Of a DNA stretch of 64,000 bases, positions 1-64,000 are shown one piece after another; position 1 is the stretch's first letter, and each line of letters opens with the position of its first letter. The notes below the pieces were generated by a model. The model saw only the letters and a list, made by a program, of their open reading frames with translations. It was not told where the DNA came from and did not search any database. The stretch is from Candidatus Latescibacterota bacterium (GTDB lineage: Bacteria; Latescibacterota; CBDEFO01). Position numbers and translations under genes: made by a program. Where the stretch lies: the NCBI GenBank assembly GCA_965237525.1, contig CBDEFO010000007.1, forward strand, positions 640,001 through 704,000. Reading direction: 5' to 3'.

Positions 1-768
1 GAAAAGTGGACGAACCAAACACACCGTTCGACTACAGACCCCGACGCGCGCTTATACAGCAAATCGAAGGGCAAAGGGGCTTTTCTCTCGTTTATGGGCC
101 ATGATCTGATCGACACAAAAAGCAGAGTAATCCTTGAGACTCAGGGCACGCAGGCGACAGGGACAGCAGAGCCCGAAAGTGCCCTTAAGATGGTAGATGA
201 CCTTGAAACATACACCATGCCCAAAGACATTCAGACACTTAGTGCCGATACCGGTTACGGTTCTGGTAATTTTATCGCTGATGTACTTGACCGGGGAATC
301 ATACCCCATATTCCTCTGCGAGCCGATGAGAAGATTGAACCGATTCCTACATGGAAAAACAAGACAAATCCAGCACATATTCAGGCCGAACGGGATAGAA
401 AAGTGCGAGAGGCGAAAGCCAGAAATCATGCACGGTCTATCTCATTAACAGCTGACTACAAACTCTCCCGGAGACTCCGTAAACGCAGTGAACATATCTT
501 TGCTGAAGCCAGGCAACAACACGGTATGGGACGAGCCCGTTATAGAGGACCAGCCTCACTGAATGAACAGTTGAATCTTGTTGCAACAGTACAGAATCTC
601 AAGAGGCTTGTATCTTTCATAAGAAGGGGGAAAGCGTCTATGTGTGCCCTGTCTGTCAAAGACAGTGCATCCTGTTCTTCAAACAGCTCCTATTCCTTGC
701 TGACCAGAACTCTGATAAGACTATTTTGCTTATTCCACAGCAAAACGATACGATATGCTTCTCTTTGA
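1..768 (+). CDS. IS1182-family DDE transposase, 5'-partial
   Basis: C-terminal half of the protein at 40929-42284; motifs SADTGYG and RKRSEHIFAEA..HGMGRARYRG. Confidence 0.9.
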   Translation, partial: EKWTNQTHRSTTDPDARLYSKSKGKGAFLSFMGHDLIDTKSRVILETQGTQATGTAEPESALKMVDDLETYTMPKDIQTLSADTGYGSGNFIADVLDRGIIPHIPLRADEKIEPIPTWKNKTNPAHIQAERDRKVREAKARNHARSISLTADYKLSRRLRKRSEHIFAEARQQHGMGRARYRGPASLNEQLNLVATVQNLKRLVSFIRRGKASMCALSVKDSASCSSNSSYSLLTRTLIRLFCLFHSKTIRYASL

Positions 769-821
769 CCCATAATCGGCGCTTCAGACGCTGCCTGGGA
801 CAAAACTATTTCACAAGGCTT
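1..821 (+). mobile_element. IS1182-family insertion sequence, copy 1 (left part outside the window)
   Basis: Nearly identical to 41517-42337 (about 6 substitutions seen by eye). Ends in right IR TTTCACAAGGCTT (809-821), followed by TTAG (822-825). Confidence 0.93.
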
Positions 822-909
822 TTAGAGCGACAAGAGTATATTTTCCGTCGTTTTTTGGTAGTGGTTGGCATTAAACACTTACAGGTAAATGAAGAAGAAA
901 GGTGACATT

Positions 910-2946
910 ATGAGCGAGGAGGAATCTGTAGAGGTTAGCGAAGCGGAAATAGCTGTTCACTGGCAGGAGGAGGCGTATTTCCACCCGTCAGCGCAATTTA
1001 TTGCACAGGCGAATATGACTGATCCGGGTATTTATGAACGGTTTAGTTTGGAACATTTTCCTGAATGCTTTAAGGAATACGCCGATATGCTTACCTGGTA
1101 TGAGTATTGGCATACCACACTTGATACGAGCGATGCCCCTTGCTGGAAGTGGTTTGTCGGCGGAAGGATAAATGCGAGCTACAACTGCGTTGACAGACAC
1201 CTGGAGAAGTATAAGAATAAAGCCGCAATTATCTATGTACCGGAACCGGAAGAGGAACCTCACGTGGCCCTAACTTATCAGGAACTATATGTAAGGGTTA
1301 ATGAGCTTGCTGCGCTTCTTCGAGACTTTACCGGACTTAAGGCTGGAGATCGCGTGACCCTTCATATGCCGATGGTTCCAGAACTCCCGATCACGATGCT
1401 GGCTTGTGCCAGACTCGGCGTAATTCACTCCGAGGTATATGGAGGATTTAGCGGCAGGGCGTGCGGCGAAAGGATATGGGACTCTGGAAGCCGTGTCCTG
1501 ATAACCATTGACGGTTACTACAGGTCAGGTGATCTCATCGATCACAAAGAGAAGTCTGACACTGCCCTTGGGGTAGCCGAAGAAAAGGGCCAAGCCGTCG
1601 ATAAAGTCCTGGTTTGGAGACGTCATCCCGGTAAATATGTTTCAAAGACGCCTATGGTAGAAGGTCGCGATTACTTTATGGACGAAGTGCTTTCCGAGTA
1701 TGCCGGTAGGAGAGTCGATCCAGTTCCTATGCCCGCTGAAGACCCTCTCTTCATTATGTATACCAGTGGGACAACTGGAAGCCCTAAGGGCTGTCAGCAC
1801 AGTACAGGTGGCTATTTAGCCTATGTTACAGGTACGTCAAAGTATGTCCAGGACATTCACCCGGAAGATGTTTACTGGTGCATGGCGGATATAGGGTGGA
1901 TCACGGGTCATTCATATATTGTTTATGGTCCGTTGTCCCTGGCTGCAACGAGCGTTATGTATGAAGGTGTACCTACTTACCCGGATGCCGGGCGCGCCTG
2001 GAGAATCGCCGAGCAACTTGATGTAAATATATTCCACACTGCTCCGACTACGATACGGATGTTAAGAAAAGCCGGTCCTGATGAGCCAAAAAAGTACAAT
2101 TACCACTTCAAGCATATGACGACAGTGGGAGAACCCATAGAACCAGAGGTGTGGAAATGGTATTACAAGGTCGTCGGTAAATGCCAAGCAGTCATTGTTG
2201 ACACATGGTGGCAGACGGAAAATGGAGGATTTCTCTGCAGCACTCTGCCGGCGCTTAAACCTATGAAGCCCGGCTCGGCAGGTCCCGGTATGCCTGGTAT
2301 CCATCCGGTAATCTACGATGAGGATGGGAATGAAGTTGAAGGGGGGACCGGTAAAGCGGGGAATATATGCATAAGGAACCCGTGGCCAGGGGCATTCCAG
2401 ACGATATGGGGAGATCGCGAGCGATATGTGAGCCAATATTACCAAAAGTATTGCAGAGACAAGGATAGTAAGGACTGGCGCGACTGGCCTTATTTTGCAG
2501 GTGATGCCGCCGTGCACGCTGAAGATGGATACTATCGAATTCTGGGCAGAATTGACGATGTCATCAATGTTGCCGGTCACCGACTCGGCACTAAGGAGTT
2601 AGAATCCGCTTGTCTTGTTGTCGAGGAAGTGGCAGAGGCAGCGGTTGTCCCCCTGGCTGATGAGTTGAAGGGTCGGGTACCTGATATCTATGTGTCTCTT
2701 AAGTCCGGCTACGAGCCCGACACAGGAATAGAAGATAAAGTTACAAAATCTATCGAGGCAGCAATTGGTAAAATAGCCAGACCCAAGCACGTTTACGTCG
2801 TACCCGACATGCCTAAGACTCGTTCTGGAAAGATTATGCGCCGTGTCCTGGCGTCTATCTCCAATAGGACGCACATCGGTGACGTAACCACATTAGCTAA
2901 CCCTGAAATTGTCGAGGAAATTCGACAAATGGTTCAAGGTAGTTAG
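910..2946 (+). CDS. acs: Acetate--CoA ligase (AMP-forming acetyl-CoA synthetase)
   Basis: YTSGTTGSPKG P-loop, ADIGWITGHSY, VDTWWQTE, GRIDDVINVAGHRLGT, PKTRSGKIMRR. ATG 910 preferred to 889 because an RBS-like AAGGTG precedes it. Confidence 0.96.
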   Translation: MSEEESVEVSEAEIAVHWQEEAYFHPSAQFIAQANMTDPGIYERFSLEHFPECFKEYADMLTWYEYWHTTLDTSDAPCWKWFVGGRINASYNCVDRHLEKYKNKAAIIYVPEPEEEPHVALTYQELYVRVNELAALLRDFTGLKAGDRVTLHMPMVPELPITMLACARLGVIHSEVYGGFSGRACGERIWDSGSRVLITIDGYYRSGDLIDHKEKSDTALGVAEEKGQAVDKVLVWRRHPGKYVSKTPMVEGRDYFMDEVLSEYAGRRVDPVPMPAEDPLFIMYTSGTTGSPKGCQHSTGGYLAYVTGTSKYVQDIHPEDVYWCMADIGWITGHSYIVYGPLSLAATSVMYEGVPTYPDAGRAWRIAEQLDVNIFHTAPTTIRMLRKAGPDEPKKYNYHFKHMTTVGEPIEPEVWKWYYKVVGKCQAVIVDTWWQTENGGFLCSTLPALKPMKPGSAGPGMPGIHPVIYDEDGNEVEGGTGKAGNICIRNPWPGAFQTIWGDRERYVSQYYQKYCRDKDSKDWRDWPYFAGDAAVHAEDGYYRILGRIDDVINVAGHRLGTKELESACLVVEEVAEAAVVPLADELKGRVPDIYVSLKSGYEPDTGIEDKVTKSIEAAIGKIARPKHVYVVPDMPKTRSGKIMRRVLASISNRTHIGDVTTLANPEIVEEIRQMVQGS

Positions 2947-3086
2947 AAGTCAGGCGTATCGGGCTTCAAATAGACGTGTTACGGCATATTCCGTCGTATT
3001 CGCATGGAATGAAATCAGAGTGTCTTGGTTAGCGTCATCTACACTACTAGAGATTGGGATCTCGCTACGCGAAAGAAGAGTTTCCG

Positions 3087-4151
3087 ATGCTAATAAACAT
3101 AAACAAGCTCATATCCCATTTAGTTCTGGTCATCTGCGTCGCCCTTGTTGTTGGCTGCGCAACCACAATTCCTTTCACAACTCCCCTGATAAACGCAGCC
3201 AGGGAGGGCGATACGGCTACCGTCGAAGCCTTGTTGGAAGCTGGCGCTGACGTCAATTTAAGAAACAAGGATGGCTTGAGGGCCCTGATGGCGGCGGCAC
3301 AGAAAGACCACACAGCTAGTGTCCAGAGCTTATTGGAGGCAGGTGCCGACGTCAATGCAAAAGACAAGGGTGGCAGGACAGCGCTAATGTGGGCGGCAGC
3401 GAAAGGCCACATTGCTACAGTCGAAGCCTTGTTAGACGCGGGCGCCAATATAGATACGCGGGATAAGAATGGGCTAACAGCTCTTATGGTGGCAGCACAC
3501 GAGGATCAAACTGCTATTATAAAAGTCTTGTTGAAGGCGGGCGCCGACGTCAACGCGAAAAACAAGGATGGCAGAACTGCCCTAACCGTGGCCGCCTATA
3601 GAGGCCACAACACCACTGTCAAAGCTTTGCTTGAGGGGAGTGCTGATGTCAAAGCCAGAGACCTGGTGGATCAGACGGCCTTAATGTGGGCTGCAGTAGC
3701 TGGCCAAACGACTTCCTTGGAGATATTGCTGGAGGCTGGGGCAAACGTCCATGCAAAAAGGATGGACGGTAACACCGCACTGATACTGGCAGCAGCAGGG
3801 GCCCAATCTGCCGCCGTGCAAACCTTGCTGGGGGCGGCGGCCGACGTCGATGCGAGAAACAAGGATGGCTGGACAGCCTTGATGTTTGCGGCACAGGAGG
3901 GCTACACTGCTGTCGTCGAGGCCTTACTGGAGGTGGACGCCGACATCAACGTGAAAGAAGGGCTTGTTGGACAGACAGCCCTGATGTTTGCGGCCTTTTA
4001 TGGGCACACTGGTGCCTTGCAGACCTTGTTGGCGGCGGGTGCCAAGGTCAATGTCGAAGATGCAGTCGGCCAAACGGCCTTGATGCTTGCGGTATCGAAA
4101 GGCCACACCGACGTAGTTCAATTGCTGAAGGAAGCCGGGGCCAAGAAATAG
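3087..4151 (+). CDS. Ankyrin-repeat lipoprotein (~10 repeats)
   Basis: Repeated G-x-TALM-x-AA-xx-G-H...LLEAGADVN units; hydrophobic N-terminus with lipobox LVVG|C. Confidence 0.92.
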   Translation: MLININKLISHLVLVICVALVVGCATTIPFTTPLINAAREGDTATVEALLEAGADVNLRNKDGLRALMAAAQKDHTASVQSLLEAGADVNAKDKGGRTALMWAAAKGHIATVEALLDAGANIDTRDKNGLTALMVAAHEDQTAIIKVLLKAGADVNAKNKDGRTALTVAAYRGHNTTVKALLEGSADVKARDLVDQTALMWAAVAGQTTSLEILLEAGANVHAKRMDGNTALILAAAGAQSAAVQTLLGAAADVDARNKDGWTALMFAAQEGYTAVVEALLEVDADINVKEGLVGQTALMFAAFYGHTGALQTLLAAGAKVNVEDAVGQTALMLAVSKGHTDVVQLLKEAGAKK

Positions 4152-4363
4152 AAGATGCAGTTGTAAAGTGTATAGAGACAGAGATAGGCGAAATAGCCAG
4201 GCCGAAGCACGTCTATATCGTACCCGATATGCCTAAGACTCCTTCTGGCAAGATTATGCGCCGTGTCCTGGCGTCTATCTCTAATAGGACAGACATTGGT
4301 GATGTAACTACATTAGCTAACCCGGAAATTGTCGAAGAAATTAGAAAAACGGTTCAAGGGTGA
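4147..4363 (+). repeat. Diverged duplicate of the acs 3' end (~72 codons, no start codon)
   Basis: Colinear with 2727-2946, no indels up to the stop. Translates IEDAVVKCIETEIGEIARPKHVYIVPDMPKTPSGKIMRRVLASISNRTDIGDVTTLANPEIVEEIRKTVQG*. Confidence 0.95.
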
Positions 4364-4453
4364 CTTGTCTGCGAAGAGTCGAGTGGCCAGACAGTTTATG
4401 TCATTGCTCATCGAAAGGATAACCTTATCAGGTAAATACAAAAGAGAACTCAA

Positions 4454-5893
4454 GTGATCCTTTCGAAAGATCAAATAAGGCACATTCACCTTGTGGGCAT
4501 CTGCGGCACGGCAATGGGAGCCTTAGCCGGGATGCTCAAATCAGGTGGATATAGAGTCACAGGCTCAGACAGCGGCGTCTATGAGCCTATGAGCACTTTT
4601 TTGAGAGCCCTCGAAATCCAGGTTTTTGAGGGTTTTTGCTCTTCTAACTTGAACCCCCCGCCCGATTTAGTCGTTATAGGCAATGTGATCTCCAGAGGAA
4701 ATAGTGAGGTCGAAGAGGTCTTAAACAGAAAGATAAGATACGCCTCTATGCCCGAGGCACTTAAGGACTTCTTCATCAGGGGCAAGCGATCCTTTGTAGT
4801 AACCGGGACGCATGGAAAGACCACTACGACCTCCCTTTTGGCCTGGGTCATCGAAAGTTCAGGAAGAGACTCCAGCTTTATGGTCGGTGGTATCCCCTTA
4901 AACTTCAACGCCGGATACAAGTTAGGAGAAGGAGAGGACTTCATCATCGAAGGCGACGAATACGACACAGCCTTCTTCGACAAGGGACCCAAATTTCTCC
5001 ACTATCTTCCCGATGTAGTCATAATCAACGGCATCGAATTCGACCACGCCGATATATACAGGGATCTCGATCAGATCAAAACTTCCTTCGGACGTCTGAT
5101 CAACATAATACCCTCAGATGGTCTCCTTGTAGCATCTGCGGACGATGAGAACGTCTCCCAACTCATTCCCAATGCCTTTTGCCAAGTTAGGACCTTCGGT
5201 TTCTCCAAAAATGCCGATTGGAGAGCTGAAAATATGGGCTTTAAGCCTCGTGGCGTATCGTTCGATGTCAGTGGATACGGCAATTTCTTCATACCTCTTA
5301 TCGGGGAGCACAACGTAAGAAACACACTTGCTGTCATTGCTACAGCCGACTTTATAGGACTTTCCCGGGAGCAGATCAAAAGAGGCCTAAGCACTTTCAA
5401 ATGTGTAAAGAGACGCCTTGAGATAAGGGGAGTTGTAGATGGGATAACTGTAATAGACGATTTTGCCCATCATCCCACGTCGGTCAAAGAGACTCTGAGA
5501 GGGCTCAGAAAATCCAATCCCAAAGTTAGAATATGGGCACTTTTCGAGCCTGCAAGTGCCACGAACGCAAGGAGCGTATTCGAAGAACGATACAATGAGG
5601 CGTTCGATTGTGCTGATAAGATTGTTCTGGCCAAAGTCCCAAAGCCAGAAAGGGCTGGAGAAGATGAGAAGATGTCTATGCAAAGGGTAGCAAGGACCCT
5701 GAGAAATAGCGGTAAGGACGCTCTATATATACCGGAAGTAGATGATATAGTAGAAAATCTTAAAGAGAAGCTGATGAAAGGCGATATTGTGCTTGTAATG
5801 ACTAACGGGAGCTTCGGTGGAATACACGACAAGATCCTTAACGTTCTTACGAGTGTAAAGAATGATACTCAAGCCGCCGCCGCTAGAACCTGA
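4454..5893 (+). CDS. mpl: Murein peptide ligase (UDP-MurNAc:L-Ala-gamma-D-Glu-mDAP ligase)
   Basis: GICGTAMG, TGTHGKTTT, EGDEYDTAFFDKGPKF, EFDHADIY, DDFAHHPT, MTNGSFGGIH. Confidence 0.92.
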   Translation: MILSKDQIRHIHLVGICGTAMGALAGMLKSGGYRVTGSDSGVYEPMSTFLRALEIQVFEGFCSSNLNPPPDLVVIGNVISRGNSEVEEVLNRKIRYASMPEALKDFFIRGKRSFVVTGTHGKTTTTSLLAWVIESSGRDSSFMVGGIPLNFNAGYKLGEGEDFIIEGDEYDTAFFDKGPKFLHYLPDVVIINGIEFDHADIYRDLDQIKTSFGRLINIIPSDGLLVASADDENVSQLIPNAFCQVRTFGFSKNADWRAENMGFKPRGVSFDVSGYGNFFIPLIGEHNVRNTLAVIATADFIGLSREQIKRGLSTFKCVKRRLEIRGVVDGITVIDDFAHHPTSVKETLRGLRKSNPKVRIWALFEPASATNARSVFEERYNEAFDCADKIVLAKVPKPERAGEDEKMSMQRVARTLRNSGKDALYIPEVDDIVENLKEKLMKGDIVLVMTNGSFGGIHDKILNVLTSVKNDTQAAAART

Positions 5894-6788
5894 AGATACG
5901 ATAGGCATCGTCTCCCCTTCGGGAAGAGTGAAAGGGAAGGATCTCCAAGGCGGGATAGAGTATCTGCGACAGAGAGGGTATAAGGTCAAGGTAGGGAAGA
6001 GTGCCTACGGGTCGAAGGGCTACTTGGCCGGAGGCGATGACCAAAGGGCGCAGGATATAAACGATATGTTCTGCGACCCCGAAGTTAAAGCTATATTCGC
6101 ATCCAGGGGTGGATACGGATCTACTCGAATATTGGACAAGATAGACTACGATCTTATAAGGAGAAATCCCAAGATATTCGTGGGATTTTCAGATACCACA
6201 GCCCTTCAGTTGTCCATATTCAGATACACGGGACTTGTGACCTTCTCAGGAGTTCTCGCAGCTGTGGACATGAAGGATGCAAAGATGAATGGGCTTACTG
6301 AAAAGACTCTGTGGGATCTGCTGACGAAGGGGAGAATAGACATTATAGAGGGACTCGAAATTATGAAAGGGGGATCTGCGGAAGGGAAACTTTTGGGCGG
6401 TTGTCTTTCAATTATGTGTTCCCTTCTGGGGACCGCCTACCAGCCCGATTTAAAGGGGGCCATCCTCTTTCTTGAAGACGTAGACGAAGCGCCCTACCGC
6501 ATAGATAGGATGTTAACGCAACTGAGTCTGTCCGGTCTACTGCAACAAGTTAGCGGGATCATATTAGGGCAATTTCAAGACTGCTTCGATAGAGATGAAT
6601 CCTCCGAGGTTGAAGAACTTTCCTTAAAGGATATGGTAGATGACCTAATGTGCGACCTGAACATCCCCATCCTTTCCGATCTTCCCTACGGGCATTTTGC
6701 AAGTAGGGTCGTCCTTCCCATAGGCGTAAATGCCAGGATAGACGGGAATACAGGTAAGTTGGAGATAACTGAGAGTGCATTGGATTAA
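5862..6788 (+). CDS. ldcA: LD-carboxypeptidase, peptidase S66
   Basis: RGGYG, GFSDTTAL (catalytic Ser), LFLEDVDE (Glu), PYGH (His); adjacent to mpl. Confidence 0.92.
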   Translation: MILKPPPLEPEDTIGIVSPSGRVKGKDLQGGIEYLRQRGYKVKVGKSAYGSKGYLAGGDDQRAQDINDMFCDPEVKAIFASRGGYGSTRILDKIDYDLIRRNPKIFVGFSDTTALQLSIFRYTGLVTFSGVLAAVDMKDAKMNGLTEKTLWDLLTKGRIDIIEGLEIMKGGSAEGKLLGGCLSIMCSLLGTAYQPDLKGAILFLEDVDEAPYRIDRMLTQLSLSGLLQQVSGIILGQFQDCFDRDESSEVEELSLKDMVDDLMCDLNIPILSDLPYGHFASRVVLPIGVNARIDGNTGKLEITESALD

Positions 6789-6825
6789 GTAATTTTCAAC
6801 ACTCAAAACCCAAAGGAGGTACTCC

Positions 6826-8297
6826 ATGAAGATTCGGGTTTTCTATGGGTTCATTTTCGTTCTGTTCTTTTTCCGTCCCAGCGGTGCGCAGACGATCACT
6901 CCAGAAGAGTTCCTCAAGTTGATTAAACAGAGTCATCCCTATCTTCGCAAAAGAAGCGATGTCATCGGAAATTGAAAAGAGGGGGAAAGAGCGATTCCTC
7001 GGTTCACAGGACTGGGTCATCCGTTCTGCCTATCTTTCCGCTCATCAGAAACCGGTCAGCACGAGCACATTTGCTCCCAAGAGGATCGATGGGGTGGGCG
7101 TCGCCACAGCTATTGAGAGGGCCTATTGGAACACTGGGGGGAGACTCTCTCTCCTGGTCATCCGACTTTACAGATCAGAATTTACCGGATATTGTCGTTC
7201 CGGGCCCTTCAGGGAGTTTTCGCATCCCAACGGGGCCATCACAGTTTTATCAGAACAAGGTTCTCCTGACCTACTCCCAGCCACTCCTGCAAAATTTCAA
7301 AGGAAAACTGGATCGGCTCGACTACGAATTGAGCGGGTACACTGTCAACTTCACCGAATTACAGGCCTTTGAGAATCAAGAAGGGTTCCTTCTGGACTTG
7401 GGGATCCGGTTTTTGGACTGGGTTCTGCATTCCGAACAGATACAGATCTCCAATGAGCGTCTGCGTCTGGCGGAGGAGGAACTGCAACAGACAAAGAGAA
7501 AGCGAGCCGCAAACCTGGTGGATCGGGTGGACGTTTTGCGAGCTGAGGATGCCGTCCGGATCGCCAAGCAGAATATCGTGCTGATTGAATCTCAGTGGAA
7601 GGCGAAACAGGCGGAATTGGCAGTTCTGGCCCAGTCCCAGGAACTTTACAACCAGAGCCCAGAGTTTGATCTTTACAACCTGGAAGCCCTGCCTCCTCTC
7701 GATGAGGCTGTCTCACGGTTGAAGGAACAATCGAGACTTCTTCAGGCTCTTGTAATCCGGAGGGAGCAACTTTCCCATCTGCGCGAGGGTTTTGTAGAGA
7801 TGAGCCGCCCGCAACTTTTTCTCAACGTCAGTGCGGGGCTACAGGAAGGCGATGATGGGTTTGGCGGTTCTCTACTTTTGGACAAGCCGTATTTGGCTGT
7901 CTCCCTTAATTTCAGCTATCCGCTGGAGAATCGGACCGCCCGGGCAGATATCGCAAAGACGGATCTGCAACTGCGACAAATAGAGAAGGAGATCGAAAAC
8001 GTGGCGTTGGACCTCAAAGCCGGTGTGAGGAATCTTTTGATCCAAATCAAAGAGCTAGAAAAGGTCCTCGCCCTCAACCAGGAACAGATCGAGTCGGCGA
8101 GGGAGAAAACACAGGAAGAGCTCCGGCTCTATAATCAGGGTCGTGGGGAACTGACCTTTGTCATCCAGAGTCGGGACAATGAGGAGAATGCAAGACTGAC
8201 CTATGCCCAAAATGGAGCCAGCTACCACAAGTTGATCCTTCAGTACCACTCCCTTATGGACAAGCTTCTCCCCTCAAGCCTCACGGAGCGTGAATGA
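6826..8297 (+). pseudogene. TolC-family outer-membrane efflux protein, two frameshifts
   Basis: RBS GGAGGT, ATG 6826 and signal peptide MKIRVFYGFIFVLFFFRPSGA-Q. The frame changes near 6940 (into ORF 6959) and near 7150 (into ORF 6972). Coiled-coil OEP-like body. Confidence 0.8.
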
Positions 8298-8359
8298 AGT
8301 TTCGCCTATGGGGTTTACTGAGCTATCTAGAAATGCATTTGATCAGGAGGTAACAAACG

Positions 8360-11300
8360 ATGAAATCGTTCTTCAGATTTTTTGCAGAACGTCATATACT
8401 GGCGAATCTGGTCACCCTGATGACCATCCTGCTCGGCGTGAGCACCTTTACGCACATCAAACGCGATATATGGCCTCAAGTGGATTTCGGTATAATGATT
8501 ATCACCACTCGCTACCCGGGCGCTTCGCCGGAGGATGTGGAACTGAACGTCACCAATAAGATCGAAGAGGAGTTGAGCGGTGACCGGTATCGAACGGATG
8601 ACCTCTGTTTCCATGGAGAATATCTCAGTCATCACCGTGGTCATCGACCCCGACGCGAGCGATCAGGATGAAATTGAGAATGAAATTCAGGAAGCAGTGG
8701 GCCGTGTTACGGATTTTCCGGTTGAGGTGACCGAATCGCCCCTGGTTACAGAGGTAGAAACCTCAATCTTTCCGGTGATCGAAGTGGGACTTACAGGAGA
8801 TCTGCCCTACAAAGAGCTCCGGGAAATCGCCAGAAGATTTGAGAAGAAACTGGAGGCTATTCCCGGCGTATCGAGCGTAAAGAAGTATGGTTACCTTGCC
8901 CGGGAGATCGAGGTAGAGGTCTCCCCTTCTGCGATCCGTGAGTATCAGATCCCTTTGCGAGAGATTATCACAGCTATTCAAGGTCGCAACATCCGCGCTA
9001 CAGGCGGTTCCTTTGAATCCTATACCAGCGAAAAGAACCTGGTCACTCTGGCTCAGTTTAAAGACCCCATCGAAGTGGGGGACGTCATTGTCCGATCCAC
9101 CTTCGAGGGACCTCTCATCAAAGTGAAGGACCTGGCGATTGTGAGGGACGGCTTTGAGGACGAGAGAATTCTCTCCCGTATGAACGGCAAGCAAGCAATT
9201 TCCTTTGAGGTCAAGAAAAAAGAGAGCGCCGATGCCATTCGAACCGTTGATGCCGTCAGGGAACTTGCCAAAAAAGAAAGCGAGAATCTCCCCCAGGGCG
9301 TTGAGATTCTCTATTCTAACGATTTCTCTCGTTATGTTCGTAATCGCTTCGATGTCGTCCGCACTAATGGTCTGATCGGTCTTGTATTCGTAATCATTAT
9401 GTTGTCCCTTTTTCTCACTATTCGCAATGCATTTTGGGTCGCCATAGGCATCCCCGTGGCTTTGCTGGGTACGATCTTCCTGATGCCCCTCTTCGACGTC
9501 TATCTGGATAGCATCTCTCTTGCCGCCATGATCATAGTGATAGGGATCATTGTAGATGACGGGATTATTATCGCTGAAAACATACAACGCCACCGAGAGA
9601 AAGGGAAACCGCCACTGGAGGCGGCTGTAGAAGGGATACGAGAAGTTTTTCCACCGGTTCTAACCACCATCCTCACTACGTTCTTAGCCTTTGCCCCTAT
9701 GTTCTTCATGTCGGGCATGATGGGAAAATTCGTCTTTGTCATTCCCCTGGTGATCACCCTGGCTCTGTTCATCTCTCTCTTTGAGGTGATCGTAGCTCTA
9801 CCGGCCCATCTCATCAAGGGGTTTCGCCACGGCCCGGGAGGAAAAGTCAGACCTCTACGTCGAAATTGGTTCCAGCTCGTAGAAGATCCCTTCCAGCGTA
9901 TACTATCTCGCCTTCTTCGATTCCGATACGCTCTGGTCGGACTATTCGTCCTTCTCCTTGCGGGCTCTCTCTGGTATGCCGCTAAGTTTATGAAATTTGA
10001 ACTTTTTTCGTCCAGTACGGCAGAGCAATTCATGATTCTCATGGAACTTCCAACGGGAACGTAACTGCAAGCCACTTCCGACAAAGTGAAAGAGACCGAA
10101 GAGTTAGTAGCAGGTTTGCCTGAGGGTGAGTTGGAATCATTCGTCACCCGGGTTGGAAGTCAGGAAGTGTTGCAGGCATCGGGGTTCCCGCCTGGCGAGA
10201 ACGAAAACTGGGCTTTTATAAATATCAGCCTTAGCCCCTTCACTGAACGATCAAGGCTTGCAGACGAGATTGTGAAGGACCTTCGACAGAAGACCAATAA
10301 ACTCCAGGGATTTGATAGAATCATTTATTCTGTTGAGGTAGGTGGGCCTCCTGTCGGAAAACCGATCACCTTCCGGGTGGTTGGATCCAACGATGCACAA
10401 AGGAGGGAGCTTGCCGATTCCGTAGAAGTCTTTCTGGGAAAGTTAGAAGGTGTGAAGGACATTCACAGGAACGACAGCGTGGGAAAAGAGCAGGTCGAGA
10501 TCAAGATCAACTACGACAAACTCTCAAGGCTGGGCCTCACTGTAGCCGATGTGGCGCAGAATGTTCGCATCGCCTATGACGGTGAGGTGGTGACCAGCGT
10601 GCGCTACGGCGACGAAGACGTGGATTTTCGCGTATTGCTTCAGGAGAAAGCTCGCAAAAGACCCAAATATCTGAATGAGCTCCCCATCCCCAATCGGAGG
10701 GGACGCCTCATCCCCTTGAAAGAGGTCGCTTGGTTCAAAACAGGTCCCGGTCCCTCCAATTACTACCACTTTGATGAGGAACGAGCAATTACGATTACGG
10801 CCGACATCACCAAAGACAAAACGACTCCCTTAGAGGCTACTAGTGCTATCGTTGCCCATTTCAACCTGGACACAGATTGGCCGGGCATGCGATTTGTTGT
10901 GGGGGGACAAGCGGAGGAGACTCAGAAATCGATGGTCAGTCTTTTTAAGGCATTTGTTCTCGCAATTGTCGCGGTCTATTTCCTTCTCATACTCCTCTTT
11001 AACTCTCCAACCCAGCCGATCACAGTTATGATGGCCATCCCTTTCGGGATTATGGGCGTCATCTTGGCGTTTGCTCTCCACGGTGAAGCGCTCGGTTTTG
11101 TGGCAATGATGGGTGTGATCGGCCTTGTTGGTGTTTTGGTCAACGACTCCTTAGTCCTGGTCAGCCACATCAATAGGCTTAGACGGCAAAGACCCGATGA
11201 AAGCATCACCAAACTGGTGGCGGAAGGCACCTCTGATCGCCTGCGAGCGGTTGTATTGACGACTCTGACAACCGTTGTGGGACTCCTGCCGCTGGCCTAT

Positions 11301-11456
11301 GGTCTTGGCGGGAGTGATCCGTGGATGGCTCCCATGGCTTTAGCATTGGCTTATGGCCTATTGTTCGCCACCCCTCTTACCCTGATCCTGGTTCCCTGTC
11401 TTTATGCAATCGGTCAAGACCTAGGAAGGATTTTCAGGAGAGGCGAAAAGGGATAA
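8360..11456 (+). pseudogene. AcrB/AcrD/AcrF-family RND permease, frameshift plus nonsense codon
   Basis: YPGASPEDVE N-terminus, GIIVDDGIIIAENI, RLRAVVLTTLTT. Frameshift near 8575; in-frame TAA at 10062-10064 with the same frame continuing to 11456. Confidence 0.9.
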
Positions 11457-11518
11457 ACGTAATGGAAAAGTTGAAAACAGCGCGGCATCACATTTCGTGG
11501 CGAAAGTGTAGTCTTGTG

Positions 11519-11711
11519 TCTGCGGTCGAAGAACTATCCTTAAAGGACATAGTAGATGACCTTATGCACGGTATAAATATCCCTGTCTTATCCGATCTTC
11601 CCCACGGGTATTTTGCAAGTAGGGTCGTTCTTCCCATAGGCGTAAATGCCAGCATAGACGGGAATAGAGGTAAGTTGGCAATGACTGAGAAAGCAGTAGA
11701 TTAGGCAATTT
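11519..11711 (+). repeat. Diverged duplicate of the ldcA 3' end (~61 codons plus 7 nt past the stop)
   Basis: Colinear with 6603-6795. Translates VEELSLKDIVDDLMHGINIPVLSDLPHGYFASRVVLPIGVNASIDGNRGKLAMTEKAVD*. Confidence 0.95.
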
Positions 11712-11869
11712 AAACGAATCACTGCCGAGTTACGTGCAGTAATTTCAACTGAGGCAGAACCAGTTCTTTTAAGTGGACATATGGTCAGAAATCGGCGAAA
11801 TAGCCTGAATGTAGGTGCTCTATTATACAGATGTTTACATAAAACAATTATAGGAACTGGAAAAAATAC

Positions 11870-11898
11870 TTGACAAAAGCCCCTTGATTAACTACATT
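11870..11898 (+). promoter_or_regulatory. Sigma70-type promoter
   Basis: TTGACA-N17-TACATT preceded by an A-rich UP-like tract. Confidence 0.7.
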
Positions 11899-11904
11899 TA
11901 TTCG

Positions 11905-12021
11905 GAATAATGGTGTGAGACTAACTCCAGCGCCATAGTCCACCTTAGGTGCAAGTGTCCCATCTCCATTATTCAACAACACTGATAGCGTGCTAGTTTA
12001 GGCTGGCACGCTATTTTTTTT
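11905..12021 (+). ncRNA. Candidate stand-alone small RNA (~115 nt)
   Basis: Starts ~7 nt after the -10 box. Perfect 9-bp closing stem GAATAATGG/CCATTATTC, inner helices, then a terminator. No + strand gene downstream. Confidence 0.55.
11985..12021 (+). terminator. Rho-independent terminator
   Basis: 12-bp stem ATAGCGTGCTAG/CTGGCACGCTAT running into T8. Confidence 0.85.
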
Positions 12022-12183
12022 GATTGCAGTTTAAATGGACGTTCGCGACAACTCTGAACATCATTTGTAGTGTCTATGCTGTTTCCTTTATCTCTACCCA
12101 GGTGTAATCGCTGTACCTACTTTCCGCCGCTATGCCATATCTGCACTTCTGGGAATCTGCAAATTAGGGACTTTCTGCTATTT

Positions 12184-13305
12184 TCAGGGTTCAATCACGA
12201 CCTTTATCACACCCTCAGTGCCCGTTATCTTTATTCCTTCCTCTAAATCGTCCAATTTCATCTGATGCGTCACGAACTCATCTAAGGGGGCATCTGTCTT
12301 CTGGAGGAAGGACAGGGCTGTCTTAAACTGCATGGGAGGATATGCCCATACACCTAAGATGTCCACGTCTTTATTGCACACAACGTGAGGTCTTATTTCA
12401 ACTCCTCCGGGGTCTGTATAATGCCCCAACTCTATCAATTTACCCCCTCTTCTGACCATGTCCAGACCCTCTTTGAACGCTCCCGGAACACCCGCGCACT
12501 CTATCACGACATCTGCGCCTACTCCTTCTGTTAGTTCTTTCACAGCTTTCGTGCGCTCTTCTTCGGAAAGCTCTGCCGCGTTTATGGTGTAATCTGCGCC
12601 CATCTTCCTTGAAGCTTCCAATCTGTCCTCGCTGAAATCCAAAGCGATTATGTTTCCGGCCCCTGTGTGCTTCAGGACGGCCACAACCAGAAGCCCGATA
12701 GGTCCGACGCCTATCACAGAGGCACTTTTGCCTATGCCGTAACCCTCGCCTATATACGGAATACCAACAGGATACGCCCTCTCCACAGCCCTGGTCGCCA
12801 CGGCCGCAGGTTCGGTCAGTGCGGCGATATGATCGGGCATATCGTCAGGTATCTTAAATACATTTGATTTGGAATGCAGATACATAAACTCCGAAAATCC
12901 TCCACAAAGATGCGGCTCGCTTTCGCAGTTGGAAAAGCCATATATAGTCCTGTTGGGACACAGAAAGGGCTTGTGCGGTATATTAACGCAGAAATAGCAC
13001 TTTCCGCATCCTGTCGAACTGGGCGTCGTAGTTATCCGGTCGCCCTCTACTATCGGACCGCCTACGACAGTCATAAGGTCGTTTGCCTTTTCTCCCATCT
13101 TTTCGACTGTCCCTGTAAGCTCGTGTCCAGGAATAACCGGAAAGTTCAAAGACGAATGTCCCAGATACATGTGCTTATCGCTCCCGCATATTCCGACTCG
13201 GTCGATTCTCAAAAGTATGGAATTGGCCTTTATATCCGGCTTTTTGAAGTCCTGAATTTCAATATTTCCCGGCTCCACCATAACGGCTGCTCTTACGTTC
13301 GACAT
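12184..13305 (-). CDS. Zinc-dependent alcohol/sugar dehydrogenase (MDR family)
   Basis: GICGSD, GHE, CGKCYFC..C structural Zn site, GVGPIG NAD-binding motif. Confidence 0.92.
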   Translation of the reverse strand: MSNVRAAVMVEPGNIEIQDFKKPDIKANSILLRIDRVGICGSDKHMYLGHSSLNFPVIPGHELTGTVEKMGEKANDLMTVVGGPIVEGDRITTTPSSTGCGKCYFCVNIPHKPFLCPNRTIYGFSNCESEPHLCGGFSEFMYLHSKSNVFKIPDDMPDHIAALTEPAAVATRAVERAYPVGIPYIGEGYGIGKSASVIGVGPIGLLVVAVLKHTGAGNIIALDFSEDRLEASRKMGADYTINAAELSEEERTKAVKELTEGVGADVVIECAGVPGAFKEGLDMVRRGGKLIELGHYTDPGGVEIRPHVVCNKDVDILGVWAYPPMQFKTALSFLQKTDAPLDEFVTHQMKLDDLEEGIKITGTEGVIKVVIEP

Positions 13306-13318
13306 CTTGCAATCCTTT

Positions 13319-13882
13319 TTAAGGGTTCTGTCTTACTACATTCATTCTTTCTATCTTATCTATAACTTTGAAACAGTACTCCTTTGATGGACAGAGGAGC
13401 TTTCGCCAATCGGGGTCATCGTACATTTGCTTCAACCTATCTGCCTTGAAGAACTCTATCTTGGAAATCTCCTCGTTCTGAATTTCAAATCGGTCTATCT
13501 TCCAGTCAAGATTTAGAAAATAGACTTTTTGGAACTCCCTGTCCAATATTCCCTTGGACTCATCGTATTCCTGTACGCTGTGTTTCCACAGAAACGTCAG
13601 TTCCTCCGGGCCGACTTCCACTCCTAACTCCTCCTCTAACTCCCTTATAGCCGCGCTTTCGTAGTCCTCGCCCGCTTTCAGGTGTCCCGCTGAGGATACG
13701 TCCCACAGATTCGCGAACGTCTCTTTATCTGGAGATCTTTTCTGAAGGAGTATTTCTCCCTTATAGTTCAAAATCCATACATTGGCTACTCTATGCCACC
13801 TGCCATCATTATGGACGTGACTTTTTAATTTGATTTCGATAAGATTATCGTTTTCGTCTACTACGTCTACGTACTCGTCCAT
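13319..13882 (-). CDS. NUDIX hydrolase, IPP-isomerase-like
   Basis: AGHLKAGEDYESAAIRELEEELG Nudix box; N-terminal VDVVDEND...WHR..LLQKRS. Start MDEYVD at 13882. Confidence 0.88.
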   Translation of the reverse strand: MDEYVDVVDENDNLIEIKLKSHVHNDGRWHRVANVWILNYKGEILLQKRSPDKETFANLWDVSSAGHLKAGEDYESAAIRELEEELGVEVGPEELTFLWKHSVQEYDESKGILDREFQKVYFLNLDWKIDRFEIQNEEISKIEFFKADRLKQMYDDPDWRKLLCPSKEYCFKVIDKIERMNVVRQNP

Positions 13883-14104
13883 AATTATGCTTCGTTCATC
13901 CGTAAGGCAAAAAGCTACACCTACTTGTTCACGGACTAAGTTAAGCTCTATCAAGCGGGGAGTCAAGATCTTTTTGCGCTTCCTGTTTTTGTCTAACGAT
14001 TAATTATGCTTGACAGTCTTATGCTTGGTTAATTATCTTGGATGGTGAACCTATGTCAAATAGAACTTGGCAATGCTGAAAGGTTGAAAGAAAGGAGGGG
14101 TGTG

Positions 14105-17100
14105 ATGAGCTTCCGCGACTGAGCCAAAAATGCTTTCTTGCTGATAGCAGTTTTGTTGATCGCTATTCCTCGCCTCTCCTACAGCCGGACGATCACCGTA
14201 CCCCCATCGAGGTAGCCGATTATCCGACCATCGGTCAGGCTATGGCGACAGCTTTGTCGGGGGATACCATTCGGGTCAGCCCCGGGACGTATCGGGAGTC
14301 GGTGGGGTTGAAGTCGGGTGTGGTGGTGTTGGGAAATGGCTACGAGAATACCCGCATTGAGATAGACATTCTGGCCAATCCTGTGTACGCTGTGAACGTC
14401 TCGGATGCCAAGATCTCAGGCTTTACCCTCGCCTACACGGGCACCGAGATACCAGCTACGGTCTATGTCCAGTCCTCCCGGGTGACGATCTCCAATTGCC
14501 GGATTCTCAACACCACAGTTTCGGGGGTCTACGCTATAGAGGAATCCGAAGTGACTGTCGAAGGCTGTATTGTGGAACAGAACGAAGGCCACGGCGTTGT
14601 CATATCTGGCGGTTCGAAGGGGAGTATTCGGGACAGTCAGATCCAGGCTAACCGGTTGGATGGTCTCATCTTCGCCGGAGCGTCATTCGGGGACGTGATG
14701 GGGAATACCGTTACTGGAAACCGTGCTAACGGGATAGAGGTATATGGAGCAGGACCTGTGACGATTTCTGGCAACGTGACATCGGCTAACACCTATACTG
14801 GTATCCGGGCAGCGGACACCTCGCAAGTGGACATTCAGGGGAACACGGTAGTGGAGAATGGGACGTATGGGGTGTTGGTTCAGTCAGGGAGCGTGGCTAC
14901 TCTAGTGGACAATCTCGTGGAACGGAACATGGCTTCTGGCATCGTCATGACTGGTGGTTCACAGGGGAGTATCCGGAACAGTCAGATCCAGGACAACCAG
15001 GTAGATGGGCTTTTTTTCGGTGGAGCGTCGTTTGGAGAGGTAACGGGCAACACTGTGACCGGGAATGGAGCCAACGGGGTTGAGGTGATTGGAGCAGGTC
15101 CGGTGACGATGTTCGGCAACGTGACATCGGGCAACACCTACGCTGGTATCAGAGCGGCGGACACCTCGCAAGTGGACGTTCGGGGGAGCACCACAATTGA
15201 GAATGGGACGTATGGGGTGTTGGTTCAGTCAGGGAGCGTGGTCTCCATCGTGGACAATATTGTGGTCTGGAATTCGATTGGTGGTATCTACACGAAGGGT
15301 GGAGAGGCGGGGGATGGGATCATCTCGGAGATCGGTTACAACGATGTCTGGGACAACGGCGTCACGGTTCAAATGACCGGCAACTTATCCAACTACCAGG
15401 GTCTTCAGGCGCCAGCAGAGGACATGTCCGTCAACCCTTTCTTTTTAGACGATGCGGCAGGGGACTATCGCCTGCGGTCCAATTCGACCCTGATCGGTGC
15501 GGGAAGGGACGGAGGGACCGTCGGCGCACTGGGCATTGTGTCCCCTAAAGAGGAAAGTGCCGTCCCTTCACCGGTCTTCATCCGGGCGTTTCCTGACACT
15601 GCCTACTGGACGCTGCTGCAGGGACAGGCCTGGCTGAGCGTGGATATCTACATCATGGTGGGGAACCTCGTCAGCTTTATACCGGACGAAGTGGAAGTGA
15701 GGTTCTTCGGGGAGGACGGGGGTATCGTCGTGTCAGAACGCATCCCGGCCTCGGACTTCAGAGCGACATCTGCTGCAATCGAGACGGATGTGACGAACCT
15801 TTGGATGGTGTGGGATGCGACGCTGACAGAGCTGAAATCCCCAACGCCCCTGGAGGTTCCCCCAGGAGGACGGTCCATTTTTCTTCCCAAAGAGCACCCC
15901 TTTCCCCAGGCCGATCTCCCGGTGAGAGCTGAGTACGTAGTCCGGGGGCAGGAGGGGGGCAGAACCGTAGAACTGGTGCGCGAAGTCGTCCCTGAAATCT
16001 ACCGTCAGCGCACTGACCTTCGCTTCCCCATGCGCGGGGGTGGATGGCAGGTCATCGCTGGCCCCCCTCAGGACAATCACCGGCACCGTGCGACAACTTT
16101 CCGGCGCAGAACCCTGGCGATGCCCGGCCGCTACGCGATGGACATCTGGAGGAGCTACCGGGGGTACGGGGCTCCCATGTATGCACCGGGGGTCGGCCGT
16201 GTCGTCTTTGTGAGGAACGACGCAGATGAGCCGGCCTTCGGAGAGGAGATTCCCGGGGGTGAGTCCAACACCGTCGTGATCGACCACCAGAACTGCGAGT
16301 ACAGCTTTATGCTCCATCTTAAGAGGGGCTCGGTGGCGGTAGAGGTCGGACAGTGGGTGGAACAAGGCGATCTCATAGGGGCGCTGGGCAATTCGTTCGA
16401 CAGGTGGAACGTCCCCCACCTCCACTTTGAGGTCAGGGACAGCTACATTTGGCCGGGTGAGGGCCTTCCGGTGGCCTTCACCGGAGGAAGGATCCTGGGC
16501 ACGGAGATTCAGGACGGCATGCTATTCAGTGGGGCTTTCTTTGAGAAGGAATCCCTCGGGCCGGTTCTCCACGTGGCGGCAGACTGGAGTGCGGACTACA
16601 GGACCATTAGTGACGCGATGGCCGTGGCTGTCATGGGTGATACAGTGCGGGTAGCTCCGGGCACATATCGGGAGACTGTATGGTTGAAGTCCGGGGTGGT
16701 GGTGCTGGGAAGTGGCTACGAGGGTACCCGCATAGAGATAGACATTCTGGCCAACCCTGTATACGCCGTGAACGTCTCAGATGCCAAGATCTCCGGCTTT
16801 ACCCTCGCCTACACCGGCACGGAGTCACCGGTCACGGTCTTTGTCGACTCCTCCCAGGTGACGGTCGCCAACTGCCGGATTACCAACACCACGGTTTCAG
16901 GGGTCTACGCCGTGAATGGATCTAAAGTGACCGTCGAAGGGTGTCTTTTGGAACAGAATGAGGGTTTTGGTATTGCCATATATGGTGGTTTCGGAGGGGT
17001 ATATCTGGGACAATCAGATCCGGGATAACCGGTTGAATGGGGTTGTCTATGCCGAAGCGTCCTTTGGGGAGCTGATGGGGAACACTATCACCGGGAATAA

Positions 17101-18439
17101 GGCCAACGGACTGGTGATCGCTGGTTCCGGAGCGGTGACCGTTACCGGCAACGTGCTTGCGCGAAACAGCTGGGCGGGCATCATAAGTCTTACGGAGTCC
17201 GAATTGGAGGTTCGGGGAAACACGATCGTGGAGAACGGGACGTATGGGATTTTGGTTCTGTCGAGGAGTGTGGCTTCCATCGTAGACAATATCGCGGCCA
17301 GCAATCTGATCGGGATTTCCGTACAGGGCGGCGAAGAGGGAGATGGCGTTGTCTCGGAGATCGGGTACAATGATGTATGGAATAACCGTAGTGGAAACTA
17401 CTTAGGGTTTCCCTCTAGCCCTGAGTTGGATCTCTCCGTAGACCCACGATTCGTCGATGCGGAGGCCGGCGATTACCACTTATGGAGCGACTCTCCTTTA
17501 CTCGGAGCTGGGAAAGACGGAGGTACAATCGGAGCGTTCGGTATTCTGGAGGCCAGACGTCTGCTGGGAGACGTGACGGACAATGGTGTGGTAACAGCCT
17601 ACGATGCTGTCCATATTCTCCAGCACACAGTGGGACTGCAGGCGTTGACCGGTGAGGATTCTGTAGCTGCAGATGTGAGTGGTGACACCACTATCTCTGC
17701 GTACGATGCTTCGCTGGTGCTGCAATATGTAGTCGGGCAAATCTCTCGTCTCCCTGTGAGGGGAGGACAGACAGCAAAGGTAGCATATGCCACTCGGACG
17801 GTCTGGATGGGTGAGATGAAGGCGTTGTCGGATGGACGGCTGTGTCTGCCCATCTTGATAGACGAGATGGACGGTGTGGTCGCTGGAGAGATGAGGCTGT
17901 CCGTTGAGGGCAATGAAGGAAATGTGACGGTCAGAAGCACGGTCATCACTTCCGACTATCTGCTTGCCAGCAACGTCCAGAACGGTCGCATCAGAGCATC
18001 GTTCGCGGGAGCCGAGTCGAGTACCGGCCCCGGGCCGGTGCTGGAGGTTGTGTTCGCTGCATGGGACGCCGGACTCCTGGGTACCTTGAGGCTGGAGCGT
18101 GTGTCGCTGAACGAAGGGAGGATACCGGTAAGCATCCAGGGAGTCGCATCTGAGACACCCACAGTGTATCGGCTCAGTCAGAACTATCCAAATCCATTTA
18201 ATTCACAGACAGCGATCCATTATGACCTTCCCATACAAAGCCATGTCAACATATCTGTCTATAATATGATAGGACAGAAGGTTGCAATACTGTTGGATAA
18301 AGGGATAGAAGTAGGTACCTACTCTTTAATCTGGGATGGCAAAGATGACAACGGAGAGGACCTTGCCAGCGGAGTCTATCTGTATCGGATAGAAGCGGAT
18401 GGATTTGTGCAGACAAGGAAGCTGGTCTTGATGCGTTAG
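14105..18439 (+). pseudogene. Large secreted protein: two right-handed beta-helix blocks, M23 peptidase, dockerin, cohesin-like domain and C-terminal sorting domain; disrupted
   Basis: RBS AAGGAGG. The signal peptide contains TGA at codon 6 and a frameshift near 14205; a second frameshift lies near 16990. PbH1-type repeats; M23 motifs YAMD/MLHL/PHLHF; GDVTDNG..AYDA..DVSGD..SAYDAS dockerin; QNYPNPFN..SGVYLYRI..TRKLVLMR tail. Confidence 0.85.
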
Positions 18440-18472
18440 GCTTATTTCATAGTAGGAGATGAGGAGTGTAAA

Positions 18473-19348
18473 ATGAGCGGCATAGTCTCTACTTTCAAGA
18501 GAGGAGAAAACAAAATTGTAGTTTACAATATGGATTGTATTGAGGGGATGAGAAACAAGATAGAGAACGGTTCTGTAGATGTCGTTGTAACTTCCCCTCC
18601 GTATAACCTGGGCATCAGATATGAAAAGTACGATGATGCTGTGCCGAGGGAGAAATATCTAAGATGGATCGGAATCTGGGCTGGTGTCGTAAAGGAAATT
18701 CTGAGCGACAAAGGATCTTTGTTCCTGAATATCGGATCGAAGCCCACCGACCCTTGTGTTCCCTTTGAAGTCCTATCTCAGATGAGAAAGCACTTTTGCC
18801 TGCAAAATGTTGTTCACTGGATAAAATCTATCGCTATACAAAAAGAGGAAGTCGGCGACTACCCGGGGATCAGCAGCAATGTGTCTATCGGACACTATAA
18901 GCCTATAAATAGCAATAGATTTGTCAACGACTGCCACGAGTACATCTTTCACCTGACTAAAAATGGCGATGTAGAATTAGATAGATTATCTGTAGGAGTC
19001 GAGTACCAGGACAAATCCAATATTGGGCGGTGGGACTCTGCGAAGGAAGACAGAAGGTGCAGAGGCAACATCTGGTTTGTGTCCTATAAGACGATAAAGG
19101 ATAGAGCAAAGCAGAGGCCTCATCCGGCTACGTTCCCCCTAAAGATCCCTAAAATGTGTATTATGTTGCATGGGGTTGAGAGGACTCGCATTGTGGTCGA
19201 TCCTTTTGTCGGGATCGGTAATTCTGCGCTTGCGTGCGTAGAACTCGGTGTTGACTTTGTGGGATTTGAAATCGACCAGGCGTATTATGAAGAAACATGC
19301 ATGGCAATGGAGAATGTGACAGAGAATGCTCAATTATCGCAGTTGTGA
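18473..19348 (+). CDS. Beta-class amino (N4-C/N6-A) DNA methyltransferase, apparently orphan
   Basis: VTSPPY motif IV precedes HPATFP and DPFVGIG motif I; GFEID. Confidence 0.9.
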   Translation: MSGIVSTFKRGENKIVVYNMDCIEGMRNKIENGSVDVVVTSPPYNLGIRYEKYDDAVPREKYLRWIGIWAGVVKEILSDKGSLFLNIGSKPTDPCVPFEVLSQMRKHFCLQNVVHWIKSIAIQKEEVGDYPGISSNVSIGHYKPINSNRFVNDCHEYIFHLTKNGDVELDRLSVGVEYQDKSNIGRWDSAKEDRRCRGNIWFVSYKTIKDRAKQRPHPATFPLKIPKMCIMLHGVERTRIVVDPFVGIGNSALACVELGVDFVGFEIDQAYYEETCMAMENVTENAQLSQL

Positions 19349-19372
19349 ACTCAAGGAAAAAGGAGAGGTGCT

Positions 19373-20014
19373 ATGGATAAGATGAAAACTTTGCTATTTA
19401 CGGGTGGACAAATCCACGACTTTAAAGGATGTGGAGGGGCTATCGAGGAAGCGTTGAAAGAAGCTGGGCATTTCGACATCACCAAAGTGGAAGATGATAT
19501 GTCCGCGCTGGAAGCTCCCAATCTGGATCCGTACGACCTCATAGTCTTCTTTTACACTGTGGGGGAGATCTCCGATGCGCAGAAGAACGGTCTCTTAAAC
19601 TTCGTAGCCAGCGGGAAGGGATACGCCGGCGTCCACCCGGCGGGTGACTCATTCCGCGAGTGTCCGGAGTATCGGGCTATGGTCGGCGGTTACTTTGTCA
19701 CGCATCCCAAGTTTCGAGGGTATCAGGTGAGCGTGGTGGACACCGAGAATCCCATCACAGAGGGGTTGGACGAGTTCATGGTAGAAGATGAGCAGTATAT
19801 CTTAAGTTATGACTCGCGGGTGAACGTTCTCTGCTCCGCGCTCTGGGAGGGTAGGGCTGCGCCCGTCGCTTGGACCAAGGAATGGGGGAAAGGCCGCGTC
19901 TTTTACCTGGCTCTGGGACACAACCCCGATGCATGCCGACACGAGATGTTCAAGCTTCTGCTCCAGCGCGGGGCCCGCTGGGCGGGAACTGTACCTCCTG
20001 ATGACCCGGCGTAG
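19373..20014 (+). CDS. ThuA-like (class I glutamine amidotransferase-like) domain protein
   Basis: FVASGKGYAGVH, GGYFVTHP, DEQY, PVAWTKEWGKGRVFYLALGH. Confidence 0.88.
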   Translation: MDKMKTLLFTGGQIHDFKGCGGAIEEALKEAGHFDITKVEDDMSALEAPNLDPYDLIVFFYTVGEISDAQKNGLLNFVASGKGYAGVHPAGDSFRECPEYRAMVGGYFVTHPKFRGYQVSVVDTENPITEGLDEFMVEDEQYILSYDSRVNVLCSALWEGRAAPVAWTKEWGKGRVFYLALGHNPDACRHEMFKLLLQRGARWAGTVPPDDPA

Positions 20015-20058
20015 AACTGAATCAAAGGGTGATAAGAAGACACAAGGTGGGGACAGCC

Positions 20059-20154
20059 TTGAAATCCAAGGCGATGGTGTTAGAGGAGTTCAACCAGCCT
20101 CTGTCCTTGAAAATGGTCGAAAATCGAAAGACAGTTAAGGCTGTCTTTGTGTAA
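20059..20154 (+). pseudogene. Collapsed remnant of an MDR dehydrogenase gene (N- and C-terminus only)
   Basis: RBS AAGGTGG, TTG start, MKSKAMVLEEFNQPLSLK then MVENRKTVKAVFV*; these resemble the first and last segments of Zn-ADHs. Confidence 0.5.
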
Positions 20155-20174
20155 ATGGTAAATGTAAGCTCTTA

Positions 20175-20495
20175 TCATTTGTCATTGTCCTTATCCTCCT
20201 CATCTTTCACTACTTCGCCGGCGAATATCTCCTTTACAAGATGTATCCTTTTCAACTGCTGGGGAGTTATCTTGAAGCTCACAAGGCGCCTGCATTCGTC
20301 CACTGTATAAGCGGGCTCTGGCGCCACATCTTTGGTCTGATCCTCCCTTGCCACGATCCATATATGCTGCTTTAGGACCTTTGAGTAGACTTTTAATATC
20401 AGGCCCTTTTCCTCGATCTCTGAAAGATTCACATCAGAAGTCTCCACAACCTCAGCCGCTTGTTCATACGTTGCTTTCTCTATCTTTCCTTTCAC
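20175..20495 (-). CDS. Hypothetical protein (106 aa)
   Basis: Clean ORF with protein-like composition and a purine-rich upstream tract; family not confidently recognised. Confidence 0.65.
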   Translation of the reverse strand: MKGKIEKATYEQAAEVVETSDVNLSEIEEKGLILKVYSKVLKQHIWIVAREDQTKDVAPEPAYTVDECRRLVSFKITPQQLKRIHLVKEIFAGEVVKDEEDKDNDK

Positions 20496-20713
20496 AGGTG
20501 TCCTTCCAAGATGATGCTCAATTCAGGTTAAGAGATCTATACAAATGTTAATATACATAAAAGCAGGAAATAAGTCAACAAAGAGTCAATAGGGACCAAG
20601 TGCAAGCTACTTTTCAATAGGGCAAAATCGCTTGACTTTTTTACAAAAAGACCTTTTTATGAATAAGATATTTTGCAATCGGTCACTCATCTTGTTGAAG
20701 GGGATAAAAAGAG

Positions 20714-21523
20714 TTGGACAAGCCAATTACAAGCTTTAGAAATCCGTATATCAAATTCATACGCTCTTTAAAGCTGAAGAAATACAGAGACAAAGAGAAA
20801 AGATTTTTTATTGAAGGGATCAGGATAGTAGCGGCCGCAGCAAAATTTAACGCCCCTGTGGAATCTTTGATCTTCTGTCCTGCAAAGCTGGAAAGCCTGA
20901 GAGCTATCGCTTTAGTTGAGAGTTTAAGAAAAGAGGGCATAAAGACGGTATCTGTGGAGGAAGATCTCTTCGGGAAGCTCTCAGAGCGGGAAAACCCACA
21001 GGGGATAGGCGCTGTCGTCCGCCAATGGGAAACCCGATTGGATCAGATTGTGGTCCGCGGATGTCCTCTCATTGTAGCTATTGATGGCGCTGAGGGACCT
21101 GGGAATTTAGGCACCGTAATACGTACCGCAGATGGAGCCGGGGCGTCAGGAGTAATAGCCTCCGGGCAGATGGTAGACCTCTACAATCCAGCTACTATTC
21201 GATCCAGTATGGGCTCTTTTTTCTCCCTTCCGGTCGTAACCTGCAAGGACAGAGCTAAGGCCTTTAAATGGCTCAAAGACAACAAAATAGCCATCGTCGC
21301 TACATCTCCGAACGCGGATGTCTGCTACTTCGACACAGACTATACGAAACCGACAGCAATATTGATGGGAAACGAAGCCAAAGGACTCGATAAGGAGGCT
21401 CTTGAGGGTGCCGATATAGTCGTTAAAATCCCGATGGCAGGGAGCACTGACTCCCTCAATGTAGCCGCTGCCTCCGCTGCAGTCATTTACGAAGCTGTGA
21501 GACAGAGGTTGAAAGGGCGATAG
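20714..21523 (+). CDS. TrmH/SpoU-family RNA methyltransferase
   Basis: PGNLGTVIRTA, MGNEAKG, IPMAGSTDSLNVA SPOUT motifs; N-terminal ITSFRNP..K substrate-binding domain. Confidence 0.93.
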   Translation: MDKPITSFRNPYIKFIRSLKLKKYRDKEKRFFIEGIRIVAAAAKFNAPVESLIFCPAKLESLRAIALVESLRKEGIKTVSVEEDLFGKLSERENPQGIGAVVRQWETRLDQIVVRGCPLIVAIDGAEGPGNLGTVIRTADGAGASGVIASGQMVDLYNPATIRSSMGSFFSLPVVTCKDRAKAFKWLKDNKIAIVATSPNADVCYFDTDYTKPTAILMGNEAKGLDKEALEGADIVVKIPMAGSTDSLNVAAASAAVIYEAVRQRLKGR

Positions 21524-22575
21524 GCCTAAGCATATTAAAGGGACTTCCAAACATCCAGAGGATTTTAATCATACAGACGGCTTTTATAGGTGACGTTATT
21601 CTGACAACACCTCTTCTGAGAGCTGTCAAAGACAATTTCCCCAAAGCAAGGATTTCCTTCCTTTTGATTCCTACCACTGCTGAGATTGTAGAGACCAATC
21701 CCAATGTGGATGAACTAATCATATATGACAAAGGGGGCCAAGACAGAGGAATCCGGGGGATGTTCAGGATTATCCGTGTCCTTAAGAGCAAGAAGTTCGA
21801 TCTGACTTTTATCCCGCACCGCTCCATAAGGAGCGCTCTCATAGCAAGATGCGCTAACATACCAAAAAGAATTGGTTTTCACAACAGCGCGGGATCGTTT
21901 CTTTACTCTGATGTTGTGGGGCACCGAAGTGGAGTCGGCGTCCATGAAATAGAACGCAATCTGGATCTTATCGCTATCTTCAAGGCAAGTATAGGGAGCA
22001 CCAGACCTGAAATCTTTCCCGATGATAAAGATAAGAAGAGGGTCTCTGCGTTCTTGAAGGAGAGCCGGAAATCTCCTTCTAAACCGATTATAGCGGTTGC
22101 GCCTGGTTCTGTGTGGGCAACCAAAAGGTGGCTATGTGATCGCTTTGCTGAGGTGTCGAATCGTCTTATCGAAGAAGAGGATGCCGAGATAGTGTTGATC
22201 GGCGGTGCAGAGGACGAAAAGCTCTGCCGGCATATAGCCTCAAATTTGGACTTTGCTCCTATAATAGCCGCAGGCAGGCTGACACTTCGACAATCTGCTG
22301 AACTCTTGAAAAGGTGCCACCTTCTCCTTTCCAACGACAGTGCCCCTGTTCATCTATCCTCAGCCGTAGGCACTCCAGTAGTCTCTATATTCGGACCTAC
22401 AGTCAAAGACTTTGGATTTTACCCTTATGGAGAGAGAAACACAGTCGTTGAGATTGAACTCTACTGCCGCCCCTGCGGATCTCACGGAGGCAATAAGTGC
22501 CCCGAGGGTCACTTCAGGTGTATGAGAGAGATAACTGCAGATAACGTTTTAGGCAGGATAAGAGACATCAAATAG
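21520..22575 (+). CDS. waaF: Glycosyltransferase family 9 (ADP-heptose:LPS heptosyltransferase II-like); start codon uncertain
   Basis: RILIIQTAFIGDVILTTP lies upstream of the first canonical start (21664); APGSVWATKRW, SNDSAPVH, IFGPT, CRPC..C..C. Confidence 0.8.
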   Translation: MGLSILKGLPNIQRILIIQTAFIGDVILTTPLLRAVKDNFPKARISFLLIPTTAEIVETNPNVDELIIYDKGGQDRGIRGMFRIIRVLKSKKFDLTFIPHRSIRSALIARCANIPKRIGFHNSAGSFLYSDVVGHRSGVGVHEIERNLDLIAIFKASIGSTRPEIFPDDKDKKRVSAFLKESRKSPSKPIIAVAPGSVWATKRWLCDRFAEVSNRLIEEEDAEIVLIGGAEDEKLCRHIASNLDFAPIIAAGRLTLRQSAELLKRCHLLLSNDSAPVHLSSAVGTPVVSIFGPTVKDFGFYPYGERNTVVEIELYCRPCGSHGGNKCPEGHFRCMREITADNVLGRIRDIK

Positions 22576-22799
22576 GCCACAAGTTTCCCAGCTACACTGC
22601 ACATTCTGAAGGATGTAACTCATCAGTTTTCTCCAAGAAGTTCTCCGACCACTTCGCCACTTCGTGGTTTGCTAGCTCCCCAGCAAGGTGGCCCCGCCAC
22701 CCAGCGGATGGTTTGCTGGCACTTCGCGCCCCTTGCAAAAAGGGGTGGCAGAAACGCACGAAGTGCCCACGTCACCTTTTTGCGGCTTTGTCAAAAATT

Positions 22800-23540
22800 A
22801 TGTATCAATCAATCTTGTTATTCTTCCTGACACTTGCTGCAGGATCGATATTAGATGGCAGCACCGCTCAGGTTGTAAGGAGAGAGCATCTCATTGTTGC
22901 CGACTTCTCAAATGTCGGAGAACCCGGTCAGTTCCCGTCTGGATGGGGTTCCAGGGGAGGAGACGGGATAGAGGTGTATCGCCTTGAATCTGAGGATGGC
23001 GATCTTTTTTTGAGAGCGGAATCCGTAGGTAAGTCTGTAACTGCCGGGCTGGAGTGCACGATCAACCTGAGGGTTCATCATATCTTGCAGTGGAGGTGGA
23101 GAGTCCACAAAATCCCTTCGTCCGCCGACGAACGAGACAGGAAAAAAAATGACAACGCCGCCGCTGTCTATATCGTCTTTAAGGGAGGGATAATACCCAA
23201 AACTCTAAAATACGTGTGGAGCTCGTCGCTGCCTGTCGGTACTACACTGGAAAGTCCACGAAGCAGGCGCACGAAGATTGTAGTCTTAGAAAGCGGAAAA
23301 GAAAGGACAGGAACCTGGGTAGAAGAGACTGTCAACGCATACCAGGACTATAAAACGCTCGTTGGAAGCGAGCCACGGATGGTGAAGGCTATCGCCATCC
23401 TCAGCGATTCTGACGATACCAAAGAGCCGGTGATGGCCGATTACGACGATATAGTCTTTTTCACTCCAGACAGAGTTAATCCCGAAAAGGTGAAAACTGT
23501 AAAGATAGACAATCCAGAAGGGGGAATCAAAAATGAATAA
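22800..23540 (+). CDS. DUF3047-like exported protein
   Basis: Signal peptide; LQWRWRV..P, DNAAAVYIVF, LKYVWSS, DYKTLVG, AILSDSDDT. Confidence 0.8.
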   Translation: MYQSILLFFLTLAAGSILDGSTAQVVRREHLIVADFSNVGEPGQFPSGWGSRGGDGIEVYRLESEDGDLFLRAESVGKSVTAGLECTINLRVHHILQWRWRVHKIPSSADERDRKKNDNAAAVYIVFKGGIIPKTLKYVWSSSLPVGTTLESPRSRRTKIVVLESGKERTGTWVEETVNAYQDYKTLVGSEPRMVKAIAILSDSDDTKEPVMADYDDIVFFTPDRVNPEKVKTVKIDNPEGGIKNE

Positions 23541-24699
23541 GAATTTGTCCTTTGTACTTGCACTGGTCTCGATTCTCACTGTAACCTTGCGGGTCTTTGC
23601 GCAGAACGTCTCGGTCTCTGATTACAGTGTTCCTGTCAGCCAAGCCGACAATCTCAGAATAGACGCCTTTAACTTTAACTATATCACGTCAGGCTCGAAG
23701 GTCACCGGAGAGTCCGGTAATTTGGGGGTTATCTATAAAAACTTTTACGACTCCCTCCCTTTTGCCTACTCCCTGGACTTTATCGGCTCAGGAACCCTCA
23801 ACAAGGATGTTCCAAAAGACAAGATCCTAACTGACTTTACCACCGATTTTTCAGCCAGGGTAAAAAAGTACGTAAAAAGCGACGGCAATCTATTCGGATT
23901 CGGAGATGTGGACCACGATTTCAATAAGCCCTTCGACAGGCCATCTGTGGACCTTACAATTGGCGTTGGCTACGGACGCTCCATAAACGCTACTGCCCTT
24001 GCAAAAGCCGTAAGGATAGAGGACTTCTTCCTTGCGGAAGGCCTAATCTTTGAACAGCTTCCCAAAGAGACAGTGATAGAACTCGGTCACATCATCGAAA
24101 GAAGATCCGAATACGAAGATGTCAATGGAACTCGGTACGAAAACTACTGGTTTGAAGATATGGAAAACGCCATCGGAAAGTCCAGAATACTGGGAGAGAG
24201 TTTAGGAGCTATAGGGATACTGAGGATGAGAGAGGTGCTCTTTCAGGAGAGAATAAATGACAGGTTCTACGGATGGGAAACCACCGCAGGGATCAAATTC
24301 CAACTCCTTGCGGAAATGAAAGGTATGAAGCGACGGGATCCTTCTGCCGCTATCGGGTTTAGGTGCTCCCGTCCGTTAAACTGGACAACGCAGGTCAACG
24401 CACGATTCGAGTTCAGCACGCCTTTTACAGGAGACTTTGCAGAACTCTACAACACGTCCTTTATCACGGACTTCATCTACGAACTTACAAACAAAATAGA
24501 TTTCACGCTCCGCTACCTGGTAAGGGCCAATAAATCTAATAAAGATATAGACACAGACACTGTCAACTCATTAGGGGCCGCGATTACCTTCTTCCTGGAG
24601 AACAAGATCAATCTCACTATAAGCGAACAGTTCGACAAGGAGGACAAAAAAAGGATAGAACAGCAGTTCAATATAACGCTCAATTATAGAGTGTTCTGA
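23533..24699 (+). CDS. Probable outer-membrane beta-barrel protein
   Basis: Signal peptide (VFA|Q), amphipathic beta-strands, C-terminal LNYRVF BAM-type signal; overlaps the DUF3047-like gene. Confidence 0.65.
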   Translation: MNKNLSFVLALVSILTVTLRVFAQNVSVSDYSVPVSQADNLRIDAFNFNYITSGSKVTGESGNLGVIYKNFYDSLPFAYSLDFIGSGTLNKDVPKDKILTDFTTDFSARVKKYVKSDGNLFGFGDVDHDFNKPFDRPSVDLTIGVGYGRSINATALAKAVRIEDFFLAEGLIFEQLPKETVIELGHIIERRSEYEDVNGTRYENYWFEDMENAIGKSRILGESLGAIGILRMREVLFQERINDRFYGWETTAGIKFQLLAEMKGMKRRDPSAAIGFRCSRPLNWTTQVNARFEFSTPFTGDFAELYNTSFITDFIYELTNKIDFTLRYLVRANKSNKDIDTDTVNSLGAAITFFLENKINLTISEQFDKEDKKRIEQQFNITLNYRVF

Positions 24700-24980
24700 G
24701 CACAGGCCAAAAACCGATGTCCGCTGCGCCTGCAGGACTCTCTTGCGGACCTGCCACTGTTGCCCAAAAAATGTAATACTGCTTTACCCAGTTCTGCTAC
24801 TCGGAGAAGATCTGACCTGGAAGAATTCCTTGCGGATTACCTACTTCTGGTAAAGCGACAACTCTTGTAAATGCTGCAAGTTTAGTCCCATCTGGAAGGG
24901 GTTTATCACATTCCCAATCTCCCTTCAACATAGATTGAGAGTGGGATTCTATTTGCAGCTTCTACTTTGTAGCGGTTGAA

Positions 24981-26268
24981 TATCAAATGAAATCGGTGCA
25001 CCTAATTTGATCTTTGTTTAGAGTATTAGTAGATTAAGTTGAGTTGATTGTCTTAACTTTAATCTACGGAGTCCTATGGACAAAGAGAGATTGGCCGTAT
25101 TAAGACAAGAAGTCAACGAGATGTATTTTAAGAAAGAAATGTCAAAGCGAGAAGTTATCAAACAAGCGAGAGTTTCCAATGATTTCGTTACGGCTTGGAC
25201 TAAATCTCTGGATCAGGATTTTGCCATGGATAATCGGGGTTGGCCAAAAGGAAAAAGGCGAAAATTGGCTAAAGTTGACGAACAGAGAATCAAAGAGATT
25301 TACCATAGCTTAGAGGACGATCCTTATCAGTTCTATTCAGGAGCCACTGTTATTGAACAAGAATGGAGGAATCGATATTCTAGCACCCCTCCTCCGTCGT
25401 TGCCGACTATCGGCAGAATGCTTTCAGATTTAGGACTTTCCCAGAGAAGGAAGAAAGGTAAAAACAAGGGTGCATCTCGTTATCTTTGTTATCCAGAGTA
25501 TACCATTTACTATCTTTCAGGAGGCAGAGTCCTAGAATCAGACTTTATTGGTAAAAAGTATCTTACCGGCAGAACTGAGCCGGTCAACTTCGTTGGATTT
25601 TCCTTTAAGAAAGAGCCTAAGTTAAGGTATTTTCGGCGGGTTGACGGTCAAACAGCAACTAACTTTATCGAGAAGTGTCAGTCTTTCTTTGACAGGTTTG
25701 AAAAACCAGATTTCGTTAAGGTGGACAATTGCTCGGCGACTATTGGCAGTGTTTCAGGTAAAAGGAATGTCAGCAAAGCAATGCAGTTTCTCTTGAAAAA
25801 TCAAGTGATTCCGATATTTGCCGTTCCCAGAAGGCCCTTTTCTCAAGCATCTATAGAAGGCAACAATTCTGTATTTTCAAGGAAGTTCTGGAACAGAATT
25901 CAGTTCAAAAGCTTACAAGAAGTTGATCAGAAGTTAGAATGGTTTAATCTTTCATCACAGAGATACACCGGCTACCGTCCACCTAAGCAAGAGAAGTCAA
26001 ACGAGAAAGATTTCATTCCCAAGACCTATTTTATCAGACAAGTCAAACAGGACACAGAACAGACAGATAAAGCCTTTATCGATGTCCTAAATGAGAAAGT
26101 ATCTCTTCCCTCCTCTTACACCAACTACTTTGTCCTGGCTGAATGGAACCTAAAAGAAGAACAATTATACATCCATTTTGAAAAAGAACAGAAACCAAAG
26201 ATTGTCGAAAACCTATCATTCAAGATCAATCAAAGATCGAAAGAGAAGTGCACCGATTTCATTTGATA
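24981..26268 (+). mobile_element. Insertion sequence (1288 bp), IS481/integrase-core-like
   Basis: Perfect 21-bp terminal inverted repeats TATCAAATGAAATCGGTGCAC (24981-25001 and 26248-26268) around a single DDE ORF; AT-richer than its neighbours. Confidence 0.88.
25076..26266 (+). CDS. DDE transposase with N-terminal HTH
   Basis: Basic HTH-like N-terminus (PSLPTIGRML); candidate triad ESDF, KVDN, SIEGNN; stop codon inside the right TIR. Confidence 0.8.
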   Translation: MDKERLAVLRQEVNEMYFKKEMSKREVIKQARVSNDFVTAWTKSLDQDFAMDNRGWPKGKRRKLAKVDEQRIKEIYHSLEDDPYQFYSGATVIEQEWRNRYSSTPPPSLPTIGRMLSDLGLSQRRKKGKNKGASRYLCYPEYTIYYLSGGRVLESDFIGKKYLTGRTEPVNFVGFSFKKEPKLRYFRRVDGQTATNFIEKCQSFFDRFEKPDFVKVDNCSATIGSVSGKRNVSKAMQFLLKNQVIPIFAVPRRPFSQASIEGNNSVFSRKFWNRIQFKSLQEVDQKLEWFNLSSQRYTGYRPPKQEKSNEKDFIPKTYFIRQVKQDTEQTDKAFIDVLNEKVSLPSSYTNYFVLAEWNLKEEQLYIHFEKEQKPKIVENLSFKINQRSKEKCTDFI

Positions 26269-26729
26269 AATAACCTGTAGCCCCATAGGGCTCATATTCA
26301 AGAGGCAAGGGACAAAGGTCAGATTTTGATCAATTTGGAAAGAATATAAAATAAGATATCAGCTGTCAATTAAATTGTGCGGTGGATGGTCGGGTCAACA
26401 ACAGACGTTAGCCCCAAGAATAGGCCTGATAATTTTCAGCGTCGATGCCTTCACTGGAGTGTCGCTCCGCGAACAACCACGGCTTCCACCTGGCTACCTG
26501 CGACAGTCAATAGTTTCGCGTTCACTAAAATTATTTGTGATCAACTCCATTGTGATCCAATTTGTTGCTGCTCATGACGTTGTACTAAATAATCCAAGAC
26601 GTTCGTCCAGCTCATTACCTTGTCCCGCTAGATCTTGAGGGTGAGCGGCGATCGTTTCCCAAAGTAAAGTCTCTTGCCTCTCAGGCCGGTTGGTGACGTT
26701 CTCGCAGTAGATTTCACGAAGTGGAGAGA

Positions 26730-27455
26730 TCATCTCGGAACCCAAGTAGCAAAGTAGGTCGGCGACCACTTGCGCGTCAGTTGGAAAACGCGCTCCCTTA
26801 CACAGCCGTGGTCTGGGGAAACCTCGATGTCGATATACGCCTCGGCCCCCGCTACAGTGGGAAATTCCGCCAGCCAGACGCGGTGCCAGATGGCCTGGGG
26901 GGCCATCAGCTTAAAACACTCCAGCCGCATCAAACCATGCTGGTGGGTTACAGAGCGCATGCCCTCGATGTAGTCGTCTTCCAGCCGCTTTTCTCCAAAG
27001 CCGTGTGTCGGCTCCCCACGTTCGAAGAGCACCACAACCACACTGCCAAAGTCTACCCTTAGTTCCGGAACTTGGCGGGGATCAACGTCTTCCGGTACGA
27101 CCACCGAAGGCGCAGCGTTCGCTACCCAGTCGGTGCAAAACTCCGGCCGGTAGCTACGCGCCAGGTAGTATTCGTAGTACCCATAGCGACCATAGGGCGG
27201 CGCCATCTCTGCCTCAATCCATGCCTCGGCGCCCGCTAACGTCGGAAACTCAATGATCCAGAAGCGCTCCCAAGTGCTTTGCGGCGCCATCAAACGGAAC
27301 CCTTCGAGGTGCTGCAGCCTGTATTTGTGCGCAATTCCCAGCATCAGATCCACGTGTTCCTGCTGATAAGCTTCCTGCTCATGGGGCGACACGCTGTGCC
27401 AGCTCGATAGCCGGCCACCTTTGTAGAGGACGACAATAGATTCGTCAGTTTCCAT
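26730..27455 (-). CDS. Hypothetical protein with two tandem copies of a dimeric alpha+beta-barrel-like domain
   Basis: Internal repeat LEGFRLMAPQSTWERFWIIEFPTLAGAEAWI / LECFKLMAPQAIWHRVWLAEFPTVAGAEAYI; RBS AAGGA. Confidence 0.75.
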   Translation of the reverse strand: METDESIVVLYKGGRLSSWHSVSPHEQEAYQQEHVDLMLGIAHKYRLQHLEGFRLMAPQSTWERFWIIEFPTLAGAEAWIEAEMAPPYGRYGYYEYYLARSYRPEFCTDWVANAAPSVVVPEDVDPRQVPELRVDFGSVVVVLFERGEPTHGFGEKRLEDDYIEGMRSVTHQHGLMRLECFKLMAPQAIWHRVWLAEFPTVAGAEAYIDIEVSPDHGCVRERVFQLTRKWSPTYFATWVPR

Positions 27456-27803
27456 CTAATTTATCCTTCTGTGGTTATTCTGTCGACAGATGATCTTTGA
27501 GCAGAAAAATCGGTAATAGAGTCAATTAGGATGAAGTTAATTCCTATACACTGTGGATCTCACAGCAAGACACTCTTGCCTGCGGATTCCGGTGACTTTA
27601 GTCTGTAATTTAGGCTCGATTGCAAATGGCTAGTCAGACTATGCGACCTGATGAAAGCAGGCGAAAGAGCCAGCCACTATTCAGAGCCGTTCTTGGCGGC
27701 GAGGTCGAATTTGGAGGTCGTGCCTTCACAGGGGGAATGATCAGGTATTTGTTATCGCCCCGGCAGATGCATCTAGCGTCGACTCGCGCAGGGGTAGCCA
27801 CGT

Positions 27804-28040
27804 CTACATGACGAATTCGTGCATATCGCCGATCCACTTGATCCCGGTGGGTCCGGGTACTTCGCATGCTCCCCCCATGGCAAAAATGAGGTCGCCCACC
27901 GTAGCCGCATCCAGCCACGCCTTCGCCTCCGGCAACGGCGCTTCGCGGATCCACATGTCCGCGTCGATGTCGTAGACTTCGGTCGTGTTGGTGTAGTGAT
28001 CGATAGGGTCGTCTCCTTCGTTCATGTGACCTTCGGACAA
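27804..28040 (-). pseudogene. C-terminal fragment of a Kelch-repeat protein
   Basis: TEVYDIDADMWIREAPLPEAKAWLDAATVGDLIFAMGG Kelch signature; the 5' side runs into AT-rich non-coding DNA. Confidence 0.7.
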
Positions 28041-28488
28041 TGAAATTCAACATTAGTACTTCCATCAAATCGCATATTGATCGTTTCACCTTCTGAATGA
28101 TCAATATGTATCCGCAATTTTGTGAGTGTTATTTATTGTAATATAATATGTTGTGCCAACATTGACAACCATTCTTAGAGCTTAATATGCGATTGAAGGG
28201 TAATATTTCTTGACGAAAGTTATGGATGAATGTATCTTATGTGACTGTACGGGGAGTTATTCTGATGGGTAGACTCCATAGCGCGGCAAAGGTGAGACGG
28301 GCAATGCTGGCGTTTTCGATTTAGGTGTGGCCGCGAACGAACATGAGGGGATTCAGGAGTCCTCATTACGTTTCATGACCAGTAAATCCTGACTGGAGCC
28401 TACGGTGATGACTACAGAGAGTGAAAGCTCTGAGCCTGAACAACGTCGGGATGTGAGGAGGCTTAGGTTAGACTTTTCGGATAAGGAG

Positions 28489-29373
28489 ATGGGCATGCAA
28501 AGTAATGTCAAGCTGGATATAGAAGACGAAGAAATTGGTTTTATGAACGTTGACCAGACCGACTTCAGTTCGTTCACCCTGGGTGAGCGCATTCGACACG
28601 TTGAGGTAGAGGGATACGTCGTTCTACCCGATACGCTCGACAGACGGAAGATTGCAAGACTCAAGTCGGAACTTGCCGATATTACAATGCGACATAAGGA
28701 TTACAGCGTAGCTCAGACTGTGTCTGAGGATCCTCCACAGTGGCAGAGTCGCGCCGTTGCAGAGCTGATCGGGAATCCGCCGGTTATCCAGTTTCTCAGG
28801 GAACTGATGGGCACGGATATTGTGTTTACACGAGGAGTATTTCAACGCACTAAGCCCGGCTCCCCAGGGATCTCTATGCACACAGACGGACAGCCCTTTG
28901 GGTCGTCAATCTTTGACTACGAGGGCAGCTCGCCTAGGCTGCTGCGGGTCCTCTATTACCTCGACGACCTCATACCTGAACGGGCGCCCTTTCGGCTTGT
29001 GCCTCGTTCGCACCTTTCCTTCCACGCAGAAGCGAACCCGTACCTCCGATACAAGTCGCACCCGGAGGAGATCACCCTTTGCCTGAAGGCAGGATCAGCC
29101 CTTATCATCCCTAAAGACCTCTTCCACGGGACACATCCGAACAACGACACCTCCTCCAGGTCGATGATTCAGTTCGGCTACCGGCCAGGCTGGGCCGGGC
29201 CGATCCAAGCTATGGAAGAGTGGGATCCGGAGTTAGTGGCTGCAGCACCCGAGCAGGCCAAGCCGTTCTTGCAGAGTCTCAACAAGACGGGCGGTGTGTG
29301 GAAGCTGGAGAATAAGCCAAAGGGCATGGCGTCAAACGCTCCCGGGATCGACCCGCATCGCTGGGGAGACTGA
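28489..29373 (+). CDS. Phytanoyl-CoA dioxygenase (PhyH)-family Fe(II)/2-oxoglutarate oxygenase
   Basis: EGYVVLPD, H-T-D iron motif, PFRLVPRSH, LFHG..N...R; RBS AAGGAG before the ATG at 28489/28495. Confidence 0.88.
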   Translation: MGMQSNVKLDIEDEEIGFMNVDQTDFSSFTLGERIRHVEVEGYVVLPDTLDRRKIARLKSELADITMRHKDYSVAQTVSEDPPQWQSRAVAELIGNPPVIQFLRELMGTDIVFTRGVFQRTKPGSPGISMHTDGQPFGSSIFDYEGSSPRLLRVLYYLDDLIPERAPFRLVPRSHLSFHAEANPYLRYKSHPEEITLCLKAGSALIIPKDLFHGTHPNNDTSSRSMIQFGYRPGWAGPIQAMEEWDPELVAAAPEQAKPFLQSLNKTGGVWKLENKPKGMASNAPGIDPHRWGD

Positions 29374-29457
29374 GGGCATGAGGTGCAAGCCACTTCAGAG
29401 AACAAAAACTCAAATTCTCAGTATCCTGACCGCTTTACGCTTCAAGGAGAATATCGT

Positions 29458-31074
29458 ATGAAACTGGCAGGGTTGATTATCGCCGAGGCAAGAGGGCGCG
29501 GTTTGCGACATTTCTTCGGTCTTCCCGGCGGCGGTTCTCCCTTGGATATTATGGACTCCGGCCGGCGTCTCGGCGTCGATTTTGTTAGCGTTGCGCACGA
29601 ATCTTCCGCAGCGATCATGGCCGCATATTACGGCATCATGAAGGACACAGCGGGGCTGGCTTTGGCTGTGAAGGGTATTGGGGCAGGGAATCTTGCCGGC
29701 GGTGCCGTAAATACGTATTTTGAACGTGCGCCTGTCGTATGTCTTTGTGAGTCCTCACCGACTCACGTGACTCGACGAGAGCTGGTACAGCACTACCAGC
29801 ATTCCGAGCTGTTCGGTGCCGTTGTGAAGTTCCAGGACACCTTGACCCCCGATGCGGCTGCGGCTTGTCTTCAGGAAGCTGTGTTTCACGCTACGGACGG
29901 ACGACCTGGGCCGGTCCTTTTAAATCTTCCCTCGGACTTGGGACAGGCAGCGTGCACCGATCCCCTGCCCGCAGTCTCTTCACCAGCGCCGTATCCACCG
30001 GACGAGACCATGCTTGCCGCCGCTTTAGAATTCATTCAAACCTCTGGCAGACCGGTAGTAATCGCCGGTTCGGATGTCGTGCGCGCTGGAGCGACGCCGG
30101 AGTTGTTGGACCTGGTCGAGAACATCGGCGCAGCGGTTCTTGTCAACATGGATGCCCGCGGTGTCTTTCCTGAATCTCACCCCCGCTGGGCGGGAGTGTT
30201 CGTGGGCAATTTTAGCCCCAATATCGTCGAAACCGAAATCATTAGCCAAGCGGACACGGTGCTGCTGGTCGGGGCAGATGCCATGATGTCGCACACTCCC
30301 TGGAGCAGCGAACTTTCCACTTGTGAGTTAGTGGCCCGACCCGAATATGAGACGTTGTCGGAAAATCCTAAGGTGCGTGTGAACGGGGATCTGAAGGCTG
30401 CACTCACAAGCCTGTTGTCGCATAACCAGCAAGGTTTTTCCAAGAACCAGATCCAGACGACACGCCGGAATATACTGCAGAACTTCAAGAGGCTGGGGCA
30501 GGCCCGACTGGCAGCCCAGGACATCATTGAAATCACACGCGCCGTCCTTCCGGCGGAATGCGCTCTATTTTCGGAGACAGGTGTTTACATCCCCATGCTC
30601 GAGCATCTATGGACGGTAGTTCGACCCGAAACCTACTGGGGTACAGCAGGAGGGCGGACCATGGGACTGATGGTGCCTGCCATATTGGGAGCAAAGCTGG
30701 CAAGGCCCGAAGTTCCTATGGTGGGCATCGGTGCAGACGGCAGCATGTTGATGCGCCTCGGGGAACTGGAGGTTTTTGCACGCACCGGTGTAGCGGTGCC
30801 GCTAATAATTATCAATGACCGGGCCTTAGGCACGATGAAGTCACGACAGAAATCTCGCGGCATGCACGAATACGGATTGGACCTCTGCTCCGTCGATTTT
30901 GCCGAAATTGCCACGGCGTGCGGTCTGATAGGCGTGCAGGTGGACGCCCCCGAACAGTTCGAAAAGGAGCTGAAGCGTGCGCTGGAGGCAGATCGGACGA
31001 CGCTCATCGACGCGCGGGTGGATCCTCTGGCTTACCAAGACAGCTTTGGCCCAACGATCGGTGTTCTTGCTTGA
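29458..31074 (+). CDS. Thiamine-diphosphate-dependent enzyme (acetolactate synthase-like superfamily)
   Basis: FGLPGG, HESSAA (catalytic Glu), GRPGPVLLNLP, ADGSMLM..IIIND ThDP motif. Confidence 0.9.
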   Translation: MKLAGLIIAEARGRGLRHFFGLPGGGSPLDIMDSGRRLGVDFVSVAHESSAAIMAAYYGIMKDTAGLALAVKGIGAGNLAGGAVNTYFERAPVVCLCESSPTHVTRRELVQHYQHSELFGAVVKFQDTLTPDAAAACLQEAVFHATDGRPGPVLLNLPSDLGQAACTDPLPAVSSPAPYPPDETMLAAALEFIQTSGRPVVIAGSDVVRAGATPELLDLVENIGAAVLVNMDARGVFPESHPRWAGVFVGNFSPNIVETEIISQADTVLLVGADAMMSHTPWSSELSTCELVARPEYETLSENPKVRVNGDLKAALTSLLSHNQQGFSKNQIQTTRRNILQNFKRLGQARLAAQDIIEITRAVLPAECALFSETGVYIPMLEHLWTVVRPETYWGTAGGRTMGLMVPAILGAKLARPEVPMVGIGADGSMLMRLGELEVFARTGVAVPLIIINDRALGTMKSRQKSRGMHEYGLDLCSVDFAEIATACGLIGVQVDAPEQFEKELKRALEADRTTLIDARVDPLAYQDSFGPTIGVLA

Positions 31075-31285
31075 CTCAATGAACCACGTAAGAACGCTCG
31101 AATCTTCTGAGTTGGCCCATTCGAATCTTACGCAAGACCGGATATGACTATCCAGGGCAAATATTGTGGAGATCACTTATAGAGATCCAAAATAGTAGGC
31201 AGCATATACGGAAAACTTAGCTAAGCTAGCTTGCTGTCTAATTATATTCGAGAAGTTCTGTCAATCCATTTAGTTTCATGGAGAT

Positions 31286-32857
31286 GTGAACATGAGTGCA
31301 TATAAAAAGTATCGGCGCGTATTGTGCAACGACGACGGATGGATAATGGGCACATCTGAGCCTCCGCTGAGCGTAGACCAGATTAGGGACAAGATGATCT
31401 CGCCCTGCGAAGGGACACCGGTGGACACCTTTCTGTGGTCGATAGGAGGCCATGAGGTCTACCACTAGGAGACCGAAGTCGGAGAACTGTCCGGTGAGGG
31501 CTATGAAGATCTCAACCCACGACAGAAAACGAAGCATCAAAACCTTCGGCATTTGATAAAAGAGAAGGGCGGGCCACTAACGGTCATCGCGGACTTGTGC
31601 CACGCTGCGGGATTGAGCTTCTTTCCATCAGTGAGGATGAACACACACTACGATATTGAGGAGTCATCTCCAGACTACGGCCGGCACAGAGGAGAACACC
31701 CGGAATTACTCATCGGCCGTCCCGGAGAGGAGATACCGGACGGGAGCCTAGAATGGGGCATCAGGACAGGTCTCAATTACGCGTTCCCCGAAGTGCGAGC
31801 TCACATGACCAAGATCATCTTCGAGCTGTTCGAGCGTTTCGAAGTGGACGGTATAGAGCTGGACTTCATGCGCCATCCGGCCTTCTTCAGGATGGAAGAG
31901 GCATACGCCAACCGTTATCTGATGACGGACATGATAGATCACATACACCAGAGGATGAACCAGGTTGGTGCCCGGAGGGGAAAGCACCTCGAACTGGCGG
32001 CGAGGGTCCCACCGACGCTGGCCGACTCTAAGAGGATAGGACTCGACGCCGAAGTATGGATGAAAGAAGGGCTCATAGACATACTCATCGCGGGTGGAGG
32101 GTTCATCCCGTTCCAGATGCCCATTGCAGAGTTTGTGGAGGCAGCCAGGGACACCGATTGCCAAGTCTGCGGATGCTTCGAGGCGCTCAGGCCGTTTGTG
32201 GATGAGGAATTGCTCAGGGCTGCAGCCGCTCGGTACTGGAGGGCAGGTGTCGATGGAATCTATCTCTTTAACTACTTCAGCATGTCAAACGAGTGGAGAC
32301 GCAGTGTCCTGGCCCAGATGGCCGACCCGGATGCGCTGGTGCTTACTGACAAGCTCTATGAACTGGACTGTTCTGATAGGGACAGGCCGACTACCCAGCT
32401 CTGGCATTCGTTCCGGAACGCAATTCCTTTTGTTCAGCTGCCCGTTACCTTAGAGGAGACCCTTGCCGAGCGCGGCACGATCCTCAGCACGGACATCGCC
32501 GACGACTTAGAGACGGCCTTCGCTGATGGAACATTAGTTAAATGCATCCTTGCGCTTCGGTTTGACGACATTATGGATGGAGACGAGATAGAGGTAAGTC
32601 TCAACCAGGTATCGGTCCCATGGGAATCAGGTAAGATTCCCACACATGGCTGGAGTCGCCGGGTGTATGACCTAAATCAATATCCAGCTACGCTGAAAGA
32701 GACCGCTGTGGAAGGTGACTGCATCGAGTTCGAAATAGCCGCTCCTCCGCTTAAACAGGGGGCAAACGAGCTTGAGGTACGCCTGGTCAAGCCCGCCTCG
32801 GAGCGTACACAGCCGGTAGTCCTTGAAGGTCTAAGGTTGTCAATTATCTACAAATAG
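31286..32857 (+). pseudogene. Glycoside-hydrolase-like TIM-barrel protein (GHL10/DUF187-like) with an in-frame TAG
   Basis: CNDDG N-terminus, SVRMN, LNYAFPEVR, DGIELDFMR, DGIYLFNY. ORFs 31286 and 31553 share a frame, separated by TAG at 31466-31468. Confidence 0.78.
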
Positions 32858-32929
32858 ATAATTGCGACGTCGACCTTGTTGGACTATGCAACGCGACGAG
32901 CAGCCGGAACCGGAGAGGAACGTACTTTG

Positions 32930-33924
32930 TCATCTGCTTCGACTTGATCTCATCCCCTCGATGAAACGCACGGCATTCCCTGAGAAGTGATCCTCGATCT
33001 CCTCTTGAGTCAATCCTAAAATGTTCGCCACCTGCTGCTCCTGGCGCAACTGCTCGTAAATCACAAACGTCGGTGTAGGATCGCAGTGAGAAAGTTCCGG
33101 AAGACCCTCGAAGTAGTCCCAGGCTCGGACATAGCTTATGTACTTGCCGCGAGAACACTTGGCCACGATGTTGTCCGAGCCGAACATCACTCGTTTTCTA
33201 TCCACATGTTTCATCAGCAGATAGTGCGAGAATATCTTGTTCACCGCCGAAGTGTCGTACCAGATATTCGGCATGTCCTTGAGTACGTAGTTCGACTCCT
33301 CCATAATGAAGGCGTTGAAGGCCCGGGCACAGTGTGCCAGGAACCACTGGGCCTTCGGGTCCTCTTTAGTATAGTACTGCAGATCCTTCAAGTTTTCGGG
33401 ATCAGCAGCCCCGGTTTTCTTGGAAAGATGCATGGTGATCGCCAGCCCCATGTCGTGCGCTACCTCGATTAAGGACTTGGGCAGGAAATCCTGAATCCGA
33501 CAGTTGACCGGATCGGGGACGAATAAACGATAGGGCTTTAATCCAAGGAAGTTGTGTTTTGTTACTTTAGCGGCGACGCAGTCAGGCGTCATATCCGGCG
33601 TAACCACCATGTTGACCTCGGATTGAGGGTCCTCCGCCATCTGTGCCGCCATCCAATCGTTGTGGCCCTCTAGATCCATGCCCGGAATCGGGCTCCCCAG
33701 GACCAGGTAGTGTATCTTACGACCGGGGTACAGCTTTGCCGCCCAAGCCAGGTGGTTCTGGTAATCTACCTCCCAGCGTTGACCTGTGGGAGGGTCATCG
33801 ATGCGCCTTTATGTGCCTCCGACCAGATGTGGGTGTGCGTGTCGTGAATCACCGGGGGCACAACGTCCTCCAATTCCTTTTCTCAGATATCGCGGTCCAA
33901 GCTTCTGTAATAAATAGTTCCCAT
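32930..33924 (-). pseudogene. Amidohydrolase family 2 protein, nonsense codon plus frameshift
   Basis: ATG 33924; TGA at codon 14; IHDTHTH metal motif; frameshift near 33800 into ORF 32930-33679 (GLKPY, LAHCAR, YDTSA, MFGSD, FSGNA). Confidence 0.82.
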
Positions 33925-34507
33925 GAGTTTTCACTCACATATATGTAGCATCAAGCGCATTGAACCGCGGCGGTCACTATAGGTTGCTCGATCTAATTTT
34001 CGCTGTTGTTGAGCAACTGATGCTTGGTTTTGTATGGTAGATATGCGGCATCTCCCTCTTTACTGCTTAGGACTCAACATGCCCTTAATAAAGTATTACC
34101 AAGGAGCTTCCCAATTCTGGAAGGATCGTTCGAAGAAAGTGAGAAATCAGTGGTAGGACACCTGCTTCGGCTGCAATGCCTGATGCAGAAACAAAGAGCC
34201 TGCAATCAGGGCAATTTACTTTCTTTCGAAGGTAAGAGAGCACTGATGGAACGCTATGCAGGGACGAGGGCACTTCGCTACTTCGTGGTTTGTTCACACA
34301 TCTCCTCCCATCTGGGGTGACAGCAGATTACGTAATGCTCACTGCGCCTCGCCCTAGGGTGCGGTAGCCAATCCCTGTATTGGATAGGTGTATTCAAATC
34401 AACAGAGGGGCCAGCTCAGACCTGCCGCTTGGTCTTGATAGGTCTCTTGTATGCTACCGAACCACCGCTACTAGAAATAAAATAGCCCTGCGTGACACCT
34501 TGCAGTA

Positions 34508-34536
34508 TTGACAAACAGATAGGAAAAGTTTATATT
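34508..34536 (+). promoter_or_regulatory. Sigma70-type promoter ahead of a structured leader and coaX
   Basis: TTGACA-N17-TATATT. Confidence 0.7.
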
Positions 34537-34722
34537 CTCAAATAACTCAGATGGTCATAGAAGATGCTGGTGGACTACGGAAGTTACTGAAATATCCAGG
34601 TGTTTCAGGTGAGTTTTTTTCAAGGACTTTCAGATGGGCAATTATATCCCAGTATTTGTGCGGGAACGTCTAACTATCCTAAAGGAGAGCGGCTTGGCTC
34701 CATAAGTGGCTTAGAGAATACG

Positions 34723-35496
34723 ATGCTTGTGGCGGTAGACGTAGGAAATTCAAATGTCTCGGTGGGGGTCTTTGCCGGGGACTTTCTTGAAGGGAGTTGG
34801 AAGTTTCCTGCTGATCAGAATAGGTCTGTGGAAGAATATGTTCAGGATATATTGATCGCCTTCAGGGACAGCAGAATGTGTTGGGGAAGCGTAAAGGGCA
34901 CGGTTATATCCTCCGTCGTCAGAGAAATGGCAGATAAGTTCGTCGCAGTCTCCGGTGAGCTTTTTGGCAAGGACGGGATCGTAGTCTCTACCCATATGGA
35001 TCTTGGGTTAGAAATTAACCTCAAATGTCCTGAAGACGTGGGTACAGACAGGCTCCTTGAGGCATCTGCTGCCTACGACTTATACAAGGGTCCGTGTGTA
35101 GTTGTGGACGTCGGAACAGCTATAACTGTAGATGCCGTGTCTGTGGATGGTAAGTTCTTAGGGGGGGCTATAGCGCCGGGCTTGAACATGTCTCTAAAGG
35201 CTCTCTCCGAAGGAACGAGCCTGCTCCCGTGTGTCGAGTTGAGCAAGCCTGATTCTGTGATAGGGAAAGATAGCCCCAATTGCATACGATCGGGAGTAGT
35301 ATATGGTTCTGTGGGACTGATAGATGGACTTGTAGAGAAAATGAAGGAGATATTAGGACAGGAGACCAAGGTGATAGCCACTGGGGGGGATGCTGAACTC
35401 ATATCTGGGGAATCGAAATCGATTCAAGAAGTAGATCTATGCTTAGTCCTAAAAGGATTAAGGTCTGTCTATATAAGAAATTGGGGGACAATATGA
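34723..35496 (+). CDS. coaX: Type III pantothenate kinase
   Basis: VDVGNS, ISSVV, VGTDR, VVDVGTAITVD, GGAIAPG, ATGG, LVLKGL. Confidence 0.93.
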   Translation: MLVAVDVGNSNVSVGVFAGDFLEGSWKFPADQNRSVEEYVQDILIAFRDSRMCWGSVKGTVISSVVREMADKFVAVSGELFGKDGIVVSTHMDLGLEINLKCPEDVGTDRLLEASAAYDLYKGPCVVVDVGTAITVDAVSVDGKFLGGAIAPGLNMSLKALSEGTSLLPCVELSKPDSVIGKDSPNCIRSGVVYGSVGLIDGLVEKMKEILGQETKVIATGGDAELISGESKSIQEVDLCLVLKGLRSVYIRNWGTI

Positions 35497-35593
35497 AAGC
35501 AGTAGAAAGTTAAGAGTACAGAGCATAGGGGGAAACCCTGTTTAGAAACTATTGCCTACTTATGATAACGCAGGCGACCAGGAGGATGAAAAT

Positions 35594-36199
35594 ATGTCAC
35601 AGGAGAGTCTATCAGATAGCTATTTGGAGGAAATCTTGGGGGACATATATCCGAAAGATGAGACTTTGAAGGACGGTGCTGAAATTACCGTAAAGTTATT
35701 AGAGAGCGGGGATAAGGAGGAGCTTGTGGAGTTTTTCCGTCATATTCAGGCCAGAGACAGGATGTTCCTCAAGGACGATGTGACAGATGAGTCCGTTATT
35801 CAAGGATGGTGTACAAATGTAGACCTCGGGAGAGTTATCCCTTTAGTGGCGAAGACAGAAGGAAAGATTGTAGCCGACGCTACACTCCATCATCAAAAGA
35901 TGGGCTGGATGAGGCGCGTGGGACAGGTTCGGGTCGTAGTGCATCCTGACCATAGGCGTCGCGGCTTATCGGCTCTGCTTTTGAGTGAGTTGTCGGACAT
36001 AGCCCTGCACGCCGGATTGGACAGGTTAAACGCCGAATGTATGATAGAACAGCATGGGGCTATTCAGATGTTCCTGGATATAGGTTATATTCAGGCGGCA
36101 ACGCTCGCGGACCAGGTCATAGACCTCAGAGGACAGCCTCACGATCTGGTGATATTGGTAAACGATCTAAGGGACAGGGAATATCCCGAATTGGATTAA
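35594..36199 (+). CDS. GNAT-family N-acetyltransferase
   Basis: VVVHPDHRRRGLS acetyl-CoA motif A; RBS GGAGG. Confidence 0.88.
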   Translation: MSQESLSDSYLEEILGDIYPKDETLKDGAEITVKLLESGDKEELVEFFRHIQARDRMFLKDDVTDESVIQGWCTNVDLGRVIPLVAKTEGKIVADATLHHQKMGWMRRVGQVRVVVHPDHRRRGLSALLLSELSDIALHAGLDRLNAECMIEQHGAIQMFLDIGYIQAATLADQVIDLRGQPHDLVILVNDLRDREYPELD

Positions 36200-36289
36200 A
36201 ATTATAAAGAGTGTTAAAAAGCTTGACTCGTCTGTACCCTGAAAATGGAGCCAGTTTAGTAGGAGTGTTTTATTTTGGGGCTGAATTAG

Positions 36290-36538
36290 CCCGATTAATT
36301 CATAAACTTGATGGAAGTCATTGCGAGGAGCAAAGCGGTCCCCGATTGAGTCTATCGGGGAAGCAATCTCAAGGTTTTATAGTGGTCTCCTATCAGAGCC
36401 GGAGAGTATTACATCTACCACAGAATCGAGATTGCTTCGCCTCCGGCTCGCATTGACACCGAAGGTGGTTAAACGGCATAACTATAATATAATACAATCC
36501 CTTAATTAATACACGGCCTTTTTTGTGAATTATTCGGG
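36290..36538. mobile_element. MITE (249 bp) carrying a nested palindromic repeat
   Basis: Ends CCCGATTAATTCATAAA and TTTGTGAATTATTCGGG (15/17 inverted match), flanked on both sides by TTAG. Confidence 0.78.
36317..36457. repeat. GTCATTGCGAGG..AAGCAATCTC / GAGATTGCTTCG..CTCGCATTGAC palindromic repeat unit
   Basis: Inverted pair of arms; related arms at 56517-56625, 58878-58950 and ~62474-62503. Confidence 0.75.
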
Positions 36539-36606
36539 TTAGACGAAGAACATTTATTTTATATGCTTTCCCAAAGTCCAAAGCGTTACCGAGAAAGAGG
36601 ATCCAA

Positions 36607-37222
36607 ATGAGCCGAAAAATAATCGTAGCAATCCTGCTGAGCATCTTGTTGCATACCGCATGTAGTTCTACAAAACCCCCTGCAAGCTTTATAAGCGCCT
36701 TTGACGAGCCTGGGATATGGCAAACTGTTGAGATTCCAGAAGAGCTGAAGAAGGAAGTTTTATGGCAAATAGTATCGGATGGCTTAACTCAAAAATTTGA
36801 CCTGGAGGTGATCGACAAAGATAGTGGTTAGATACGTACTTCTTGAAAGTACAGTTATAGCGCTATAGGAAGGATCAATGAAAAATATAGAACGCGTGTA
36901 TCCTCAAATTGATGGGCAAGGACGGGAAAATCATTCAGATTAAATCGGAGGCTAATTGGCTGAGTAAGGGTGGATCGGTACTTGGCAATGATACATGGTT
37001 GTTAGCCCGAATTATTCACAAACTTGGCTCAAATATTGCATAAGTCACTGTTACACAATAGTTCGTTGACTGGTGAATCCACTGGTTCTTCAAAGGAGAC
37101 CGAAAATTAAAAGTCCTGTATTGACAGTAGCTTATCACAGGTTCCTCAGAATGTATGAATTATTCAGGTTTGAGCATATATACGGTGATCTTCAAGGGAG
37201 AATAGGGAGGGTGCGTGGCTAA
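36607..37222 (+). pseudogene. Lipoprotein of unknown function: two nonsense codons, a frameshift and a MITE insertion
   Basis: Lipobox HTA|C; TAG at 36829 and TGA at 36844; frameshift near 36900. Removing 37006-37172 restores ...GNDTWLLEHIYGDLQGRIGRVRG*. Confidence 0.75.
37006..37168. mobile_element. MITE (163 bp), same TIR family as 36290-36538
   Basis: Ends CCCGAATTATTCACAAA and TGTATGAATTATTCAGG; flanks TTAG/TTTG; interrupts a reading frame. Confidence 0.75.
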
Positions 37223-37300
37223 AACTTCCGTTGTGCATCACTCCCAGGTAAGCATTTTCCTTTATATATAGAGTCCTGATCTTTAGCGACTAAAAAGTTC

Positions 37301-37329
37301 TTGACAGGGAAGGAATTTTTTCATATATT
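37301..37329 (+). promoter_or_regulatory. Sigma70-type promoter of groESL
   Basis: TTGACA-N17-TATATT immediately before the CIRCE-like site. Confidence 0.8.
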
Positions 37330-37331
37330 TA

Positions 37332-37359
37332 TTAACACTCAACTTGATAAGAGTGCTAA
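37332..37359 (+). promoter_or_regulatory. CIRCE-like (HrcA) operator
   Basis: TTAACACTC-N10-GAGTGCTAA versus consensus TTAGCACTC-N9-GAGTGCTAA, upstream of groES. Confidence 0.78.
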
Positions 37360-37417
37360 AATCTTAACGTAATAAGAGTCTGTTCACAATTACTTATTGG
37401 CAGGAGGAGAAAGCAGA

Positions 37418-37708
37418 ATGAAGGTGAAACCACTGGGCGACCGTGTTTTGATTAAGCCCGTTGAAGAAGAGGAACAGATCAAAGGTGGTATAATTATTCC
37501 GGATACTGCAAAGGAGAAGCCTCAAGAAGGAGAAGTCATCGCTGCGGGACCCGGAAGGATCACAGAATCAGGAGATAAGCTCGCCATGGAGGTAAAAAGT
37601 GGCGACAGGGTCCTGTATGGGAAATATTCAGGCACCGAGGTGCGTTTGAACGATGTGGAGCATCTTATTATGCCAGAGAGTGATATTTTAGCTGTTATCG
37701 AAGATTAG
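37418..37708 (+). CDS. groES: Co-chaperonin GroES
   Basis: [46 protein letters not shown]. Confidence 0.98.
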
Positions 37709-39364
<1,656 letters not shown>

Positions 39365-39391
39365 TGAGAGAAGTTGAGGTCTATTCTCTTC

Positions 39392-39428
39392 GAGCCCCCA
39401 TAGGAACTCCCTGTGGGGGCTTCTTATT
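39392..39428 (+). terminator. Intrinsic terminator after groEL
   Basis: GC-rich stem GAGCCCCCATAGG/CCTGTGGGGGCTT followed by a T-rich tail. Confidence 0.75.
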
Positions 39429-39544
39429 GCGGCCAAAAAATGCTCTGCAATTGAAAAATTTACGCTATGGCGTATAATTCTGAAAGAGAGCAGAAGAATA
39501 CAGATTGTCAAGTTTGCTGAAATTCAAAACAGAGGGAAAGGGCC

Positions 39545-40423
39545 ATGAGAGACTTTTCGGAACGTTTGAAGCAAGAGATTTTAGTGTCTGAGTGCGCTAT
39601 GGGGACTATGCTTCAGGGCATAGGGCTTCAGACGGGCGTGGAATTCGGGGAGGAGTGGAACCTTACGGCAAGGGAGAAGGTTCAGTCGATTCACAAAGCA
39701 AACATAGATGCGGGAGCAGGTATTATTTTTACAAATACGTTTGGGGCAAATAGGTTCAGACTTGAGCACTATGGACTTGCCGAGAAGAGCGGGGAAATCA
39801 ATAGTAAAGCTGCTGAGAACATTAGGCAGATAGCCCCAGATTCGGTGTATGTGGCCGGGAATATGGGCCCTTCGGGAGGGATACTGGAAATCTGGGGTGG
39901 AAATAAGTCCCCTGAGGAGATATATGAGGCGTTCGTGGAACAGGTATCGGCTCTTTCAGACGGAGGAATAGACCTGGTGATAGTTGAGACTATGATGGAC
40001 TTGGAGGAGGCTAAGATCGCAGCTCGGGCTTCAAAAGAGAATACAAACCTTCCCGTAATAGCTTCTATGTCTTTCGATAAGGATAGGAATGGTTACAGGA
40101 CTCCCTGGGGGATAAGCCCTCAGATGGCGGTGGAAGGGTTAGCTGCCGCAGGAGCAGATGTGGTGGGAGCAAATTGTCAGATTACCATAGCAGATATGGT
40201 AGGTTTAGCGGCTGAATTTAGGGCGTGCACAGACATTCCTATCATAGTGCAGCCGAACGCCGGAAATCCGGAGATGATAAAAGGAGTCACATATTACAGA
40301 CAGACAGCCCGGGACATGGCAAAATACTTAGACGAGCTTATAGCGGCAGGTCCTAATATAGTAGGCGGCTGCTGCGGCACAACTCCCGAGTACACAGAGC
40401 TCGTGGCCGAAAAAGTCAAGTAA
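39545..40423 (+). CDS. Homocysteine S-methyltransferase family protein (stand-alone MetH Hcy-binding-like domain)
   Basis: AMGTML, TNTFGAN, VETM, GANC, PNAG, GGCCGTTP Zn ligands. Confidence 0.92.
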   Translation: MRDFSERLKQEILVSECAMGTMLQGIGLQTGVEFGEEWNLTAREKVQSIHKANIDAGAGIIFTNTFGANRFRLEHYGLAEKSGEINSKAAENIRQIAPDSVYVAGNMGPSGGILEIWGGNKSPEEIYEAFVEQVSALSDGGIDLVIVETMMDLEEAKIAARASKENTNLPVIASMSFDKDRNGYRTPWGISPQMAVEGLAAAGADVVGANCQITIADMVGLAAEFRACTDIPIIVQPNAGNPEMIKGVTYYRQTARDMAKYLDELIAAGPNIVGGCCGTTPEYTELVAEKVK

Positions 40424-40818
40424 CAGGGCGTGATAGATGGGATTTATAATCGTCAGTCTTTTTATGTTTGCCACCTTCAGTCAGTTTATGAAGTTGACTG
40501 TGCACAAAGGATACAATCGCTTTGCCATAGCAACCATAAACTATTTCATTGCCGCTCTGGCGGTGGGCTTGTATGAGCTGAATATAGGGATTTGTAAGTT
40601 CAACGGGAAAGTATTATGGCTTGGGATATTGGCGGGCATCTCTTTTACCGCGGGTTTGATGGCTCAATTCAGAGGAATAGGGATAGGAGGGCTGTCAGTA
40701 ACTCAGACTGTATCTAGGCTCTCCGTGTTGGTTCCTATCAGCCTGTCGATAATCATCTGGCACGAGACTCCAAGTTCGGGGCAAATAGCAGGGATACTAT
40801 TCATCGTGTTGGCCTTAG

Positions 40819-42337
40819 AAGCCTTGTGAAAAACCCTTAGATTCAGAAAGTAGTATAGAACAAGCATTGATAAAGCAGCTCCGATGTATTATATTATGTT
40901 ATTGATAATATTATACATGGAGGAAACAATGACCCCACAAAAGCAGGAACAGACAAATCCGATGTTTCACTATTTTCAGATGGAGGATTTAGTTCCCGAG
41001 GATCATATCCTTCGTCAGATTGATGAGGCAGTTGATTTTTCATTTGTACGAGACGTTGTATCAGATTGTTATTGCCCTGACAATGGCAGACCCGGTATTG
41101 ATCCTGAATTAGTTGTTCGAATGATCCTTATTGGCTATCTGTATAATTTGAGTGAGAATCGGCTCTGTCAGGAAGTGGGGATGCATGCGGCATATCGGTT
41201 GTTTTGTCATCAGACATTTGATGATGCGGTTCCGGATAGGAGCACGATCAACAAGCTTCGCAATCACAAGTGGGCATCCAGTGGGTTGTTTGAACGGATA
41301 ATGCGTCAGGTAGTCCAGTGTTGCATAGATGTCGGTCTTGTGAGCGGTAAACACCTTAGTGTCGACGGTACTCAGATACAAGCTGATGCTTCAGTGAAAA
41401 GTATTGAGCCGATAGAACCCCCTGTTTCTCTTGATGATTATCTCAAGGGAATCGGTTTTGAAGGTGATAAGACAAAGGGTAGGTCCGGGCATCCTCAGGA
41501 TAAAGACTTTCATGGTGAAAAGTGGACGAACCAAACACACCGTTCGACTACAGACCCCGACGCGCGCTTATACAGCAAATCGAAGGGCAAAGGGGCTTTT
41601 CTCTCGTTTATGGGCCATGATCTGATCGACACAAAAAGCAGAGTAATCCTTGAGACTCAGGGCACGCAGGCGACAGGGACAGCAGAGCCCGAAAGTGCCC
41701 TTAAGATGGTAGATGACCTTGAAACATACACCATGCCCAAAGACATTCAGACACTTAGTGCCGATACCGGTTACGGTTCTGGTAATTTTATCGCTGATGT
41801 ACTTGACCGGGGAATCATACCCCATATTCCTCTGCGAGCCGATGAGAAGATTGAACCGATTCCTACATGGAAAAACAAGACAAATTCAGCACATATTCAG
41901 GCCGAACGCGATAGAAAAGTGCGAGAGGCGAAAGCCAGAAATCATGCACGGTCTATCTCATTAACAGCTGACTACAAACTCTCCCGGAGACTCCGTAAAC
42001 GCAGTGAACATATCTTTGCTGAAGCCAAGCAACAACACGGTATGGGACGAGCCCGTTATAGAGGACTAGCCTCACTGAATGAACAGTTGAATCTTGTTGC
42101 AACAGTACAGAATCTCAAGAGGCTTGTATCTTTCATAAGAAGGGGGAAAGCGTCTATGTGTGCCCTGTCTGTCAAAGACAGTGCATCCTGTTCTTCAAAC
42201 AGCTCCTATTCCTTGCTGACCAGAACTCTGATAAGACTATTTTGCTTATTCCACAGCAAAACGATACGATATGCTACTCTTTGACCCATAATCGGCGCTT
42301 CAGACGCTGCCTGGGACATAACTATTTCACAAGGCTT
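40819..42337 (+). mobile_element. IS1182-family insertion sequence, complete copy (1519 bp)
   Basis: 13-bp IRs AAGCCTTGTGAAA/TTTCACAAGGCTT; 4-bp target duplication TTAG (40815-40818, 42338-42341). Confidence 0.95.
40929..42284 (+). CDS. IS1182-family transposase
   Basis: LVPEDHILRQID, GRPGIDP, VDGTQIQADAS, STTDPDAR, ADTGY, SEHIFAEAK; RBS GGAGG. Confidence 0.93.
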   Translation: MTPQKQEQTNPMFHYFQMEDLVPEDHILRQIDEAVDFSFVRDVVSDCYCPDNGRPGIDPELVVRMILIGYLYNLSENRLCQEVGMHAAYRLFCHQTFDDAVPDRSTINKLRNHKWASSGLFERIMRQVVQCCIDVGLVSGKHLSVDGTQIQADASVKSIEPIEPPVSLDDYLKGIGFEGDKTKGRSGHPQDKDFHGEKWTNQTHRSTTDPDARLYSKSKGKGAFLSFMGHDLIDTKSRVILETQGTQATGTAEPESALKMVDDLETYTMPKDIQTLSADTGYGSGNFIADVLDRGIIPHIPLRADEKIEPIPTWKNKTNSAHIQAERDRKVREAKARNHARSISLTADYKLSRRLRKRSEHIFAEAKQQHGMGRARYRGLASLNEQLNLVATVQNLKRLVSFIRRGKASMCALSVKDSASCSSNSSYSLLTRTLIRLFCLFHSKTIRYATL

Positions 42338-42947
42338 TTAGTGTTGCTGAGCAAGAAAAGTAGCGTGGTCGTCTCCGAGAATTCGAGTAGATGGTCTGTG
42401 TGGATTGTGCTTTCACTTTTTATCCCTGCAGGTGCGAGCTCGACGATGTCGAAATTAGTGCACGAGGTGGGCTTGGACGACTACAGATCAGCCTATCTTT
42501 TTGTGCTTTATATATCTGCGACAGTTTTATCGGGGGCAGTGTTTTATTTTAAGAGGGATAAGATAAGCCGAGTGGAAGTTCTTATAGGGGTTTTGTTGGG
42601 GTTATGTAACGTGTCAGGAGTGTGGAGTCTGCTGATAGCTTTATCACAGCTCAAAGGTGTGGTGGCCTTTCCTTTTATGAGCTCGGGCGCGGTGATCATA
42701 GTAACTATATTGTCTACGGTGATATGGAAGGAGCATCTGCCATTGAGAGGTGTCTTTGGAATCCTGTGCGCTGCAGCGGCGCTGATACTTATAAATCTGT
42801 GAAATTACCCTATTTCCCCTCTACTGTGAGCCGCATCACAGTAGAGATGCTAATATTTGATTACCTTTGACAATGGGGCAATTTTGAATTACTCGTTGCC
42901 GGAGCGTTTTCCGGATTTTTAGGGCTTTAACAATAAAAAGGCATACG

Positions 42948-45900
42948 ATGAGAAAAATGCTCATATTTCCGGCTCTGCTCCTTGTAATACTATCCTTCGG
43001 GGCGGATGTTCAAGCACAACAAAATAGTAAGTACGTTGAACATCAAGTGATTGTTAAGATGAGTGAAAAGATTCAAGCAGCGGATATCGTTAGTATGAGA
43101 GAGAACCTTAATGCTTCAGTGCTCAAGAAATTATGGATCGTTGACGCTGAACTTTGGGAAACACCGGGAATTACCGTGGAAGATGCTATCTATCAATACC
43201 GTAATGACCCTCGTATCGAATATATTGAGCCGAACTATCGTGTCTGGGCTGTGGAAACTATCCCGAACGATAGCAGCTTTTCTCAGCTTTGGGGATTGCA
43301 CAATACTGGGCAGACAGGCGGAACATCCGATGCGGACATCAATGCTGTTGACGCCTGGGATATTCAGACTGGCACTGATGTCTTAATAGGCGTCATAGAT
43401 ACAGGCGTAGACTGGACGCACGAAGAACTTGCGGATAATATCTGGACTAATCCGGGAGAGATCCCAGATAACGGTATTGATGATGATGGAAACGGTTACA
43501 TCGATGACGTCAGAGGATGGGACTTTGTAAACAAGGATAATGATCCTATGGACGACAACGGTCACGGAACTCACGTAGCCGGGACCATTGCTGCTGTCGG
43601 AAATAATGGAATAGGCGTTGTTGGAGTCTCTTGGTCGGCACAAATAATGCCACTTAAGTTTTTGGGAGCCGATGGTTCTGGAATTACCTCCGATGCGATT
43701 TTAGCTATAGAATATGCGATGATGATGAGCGCAAAATTAACTAACAATAGTTGGGGTAGCAGTGGATTTTCCCAGGCTTTATATAATGCGATTGCTGTTT
43801 CAGGGAACGCTAACATCCTCTTCATAGCCGCCGCAGGAAATGGAGGTGATGATAATATCGGAGATGATAATGATCAGGACCCTCACTACCCTTCCAGCTA
43901 CGATTTGGACAATATCATTTCCGTTGCCTCCACGAATCATAACGATGCTAAATCTTCCTTTTCCAACTTCGGCTTTACGTCAGTCGATCTGGGCGCTCCG
44001 GGCTCAAGTATTCTCAGCACCGTGCCAGGAGATACCTACAGCTTTCTCAGCGGGACCTCTATGGCGACGCCACATGTGTCCGGCGCTGCCGCTTTGATTT
44101 GGGCTCAATATCCAGATCTGACGAATCTTCAGGTCAAGAATAGGATTGTGAGCACTGTAGATCCGATCCCTGCGTTAGATGGCAGATCGGTTACAGGTGG
44201 AAGACTGAATGCCTTTGTTGCATTAGCAGAACCGGATAGTATCCCACCGGCTGCCGTGACCGATTTAGCCGCAGCAGACCCGACCTCAAATTCTATAACG
44301 CTTACATGGACAGCCAGCGGGGATGACAGCGCCTTCGGCACATCAGCGTATTATGATATCCGATATGCAACCTCTCCGATCGATTCCGGGAATTTTGATT
44401 TGGCTACTGAAGTTTTGAACGAACCGGATCCTCAAGAGACTGGTTCTTTGGAGACGTTCACAACAGGTGGACTAGGTTTCAATACGACCTACTATTTTGC
44501 CCTGAGAGTTTTTGATGAGCAGGGGAATGGGTCAAAAGTTTCTAACTCGCCATCGGCTGCGACGTTGGGCAAACCTGATATCTCAGTTACACCGGATTCT
44601 CTGAGCGATAGTCTGCTCACAGCAAGCACATCCACTCAAATCCTTACTATATACAATGTAGGAGAGGGAACGTTAGACTTTACTTTTCCGGATTTTGCTT
44701 CTGCCGCTTTATTAAACACGCCAGGGATTGAAAGGAACGATGTCTCAAGTCGTTTTGAACATTTAGGACTCGAAAAGGGGCTGACAGATCTGCGAGAGGG
44801 GAATCCCCTCATTTTAGGAGCAGGAGGCCCAGATGGCTTTGGCTATCGGTGGATCGATAGCGATGAACCGGGTGGACCCATCTTTAACTGGATTGAAATA
44901 TCGAAAGTCGGGACACCGATATTGTTACTTGATGATGATGTTGAGGAAGTCACTCTGCCTTTTACCTTTCCGTTTTATGGAGAAGCAAAGACAACCCTCA
45001 AGATCTCGTCGAATGGCTATCTTACGTTTGGTGCAGATGGGACAGATTTCTCAAATGATCCTATTCCAGATCCTGTTGATCCCAATGACTTAATTGCGCC
45101 ATTTTGGGACGATTTGAATCCGAGCGCTGACGACACTATCTTTTACTATCACGACACTGATCAGAATCGATTTATTGTGCAGTACACTGGGCTTCCTCAC
45201 TATAGCGCTGGAGGTCCCTACACCTTCCAAGTTATCCTCTACACTGATGGCAGTATGCTCTTTCAGTATCTGGATATGCTTCCTCCTTTGGATAGTGCCA
45301 CGATAGGTGTCGAAAACCGAGATGCTTCCGATGGCTTACAAGTAGCTCTTAACACAGACTTTATCCATGATAGTCTCGCCGTTAGTGTCTCAGCTATTCC
45401 TCAATGGTTAAGCCTTAATCCTGTATCTGGCACTGTTCTACCGGGTTCATCGGTGGACATTGCTGTGAACTTCGATGCAACAGGTTTGAACGGCGGCAAT
45501 TATGATGCGCATATTGTGATTGCCAGCAACGATCCGGATGAGCCACAGGTACGAGTTCCTGCGCATCTGCATGTGACAGGCGTGCCGGATATTGCTGTTT
45601 CTGCTGATACTTTGGATTATGGCTTTGCCCTCATTGGAGCATCTGTCGACGATACGCTGATTGTCTCGAATATAGGGACCGATACATTGACGGTGAGCAG
45701 CATTGCATCGGATAATCCAAATTATACCGTAGATTTGACCGGTCTTAGATTAGCTCCCGGAGAAAGTCAGGAGGCGTTGGTAAGTTTTGCGCCGGTAGAT
45801 ACAGGAATAAGTAGCGGGACATTGACGATAACAAGTGATGTTCCGGATGCACCCATGGTGACTGTGACGCTAACTGGCGAGGGATTAATTGCGCCGAATA

Positions 45901-48018
45901 TTTCTGTTTCTCCAGATTCGTTAAGTGCAGATTTGCGAACTGGAGAGACATCGACACAGTTATTGACAATCAAGAACACCGGTGGCAGTGATTTGAATCT
46001 TGATATCTCGATTGAAGGAGTGGCAGCTGCTTCAGTGTCGGTAGAAGTTCGTTCCAGGAGTTTCGAGCGAAGATTAACTATTCAATTGCAGGATAATCCA
46101 CAAAAGGAATGGAGCGACTATCGGCAAATTCGTCAGGTAAAGACGGCGATGAAGAAGCTACCTCTCGAGCAAGATGCTCTGAGAATGTCGCTTCCTGTTG
46201 TGATAGAGGATCCTGTTGGTGATGGCGGCGTTGTTGACGTAACCGTTCTACGAGGCGCCAGTACATCGAACGAACTTCAGATCGAGATGGAATTTAATAC
46301 AGAAATTGATCCATTCGAATTTGGCGGTTTTCTTTCACTTGACGTAGATCAAAACCCCAGTACAGGTCTTCCTCCAAGTTTCGGGATCGCTGGACAAGAT
46401 ATCGGTGCAGAATATGAATTTCGGTTTTTCACAGTTAGCAGCGGTTTTGTGGGACTTTATGATGTCATATCAGGTTTTGTAGGTGCCTATCCTGTTGAAG
46501 TTGGGATATATACCTTGCGTTTTTCTGCACCGCTGTCTGATATTGGCAATGATGATGGAAACATGGATGTCACGGGAGCTATAGGAGACGTATTTGGCCC
46601 TACGGATTGGCTCCCAGATGCAGGTCATGGAACTATCAGTGGTGTCAGTTGGTTGTCAGTAACGCCTACCATGGACACTGTGCCAGCGAGTTCATCGGTG
46701 GATGTTGGAGTGGCCTTCGATGCCGCACATCTTAATGGTGGCGATTATGATGCACATATTGTGATTGCCAGCAACGATCCGGATGAGCCAGAAGTTCGAG
46801 TTCCTGCATATCTGCATGTAAGGGAAAATAGCTCGCCCGGCTCCTTTACCCGATTACTCCCTGCAGATAGCAGTCTTGTCCTGGCTCAAGCCGTAATCTT
46901 CCGCTGGACGGCGGCTCCCGATGTGGATACGATTATCTATTCGCTGTCCATCAGCGTAAATAGGATCGATATGACCTTCACCATAGAAGACACGACACTG
47001 ACGATTGATTTCCAGACGTTCGGCTTGCCGAACGATCGGCTTCCGGTGACGTGGTCGGTGCTCGCCTCCGACGGCATCTTGACCTCGTCGCCGACCAACG
47101 GCGACGGACACTTCACGCTGAACAACCTCTTCCTGTTCGGCGATCCTTCGGGCAACGGTTCAATCACCGCTTTTGATGCGACATTGGTGCTGCGGCACTC
47201 CGTGGGGCTTTTCACGCTGGCAGGCAGTGCCGCGGTGGCCTCGGATGTCTCCGGCAATGGCCTGATTAGTGCTTTTGATGCCTCCTCGATCCTGCAGTAC
47301 GTCGTCGGGCTCATCGACTGCTTTCCTGTCGATCCGGGCTGTGGGACACCACTGGCTAAGAGGACAAGCGTTAGAGGTACACTCGGCTGGTCTGATGTCA
47401 GATCGGTCGATCTTTCCGAACTTGTTAGTCTGCCTATCCTCTGGAGCGGAGAAGTAGGAAGGGTTACTTCAGCGCAGTTAACCGTCCACATAGACCCGAT
47501 GCAGGCTGCAGTTGAAAAAGTAGTCGCTCATGTACCTCAAGACTGGCAGTTGGTCTATAGCGTGGGGGACAGTGCGCTGTATGTGGCGATGGCCGGTGTG
47601 ACCCCGATCTCGGTCGGCGAGCTGGTGACCATTACAGTGCAGGTGCACGATCCAGTGGCGCAGGTGACGCTGCACGGCACGGGGTTTGTGAATGAAAGTG
47701 TCACAGGAACTCGGCGTGGTGACGATCGGTCAGGTGCCGACAGAATACGCGCTGGAGCAAAACTTCCCAAACCCATTCAACCTCACCACACAGATTATGT
47801 ATCAGTTGCCAGAGGCTTCGGAGGTACACCTGGTCATCTACGACCTGTTGGGTCAAAAGGTCCGGACTCTGGTGAACACCCAACAGGCACCAGGGTTCTA
47901 TAGAGTCCAGTGGGACGGACAAAATGACGCAGGTGTGGATGTCGCAGCAGGTGTCTATCTGTATCGAATCCGGGCTAAGCACTACCAACAGACGAGGAAG
48001 ATGTTGCTGTTGAAATAA
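42948..48018 (+). pseudogene. Secreted S8 subtilase with FN3, Ig/ASH-like, dockerin and cohesin-like domains; C-terminal sorting domain out of frame
   Basis: Signal peptide; triad VIDTG / HGTHVAG / GTSMATPH; dockerin GDPSGNG..DVSGNG. A frameshift near 47700 separates the QNFPNPFN..AGVYLYRI..TRKMLLLK tail. A 1651-aa truncated product may still be made. Confidence 0.85.
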
Positions 48019-48290
48019 CGAATAAACTGCATAAGTCTCTGCAAATTCATATAAATCACCACGCAAAAGCACGATCTGTTCCTCTTTCATCTGTCCATCT
48101 GTTCTGCTTACCTTTTCCAAGCAGATATGATTTCCCCTAACCTCGTAAGTATCCTATCATATTCCCGACTTGTGCAGAATGGCTACACGAGTTTTACCTT
48201 GACACAGAGGGCTTTTTTAGCTAAATTTCTGGAAGTTCAGATGGCTACGACACGATCTAGGAACGGTGTTACTTGGCAAACAGGGGAGTT

Positions 48291-50834
48291 ATGGTCAATC
48301 ACAAGATGATCAATAGAATCACAGGAGGAATAATATTCTTAACTGTTTTAGGGGTCTATCTGAAGACTGTGGCACCTACGGTCTCCTTCTGGGACTGTGG
48401 AGAGTTCATAGCATCGGCTTATATAATGGGTGTTCCGCATCCCCCGGGGACCCCGCTCTATGTTCTTATAGGGAGGCTATTCAGTCTACTTCCGATAGGA
48501 GGAGAGATCGCCTGGAGGGTTAATATAATATCCTCTGTAAGTAGCGCGCTGGCGGTTCTGATGATATACTTGGTTACTGTACGCTTAATCTTGTTCTGGA
48601 GTGGAATTGGATTTTCTACGATTCAATCACAGACGGAAGGCCTGTCACAAGACCTGTCACTTACGGAGCTTATCCCCGCATATGCAGGCGGAGCTATGGC
48701 GGCGTTCTGTGTGGCTTTTTCAGACACATTCTGGTTCAACGCAGTGGAGGCTGAAGTCTATGGTTCTTCTGTTTTGGTGACTATGTTGGCCGTGTGGCTG
48801 TCGATGTTGTGGATGGAACGGCACGATGATCATGAAAGCGACAAGATATTGCTCTTTATAGCTTACCTGTTCGGATTGGGGAGCGGGATGCATCTTCTGT
48901 CTCTTTTGACTATTCCGAGTATTTTGATTTTGATACTCTTTACAAATGCAAGACCGCTCAAGAATCCTAAACTGTGGATCGCAGCTATATCCCTCTTTAT
49001 TTTAGGATGGTCTACGGTTTTTGCGCTCTACATAAGGTCCGGATTGAATCCGGCTATTGATGAGAATAATCCGGAAAACTTCCGTAATTTTATGCAGTTC
49101 CTTCAAAGGAAGCAGTACGGTCAAGAGAGCTTACTTGTGACTCTATTTAATCGAAAATCGGACTTCTGGGGATTTCAGGTATGGCATATGTTTATGAAGT
49201 ACTTCTTTCAGCAGTTTCCCCTCCCTGACGTGTTTCCATTTTCGCTATTTAGTAGGATCTCCCAGTTCAGAAAAGCTACAGCAAATGAGTATATGACAGT
49301 TAAGATCTCGCTTATCCCTTACATCCTGGGAATCGCAGGGATGTACGTCCATTTAAGGAAAGATTGGAAAAGAGCGCTTGCGTTTGTGGTGTTGTTTGTG
49401 ATTATGGGATTCGGGTTGGTAGTGTACCTGAATATGCAAGATCCTCAGCCCAGAGAGAGGGATTATTTCTTCGTGGGGGCATTTACGATATTCGCCATGT
49501 GGATTGGGATAGCCCTGTCTGGGATCTTAGATTGGTTAGTTAAAAGGATAAGGAGGCTAACAGGGATCGCCTATGCTGTTATAGCCCTCGTGGTGTTGAT
49601 CTTTCTGGCGGTGCCTGCGGCGATGTCAAAAGCGAACTATCACTCTCACGACAGGACAGGGGATTACGTTTCGTTCGATTATGGATACAATATAATTCAA
49701 TCGTGTGATAAAGACGCTATATTGTTTACGAACGGGGATAATGACACATTTCCACTGTGGTTCCTTCAGGAGGTTATGCAGATAAGGAAGGATATTAAAG
49801 TTGTAAATTTGAGCCTTCTGAATACGCCATGGTATATAAAACAGCTGAGGGATTTCGAGCCTAAGATTAAGATAGAGTACAGCGATAATTATATAGATAA
49901 CGTGCTGTGCGGATCGACTGCGGAGGCTGTGATGACCAGGAAATGGGATAAGGAACGGTTCGAAAAGGCGGTGGCCGCTGGGATGAAGTGGAAGATCCCC
50001 TCTCCGGGTGGTAATTATAATATACTCAGGATTCAGGACGTGATGGTCTATAATATCATACATTGGAATAAGTGGGAAAGACCTGTATATTTCGCTGTGA
50101 CTGCGGCAACGTCGAATATGATAGGTTTGAAGAGTGCAGGACATCTGATTATGGAGGGCATGGTCTTCCGCGTTATGAAGGATAAGGTCACAAGTTACAG
50201 AAGCTTGGATCCAGAAAGGTCGAAGCATAACCTGTGGAATGTGTATCAGTACAGAGGATTAAAGGACCCTGAGGTATATAAGGATGCGAACACTTTGAAG
50301 CTGTTGGCAAACTACAGGGCGGCGTATCTCCAGCTTGCCGACGTCTACAGGGTTATGAGAAGACCCGATGAGGCTGTAGAGACACTCGAAAGGTGCGACG
50401 AGTTGGTCCCTATGTACTGGGTGGACTACAGGGTGTCGTCTCAGATATTGGCCGCGGCGGGCAGGCGCGAAGCAGCGGGGGAGTTTTTAGAAAAGGGGCT
50501 GGAAGATGCCAAAAAGAAAGGAACGAACGCTCTTCTTCAGATCGCCTCTTCTTTTATAACGGACGCGCAGAATTACGACAGAGCGGTCAAAGTGTACACA
50601 GAGGTGACAGAGGTATCTCCTTTTGAGAAGGACGCATACTACGGACTCGCACTTGCTCTTGAGAAAAAGCAGGACTACAAAGCCTCACTAGAGACTCTGG
50701 AGCACCTTCTGGAACTTTTTCCTGAAGATGAGAAGGCCAAAAGCGGCATCGAGGGGCTCAAGAAGTTAGCCGATGTGGAGAAAGAGCCAGGGGATGCAGG
50801 AAACAGTGGACAATCTGAGTCGGGAATACCTTGA
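48291..50834 (+). CDS. DUF2723 / TMEM260-like GT-C glycosyltransferase with C-terminal TPRs
   Basis: APTVSFWDCGEF, GVPHPPGTP, FWFNAVEAEVY, QPRERDYFF, FTNGDNDTFPLW, VVNLSLLNTPWY. Confidence 0.9.
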   Translation: MVNHKMINRITGGIIFLTVLGVYLKTVAPTVSFWDCGEFIASAYIMGVPHPPGTPLYVLIGRLFSLLPIGGEIAWRVNIISSVSSALAVLMIYLVTVRLILFWSGIGFSTIQSQTEGLSQDLSLTELIPAYAGGAMAAFCVAFSDTFWFNAVEAEVYGSSVLVTMLAVWLSMLWMERHDDHESDKILLFIAYLFGLGSGMHLLSLLTIPSILILILFTNARPLKNPKLWIAAISLFILGWSTVFALYIRSGLNPAIDENNPENFRNFMQFLQRKQYGQESLLVTLFNRKSDFWGFQVWHMFMKYFFQQFPLPDVFPFSLFSRISQFRKATANEYMTVKISLIPYILGIAGMYVHLRKDWKRALAFVVLFVIMGFGLVVYLNMQDPQPRERDYFFVGAFTIFAMWIGIALSGILDWLVKRIRRLTGIAYAVIALVVLIFLAVPAAMSKANYHSHDRTGDYVSFDYGYNIIQSCDKDAILFTNGDNDTFPLWFLQEVMQIRKDIKVVNLSLLNTPWYIKQLRDFEPKIKIEYSDNYIDNVLCGSTAEAVMTRKWDKERFEKAVAAGMKWKIPSPGGNYNILRIQDVMVYNIIHWNKWERPVYFAVTAATSNMIGLKSAGHLIMEGMVFRVMKDKVTSYRSLDPERSKHNLWNVYQYRGLKDPEVYKDANTLKLLANYRAAYLQLADVYRVMRRPDEAVETLERCDELVPMYWVDYRVSSQILAAAGRREAAGEFLEKGLEDAKKKGTNALLQIASSFITDAQNYDRAVKVYTEVTEVSPFEKDAYYGLALALEKKQDYKASLETLEHLLELFPEDEKAKSGIEGLKKLADVEKEPGDAGNSGQSESGIP

Positions 50835-50898
50835 AGAAAGGAACAGCGAAGCTCAATCGTCTCCATGTAGGAATCTATAGGAAGGAGCTAGGGAGGAG

Positions 50899-51087
50899 AT
50901 GAAGAATTGGATAGACGATAAGGTGCTGGAAAGATGCGTTGAGCCTCTGTACATTTGTGGCTCTATGAATGGAAGTTATATAATCTACGCTCCACACGAT
51001 TCATGGGCTGTTAAGAGGGAAAGGGATTATAAAGGACTGATCGAGGACGTAATAGGCGTGACTGTGGATGTAGTTGGTGAGGATTGA
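50899..51087 (+). CDS. Small hypothetical protein, weak DnaA domain-I resemblance
   Basis: Strong RBS GGAGGAG; co-oriented between operon genes. Confidence 0.6.
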   Translation: MKNWIDDKVLERCVEPLYICGSMNGSYIIYAPHDSWAVKRERDYKGLIEDVIGVTVDVVGED

Positions 51088-51106
51088 GGATTAAGAAAAT
51101 AATGTA

Positions 51107-51451
51107 ATGGCGGAGCGGATAAACAACTGGCAGGAGATAGTGCTTCCACCGGGATGGTCTGAGGTTTCGGTCCCCCAAAAGGATGGAAAGGTGCACTTTG
51201 ATGGAAAAGTCAGGGAGTTTATACTCGGAGGGGAGAAAAACTACGGGGAGTGCAAAAACAGGATAAGGGTATTCTGGAACAGCAGAAAGGATGAAAAGCG
51301 CGGATGGGGTATATACCAGATGAAAAATGGGAAGGTCGCGTCTAAAATGATCGTAAGAGCAAAGGGGATAGCTCAAAAGGGGAGAGACCCTGAAGAGTTC
51401 CCCACTGAGGAATTATTGGACACAATAGATAGGTTTGAGATCTTCGATTAG
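51107..51451 (+). CDS. Hypothetical protein (114 aa)
   Basis: Clean co-oriented ORF with purine-rich coding bias. Confidence 0.65.
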   Translation: MAERINNWQEIVLPPGWSEVSVPQKDGKVHFDGKVREFILGGEKNYGECKNRIRVFWNSRKDEKRGWGIYQMKNGKVASKMIVRAKGIAQKGRDPEEFPTEELLDTIDRFEIFD

Positions 51452-51502
51452 AGATAGGAGTGCATGGGAGAGTCAAGGATACGATTCAAGAGAGGATAGG
51501 TT

Positions 51503-52465
51503 ATGAAACGGGCATTGATAACTGGAATTACTGGTCAGGACGGATCTTATCTTGCCGAGTTTCTACTGGGGAAAGGATACAGGGTGTACGGCTTAATAAG
51601 GAGGAGTAGTACGGTACATCTTGAGAGAATCCATCATCTGGAGGACAAGATAATTACTCTACCTGGCGATCTTTTGGATCAGAATTCGCTTGTAAGCGCC
51701 CTCAAGGAGTCCGATCCCGATGAGGTCTATAACTTAGGTGCGCAGTCTTTCGTCGCTGCGTCCTGGTCTCAGCCTATACTGACGGGGGAGATCACCGGCC
51801 TTGGGGTTACCAGCCTGTTGGAGTCCATAAAGGCCGTAAAGCCAGACGCTAAATTCTACCAGGCGTCCACGAGTGAGATGTTCGGTAAGGTTCAAGCGAG
51901 TCCGCAAAACGAAAAGACGCCCTTTTATCCGCGCAGTCCTTACGGTGTATCTAAGCTTTATGGCCATTGGATAACTGTAAATTATCGCGAGAGTTACAAT
52001 ATATTCGCCTGTTCCGGCATATTGTTCAACCACGAATCTCCCAGAAGAGGGTTTGAATTCGTAACCAGAAAGATAACAAGCACTATTGCAAAGATAAAGT
52101 GGGGATTGGCAGATAGACTAAGCCTCGGCGATCTGGATCCTGAAAGGGATTGGGGGTTCGCCGGAGACTACGTTGAGTCTATGTGGTTGATGCTTCAGCA
52201 GGATGAGCCGGACGAATACGTCGTGGCTACTGGAGTGGCTCACTCTGTCAGGGATTTCGTGAAACTGGCGTTCGAGTGCGCAGATATGAATTGGGAGGAC
52301 TATGTAGACATAGACAAGCAGTTCTTCAGACCAGCTGAGGTCAATAATCTAGTGGGCGATGCGACCAAGGCAAGAAAAAGGTTAGGCTGGGAGCCGAAGG
52401 TTACCTTTGAGGAACTGATAAAGATGATGGTGGAGTCAGACTTGGTCCTGTTCAGCCGAAAGTAG
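51503..52465 (+). CDS. gmd: GDP-mannose 4,6-dehydratase
   Basis: [53 protein letters not shown]. Confidence 0.96.
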
Positions 52466-52482
52466 AAGTCGTATTATCCCTT

Positions 52483-53604
52483 ATGTATAATATATTAGTT
52501 ATTGACTACAGGGATATTTCCCATCCCGAGGCCGGCGGCGCTGAGGTCCTTGTACATGAAATTTTCGGAAGGTTAGCCAACAGGGGACATAGAATAACAC
52601 TGCTATGTTCAGGCTACAAAGGCGGAAAACTCAAGGAGTATATAGGAGGGATGAGGATCTTAAGGGTGGGCAATCAACACAATTTCAATTTTGTGGTGCC
52701 CTATGTCTACCGCAGGAGACTTAGCAAAAACAGCTACGATGCAATTGTGGAGGATATAAATAAGATCCCATTTTTTATGCCTCTTTTTTCAAATACCTGT
52801 GTCCTGCCTGTGCTGCCTCATATCTTTGGAACGACACTGTTCAAGCAGGCACCTTTTCCGTTGGCTCTGTATGTGTACAGCTACGAGAAACTCATCCCTT
52901 TCGTATATAGAAACTGTAAGATCTCAGTCCTGTCCCAAAGCACGAAGGAAGATCTTATCGAAAGAGGACTGCCCGAGGAGAATCTACAGGTTATACATCC
53001 AGGGGTGGACCGGATTCTATATAATACAGGGGATGGAGTTGCAAAGGACTCTTCCCCGATAATCCTCTACGTTGGGAGGATAAAGCAGTATAAGTGCATA
53101 GATCACGTAATACGGGCTATGCCGAGGATTTTGCATAGGGTGCCAGACGCTCAGTATCTTGTCGCAGGGACGGGAGATTATTTAGATAGTTTAAGACGTT
53201 TGACGTCGAAACTGGATTTAGATGATAATGTTAAGTTCTTGGGGTACATAAGCCATGACAAGAAGGCGGACCTTATGAGGAGGGCGAACCTTTTGGTCTA
53301 TACGTCTCCGAAGGAGGGCTGGGGCTTGTCGGTGATCGAGGCTAACGCCTGCGGGACATGCGCCGTGGGAAGCCGCTCTCCGGGGCTTAAGGACGCTGTG
53401 GTCGATAAAGAGACGGGATTTTTGGTGGAACATGGGGATATAGAGGCTCTTGGGGAGGCGATAGTTGAGGTGCTGTCGAACGATGCCCTTAGGGGAAGAC
53501 TTTCGAGAAACGCCCATGCCTGGTCCCAAAACTTCAGCTGGGAGAGGGCGGCAGATGAGACGCTTGAACTGATTGAGCAGGCGATCGAAGGGACGGATAG
53601 TTGA
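52483..53604 (+). CDS. Glycosyltransferase family 4
   Basis: HPEAGGAE, YVGRIKQYK, EGWGLSVIEA (EX7E), ETGFLV. Confidence 0.92.
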   Translation: MYNILVIDYRDISHPEAGGAEVLVHEIFGRLANRGHRITLLCSGYKGGKLKEYIGGMRILRVGNQHNFNFVVPYVYRRRLSKNSYDAIVEDINKIPFFMPLFSNTCVLPVLPHIFGTTLFKQAPFPLALYVYSYEKLIPFVYRNCKISVLSQSTKEDLIERGLPEENLQVIHPGVDRILYNTGDGVAKDSSPIILYVGRIKQYKCIDHVIRAMPRILHRVPDAQYLVAGTGDYLDSLRRLTSKLDLDDNVKFLGYISHDKKADLMRRANLLVYTSPKEGWGLSVIEANACGTCAVGSRSPGLKDAVVDKETGFLVEHGDIEALGEAIVEVLSNDALRGRLSRNAHAWSQNFSWERAADETLELIEQAIEGTDS

Positions 53605-54578
53605 AGAGATTTCTAATCTCGGCCATAAAGATATGCGTGAGTCTGGGATTGATCGCCCTTCTGCTCTACAAAATAGGTCTTGAGCGTCTCTTTTTGGATA
53701 TAAGTTCTGCAAGGTTGGACTATGTCCTCATTGCGATTTTGATATTTGTGCTGAGCATGTTGTTAGGGGCTGCCCAGTGGTATCTTCTCCTTGTAGCTCA
53801 GGGTATCCAAATCTCTTTTGGCAAGGCTGCCTTGTTCTACTTTATTGGGATGTTCTTCAATAACGTCCTTCCGGGGAATATAGCGGGGGATGCGGTTCGA
53901 GTCTATGACGTAAGGAGACTGTCAGGTGAGGGGAGCAGGGCGTTCGCAGCGACGTTTATGGACAGGTTCGTGGGGTTTTTTTTCCTGATATCCCTTTCTA
54001 TTGCAGCTTTTGCCTTTTCGGACGAGCTTTGGGACTATAGGTTGCTCCTTTTTTCTATAGGATTACTGTGCCTCGTGTCGGCAGGTGCGTTATGCGTTGG
54101 GCTGAGCAGGAGACTGGGAACTTTAGCTGAGAGGGCCGCGCTTGCGGTCGCTCCCACGTGGATAGCTGAGAGGCTAAAGAAGGTGAAGGAGGCTCTATTC
54201 TTGTATCGTTCGAGGCTGAGGCTGCTCTGCTGCGTAGCTTTGATTTCACTGTGCGTTCAAGTTCTGAGGATCGCCGTGCACTACGTCGCAGGTCTGTCGT
54301 TAGATTTGGATGTGGGATTCAAATACTTTCTGGTCTTTGTGCCTTTGGTAGCTATATTCGGGAGCGTTCCTATCTCATTTGGAGGATTGGGAGTAATGGA
54401 GACTATAGAAGTTCTATTCTTTAGTCTGTTAGATGTGGAAAGTTCTACTGCTTTTTCCATAGGGCTCCTGGCTCGGTTTGCAGGTATAGTTTCAAGCGTT
54501 ATAGGAGGAGTCCTATTTGTGATGAGAAGAGGCGAGAGGGAACCACAGGGTTTGCAGGTACAGAGACTTCGAGATTGA
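53601..54578 (+). CDS. UPF0104 / lysylphosphatidylglycerol-synthase TM family (flippase-like) membrane protein
   Basis: FFNNVLPGNIAGDAVR, MDRFVG, PISFGGLGVME. Confidence 0.88.
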   Translation: MKRFLISAIKICVSLGLIALLLYKIGLERLFLDISSARLDYVLIAILIFVLSMLLGAAQWYLLLVAQGIQISFGKAALFYFIGMFFNNVLPGNIAGDAVRVYDVRRLSGEGSRAFAATFMDRFVGFFFLISLSIAAFAFSDELWDYRLLLFSIGLLCLVSAGALCVGLSRRLGTLAERAALAVAPTWIAERLKKVKEALFLYRSRLRLLCCVALISLCVQVLRIAVHYVAGLSLDLDVGFKYFLVFVPLVAIFGSVPISFGGLGVMETIEVLFFSLLDVESSTAFSIGLLARFAGIVSSVIGGVLFVMRRGEREPQGLQVQRLRD

Positions 54579-54588
54579 GGTGAGAGCA

Positions 54589-55521
54589 ATGCAGGAACCC
54601 GGATATATACGCATATATGAGTCCGGCCAGTTTGAAGATAGAGTCGAAAAGGCACTGTCTCTCCTTGAGGATTGCCGCGTGTGTCCTCGGGATTGCAGTG
54701 TGAACCGACTCAAGGATGAATGGGCGGTGTGTCACACCGGACGCTGGTCGGCCGTGGGGAGCTGTTTTCCTCACTTCGGCGAGGAAGATTGCCTGAGAGG
54801 ATGGAACGGATCGGGAACTATCTTCTTTTCACACTGCAACTTAAAGTGTATCTTCTGTCAAAATTTCGACATAAGTCAGGAGGGCAAAGGGAGAAAGGTA
54901 AATCCGGATGAACTTGCGGGGATGATGATAGAGCTTCAGGAAAGGGGTTGTCACAACATCAACTTTGTGACTCCTGAGCACGTGGTGTCCCAGATGATGG
55001 AGGCGCTTCCCATCGCAATCGAGCGCGGCCTTCATCTCCCTTTAATCTATAATACGAGCGGGTACGATTCGTTGGACAGTCTGGAACTCCTGGACGGGAT
55101 AATAGACATCTATATGCCCGACTTTAAGTTCTGGGATTCTGAGACCTCCCGAAGGCTCGTCAAAGCTAAGGGCTACCCCGAGGCTGTAAAGGCCGCTGTC
55201 GTGGAGATGCATCGGCAGGTGGGTGATTTAACTTTTGATGAAATGGGCTTGGCAAGGCGAGGCCTTTTAGTTCGCCACTTGGTTATGCCCGGGGGATTGG
55301 CTGGAACTCGGGATGTGATGAGGTTCATAGCTCGCCCGATTTCCCCTGATACATATCTGAATATAATGCCTCAGTACAGGCCCGCGGGGAAAGCCCATCT
55401 TTATTCCGAGATAGACAGGTCTATAACCGCTGCAGAATTCGAGGAGGCTATAAGAATAGCCGAGGAGGAGGGGCTGCATCGTTTCGACGAGCGGCGGAAG
55501 AGTTTTCTGAGACTGGGGTAA
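54589..55521 (+). CDS. Radical SAM protein, PflX-like
   Basis: CRVCPRDC, HFGEE, CNLKCIFCQN (CxxxCxxC), NINFVTP, DIYMPDFK, VRHLVMP. Confidence 0.9.
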   Translation: MQEPGYIRIYESGQFEDRVEKALSLLEDCRVCPRDCSVNRLKDEWAVCHTGRWSAVGSCFPHFGEEDCLRGWNGSGTIFFSHCNLKCIFCQNFDISQEGKGRKVNPDELAGMMIELQERGCHNINFVTPEHVVSQMMEALPIAIERGLHLPLIYNTSGYDSLDSLELLDGIIDIYMPDFKFWDSETSRRLVKAKGYPEAVKAAVVEMHRQVGDLTFDEMGLARRGLLVRHLVMPGGLAGTRDVMRFIARPISPDTYLNIMPQYRPAGKAHLYSEIDRSITAAEFEEAIRIAEEEGLHRFDERRKSFLRLG

Positions 55522-55652
55522 TTCTTTATTAATCTATCGTGTATCTATAAGCAGGGGAGTAAATTACAACTAAATTATAACAGATTGGTTTAAGTGTCTT
55601 TTTGATCTTGTTCAGGTTGTCTTAGGCAAAATCGTTTCGAGAAGATAAAAAG

Positions 55653-56468
55653 ATGGATGATCAGGTATTCAAAGTGCTTGTCCCGTTGATTTATGGGATG
55701 AGTTCTATTCTCTACGTAGTAAATTTTGCCGAGAAGAACAAGGGTGTGGGAAGGTTCGCGACCGGACTTTTGTACGTGGGATGGGCAGTTCATATCACCT
55801 TCTTGGCCATAAGGGCAACAGCTTCTGGCCACATTCCGTTTGCAAGCTTAGGCGAAGCTCTGTCAATTTGCGCCTGGATGGTCTGCTCAGTGTATATGTA
55901 TCTGGAATTCAGCAGCAAGGACAGATCGTTGGGGGCTTTCCTCATCCCTGTGGCGACGCTTATGCAGACTGCGGGTTCAGTGATGATAAAGGGAGTAGCT
56001 CCTCTGCCAGAGAATTTGAGCAGTGGATGGTTTGAAACGCATGTAGCTGCCTCTCTTGTAGCGTATACGGCGTTTGCAATTTCGTGTATGAGTTCCATTA
56101 TGTACATATTTCTGTTCGACGAGATTCACGCCAAGCATCTGGGTTTCTTCTACAAGAGATTGCCCCCTTTGGCCACTTTAGATCATATAAATTACAGAGC
56201 GGCGATGACGGGCTTCTGGTTTATGACTTTAGGCATTATGTCAGGGTCGCTGTGGGCATCCAGCGCCTGGGAGGGCTTCTGGCAGTGGGACATCAAGCTT
56301 ATAAGCTCGTTTGCAATATGGATCCTGTACGGGGTCCATCTGTTCGGGAGGATGACCGCAGGATGGCAGGGCAAAAGGGCTGCTCATCTTTCTATTGCAG
56401 GCTTTGTCCTTGTCCTGTTTACATTTTCGGTGACGAGTATATTACCTGTGGGAAAACATGTTTTCTAA
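55653..56468 (+). CDS. ccsA: Cytochrome c assembly protein, CcsA/HemX family
   Basis: ~8 TM helices, ETHV His, LPPLATLD, GSLWA..AW..FWQWDIK WWD-like motif, C-terminal His. Confidence 0.85.
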   Translation: MDDQVFKVLVPLIYGMSSILYVVNFAEKNKGVGRFATGLLYVGWAVHITFLAIRATASGHIPFASLGEALSICAWMVCSVYMYLEFSSKDRSLGAFLIPVATLMQTAGSVMIKGVAPLPENLSSGWFETHVAASLVAYTAFAISCMSSIMYIFLFDEIHAKHLGFFYKRLPPLATLDHINYRAAMTGFWFMTLGIMSGSLWASSAWEGFWQWDIKLISSFAIWILYGVHLFGRMTAGWQGKRAAHLSIAGFVLVLFTFSVTSILPVGKHVF

Positions 56469-56516
56469 GCAAGTAGATAATAGTCAGTAGACAGGAGAAT
56501 CGCCTTGCTCTGCACC

Positions 56517-56625
56517 GGATTGCTTCGCTTCCCCGATCCCCGATAGACTCAATCGGGGACTTGCAATGACATTGTCTGTCTTTAGCCCTTTGTCATTGCA
56601 AAGGGCACATTCCCGAAGGAATCTC
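56517..56625. repeat. Palindromic repeat arms of the GATTGCTTCG..GCAATGAC family with a nested 23-bp hairpin
   Basis: TCCCCGATAGACTCAATCGGGGA (56537-56559) is the exact reverse complement of 36339-36361. Confidence 0.75.
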
Positions 56626-56676
56626 ACTATCTAACGTATTCTGTTTAGTTATTTGCATAAACTGGAGAAATTATTT

Positions 56677-57552
56677 GTGGAACGTAATATAAATTTAACT
56701 GTAAATGGCGAGATTTTCAATATAGATATTGATGATGAAAGGAGCCTCGTATCGGTCTTGAGGGACGATTTAGGCTTCAGAGAGGTTAAGCAGGAATGCG
56801 ACGACGGCTCGTGCCGTTCCTGCACTGTGATGATGGGCAAAGAGGTGGTGCGACCACTCCGTGCGGTAAAGTCATGCACTATCAAGGCTGTGGAGGCTGA
56901 TGGAACAAAGATCGAGACAGAAAAACTCTATTATCCTATGTTCGTGGATATTATGGGCAGAAGGTGTCTTGTGGTAGGAGGAGGAGAGGTGGCGTGCAGG
57001 AAGGTTGAGGCTATTGTGAAGTACGGAGCAAAAGTGCACGTAATCAGCCCTGAGTTTAACGAAGAGATGGAGAGGATGATAGAGGATAGAGTGGTGACTG
57101 CGGAAAAGAGAGAGTTTAAAAGGGGCGATCTTGATGGGTTCTTTCTGGTGATAGGGGCAACGGATGACAACAGTGTGAACAGAGAGATCTACGCCGAGGC
57201 TGAGGAGAGAGGGATTTTGTGCAATATTGTGGATGTGCCTCCTCTATGCGGCTTTATAGTGCCCTCAATTGCAAAGAGAGGAGCGCTCCAGATAGCTATC
57301 TCTACCGCAGGCAAGAGCCCTGCATTTTCGAGGACCCTGAGGCAGAAGTTTGAAGAGGAGTTTGGGGATGAGTACGCCCAGTTTTTAGAGGTTATGGGTG
57401 GATTGAGAGAGGTTCTGAAGGATAAGTACCCTGAAGATGAGAACAAACGCAAAGAGATCTTTGAACGTCTTGTAAGGTCTGATCTTTTGGATTCCATAAG
57501 GATCAAGGATGAGGAAAGGATTCAGGAGATATTGTCGGAATGCACATCTTAG
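56677..57552 (+). CDS. Precorrin-2 dehydrogenase/sirohydrochlorin ferrochelatase (SirC/Met8p/CysG-N) with a fused N-terminal CoxS-type 2Fe-2S domain
   Basis: C-terminal YPMFVD..LVVGGGEVA.RK, ATDD, NIVDVP.LCGF, ISTAGKSP; N-terminal LTVNGE..SLVSVLRDDLG..C-X4-C-X2-C-X17-C; RBS GGAG before the GTG at 56677. Confidence 0.87.
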   Translation: MERNINLTVNGEIFNIDIDDERSLVSVLRDDLGFREVKQECDDGSCRSCTVMMGKEVVRPLRAVKSCTIKAVEADGTKIETEKLYYPMFVDIMGRRCLVVGGGEVACRKVEAIVKYGAKVHVISPEFNEEMERMIEDRVVTAEKREFKRGDLDGFFLVIGATDDNSVNREIYAEAEERGILCNIVDVPPLCGFIVPSIAKRGALQIAISTAGKSPAFSRTLRQKFEEEFGDEYAQFLEVMGGLREVLKDKYPEDENKRKEIFERLVRSDLLDSIRIKDEERIQEILSECTS

Positions 57553-58838
57553 CTGTAGGTTTGAGCCATCACACGGCTCCTGTGGAGATAAGGGATAAGG
57601 TGGCGTTTCTGCCACACGGCTTGGACGAATCTTTAGGGGCTTTGAAGTCTCAGGAAGATTTCAAGGAGTCCTTGATCTTATCTACGTGCAACAGGAGCGA
57701 GCTTTACGCTGTGTGTGAAGATGCCGGGTCGGGTCGGGAGCGTCTCTTTTCGTTCTTTTCGGACTTTCACAATGTGGATCTGGAGGAGTTAAAGCCGTAT
57801 CTGTTCTGCCTTGTAGATGGTGAAGCGATAAGGCACACGTTTTCGGTGGCGTGCGGATTGCAGTCTATGGTTATGGGCGAACCGCAGATCGCAGGCCAGG
57901 TGAAGGAAGCGCATCAAAGGGCGATGGAGCGAAAGACTACAGAAGTGCTGCTGAATCGCCTCTTTATGGCTGCAGCTGAGGTGTCGAAGAGGGCAAGGAC
58001 TGAAACCAGGATAAGTGAGGGACCGGTGTCTGTCAGCTTTGCGGCTGTCGAGCTTGCAAAGAAGGTATTCGACCGCCTGGAAGGTAGAACAGCTCTCTTG
58101 ATAGGGGCAGGTGAGATGGCAGAGCTTACGGCTATTCATCTTTCCTCAAACGGGATAAGTTCGATTATTATAGCCAGCAGGACCCTGGAGCGGGCATCTC
58201 AATTAGCGCGGAGAATCGGAGGGAAGCCCGTAGCTTTTCAGGAGCGCATAAACTATCTGGATAAGGCTGATATAGTGGTGAGTTCGACGAGCGCGCCTTA
58301 CTACGTGCTGGGAGCAGATGACGTAGCTCGTGTGATGAGGAGGAGAAATAACAATCCGATATTTTTCATTGACATAGCTGTGCCGAGGGATATTGACCCG
58401 GAAATTGGGAATCTGTATAATGTGTTCTTGTACAATATAGACGATATAGAATCTGTTGTGTCTGATAATTTGATGAAGCGGCAGGAGGAGGCACAGAAGG
58501 CAAGGGTTATCATAGATGAGGAACTTGAAAAATTCCTCTCGTGGTGGGGTTCTTTAGATGTCGTTCCTACTATTAAGTCTTTGAGGGAGAAGTTTCAAAA
58601 GGAGCTTGACATGGAATTGAATCGTCTAAAATCAAAGATGGACAATCTATCTGATGAGCAAAAGGACATTGTCCTTATGCTTATGAGAGGTTACATGAAT
58701 AAGCTTTTGCATTCTCCGACTACAAGGCTAAAAGAGGCAGTAAATTCCGACGACGGCTTGGAGTATGTAAGCTCAATAAGGTATCTTTTCGATCTGGATT
58801 CGGAGCCCAAGCACAAAAAAGTAGACAGCAAGCAGTAG
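57540..58838 (+). CDS. hemA: Glutamyl-tRNA reductase
   Basis: GLSHHTAPVEIR, LSTCNRSE, SMVMGEPQIAGQVK, IGAGEM, IDIAVPRDI. Confidence 0.96.
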   Translation: MHILAVGLSHHTAPVEIRDKVAFLPHGLDESLGALKSQEDFKESLILSTCNRSELYAVCEDAGSGRERLFSFFSDFHNVDLEELKPYLFCLVDGEAIRHTFSVACGLQSMVMGEPQIAGQVKEAHQRAMERKTTEVLLNRLFMAAAEVSKRARTETRISEGPVSVSFAAVELAKKVFDRLEGRTALLIGAGEMAELTAIHLSSNGISSIIIASRTLERASQLARRIGGKPVAFQERINYLDKADIVVSSTSAPYYVLGADDVARVMRRRNNNPIFFIDIAVPRDIDPEIGNLYNVFLYNIDDIESVVSDNLMKRQEEAQKARVIIDEELEKFLSWWGSLDVVPTIKSLREKFQKELDMELNRLKSKMDNLSDEQKDIVLMLMRGYMNKLLHSPTTRLKEAVNSDDGLEYVSSIRYLFDLDSEPKHKKVDSKQ

Positions 58839-58877
58839 ACAGCATTGAGCGGAAAGGTGTTCCTGCCTGCTGTCTAC

Positions 58878-58950
58878 GAGATTGCTTCGCTAGCAATGAC
58901 AAGTTATTCGCTATTGATGCTTTATGTCACTTCTCGCCGCAAAGCAATCT
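58878..58950. repeat. Degenerate palindromic repeat arms (same family as 36317-36457)
   Basis: GAGATTGCTTCGCTAGCAATGAC ... GTCACTTC..AAAGCAATCTC. Confidence 0.6.
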
Positions 58951-59053
58951 CAATAGTGAGAACTGAATGACCCCGAGAGGTGGTCTAACTAATGCCTGCT
59001 AATCTTAATATGTAATTTGGGCGTGCAAGTCTTACACACAAGGAAAGAAGTGA

Positions 59054-60028
59054 ATGCGAATACATAGAAGAAGACAGATTATTATAGGAACAAGGGGCAG
59101 CAGGTTAGCTCTGTGGCAGTCGGGGTTTGTCAGGGATCTTCTCAAGGATAAGTTCCGAAAGCTTGACGTGGAACTGAAGGTGATAAAGACAAAAGGCGAT
59201 AAAATTCTGGACGCTCCACTGTCGAAGATAGGTAGGAAGGGCGTGTTTACAAGAGAGATCGAAAATGAGCTTCTAAGCGGAGATATAGATATAGCTGTGC
59301 ACAGCATGAAGGATCTTCCGACGGAGCTGCCTGAAGGCCTGAGCGTAGGAGCTATACCTAAGAGGGATGACGTAAGGGATGTCCTAGTATCCAGAGATAG
59401 AGTGGGTCTCCGCCAGCTTGCTGGCGGTTCAAAAATAGGGACGAGCAGTCTCAGGAGGCGGGCTCAGCTTGCAAATTTGAGAAACGATCTCGACTTTGCG
59501 GACATAAGGGGGAATATAGATACGCGTTTGAAGAAATTAGATTACGGGGACTACGACGCACTCATCCTGGCTTCTGCGGGCCTGGAGAGGATGGGCTGGA
59601 AAGATAAGATAACGGAGTATATATCTCCGCAGATATGCCTTCCGGCTCCGGGCCAGGGGGCATTAGGCGTGGAGATCCGCCAGGATGACAGGCGGGTTTT
59701 GGAGTTCGTATCTGTCCTTGGAGATGAGGACACAAGACTCGTGGTCGAGGCCGAAAGGGAATTTCTGCGGGGACTGGGAGGAGGATGTCAAGTACCAATC
59801 GGCGCCTGGGGGAGAATAGAGGATGACAGCCTCTGCCTTGAGGGTGTGGTCGCGCTTTTGGACGGCAGTAAACTGCTCAGGGAGAAGGTAGTTGAGGGCA
59901 AATCGGACGCCGGTGGGACAGGCAAAAAGTTAGCGGATATACTCATAGAAAAAGGCGCTGATAGAATACTGGAAAGTGTGCTGACAGAGGCGGAGCGTCC
60001 TCCTCAGAACGCTTCAGAGACTGTCTAA
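59054..60028 (+). CDS. hemC: Hydroxymethylbilane synthase
   Basis: GTRGSRLALWQ, AVHSMKDLP, GTSSLRR, RGNIDTRL, GGCQVPIG. Confidence 0.97.
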   Translation: MRIHRRRQIIIGTRGSRLALWQSGFVRDLLKDKFRKLDVELKVIKTKGDKILDAPLSKIGRKGVFTREIENELLSGDIDIAVHSMKDLPTELPEGLSVGAIPKRDDVRDVLVSRDRVGLRQLAGGSKIGTSSLRRRAQLANLRNDLDFADIRGNIDTRLKKLDYGDYDALILASAGLERMGWKDKITEYISPQICLPAPGQGALGVEIRQDDRRVLEFVSVLGDEDTRLVVEAEREFLRGLGGGCQVPIGAWGRIEDDSLCLEGVVALLDGSKLLREKVVEGKSDAGGTGKKLADILIEKGADRILESVLTEAERPPQNASETV

Positions 60029-60086
60029 AGGCTGATCACGGAATCGTCAGGCAAGGAGCAGTAATCATTAATCAGGAGTTACACAC

Positions 60087-60923
60087 GTGAAACTGAGCTC
60101 AGTAACTTTTACATGGCCTCTCCTGCCCATGGACGGGGCGGCTGCGATCTTGAGTCTCTTGGGCTTTGAATACGTGGACATCTCCGGCTACACAGATGCC
60201 CCGTTTGAGACGATTACGCCGTGGCAGATCTCCGACGATCCGGACGGCGCGAAGGCAAAGGTGAATGCCATGCAAATGGAGCATGGACTTCAGCCGGCAG
60301 ACTACTTTTTCAGTTTCGGTGAGGGCTTTAGGGGGTCTCCGGTGAATCACCCGGACCCTCACGTGCGAAAGAGGAACCGGGAGACGTTTGAGAATGTCGT
60401 CTCTTTTTGCAAGGATCTCGGCTTTTCTCACATCACTCTCCTGCCGGGAGCTATCTGGAATGACCTGGGACCTGAACGATCGCTCGAACTTTCGGCTGAG
60501 GGACTAAGCGAAATTGTGGCTATCGGAGGTGAAGCAGGCATCCCGGTCGGAATCGAGCCACACTGGGAGTCCGTAGTTGAGACCATCGAAAGGACACAGC
60601 GTCTCTTACAGATGGTGAACGGCCTGACGCTGACTTTAGATTACACCCATTTTATCGCTCAGGGCGTCGAGCAGTCCGAAGTGGATGTCCTTGCTCCTCA
60701 CGCCTCTCACTTTCACGCACGGCAGGGCGCGCCCGGACATGTCCAGATGGGAATGGACGACGGGACGCTGGACTATGAGCAGATTATGCAGGTCTTAAAA
60801 GGAGCGGGCTACGACGGCTTTCTGACGCTGGAGCACACCTACCAGGAGTGGAAGAGCTGCTATAAGACGGAGAACATCTCTGAGACAATGCGTCTGGCTG
60901 ATCAGTTGAGGGAATTGATCTAA
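60087..60923 (+). CDS. Sugar phosphate isomerase/epimerase (xylose isomerase-like TIM barrel)
   Basis: GIEPH, LDYTH, HFHAR, GTLDY, GYDGFLTLE; RBS AGGAG. Confidence 0.85.
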   Translation: MKLSSVTFTWPLLPMDGAAAILSLLGFEYVDISGYTDAPFETITPWQISDDPDGAKAKVNAMQMEHGLQPADYFFSFGEGFRGSPVNHPDPHVRKRNRETFENVVSFCKDLGFSHITLLPGAIWNDLGPERSLELSAEGLSEIVAIGGEAGIPVGIEPHWESVVETIERTQRLLQMVNGLTLTLDYTHFIAQGVEQSEVDVLAPHASHFHARQGAPGHVQMGMDDGTLDYEQIMQVLKGAGYDGFLTLEHTYQEWKSCYKTENISETMRLADQLRELI

Positions 60924-60927
60924 AGCT

Positions 60928-62472
60928 ATGAGCAGGGCAAAGGTCTATCTAGTCGGCGGTGGTCCGGGTGACCCGGGTCTGATCACACTGAAGGGATTGG
61001 ACTGCATTAAGAAGGCCGACGTTTTAGTATACGATTATTTAGTTGACGGGAGGCTCGTGGATGAGGCTGGAGAAGATTGTGAGAGGGTGTACGTGGGTAA
61101 GAAGGCGGGAGAGCATACTCTAAGGCAGGAGGAGATAAACGATCTCCTTGTGGAAAGGGCGAAAAAAGGCAAAGTGGTGGTCAGGTTGAAGGGAGGTGAT
61201 CCCTTTGTGTTCGGTCGAGGTGGAGAGGAGGCTTTAGCTCTGTCTGAGGCGGGCGTTGAGTTTGAAGTAGTCCCCGGCGTGACTGCGGCTGTCGCCGCTC
61301 CCGCTTATGCGGGGATTCCCCTGACGCACAGGGGACTGACTTCGACGCTGGCTCTGATTACGGGACATGAAGATCCCACAAAGGAAGGGTCGGATATAGA
61401 TTGGAGCAGTATTTCTACGGGGATTGGAACTCTGGTCTTTTTTATGGGTGTGGGGAATCTTCCCGGCATAGTCAAGAAATTGGTGGAGAACGGCAGATCT
61501 CAAGATACACCTGTGGCTCTGATCAGGTGGGGGACCAAGCCCTGTCAGATGACGGTTGTGGGATCTTTGAGGAATATTGTAGAGAAGGTCGAGTCGCACG
61601 ATCTGAAGCCCCCTGCGGTTATTGTCGTAGGGGACGTTGTGAAGCTGAGAGAAAATCTGAACTGGTTTGAAAACAAGCCTCTGTTCGGAATGAGGATACT
61701 GGTCACACGTTCGAGGGATCAGGCAAGCGAACTCTCCAGAAGACTCGAGGATTTCGGGGCTCTCGCCATGGAGTTTCCCACGATAAGTATAAAAGAGCCT
61801 CATGATTGGAGGCCGCTGGATAACGCTATAAGGAAGATCGTTTCTTTCGACTGGATCGTCTTTACCAGCGCAAATGGCGCCGACAAGTTCTTCCTTCGTT
61901 TCTTTCAGTTGGGAGGAGATATTCGAAAGTTGGGGGGGATCAAGATATGCGCTATAGGCCCGGCGTCAGCAGAGAGAATAGAGAGATGCTATATAAAGGT
62001 CGACCTTCTGCCCGAGTCTAATACCTCTGAGTCTGTAGTCTCGGCTTTTGGGAAAATAGGGAATATCTCCGGGCTGAAGTTTCTGCTGCCGAGGGCAGAT
62101 ATAGCGGGGGATCTCCTCCCTGATGGTCTGAGAAAAATGGGAGCAGATGTGATGGACATTGTAGCTTACAGGAATGTAAAACCGGATAGGGGAGATGATA
62201 GGGTTTTAGAAATGTTGGAAGATGGAAAAGTGGACATGATGACGTTCGCAAGTTCGTCCACTGTGAGGAATTTTGCAGATATTATTGGTAAAGAACGGTT
62301 TAAGCATGTTATGAATAATGTGAAAGTGGCGTCTATTGGCCCCGTGACATCCAGAACTATACTGGGATGGGGAGGAAAGATCGATATCGAGGCGGATGAA
62401 AATAATATCACTATACCAGGCTTAGTTGACGCTATAGTCTCTTATTATTCACGATTACAAGCAGACACGTGA
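60928..62472 (+). CDS. cobA: Uroporphyrinogen-III C-methyltransferase / uroporphyrinogen-III synthase fusion (CobA/HemD)
   Basis: GGGPGDPGLITLKG, RLKGGDPFVFGRGGEE, then ILVTRSRDQ, FTSANG, FASSSTV, SIGPVT. Confidence 0.95.
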   Translation: MSRAKVYLVGGGPGDPGLITLKGLDCIKKADVLVYDYLVDGRLVDEAGEDCERVYVGKKAGEHTLRQEEINDLLVERAKKGKVVVRLKGGDPFVFGRGGEEALALSEAGVEFEVVPGVTAAVAAPAYAGIPLTHRGLTSTLALITGHEDPTKEGSDIDWSSISTGIGTLVFFMGVGNLPGIVKKLVENGRSQDTPVALIRWGTKPCQMTVVGSLRNIVEKVESHDLKPPAVIVVGDVVKLRENLNWFENKPLFGMRILVTRSRDQASELSRRLEDFGALAMEFPTISIKEPHDWRPLDNAIRKIVSFDWIVFTSANGADKFFLRFFQLGGDIRKLGGIKICAIGPASAERIERCYIKVDLLPESNTSESVVSAFGKIGNISGLKFLLPRADIAGDLLPDGLRKMGADVMDIVAYRNVKPDRGDDRVLEMLEDGKVDMMTFASSSTVRNFADIIGKERFKHVMNNVKVASIGPVTSRTILGWGGKIDIEADENNITIPGLVDAIVSYYSRLQADT

Positions 62473-62644
62473 CATTGCTTCATGGCTTCACTCCTTGCAA
62501 TGAGCAAAGGCCCTGAGTAAGCAGTCTGATTGTTAGGCGGCGTAGCAGCTGTTGCCGGGGGGCAACAAGCCACGACGTAAGCCAAGCAGTGTCGCGCACA
62601 GGGGACTTCATCCCCTACATGCTGTCTACTGGGAGGTAATATAG

Positions 62645-63877
62645 ATGCCGGAGCTTTTCAACGTGCTTGCGCCGGCTGCGGCGTATGAAAAATTTCAAAA
62701 AGAGTTGTCGCCTTTAGTACAGGCGGAGACGATAGCAACTGAGGACGCTTTAGATAGGGTGACTGCTCAGGAGATTCGTTCTCTCATAGATCTTCCCGAA
62801 TTCCCGCGCTCTACGATGGACGGGTACGCCCTCAGGGCTCAGGATACTTACGGGGCATCTGAGGGGCTGCCGGCCTATCTTAATGTGATAGCGGAGATTG
62901 AAATGGGAAATGCTCCTGACGTTAATATCGCGATAGGAGAGGCGGTGAAGATCCATACGGGCGGAATGATAGCTGACGGCGCGGACGCCGTTGTGATGGT
63001 GGAGAATACGCAAGAGGTTGACGACGCAACGATAGAGGTAATGCGCCCTGTAGCTATGGGAGAGAACGTGATCCAGATAGGGGAGGACGTCAAGAGGGAC
63101 GAAGTTCTGCTTTCCAAGGGGTATATATTAAGACCGCAGGATATCGGTGGCTTGATGGCTGTGGGGGTCACAAAAGTCGCTGTGGCAAAAAGACCGCGTG
63201 TGGCCATAATCTCCACAGGCGACGAAGTGGTACCGCCACAGGTCAAGCCCCAGATGGGGCAGATAAGGGATATAAACTCTTACACTGCTTCGACGCTGGT
63301 TACAAGGGCGGGAGGTATCCCCGTTTTGATAGGGATAGTGCGCGATAACTATAAGGCTTTGAAGGACGCACTCTCTAGAGCTCTCAATGAGGCAGATATG
63401 GCTGTGATCTCAGCGGGAAGTTCGGTCAGCGCCAGAGACATAACGGCTGACGTGATAAACGATGTGGGAGATCCAGGCGTGATAGTTCACGGCGTGTCTA
63501 TAAAGCCGGGTAAGCCGACAATATTAGCTCTGATCGGCGATAAGCCCGTGTTCGGACTTCCGGGAAACCCGGTGTCGGCTATGGTGATATTCGACCTTTT
63601 TATAACTCCTACTATCTATCGGTTAAGCGGTTGTGAAAATCCTCCGTCAAGACAGTTTATAAGAGGCAAGGTCACGAGAAACATCGCCTCTACCGCGGGC
63701 AGGGAGGACTATGTTCAGGTCAGGATAGAGGAAAAAGACGGAGAGATGTGGGTCGATCCTGTCTTCGGGAAGTCGAATCTTATTTACTCGCTGATCAAGG
63801 CCGATGGCACGGTGAAGGTGCCTTTAGAAAGCGGTGGATTATCTGAGGGCGTGATAGTGGATGTGAAGCTATTTTAG
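62645..63877 (+). CDS. moeA: Molybdopterin molybdotransferase
   Basis: PRSTMDGYAL, TGGMI..GADAVVMVE, STGDEV, IRDINS, KPGKP, LPGNPVS. Confidence 0.95.
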   Translation: MPELFNVLAPAAAYEKFQKELSPLVQAETIATEDALDRVTAQEIRSLIDLPEFPRSTMDGYALRAQDTYGASEGLPAYLNVIAEIEMGNAPDVNIAIGEAVKIHTGGMIADGADAVVMVENTQEVDDATIEVMRPVAMGENVIQIGEDVKRDEVLLSKGYILRPQDIGGLMAVGVTKVAVAKRPRVAIISTGDEVVPPQVKPQMGQIRDINSYTASTLVTRAGGIPVLIGIVRDNYKALKDALSRALNEADMAVISAGSSVSARDITADVINDVGDPGVIVHGVSIKPGKPTILALIGDKPVFGLPGNPVSAMVIFDLFITPTIYRLSGCENPPSRQFIRGKVTRNIASTAGREDYVQVRIEEKDGEMWVDPVFGKSNLIYSLIKADGTVKVPLESGGLSEGVIVDVKLF

Positions 63878-64000
63878 ATTAGAGGATATTCTCAGACGTT
63901 CCAAGTAATGAGAAAGACACGAACCAAGGGAGGTTCGAAGGACTGTGGAAGATCATAACAACGCAGGATCTGCAGCATTTTCGGTGAACATATCGAGGAG

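Follow-up and report, generated by a model that had tools for sequence, protein, structure and literature searches.

The window analyzed here, a stretch of 64,000 nucleotides from a Candidatus Latescibacterota bacterium, contains two inserts of extra genes in the neighboring housekeeping genes acs and ldcA, each ending with a divergent second copy of the last ~200 bases of the host gene. As can be seen in Table 1, the orphan tails lie downstream of, and on the same strand as, the intact acs and ldcA, and the insert units of 1,420 bp (acs) and 4,916 bp (ldcA) contain only three genes, for an ankyrin-repeat protein, a TolC-like protein and an RND permease. This layout of host gene, cargo and orphan tail, which a sequence-only reading had described as occurring twice, is confirmed by a blastn search of the window against itself and by profile matches. 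For LdcA, both S66 Pfam domains scored over their cut-offs, and PRK11253 under its own. Directly upstream of acs, outside both inserts, lies an IS1182-family transposase gene.

Table 1. Features of the acs-mpl-ldcA locus. Positions are those of the window; G001 is the complete genome of the same genus used as comparison.
Feature	Position	Strand	Basis and remarks
acs, acetate--CoA ligase, intact host gene 1	889..2946	+	ORF; TIGR02188 over cut-off; 95.9% to G001
acs tail, gene-attached	2724..2939	+	host-like 2724-2796 (73/73 to G001), foreign 2797-2939 (130/143)
acs-repeat allele switch	2796..2797 (orphan: 4216/4217)		allele comparison with G001; X6 contig
Degenerate inverted acs-tail copy, directly 3' of acs stop	2944..2985	-	resembles orphan allele 4201-4243
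Cargo 1, ankyrin-repeat protein, probable lipoprotein	3087..4151	+	ORF and ankyrin matches; absent from G001
Orphan acs tail	4144..4363	+	foreign 4144-4216 (55/73 to G001), host-like 4217-4359 (140/143)
mpl, murein peptide ligase, host gene separating both inserts	4454..5893	+	TIGR01081 over cut-off; 94% protein identity to G001
ldcA, LD-carboxypeptidase (S66), intact host gene 2	5862..6788	+	profile matches
ldcA tail, gene-attached	6608..6795	+	host-like to 6751 (138/144 to G001), foreign past switch (35/44)
ldcA-repeat switch interval, 11 identical bases	6752..6762 (orphan: 11668-11678)		allele comparison with G001
Cargo 2a, TolC-like outer-membrane efflux gene	6826..8297	+	OEP/TolC match; frameshifts near 6941 and 7144 in the genome under study
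Cargo 2b, RND permease in three pieces	8360..11456	+	frameshift near 8575, in-frame stop 10062-10064; absent from G001
Orphan ldcA tail	11524..11711	+	foreign to 11667 (123/144 to G001), host-like after (44/44)

The blastn alignment of the two acs copies spans 216 bp (to 4359 in the orphan) with 183 identical positions (84.7%, E 1e-63), and that of the two ldcA copies 188 bp with 158 identical positions (84.0%, E 8e-53). The tails are of similar length, as had been stated, but not of the exact lengths first given (~217 and ~193 bp), and both alignments are gapless, in agreement with the colinearity reported earlier. The edges of homology are sharp, with no further acs or ldcA sequence past the repeats in the window search; the ldcA repeat includes the stop codon, the acs repeat ends one or two codons short of it, and both genes are full length. 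Changes between the copies affect 19 of 49 synonymous and 13 of 161 non-synonymous sites in acs (dN/dS 0.16, Fisher p 1.6e-6), and 11.5 of 40 and 16.5 of 137, respectively, in ldcA (dN/dS 0.36, p 0.0075). The proposals that the copies differ heavily at synonymous positions and that purifying selection acted on each tail in both of its versions are thus borne out, dN/dS not being near 1. The synonymous bias also holds for the foreign halves, with a ratio of 0.14 before and 0.13 after the allele switch described below in acs, and of 0.31 before it in ldcA, where the 11 codons after the switch (p 0.47) are too short a part to reveal selection.

An empty-site relative, which the sequence-only reading had suggested looking for, does exist: G001 carries acs, mpl and ldcA without either insert, and both cargos are absent from its whole genome. 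Compared with G001, each repeat pair of the genome under study (G000) is a reciprocal mosaic in which the gene-attached copy is host-like and then foreign, while the orphan is foreign and then host-like. A pattern with one switch accounts for 30 of 32 (acs) and 27 of 30 (ldcA) informative sites, a fit equaled by 0 and 3, respectively, of 100,000 permutations. With G001 taken as the pre-insertion allele, the identical core at the crossover measures 11 bp in ldcA, in which the longest identical run of the repeat is 23 bp, and 0 bp in acs, in which a 32-bp identical stretch (2830-2861) begins 33 bp to the right of the point. No common crossover motif was seen by eye in five alignments (acs, ldcA and three other loci). 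The switch points do lie within the two genes' repeats, as expected from the suggested crossover inside the gene. However, the orphan had been regarded as the resident tail, displaced through an illegitimate joint. Since resident sequence is confined to its 3' part and the 5' part is foreign, the exchange appears to have been reciprocal and to have occurred in mid-repeat; judging from the alleles, the geometry is that of a single crossover, and the orphan is therefore not simply a displaced resident tail.

The host-like 3' halves of the orphans differ from G001 at 3 of 143 (acs) and 0 of 44 (ldcA) positions, against a genome-wide divergence of about 5%, and the identity of acs and mpl to G001 is patchy, ranging from 87% to 100%. 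The three differences in the orphan acs half are all non-synonymous, with no synonymous change, and one of them, at 4242, turns the KTRSGK motif, kept in 120 of the 120 Acs homologues listed, into KTPSGK, much as would be expected of a recently silenced resident tail. As for the new tips of the intact proteins, 3 of 47 residues (Acs) and 4 of 11 (LdcA) differ from G001.

The functions of the cargo genes are generic. The ankyrin-repeat protein, whose best relative among the 120 listed is at most 48% identical, has a VVGC lipobox-like motif and is presumably a lipoprotein; the stop of its gene overlaps the start of the orphan acs tail. The TolC and RND genes, which have no adaptor gene beside them, are both broken in G000; run X4 differs at both TolC frameshift sites. 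Neither cargo contains a transposase, and no R or M gene was matched among the cargo ORFs scanned. There is no terminal inverted pair in the ldcA unit, and the only inverted pair of the acs unit, 34 bp long, derives from acs itself. Profiles for tyrosine and large serine recombinases (PF00589 and PF07508) match nothing in the window, the nearest hit being at C7:547852, ~95 kb off, so the reported lack of a recombinase and of terminal repeats holds. A promoter and terminator scan was uninformative (8 and 9 sites versus 10.0 and 9.5 expected). We attribute to chance a frame of 80 codons that extends from 11461 into the ldcA orphan; it has no Pfam match, and runs X1 and X4 are one base short at 11474.

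At the start of cargo 1, a degenerate inverted acs fragment matches over a core of 26 of 34 positions (2952-2985) and agrees with the 5' allele of the orphan at all 4 diagnostic sites before the switch, which would tie the 5' half of the orphan to the incoming molecule. A score this high was reached in 1 of 3,000 shuffles and in 1 of about 4,000 genome segments, for an example spotted post hoc; comparable inverted fragments occur at 1 of 13 loci checked, 12 being negative. The hairpin that the fragment could form is weak (z -1.7).

Short reads support the assembly. Single unitigs from two studies cross ldcA, its cargo and the orphan (X3, 7,734 bp with 0 differences; X4, 10,637 bp with 20 differences), and this arrangement is no assembly chimera. 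The unitigs that cover acs end at the 32-bp stretch of identity. Depths of the three acs pieces are equal in X3 (11, 11.9 and 11.7), which fits a linear arrangement but does not prove it, and less even in X4 (20.5, 17.6 and 13.7), while an X6 contig joins 2796 directly to 4217.

The layout recurs elsewhere, as had been supposed, since a genome-wide screen found further orphan tails in G000. Gene-end scars were found for 37 of the 2,885 ORFs screened, an uncurated count corresponding to about 1% of genes; the targets are many unrelated genes, and heads are found besides tails. The orphans show a marked polarity, although these counts are of automated hits and include decayed paralogues: tails lie downstream of their parent in 23 cases and upstream in 3, heads upstream in 17 and downstream in 3, and gene middles number 4 in all; the part of the G001 genome covered gave 9 versus 2 tails and 9 versus 1 heads. 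Such a bias is as expected if only gene-sparing insertions survive. Tails on the wrong side also have a pN/pS of about 0.5. Several other orphans (glyA, a lipid kinase and a sigma-54 regulator) are common to both genomes. By our own arithmetic, a genome with about 24 such tails in 2,885 ORFs is expected to have about 0.4 neighboring pairs by chance, so that two cases within 9 kb do not call for the special route that had been invoked. An indel comparison of the two genomes, covering 2.82 of 4.54 Mb (62%), yielded 127 G000-extra and 114 G001-extra segments, of which 93 and 64 have an overlap of at most 12 bp and many are IS-sized. The 17 and 17 with an overlap of 30-1,500 bp and adequate anchors, which we aligned, belong for the most part to paralogue arrays or to repeats present in many copies. 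Only acs, ldcA and C7:604267, and more weakly the G001 BMC tail (12 of 15 sites), show unrelated cargo between two mosaic copies.

The best explanation, to which we assign a probability of roughly 60%, is that small circles from a related species were integrated by RecA-type recombination, with one reciprocal crossover per insert. Such a circle would carry ~200 bp of the same gene end together with the gene or genes that follow it in that species. A single reciprocal crossover with the resident gene end, likely catalyzed by RecA without any element-encoded recombinase, would rebuild a full-length gene with foreign last 11-47 codons, set the cargo downstream in the same orientation and leave a hybrid tail that would then decay. 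Insertion via an internal fragment would break the gene and be purged, so that tails and heads would predominate. We infer the circle itself, RecA as the agent, entry by natural transformation, gain in the G000 lineage and a donor in the same poorly sampled family. In G000, recA, comEC and dprA appear in open frames, and the 32-bp stretch in acs falls in the size range of 25-35 identical bp given for RecA (PMC6382021).

Among 5.8 billion proteins, no other LdcA comes closer than 53% identity, whereas the foreign half of the ldcA repeat reaches 85% at the DNA level; the donor would therefore be close kin. Protein searches found no donor allele of either the Acs tail, for which the nearest match outside the genus is 87% identical, or the LdcA tail. 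A metagenome scan with Mpl kept 80 loci, the best 45-54% identical, with no close relative among them and hence no third species to set the direction of change, which is judged from the two species of the genus. Neither these loci nor the TolC-RND relatives showed a donor with acs next to ankyrin or ldcA next to TolC, and tblastx gave no ldcA match near six TolC-RND loci (two in G002, one in G029 and those in records titled Zixiibacteriota, Glassbacteria and Deltaproteobacteria), the available DNA being short in some.

Several observations weigh against integration of a circle. The acs switch lies off the 32-bp stretch, which requires branch migration or a mutation at a later time; identity in the ldcA repeat is unbroken for no more than 23 bp, and 15% divergence is a barrier, lowering transformation ~1,000-fold (PMC6382021). 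The formation of the first circle is unaccounted for, Ku has no match in G000, and no free circle was seen among the assembled contigs. Gain is also unproven, since an ancestral deletion between the repeats in G001 yields an identical three-way pattern.

That deletion belongs to a history that we consider unlikely, in which the inserts predate the split of the two genomes, having arisen by a homologous crossover upstream and an illegitimate joint, as in homology-facilitated illegitimate recombination (HFIR) and in the model of the sequence-only reading, and G001 lost both cargos via the repeats, making a hybrid "empty" allele. The same left-right pattern follows by construction, and loss is plausible because the TolC-RND cargo is decaying in G000; other orphans are common to both genomes, so that such units predate the split, and deletion between such repeats at icd/icdC has been obtained in the laboratory (PMC13626634). 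However, two independent losses in adjacent genes would be required, the damage of the orphan is not seen in the G001 tails, and the 3' halves of the orphans are closer to G001 than the genome at large, even if identity is patchy. Moreover, the inverted fragment should then carry the gene-attached allele, but it matches the orphan's 5' allele. Quite improbable, in our estimation, is the entry of linear DNA from a relative in which tail, cargo and tail were already in place, by two crossovers, one per repeat copy, against the single resident tail. This needs no circle, linear uptake being the normal route of transformation, comEC and dprA are present, and the patches of identity in acs and mpl are a sign of allelic exchange. 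Yet two independent crossovers would seldom coincide, whereas the left and right switches are at most 1 bp (acs) or 11 bp (ldcA) apart; there is no middle zone foreign in both copies, long donors would be expected to cross over in kb-long flanks, and the first origin is not accounted for. It is more doubtful still that a site-specific recombinase, supplied in trans or lost afterwards, put non-autonomous elements into the gene ends, like e14 at icd. The geometry is attL/attR-like, e14 lying between icd and the icdC tail pseudogene, and 11 of the 15 tyrosine-recombinase matches listed for the genome are over the cut-off; but neither cargo has a recombinase of its own, the closest is about 95 kb away, the switches share no motif by eye, and the many unrelated targets include heads as well as tails. 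Finally, although many other repeats in G000 are tandem paralogue arrays and the acs unitigs break, we give almost no credence to leftovers of local duplication, old full-length paralogues or a two-strain assembly chimera, in view of dN/dS far under 1, the sharp homology edges with no other acs or ldcA sequence, the mosaicism against G001 and the ldcA unitigs from two studies.

If a small circle did integrate, a finished tail-cargo-tail unit might also loop out by the same reaction and spread without a dedicated enzyme. We entertain only tentatively, and with some doubt, that such units are self-perpetuating integrase-free cassettes, which would use a gene end as a homing handle and cross ~15% species divergence with the target unharmed; they would then represent a general, under-counted route of gene gain, missed by island finders that require an integrase. 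Independently of this, the locus offers a base-resolved natural case of additive gene gain without a mobile-element enzyme, in which the crossover can be located to 1 to 11 bp at each of two loci, and the position of the orphans relative to their parent genes reveals selection for gene-sparing events. If such events are common, a share of the accessory genes of competent environmental bacteria was acquired by this route, gene ends are mosaics that go unnoticed, and the circle model put forward for rhs in 2009, outlined below, becomes testable on ordinary genes. No new enzyme or system is revealed.

Among known systems, insertion with long target duplication, reportedly the subject of Nobusato et al. 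in 2000, comes close. As described by Furuta, Abe and Kobayashi (2010, PMC2853133), it comprises inserts of <20 kb between direct repeats of >30 bp, with one copy of the repeat at an empty site in a relative; the repeats often span a start or stop codon, so that the target gene survives, and the species are mostly competent. Likewise, the present units have duplications of 216 and 188 bp, are below 20 kb without any other mobile element, are missing from G001 and leave their genes intact. They differ in that the cargo of that study was restriction-modification genes, R and M genes being its search criterion, rather than an ankyrin gene and an efflux pair, and in that the repeats in its Table 2 are of 45-47 bp and 93-100% identical, whereas ours are of 188-216 bp, 84-85% identical and reciprocal mosaics of two selected alleles; breakage by a restriction enzyme is suggested there as a cause. 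A second precedent is the model of rhs C-terminal displacement (Jackson et al. 2009, PMC2935791), in which a circle of a conserved fragment and the following genes, looped out by homologous recombination, enters the chromosome of another cell by a single crossover and shunts the old end downstream as an orphan, with no integrase. As in rhs and CDI loci, a 3' orphan fragment lies downstream of the intact gene on the same strand. In contrast, rhs swaps toxin tips within one family, with near-identical cores and long orphan arrays, while the present units have the ends of unrelated housekeeping genes as handles, supply a near-synonymous new end and bring the cargo as the gain, Acs and LdcA being no polymorphic toxins with a variable tip. 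The route is thus matched in print by these two systems, contrary to the suggestion that it might be undescribed.

Campbell-type insertion-duplication, in which a non-replicating circle with one chromosomal fragment integrates by a single crossover and duplicates the fragment around foreign DNA, is a laboratory method with identical fragments (PMC11658436); the present case is natural and 15% divergent. The element e14 at icd/icdC and integrase islands also have a restored gene at one end, a displaced 3' fragment at the other and an empty site in a relative, and their excision gives a chimeric gene, but, as described in PMC13626634 and PMC4383910, they encode an integrase and use a fixed site, which the acs and ldcA units do not. 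HFIR is a RecA-dependent capture via one homologous anchor in competent bacteria (PMC6382021), and comEC, dprA and recA are in frame here; it would, however, be expected to leave a duplicated copy that is wholly host-like, whereas the orphan 5' parts are foreign if G001 is ancestral. Unlike insertion sequences and composite transposons, the units have no transposase or terminal inverted repeats. A full-text literature search, with subscription papers largely outside it, found no report of housekeeping genes whose ends are duplicated, with divergent alleles, on both sides of a cargo. The acs and ldcA inserts are probably not the product of a new gene-capture machine, and represent instead a known type of event in unusually clean form.

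Comparison of the window with itself reveals two direct, ungapped repeats with sharp homology edges at either end, one covering the 3' end of acs (2724-2939 versus 4144-4359, 183/216 identical by self-blastn) and the other that of ldcA (6608-6795 versus 11524-11711, 158/188). In each, a gene-attached copy ends the intact gene and an orphan copy lies beyond the cargo. The ldcA unit is whole on single unitigs from two public short-read studies, X3 (0 differences; probably the source sample of the assembly) and X4 (20 differences), and the acs unit is broken in short-read contigs at a 32-bp identical stretch, its three pieces being equally deep in X3. The self-alignment and the public reads together bear out the two-fold tail-cargo-tail layout of the sequence-only reading, which is genuine. 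As that reading noted, differences between copies favor synonymous sites, with dN/dS values of 0.16 (acs) and 0.36 (ldcA).

Genes of the acs and ldcA units
Feature	Position	Strand	Basis
acs	889-2946	+	ORF and profile matches
ankyrin gene (acs cargo)	3087-4151	+	ORF and profile matches
mpl	4454-5893	+	ORF and profile matches
ldcA	5862-6788	+	ORF and profile matches
TolC-like gene (ldcA cargo)	6826-8297	+	ORF and profile matches
RND permease (ldcA cargo)	8360-11456	+	ORF and profile matches

A search for Mpl over 31 genomes returned a close orthologue in one, the single-contig, same-genus genome G001, which is ~95% identical to the window genome (G000) in aligned DNA. Its locus reads acs-mpl-ldcA-dehydrogenase without either insert, so that the cargo-free relative suggested as a check does exist, and a search of G001 for both cargos gave no match except a weak 156-bp RND one. 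A contig from another public run, X6 (~96% identical to the window), joins 2796 directly to 4217; since it may be the G001 species, we do not count it as independent.

Three-way alignment reveals that both copy pairs are reciprocal mosaics against G001. The gene-attached acs copy matches G001 at 73/73 positions up to 2796 and at 130/143 thereafter, the orphan at 55/73 before that point and 140/143 after it. In ldcA, the corresponding values are 138/144 and then 35/44 (gene-attached) and 123/144 and then 44/44 (orphan), with a switch falling within 11 identical bases (6752-6762). A single switch accounts for 30/32 (acs) and 27/30 (ldcA) informative sites, a fit matched by 0 and 3 of 100,000 permutations, respectively. 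The foreign halves, with dN/dS of 0.14 and 0.13 in acs and 0.31 before the switch in ldcA, evolved under selection; the ldcA end, at 11 codons, is too short for a verdict. In the acs orphan, the resident half, with 0 synonymous and 3 non-synonymous changes relative to G001, looks recently silenced; one change breaks KTRSGK, a motif found in 120/120 homologues among those listed. The orphan thus joins an incoming half to a resident one. The foreign end and the empty-site relative of the sequence-only reading therefore stand, but its view of the whole orphan as the displaced resident tail does not.

We favor, with a probability of about 0.6, integration of a circle by one RecA-type crossover. 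The circle would have carried a related species' gene end plus the gene(s) behind it, and the crossover with the resident gene end would have rebuilt the target gene with a foreign end, placed the cargo next to it and stranded a hybrid tail beyond; the circle, RecA and the direction of the event are the inferred parts. Directly 3' of the acs stop, 34-43 bases form a degraded, inverted version of acs-tail sequence, scoring 38 against the orphan, 18 against the gene-attached copy and 22 against G001, with the orphan's base at 4/4 diagnostic sites before the switch. As high a score came up once in 3,000 shuffles and once in ~4,000 segments drawn at random from the genome. On the simplest reading, the orphan's 5' half and the cargo start would formerly have shared a molecule, as a circle requires; since the fragment was noticed post hoc and is present in 1/13 loci, it is moderate evidence only.

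The main rival is that the inserts are older and that recombination between the repeats later removed them from G001, which would yield an identical three-way pattern; we think it unlikely, since it requires two adjacent losses, the G001 tails are undamaged and the inverted fragment has the wrong allele for it. Linear DNA from an already filled donor, entering by double crossover, fits more poorly than the circle and is quite improbable. A trans-acting integrase, again a poorer fit, is less probable still: as the sequence-only reading stated, there is no integrase in the window, where a search for tyrosine and large serine recombinases found none (nearest match ~95 kb away), and no motif common to the switch points was seen by eye. 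Duplication or assembly chimera fits worse than the circle and is scarcely credible. The genome, which is 97% complete, has recA, comEC and two dprA genes (C3:249764 and C7:729086) with open frames; a search for Ku found none.

The foreign half of ldcA has 85% DNA identity, whereas the nearest other LdcA protein found is 53% identical; its donor is therefore probably a close relative not yet sampled. Identity to G001 along acs, mpl and ldcA (889-6800) varies between 100% across 400 bp and 83-88% in 100-bp intervals, and this patchiness points to frequent exchange of alleles with divergent relatives. The TolC-RND pair has a patchy distribution among other phyla and families, adjoins ldcA at 0/6 loci and carries three frameshifts and one stop in G000; X4 differs at all three frameshift places, the pair apparently being less broken there. 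It has no adaptor gene between or beside it in the window (6826-11456) or in G002, another genome holding it. By eye, a probable HlyD-like gene follows the pair at locus L259 and a probable TetR-like gene precedes it at L258; the comparison took in L244, L258 and L259.

The window has other features. A lone 61-bp piece (11927-11987) of a multi-copy repeat, resembling an FG-GAP/VCBS repeat remnant on the minus strand, is common to G001; the repeat has many copies elsewhere in both genomes, often at ~147-bp spacing, and very deep coverage in public runs. Two 99%-identical IS1182/IS5-like transposase copies occupy 1-822 and 40884-42284, the former, ahead of acs, being absent from G001; the two genomes also differ by many insertions of 1,308 bp and 1,523 bp. 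Two large secreted proteins are encoded at 14242-18439 (a parallel beta-helix protein, split near 17000, that includes an M23-like domain) and 42948-47903 (by eye, a subtilase-like protein); again by eye, they have probable dockerin-like and C-terminal sorting domains.

Orphan tails recur genome-wide, as the sequence-only reading surmised. Among 2,885 G000 ORFs of at least 540 nt, screened for low-copy orphan matches within 20 kb, tails gave 23 downstream versus 3 upstream matches (p = 9e-5), heads 17 upstream versus 3 downstream (p = 0.003) and gene middles 4, these being automated counts that include decayed paralogues and miss acs itself. In G001 (62% covered), tails were 9 downstream versus 2 upstream and heads 9 upstream versus 1 downstream. 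Tails on the wrong side are likewise synonymous-biased. The polarity would follow from the proposed crossover because a gene is spared only by events through heads or tails. Clean cases by eye, named from G001 orthologues, include tails of tpiA, gcvPB, rlmN, nicotinate phosphoribosyltransferase, an RND permease and a sigma-54 regulator and heads of glyA and a lipid kinase; some are common to both genomes, and the process therefore predates their split. Two more two-copy mosaics face an empty site: one at C7:604267, where 13/14 sites fit and the cargo is 1.56 kb long, and a weak one (12/15 sites) at a BMC-gene tail, where G001 has the insert and G000 does not. By our arithmetic, ~0.4 neighboring pairs are expected at this frequency, so that the closeness of acs and ldcA, once taken as telling, is unremarkable. 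That such units are self-perpetuating circles forming a general route of gene gain seems doubtful to us.

Several loci are more elaborate. At G000 C8:1488673-1503735, a 641-aa gene, by eye a probable S9 peptidase, is preceded by an orphan head and followed by two orphan tails, as if a single gene had taken several insertions in series. At G001 C1:2464241-2480519, the tail of a 563-aa gene, by eye similar to large serine recombinases, recurs as two orphans, 7.5 and 14.5 kb downstream of the gene. At G000 C8:1015528-1016556, the head of a histidine-phosphatase-like gene is repeated over 90 bp on either side of a 260-aa gene that we take to resemble an aminoglycoside nucleotidyltransferase.

Insertion with long target duplication, in the passages of PMC2853133 (Furuta 2010) that define it, involves no other mobile element and repeats >30 bp that often include a start or stop, and is found chiefly in competent species; its cargo is restriction-modification (RM) genes and its tabulated repeats are near-identical, whereas here the cargo is ankyrin or TolC-RND and the repeats match at 183/216 and 158/188. 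The model outlined for rhs tips in PMC2935791 (Jackson 2009) is the same circle and single crossover, and insertion-duplication mutagenesis, as described in PMC11658436, is a laboratory form of the proposed reaction. The e14 element at icd/icdC, in the accounts of PMC13626634 and PMC4383910, shares the geometry but has an integrase. Divergence limits are given in PMC6382021, and PMC3787668 is relevant for minimal mobile elements only. A search of the main texts of papers retrieved none that describes repeated gene ends of divergent alleles at housekeeping genes. The acs and ldcA units work like these systems, yet lie outside the rhs, RM and integrase classes; they represent a variant of a known insertion type, for which an empty site and the positions of the crossovers are documented here.
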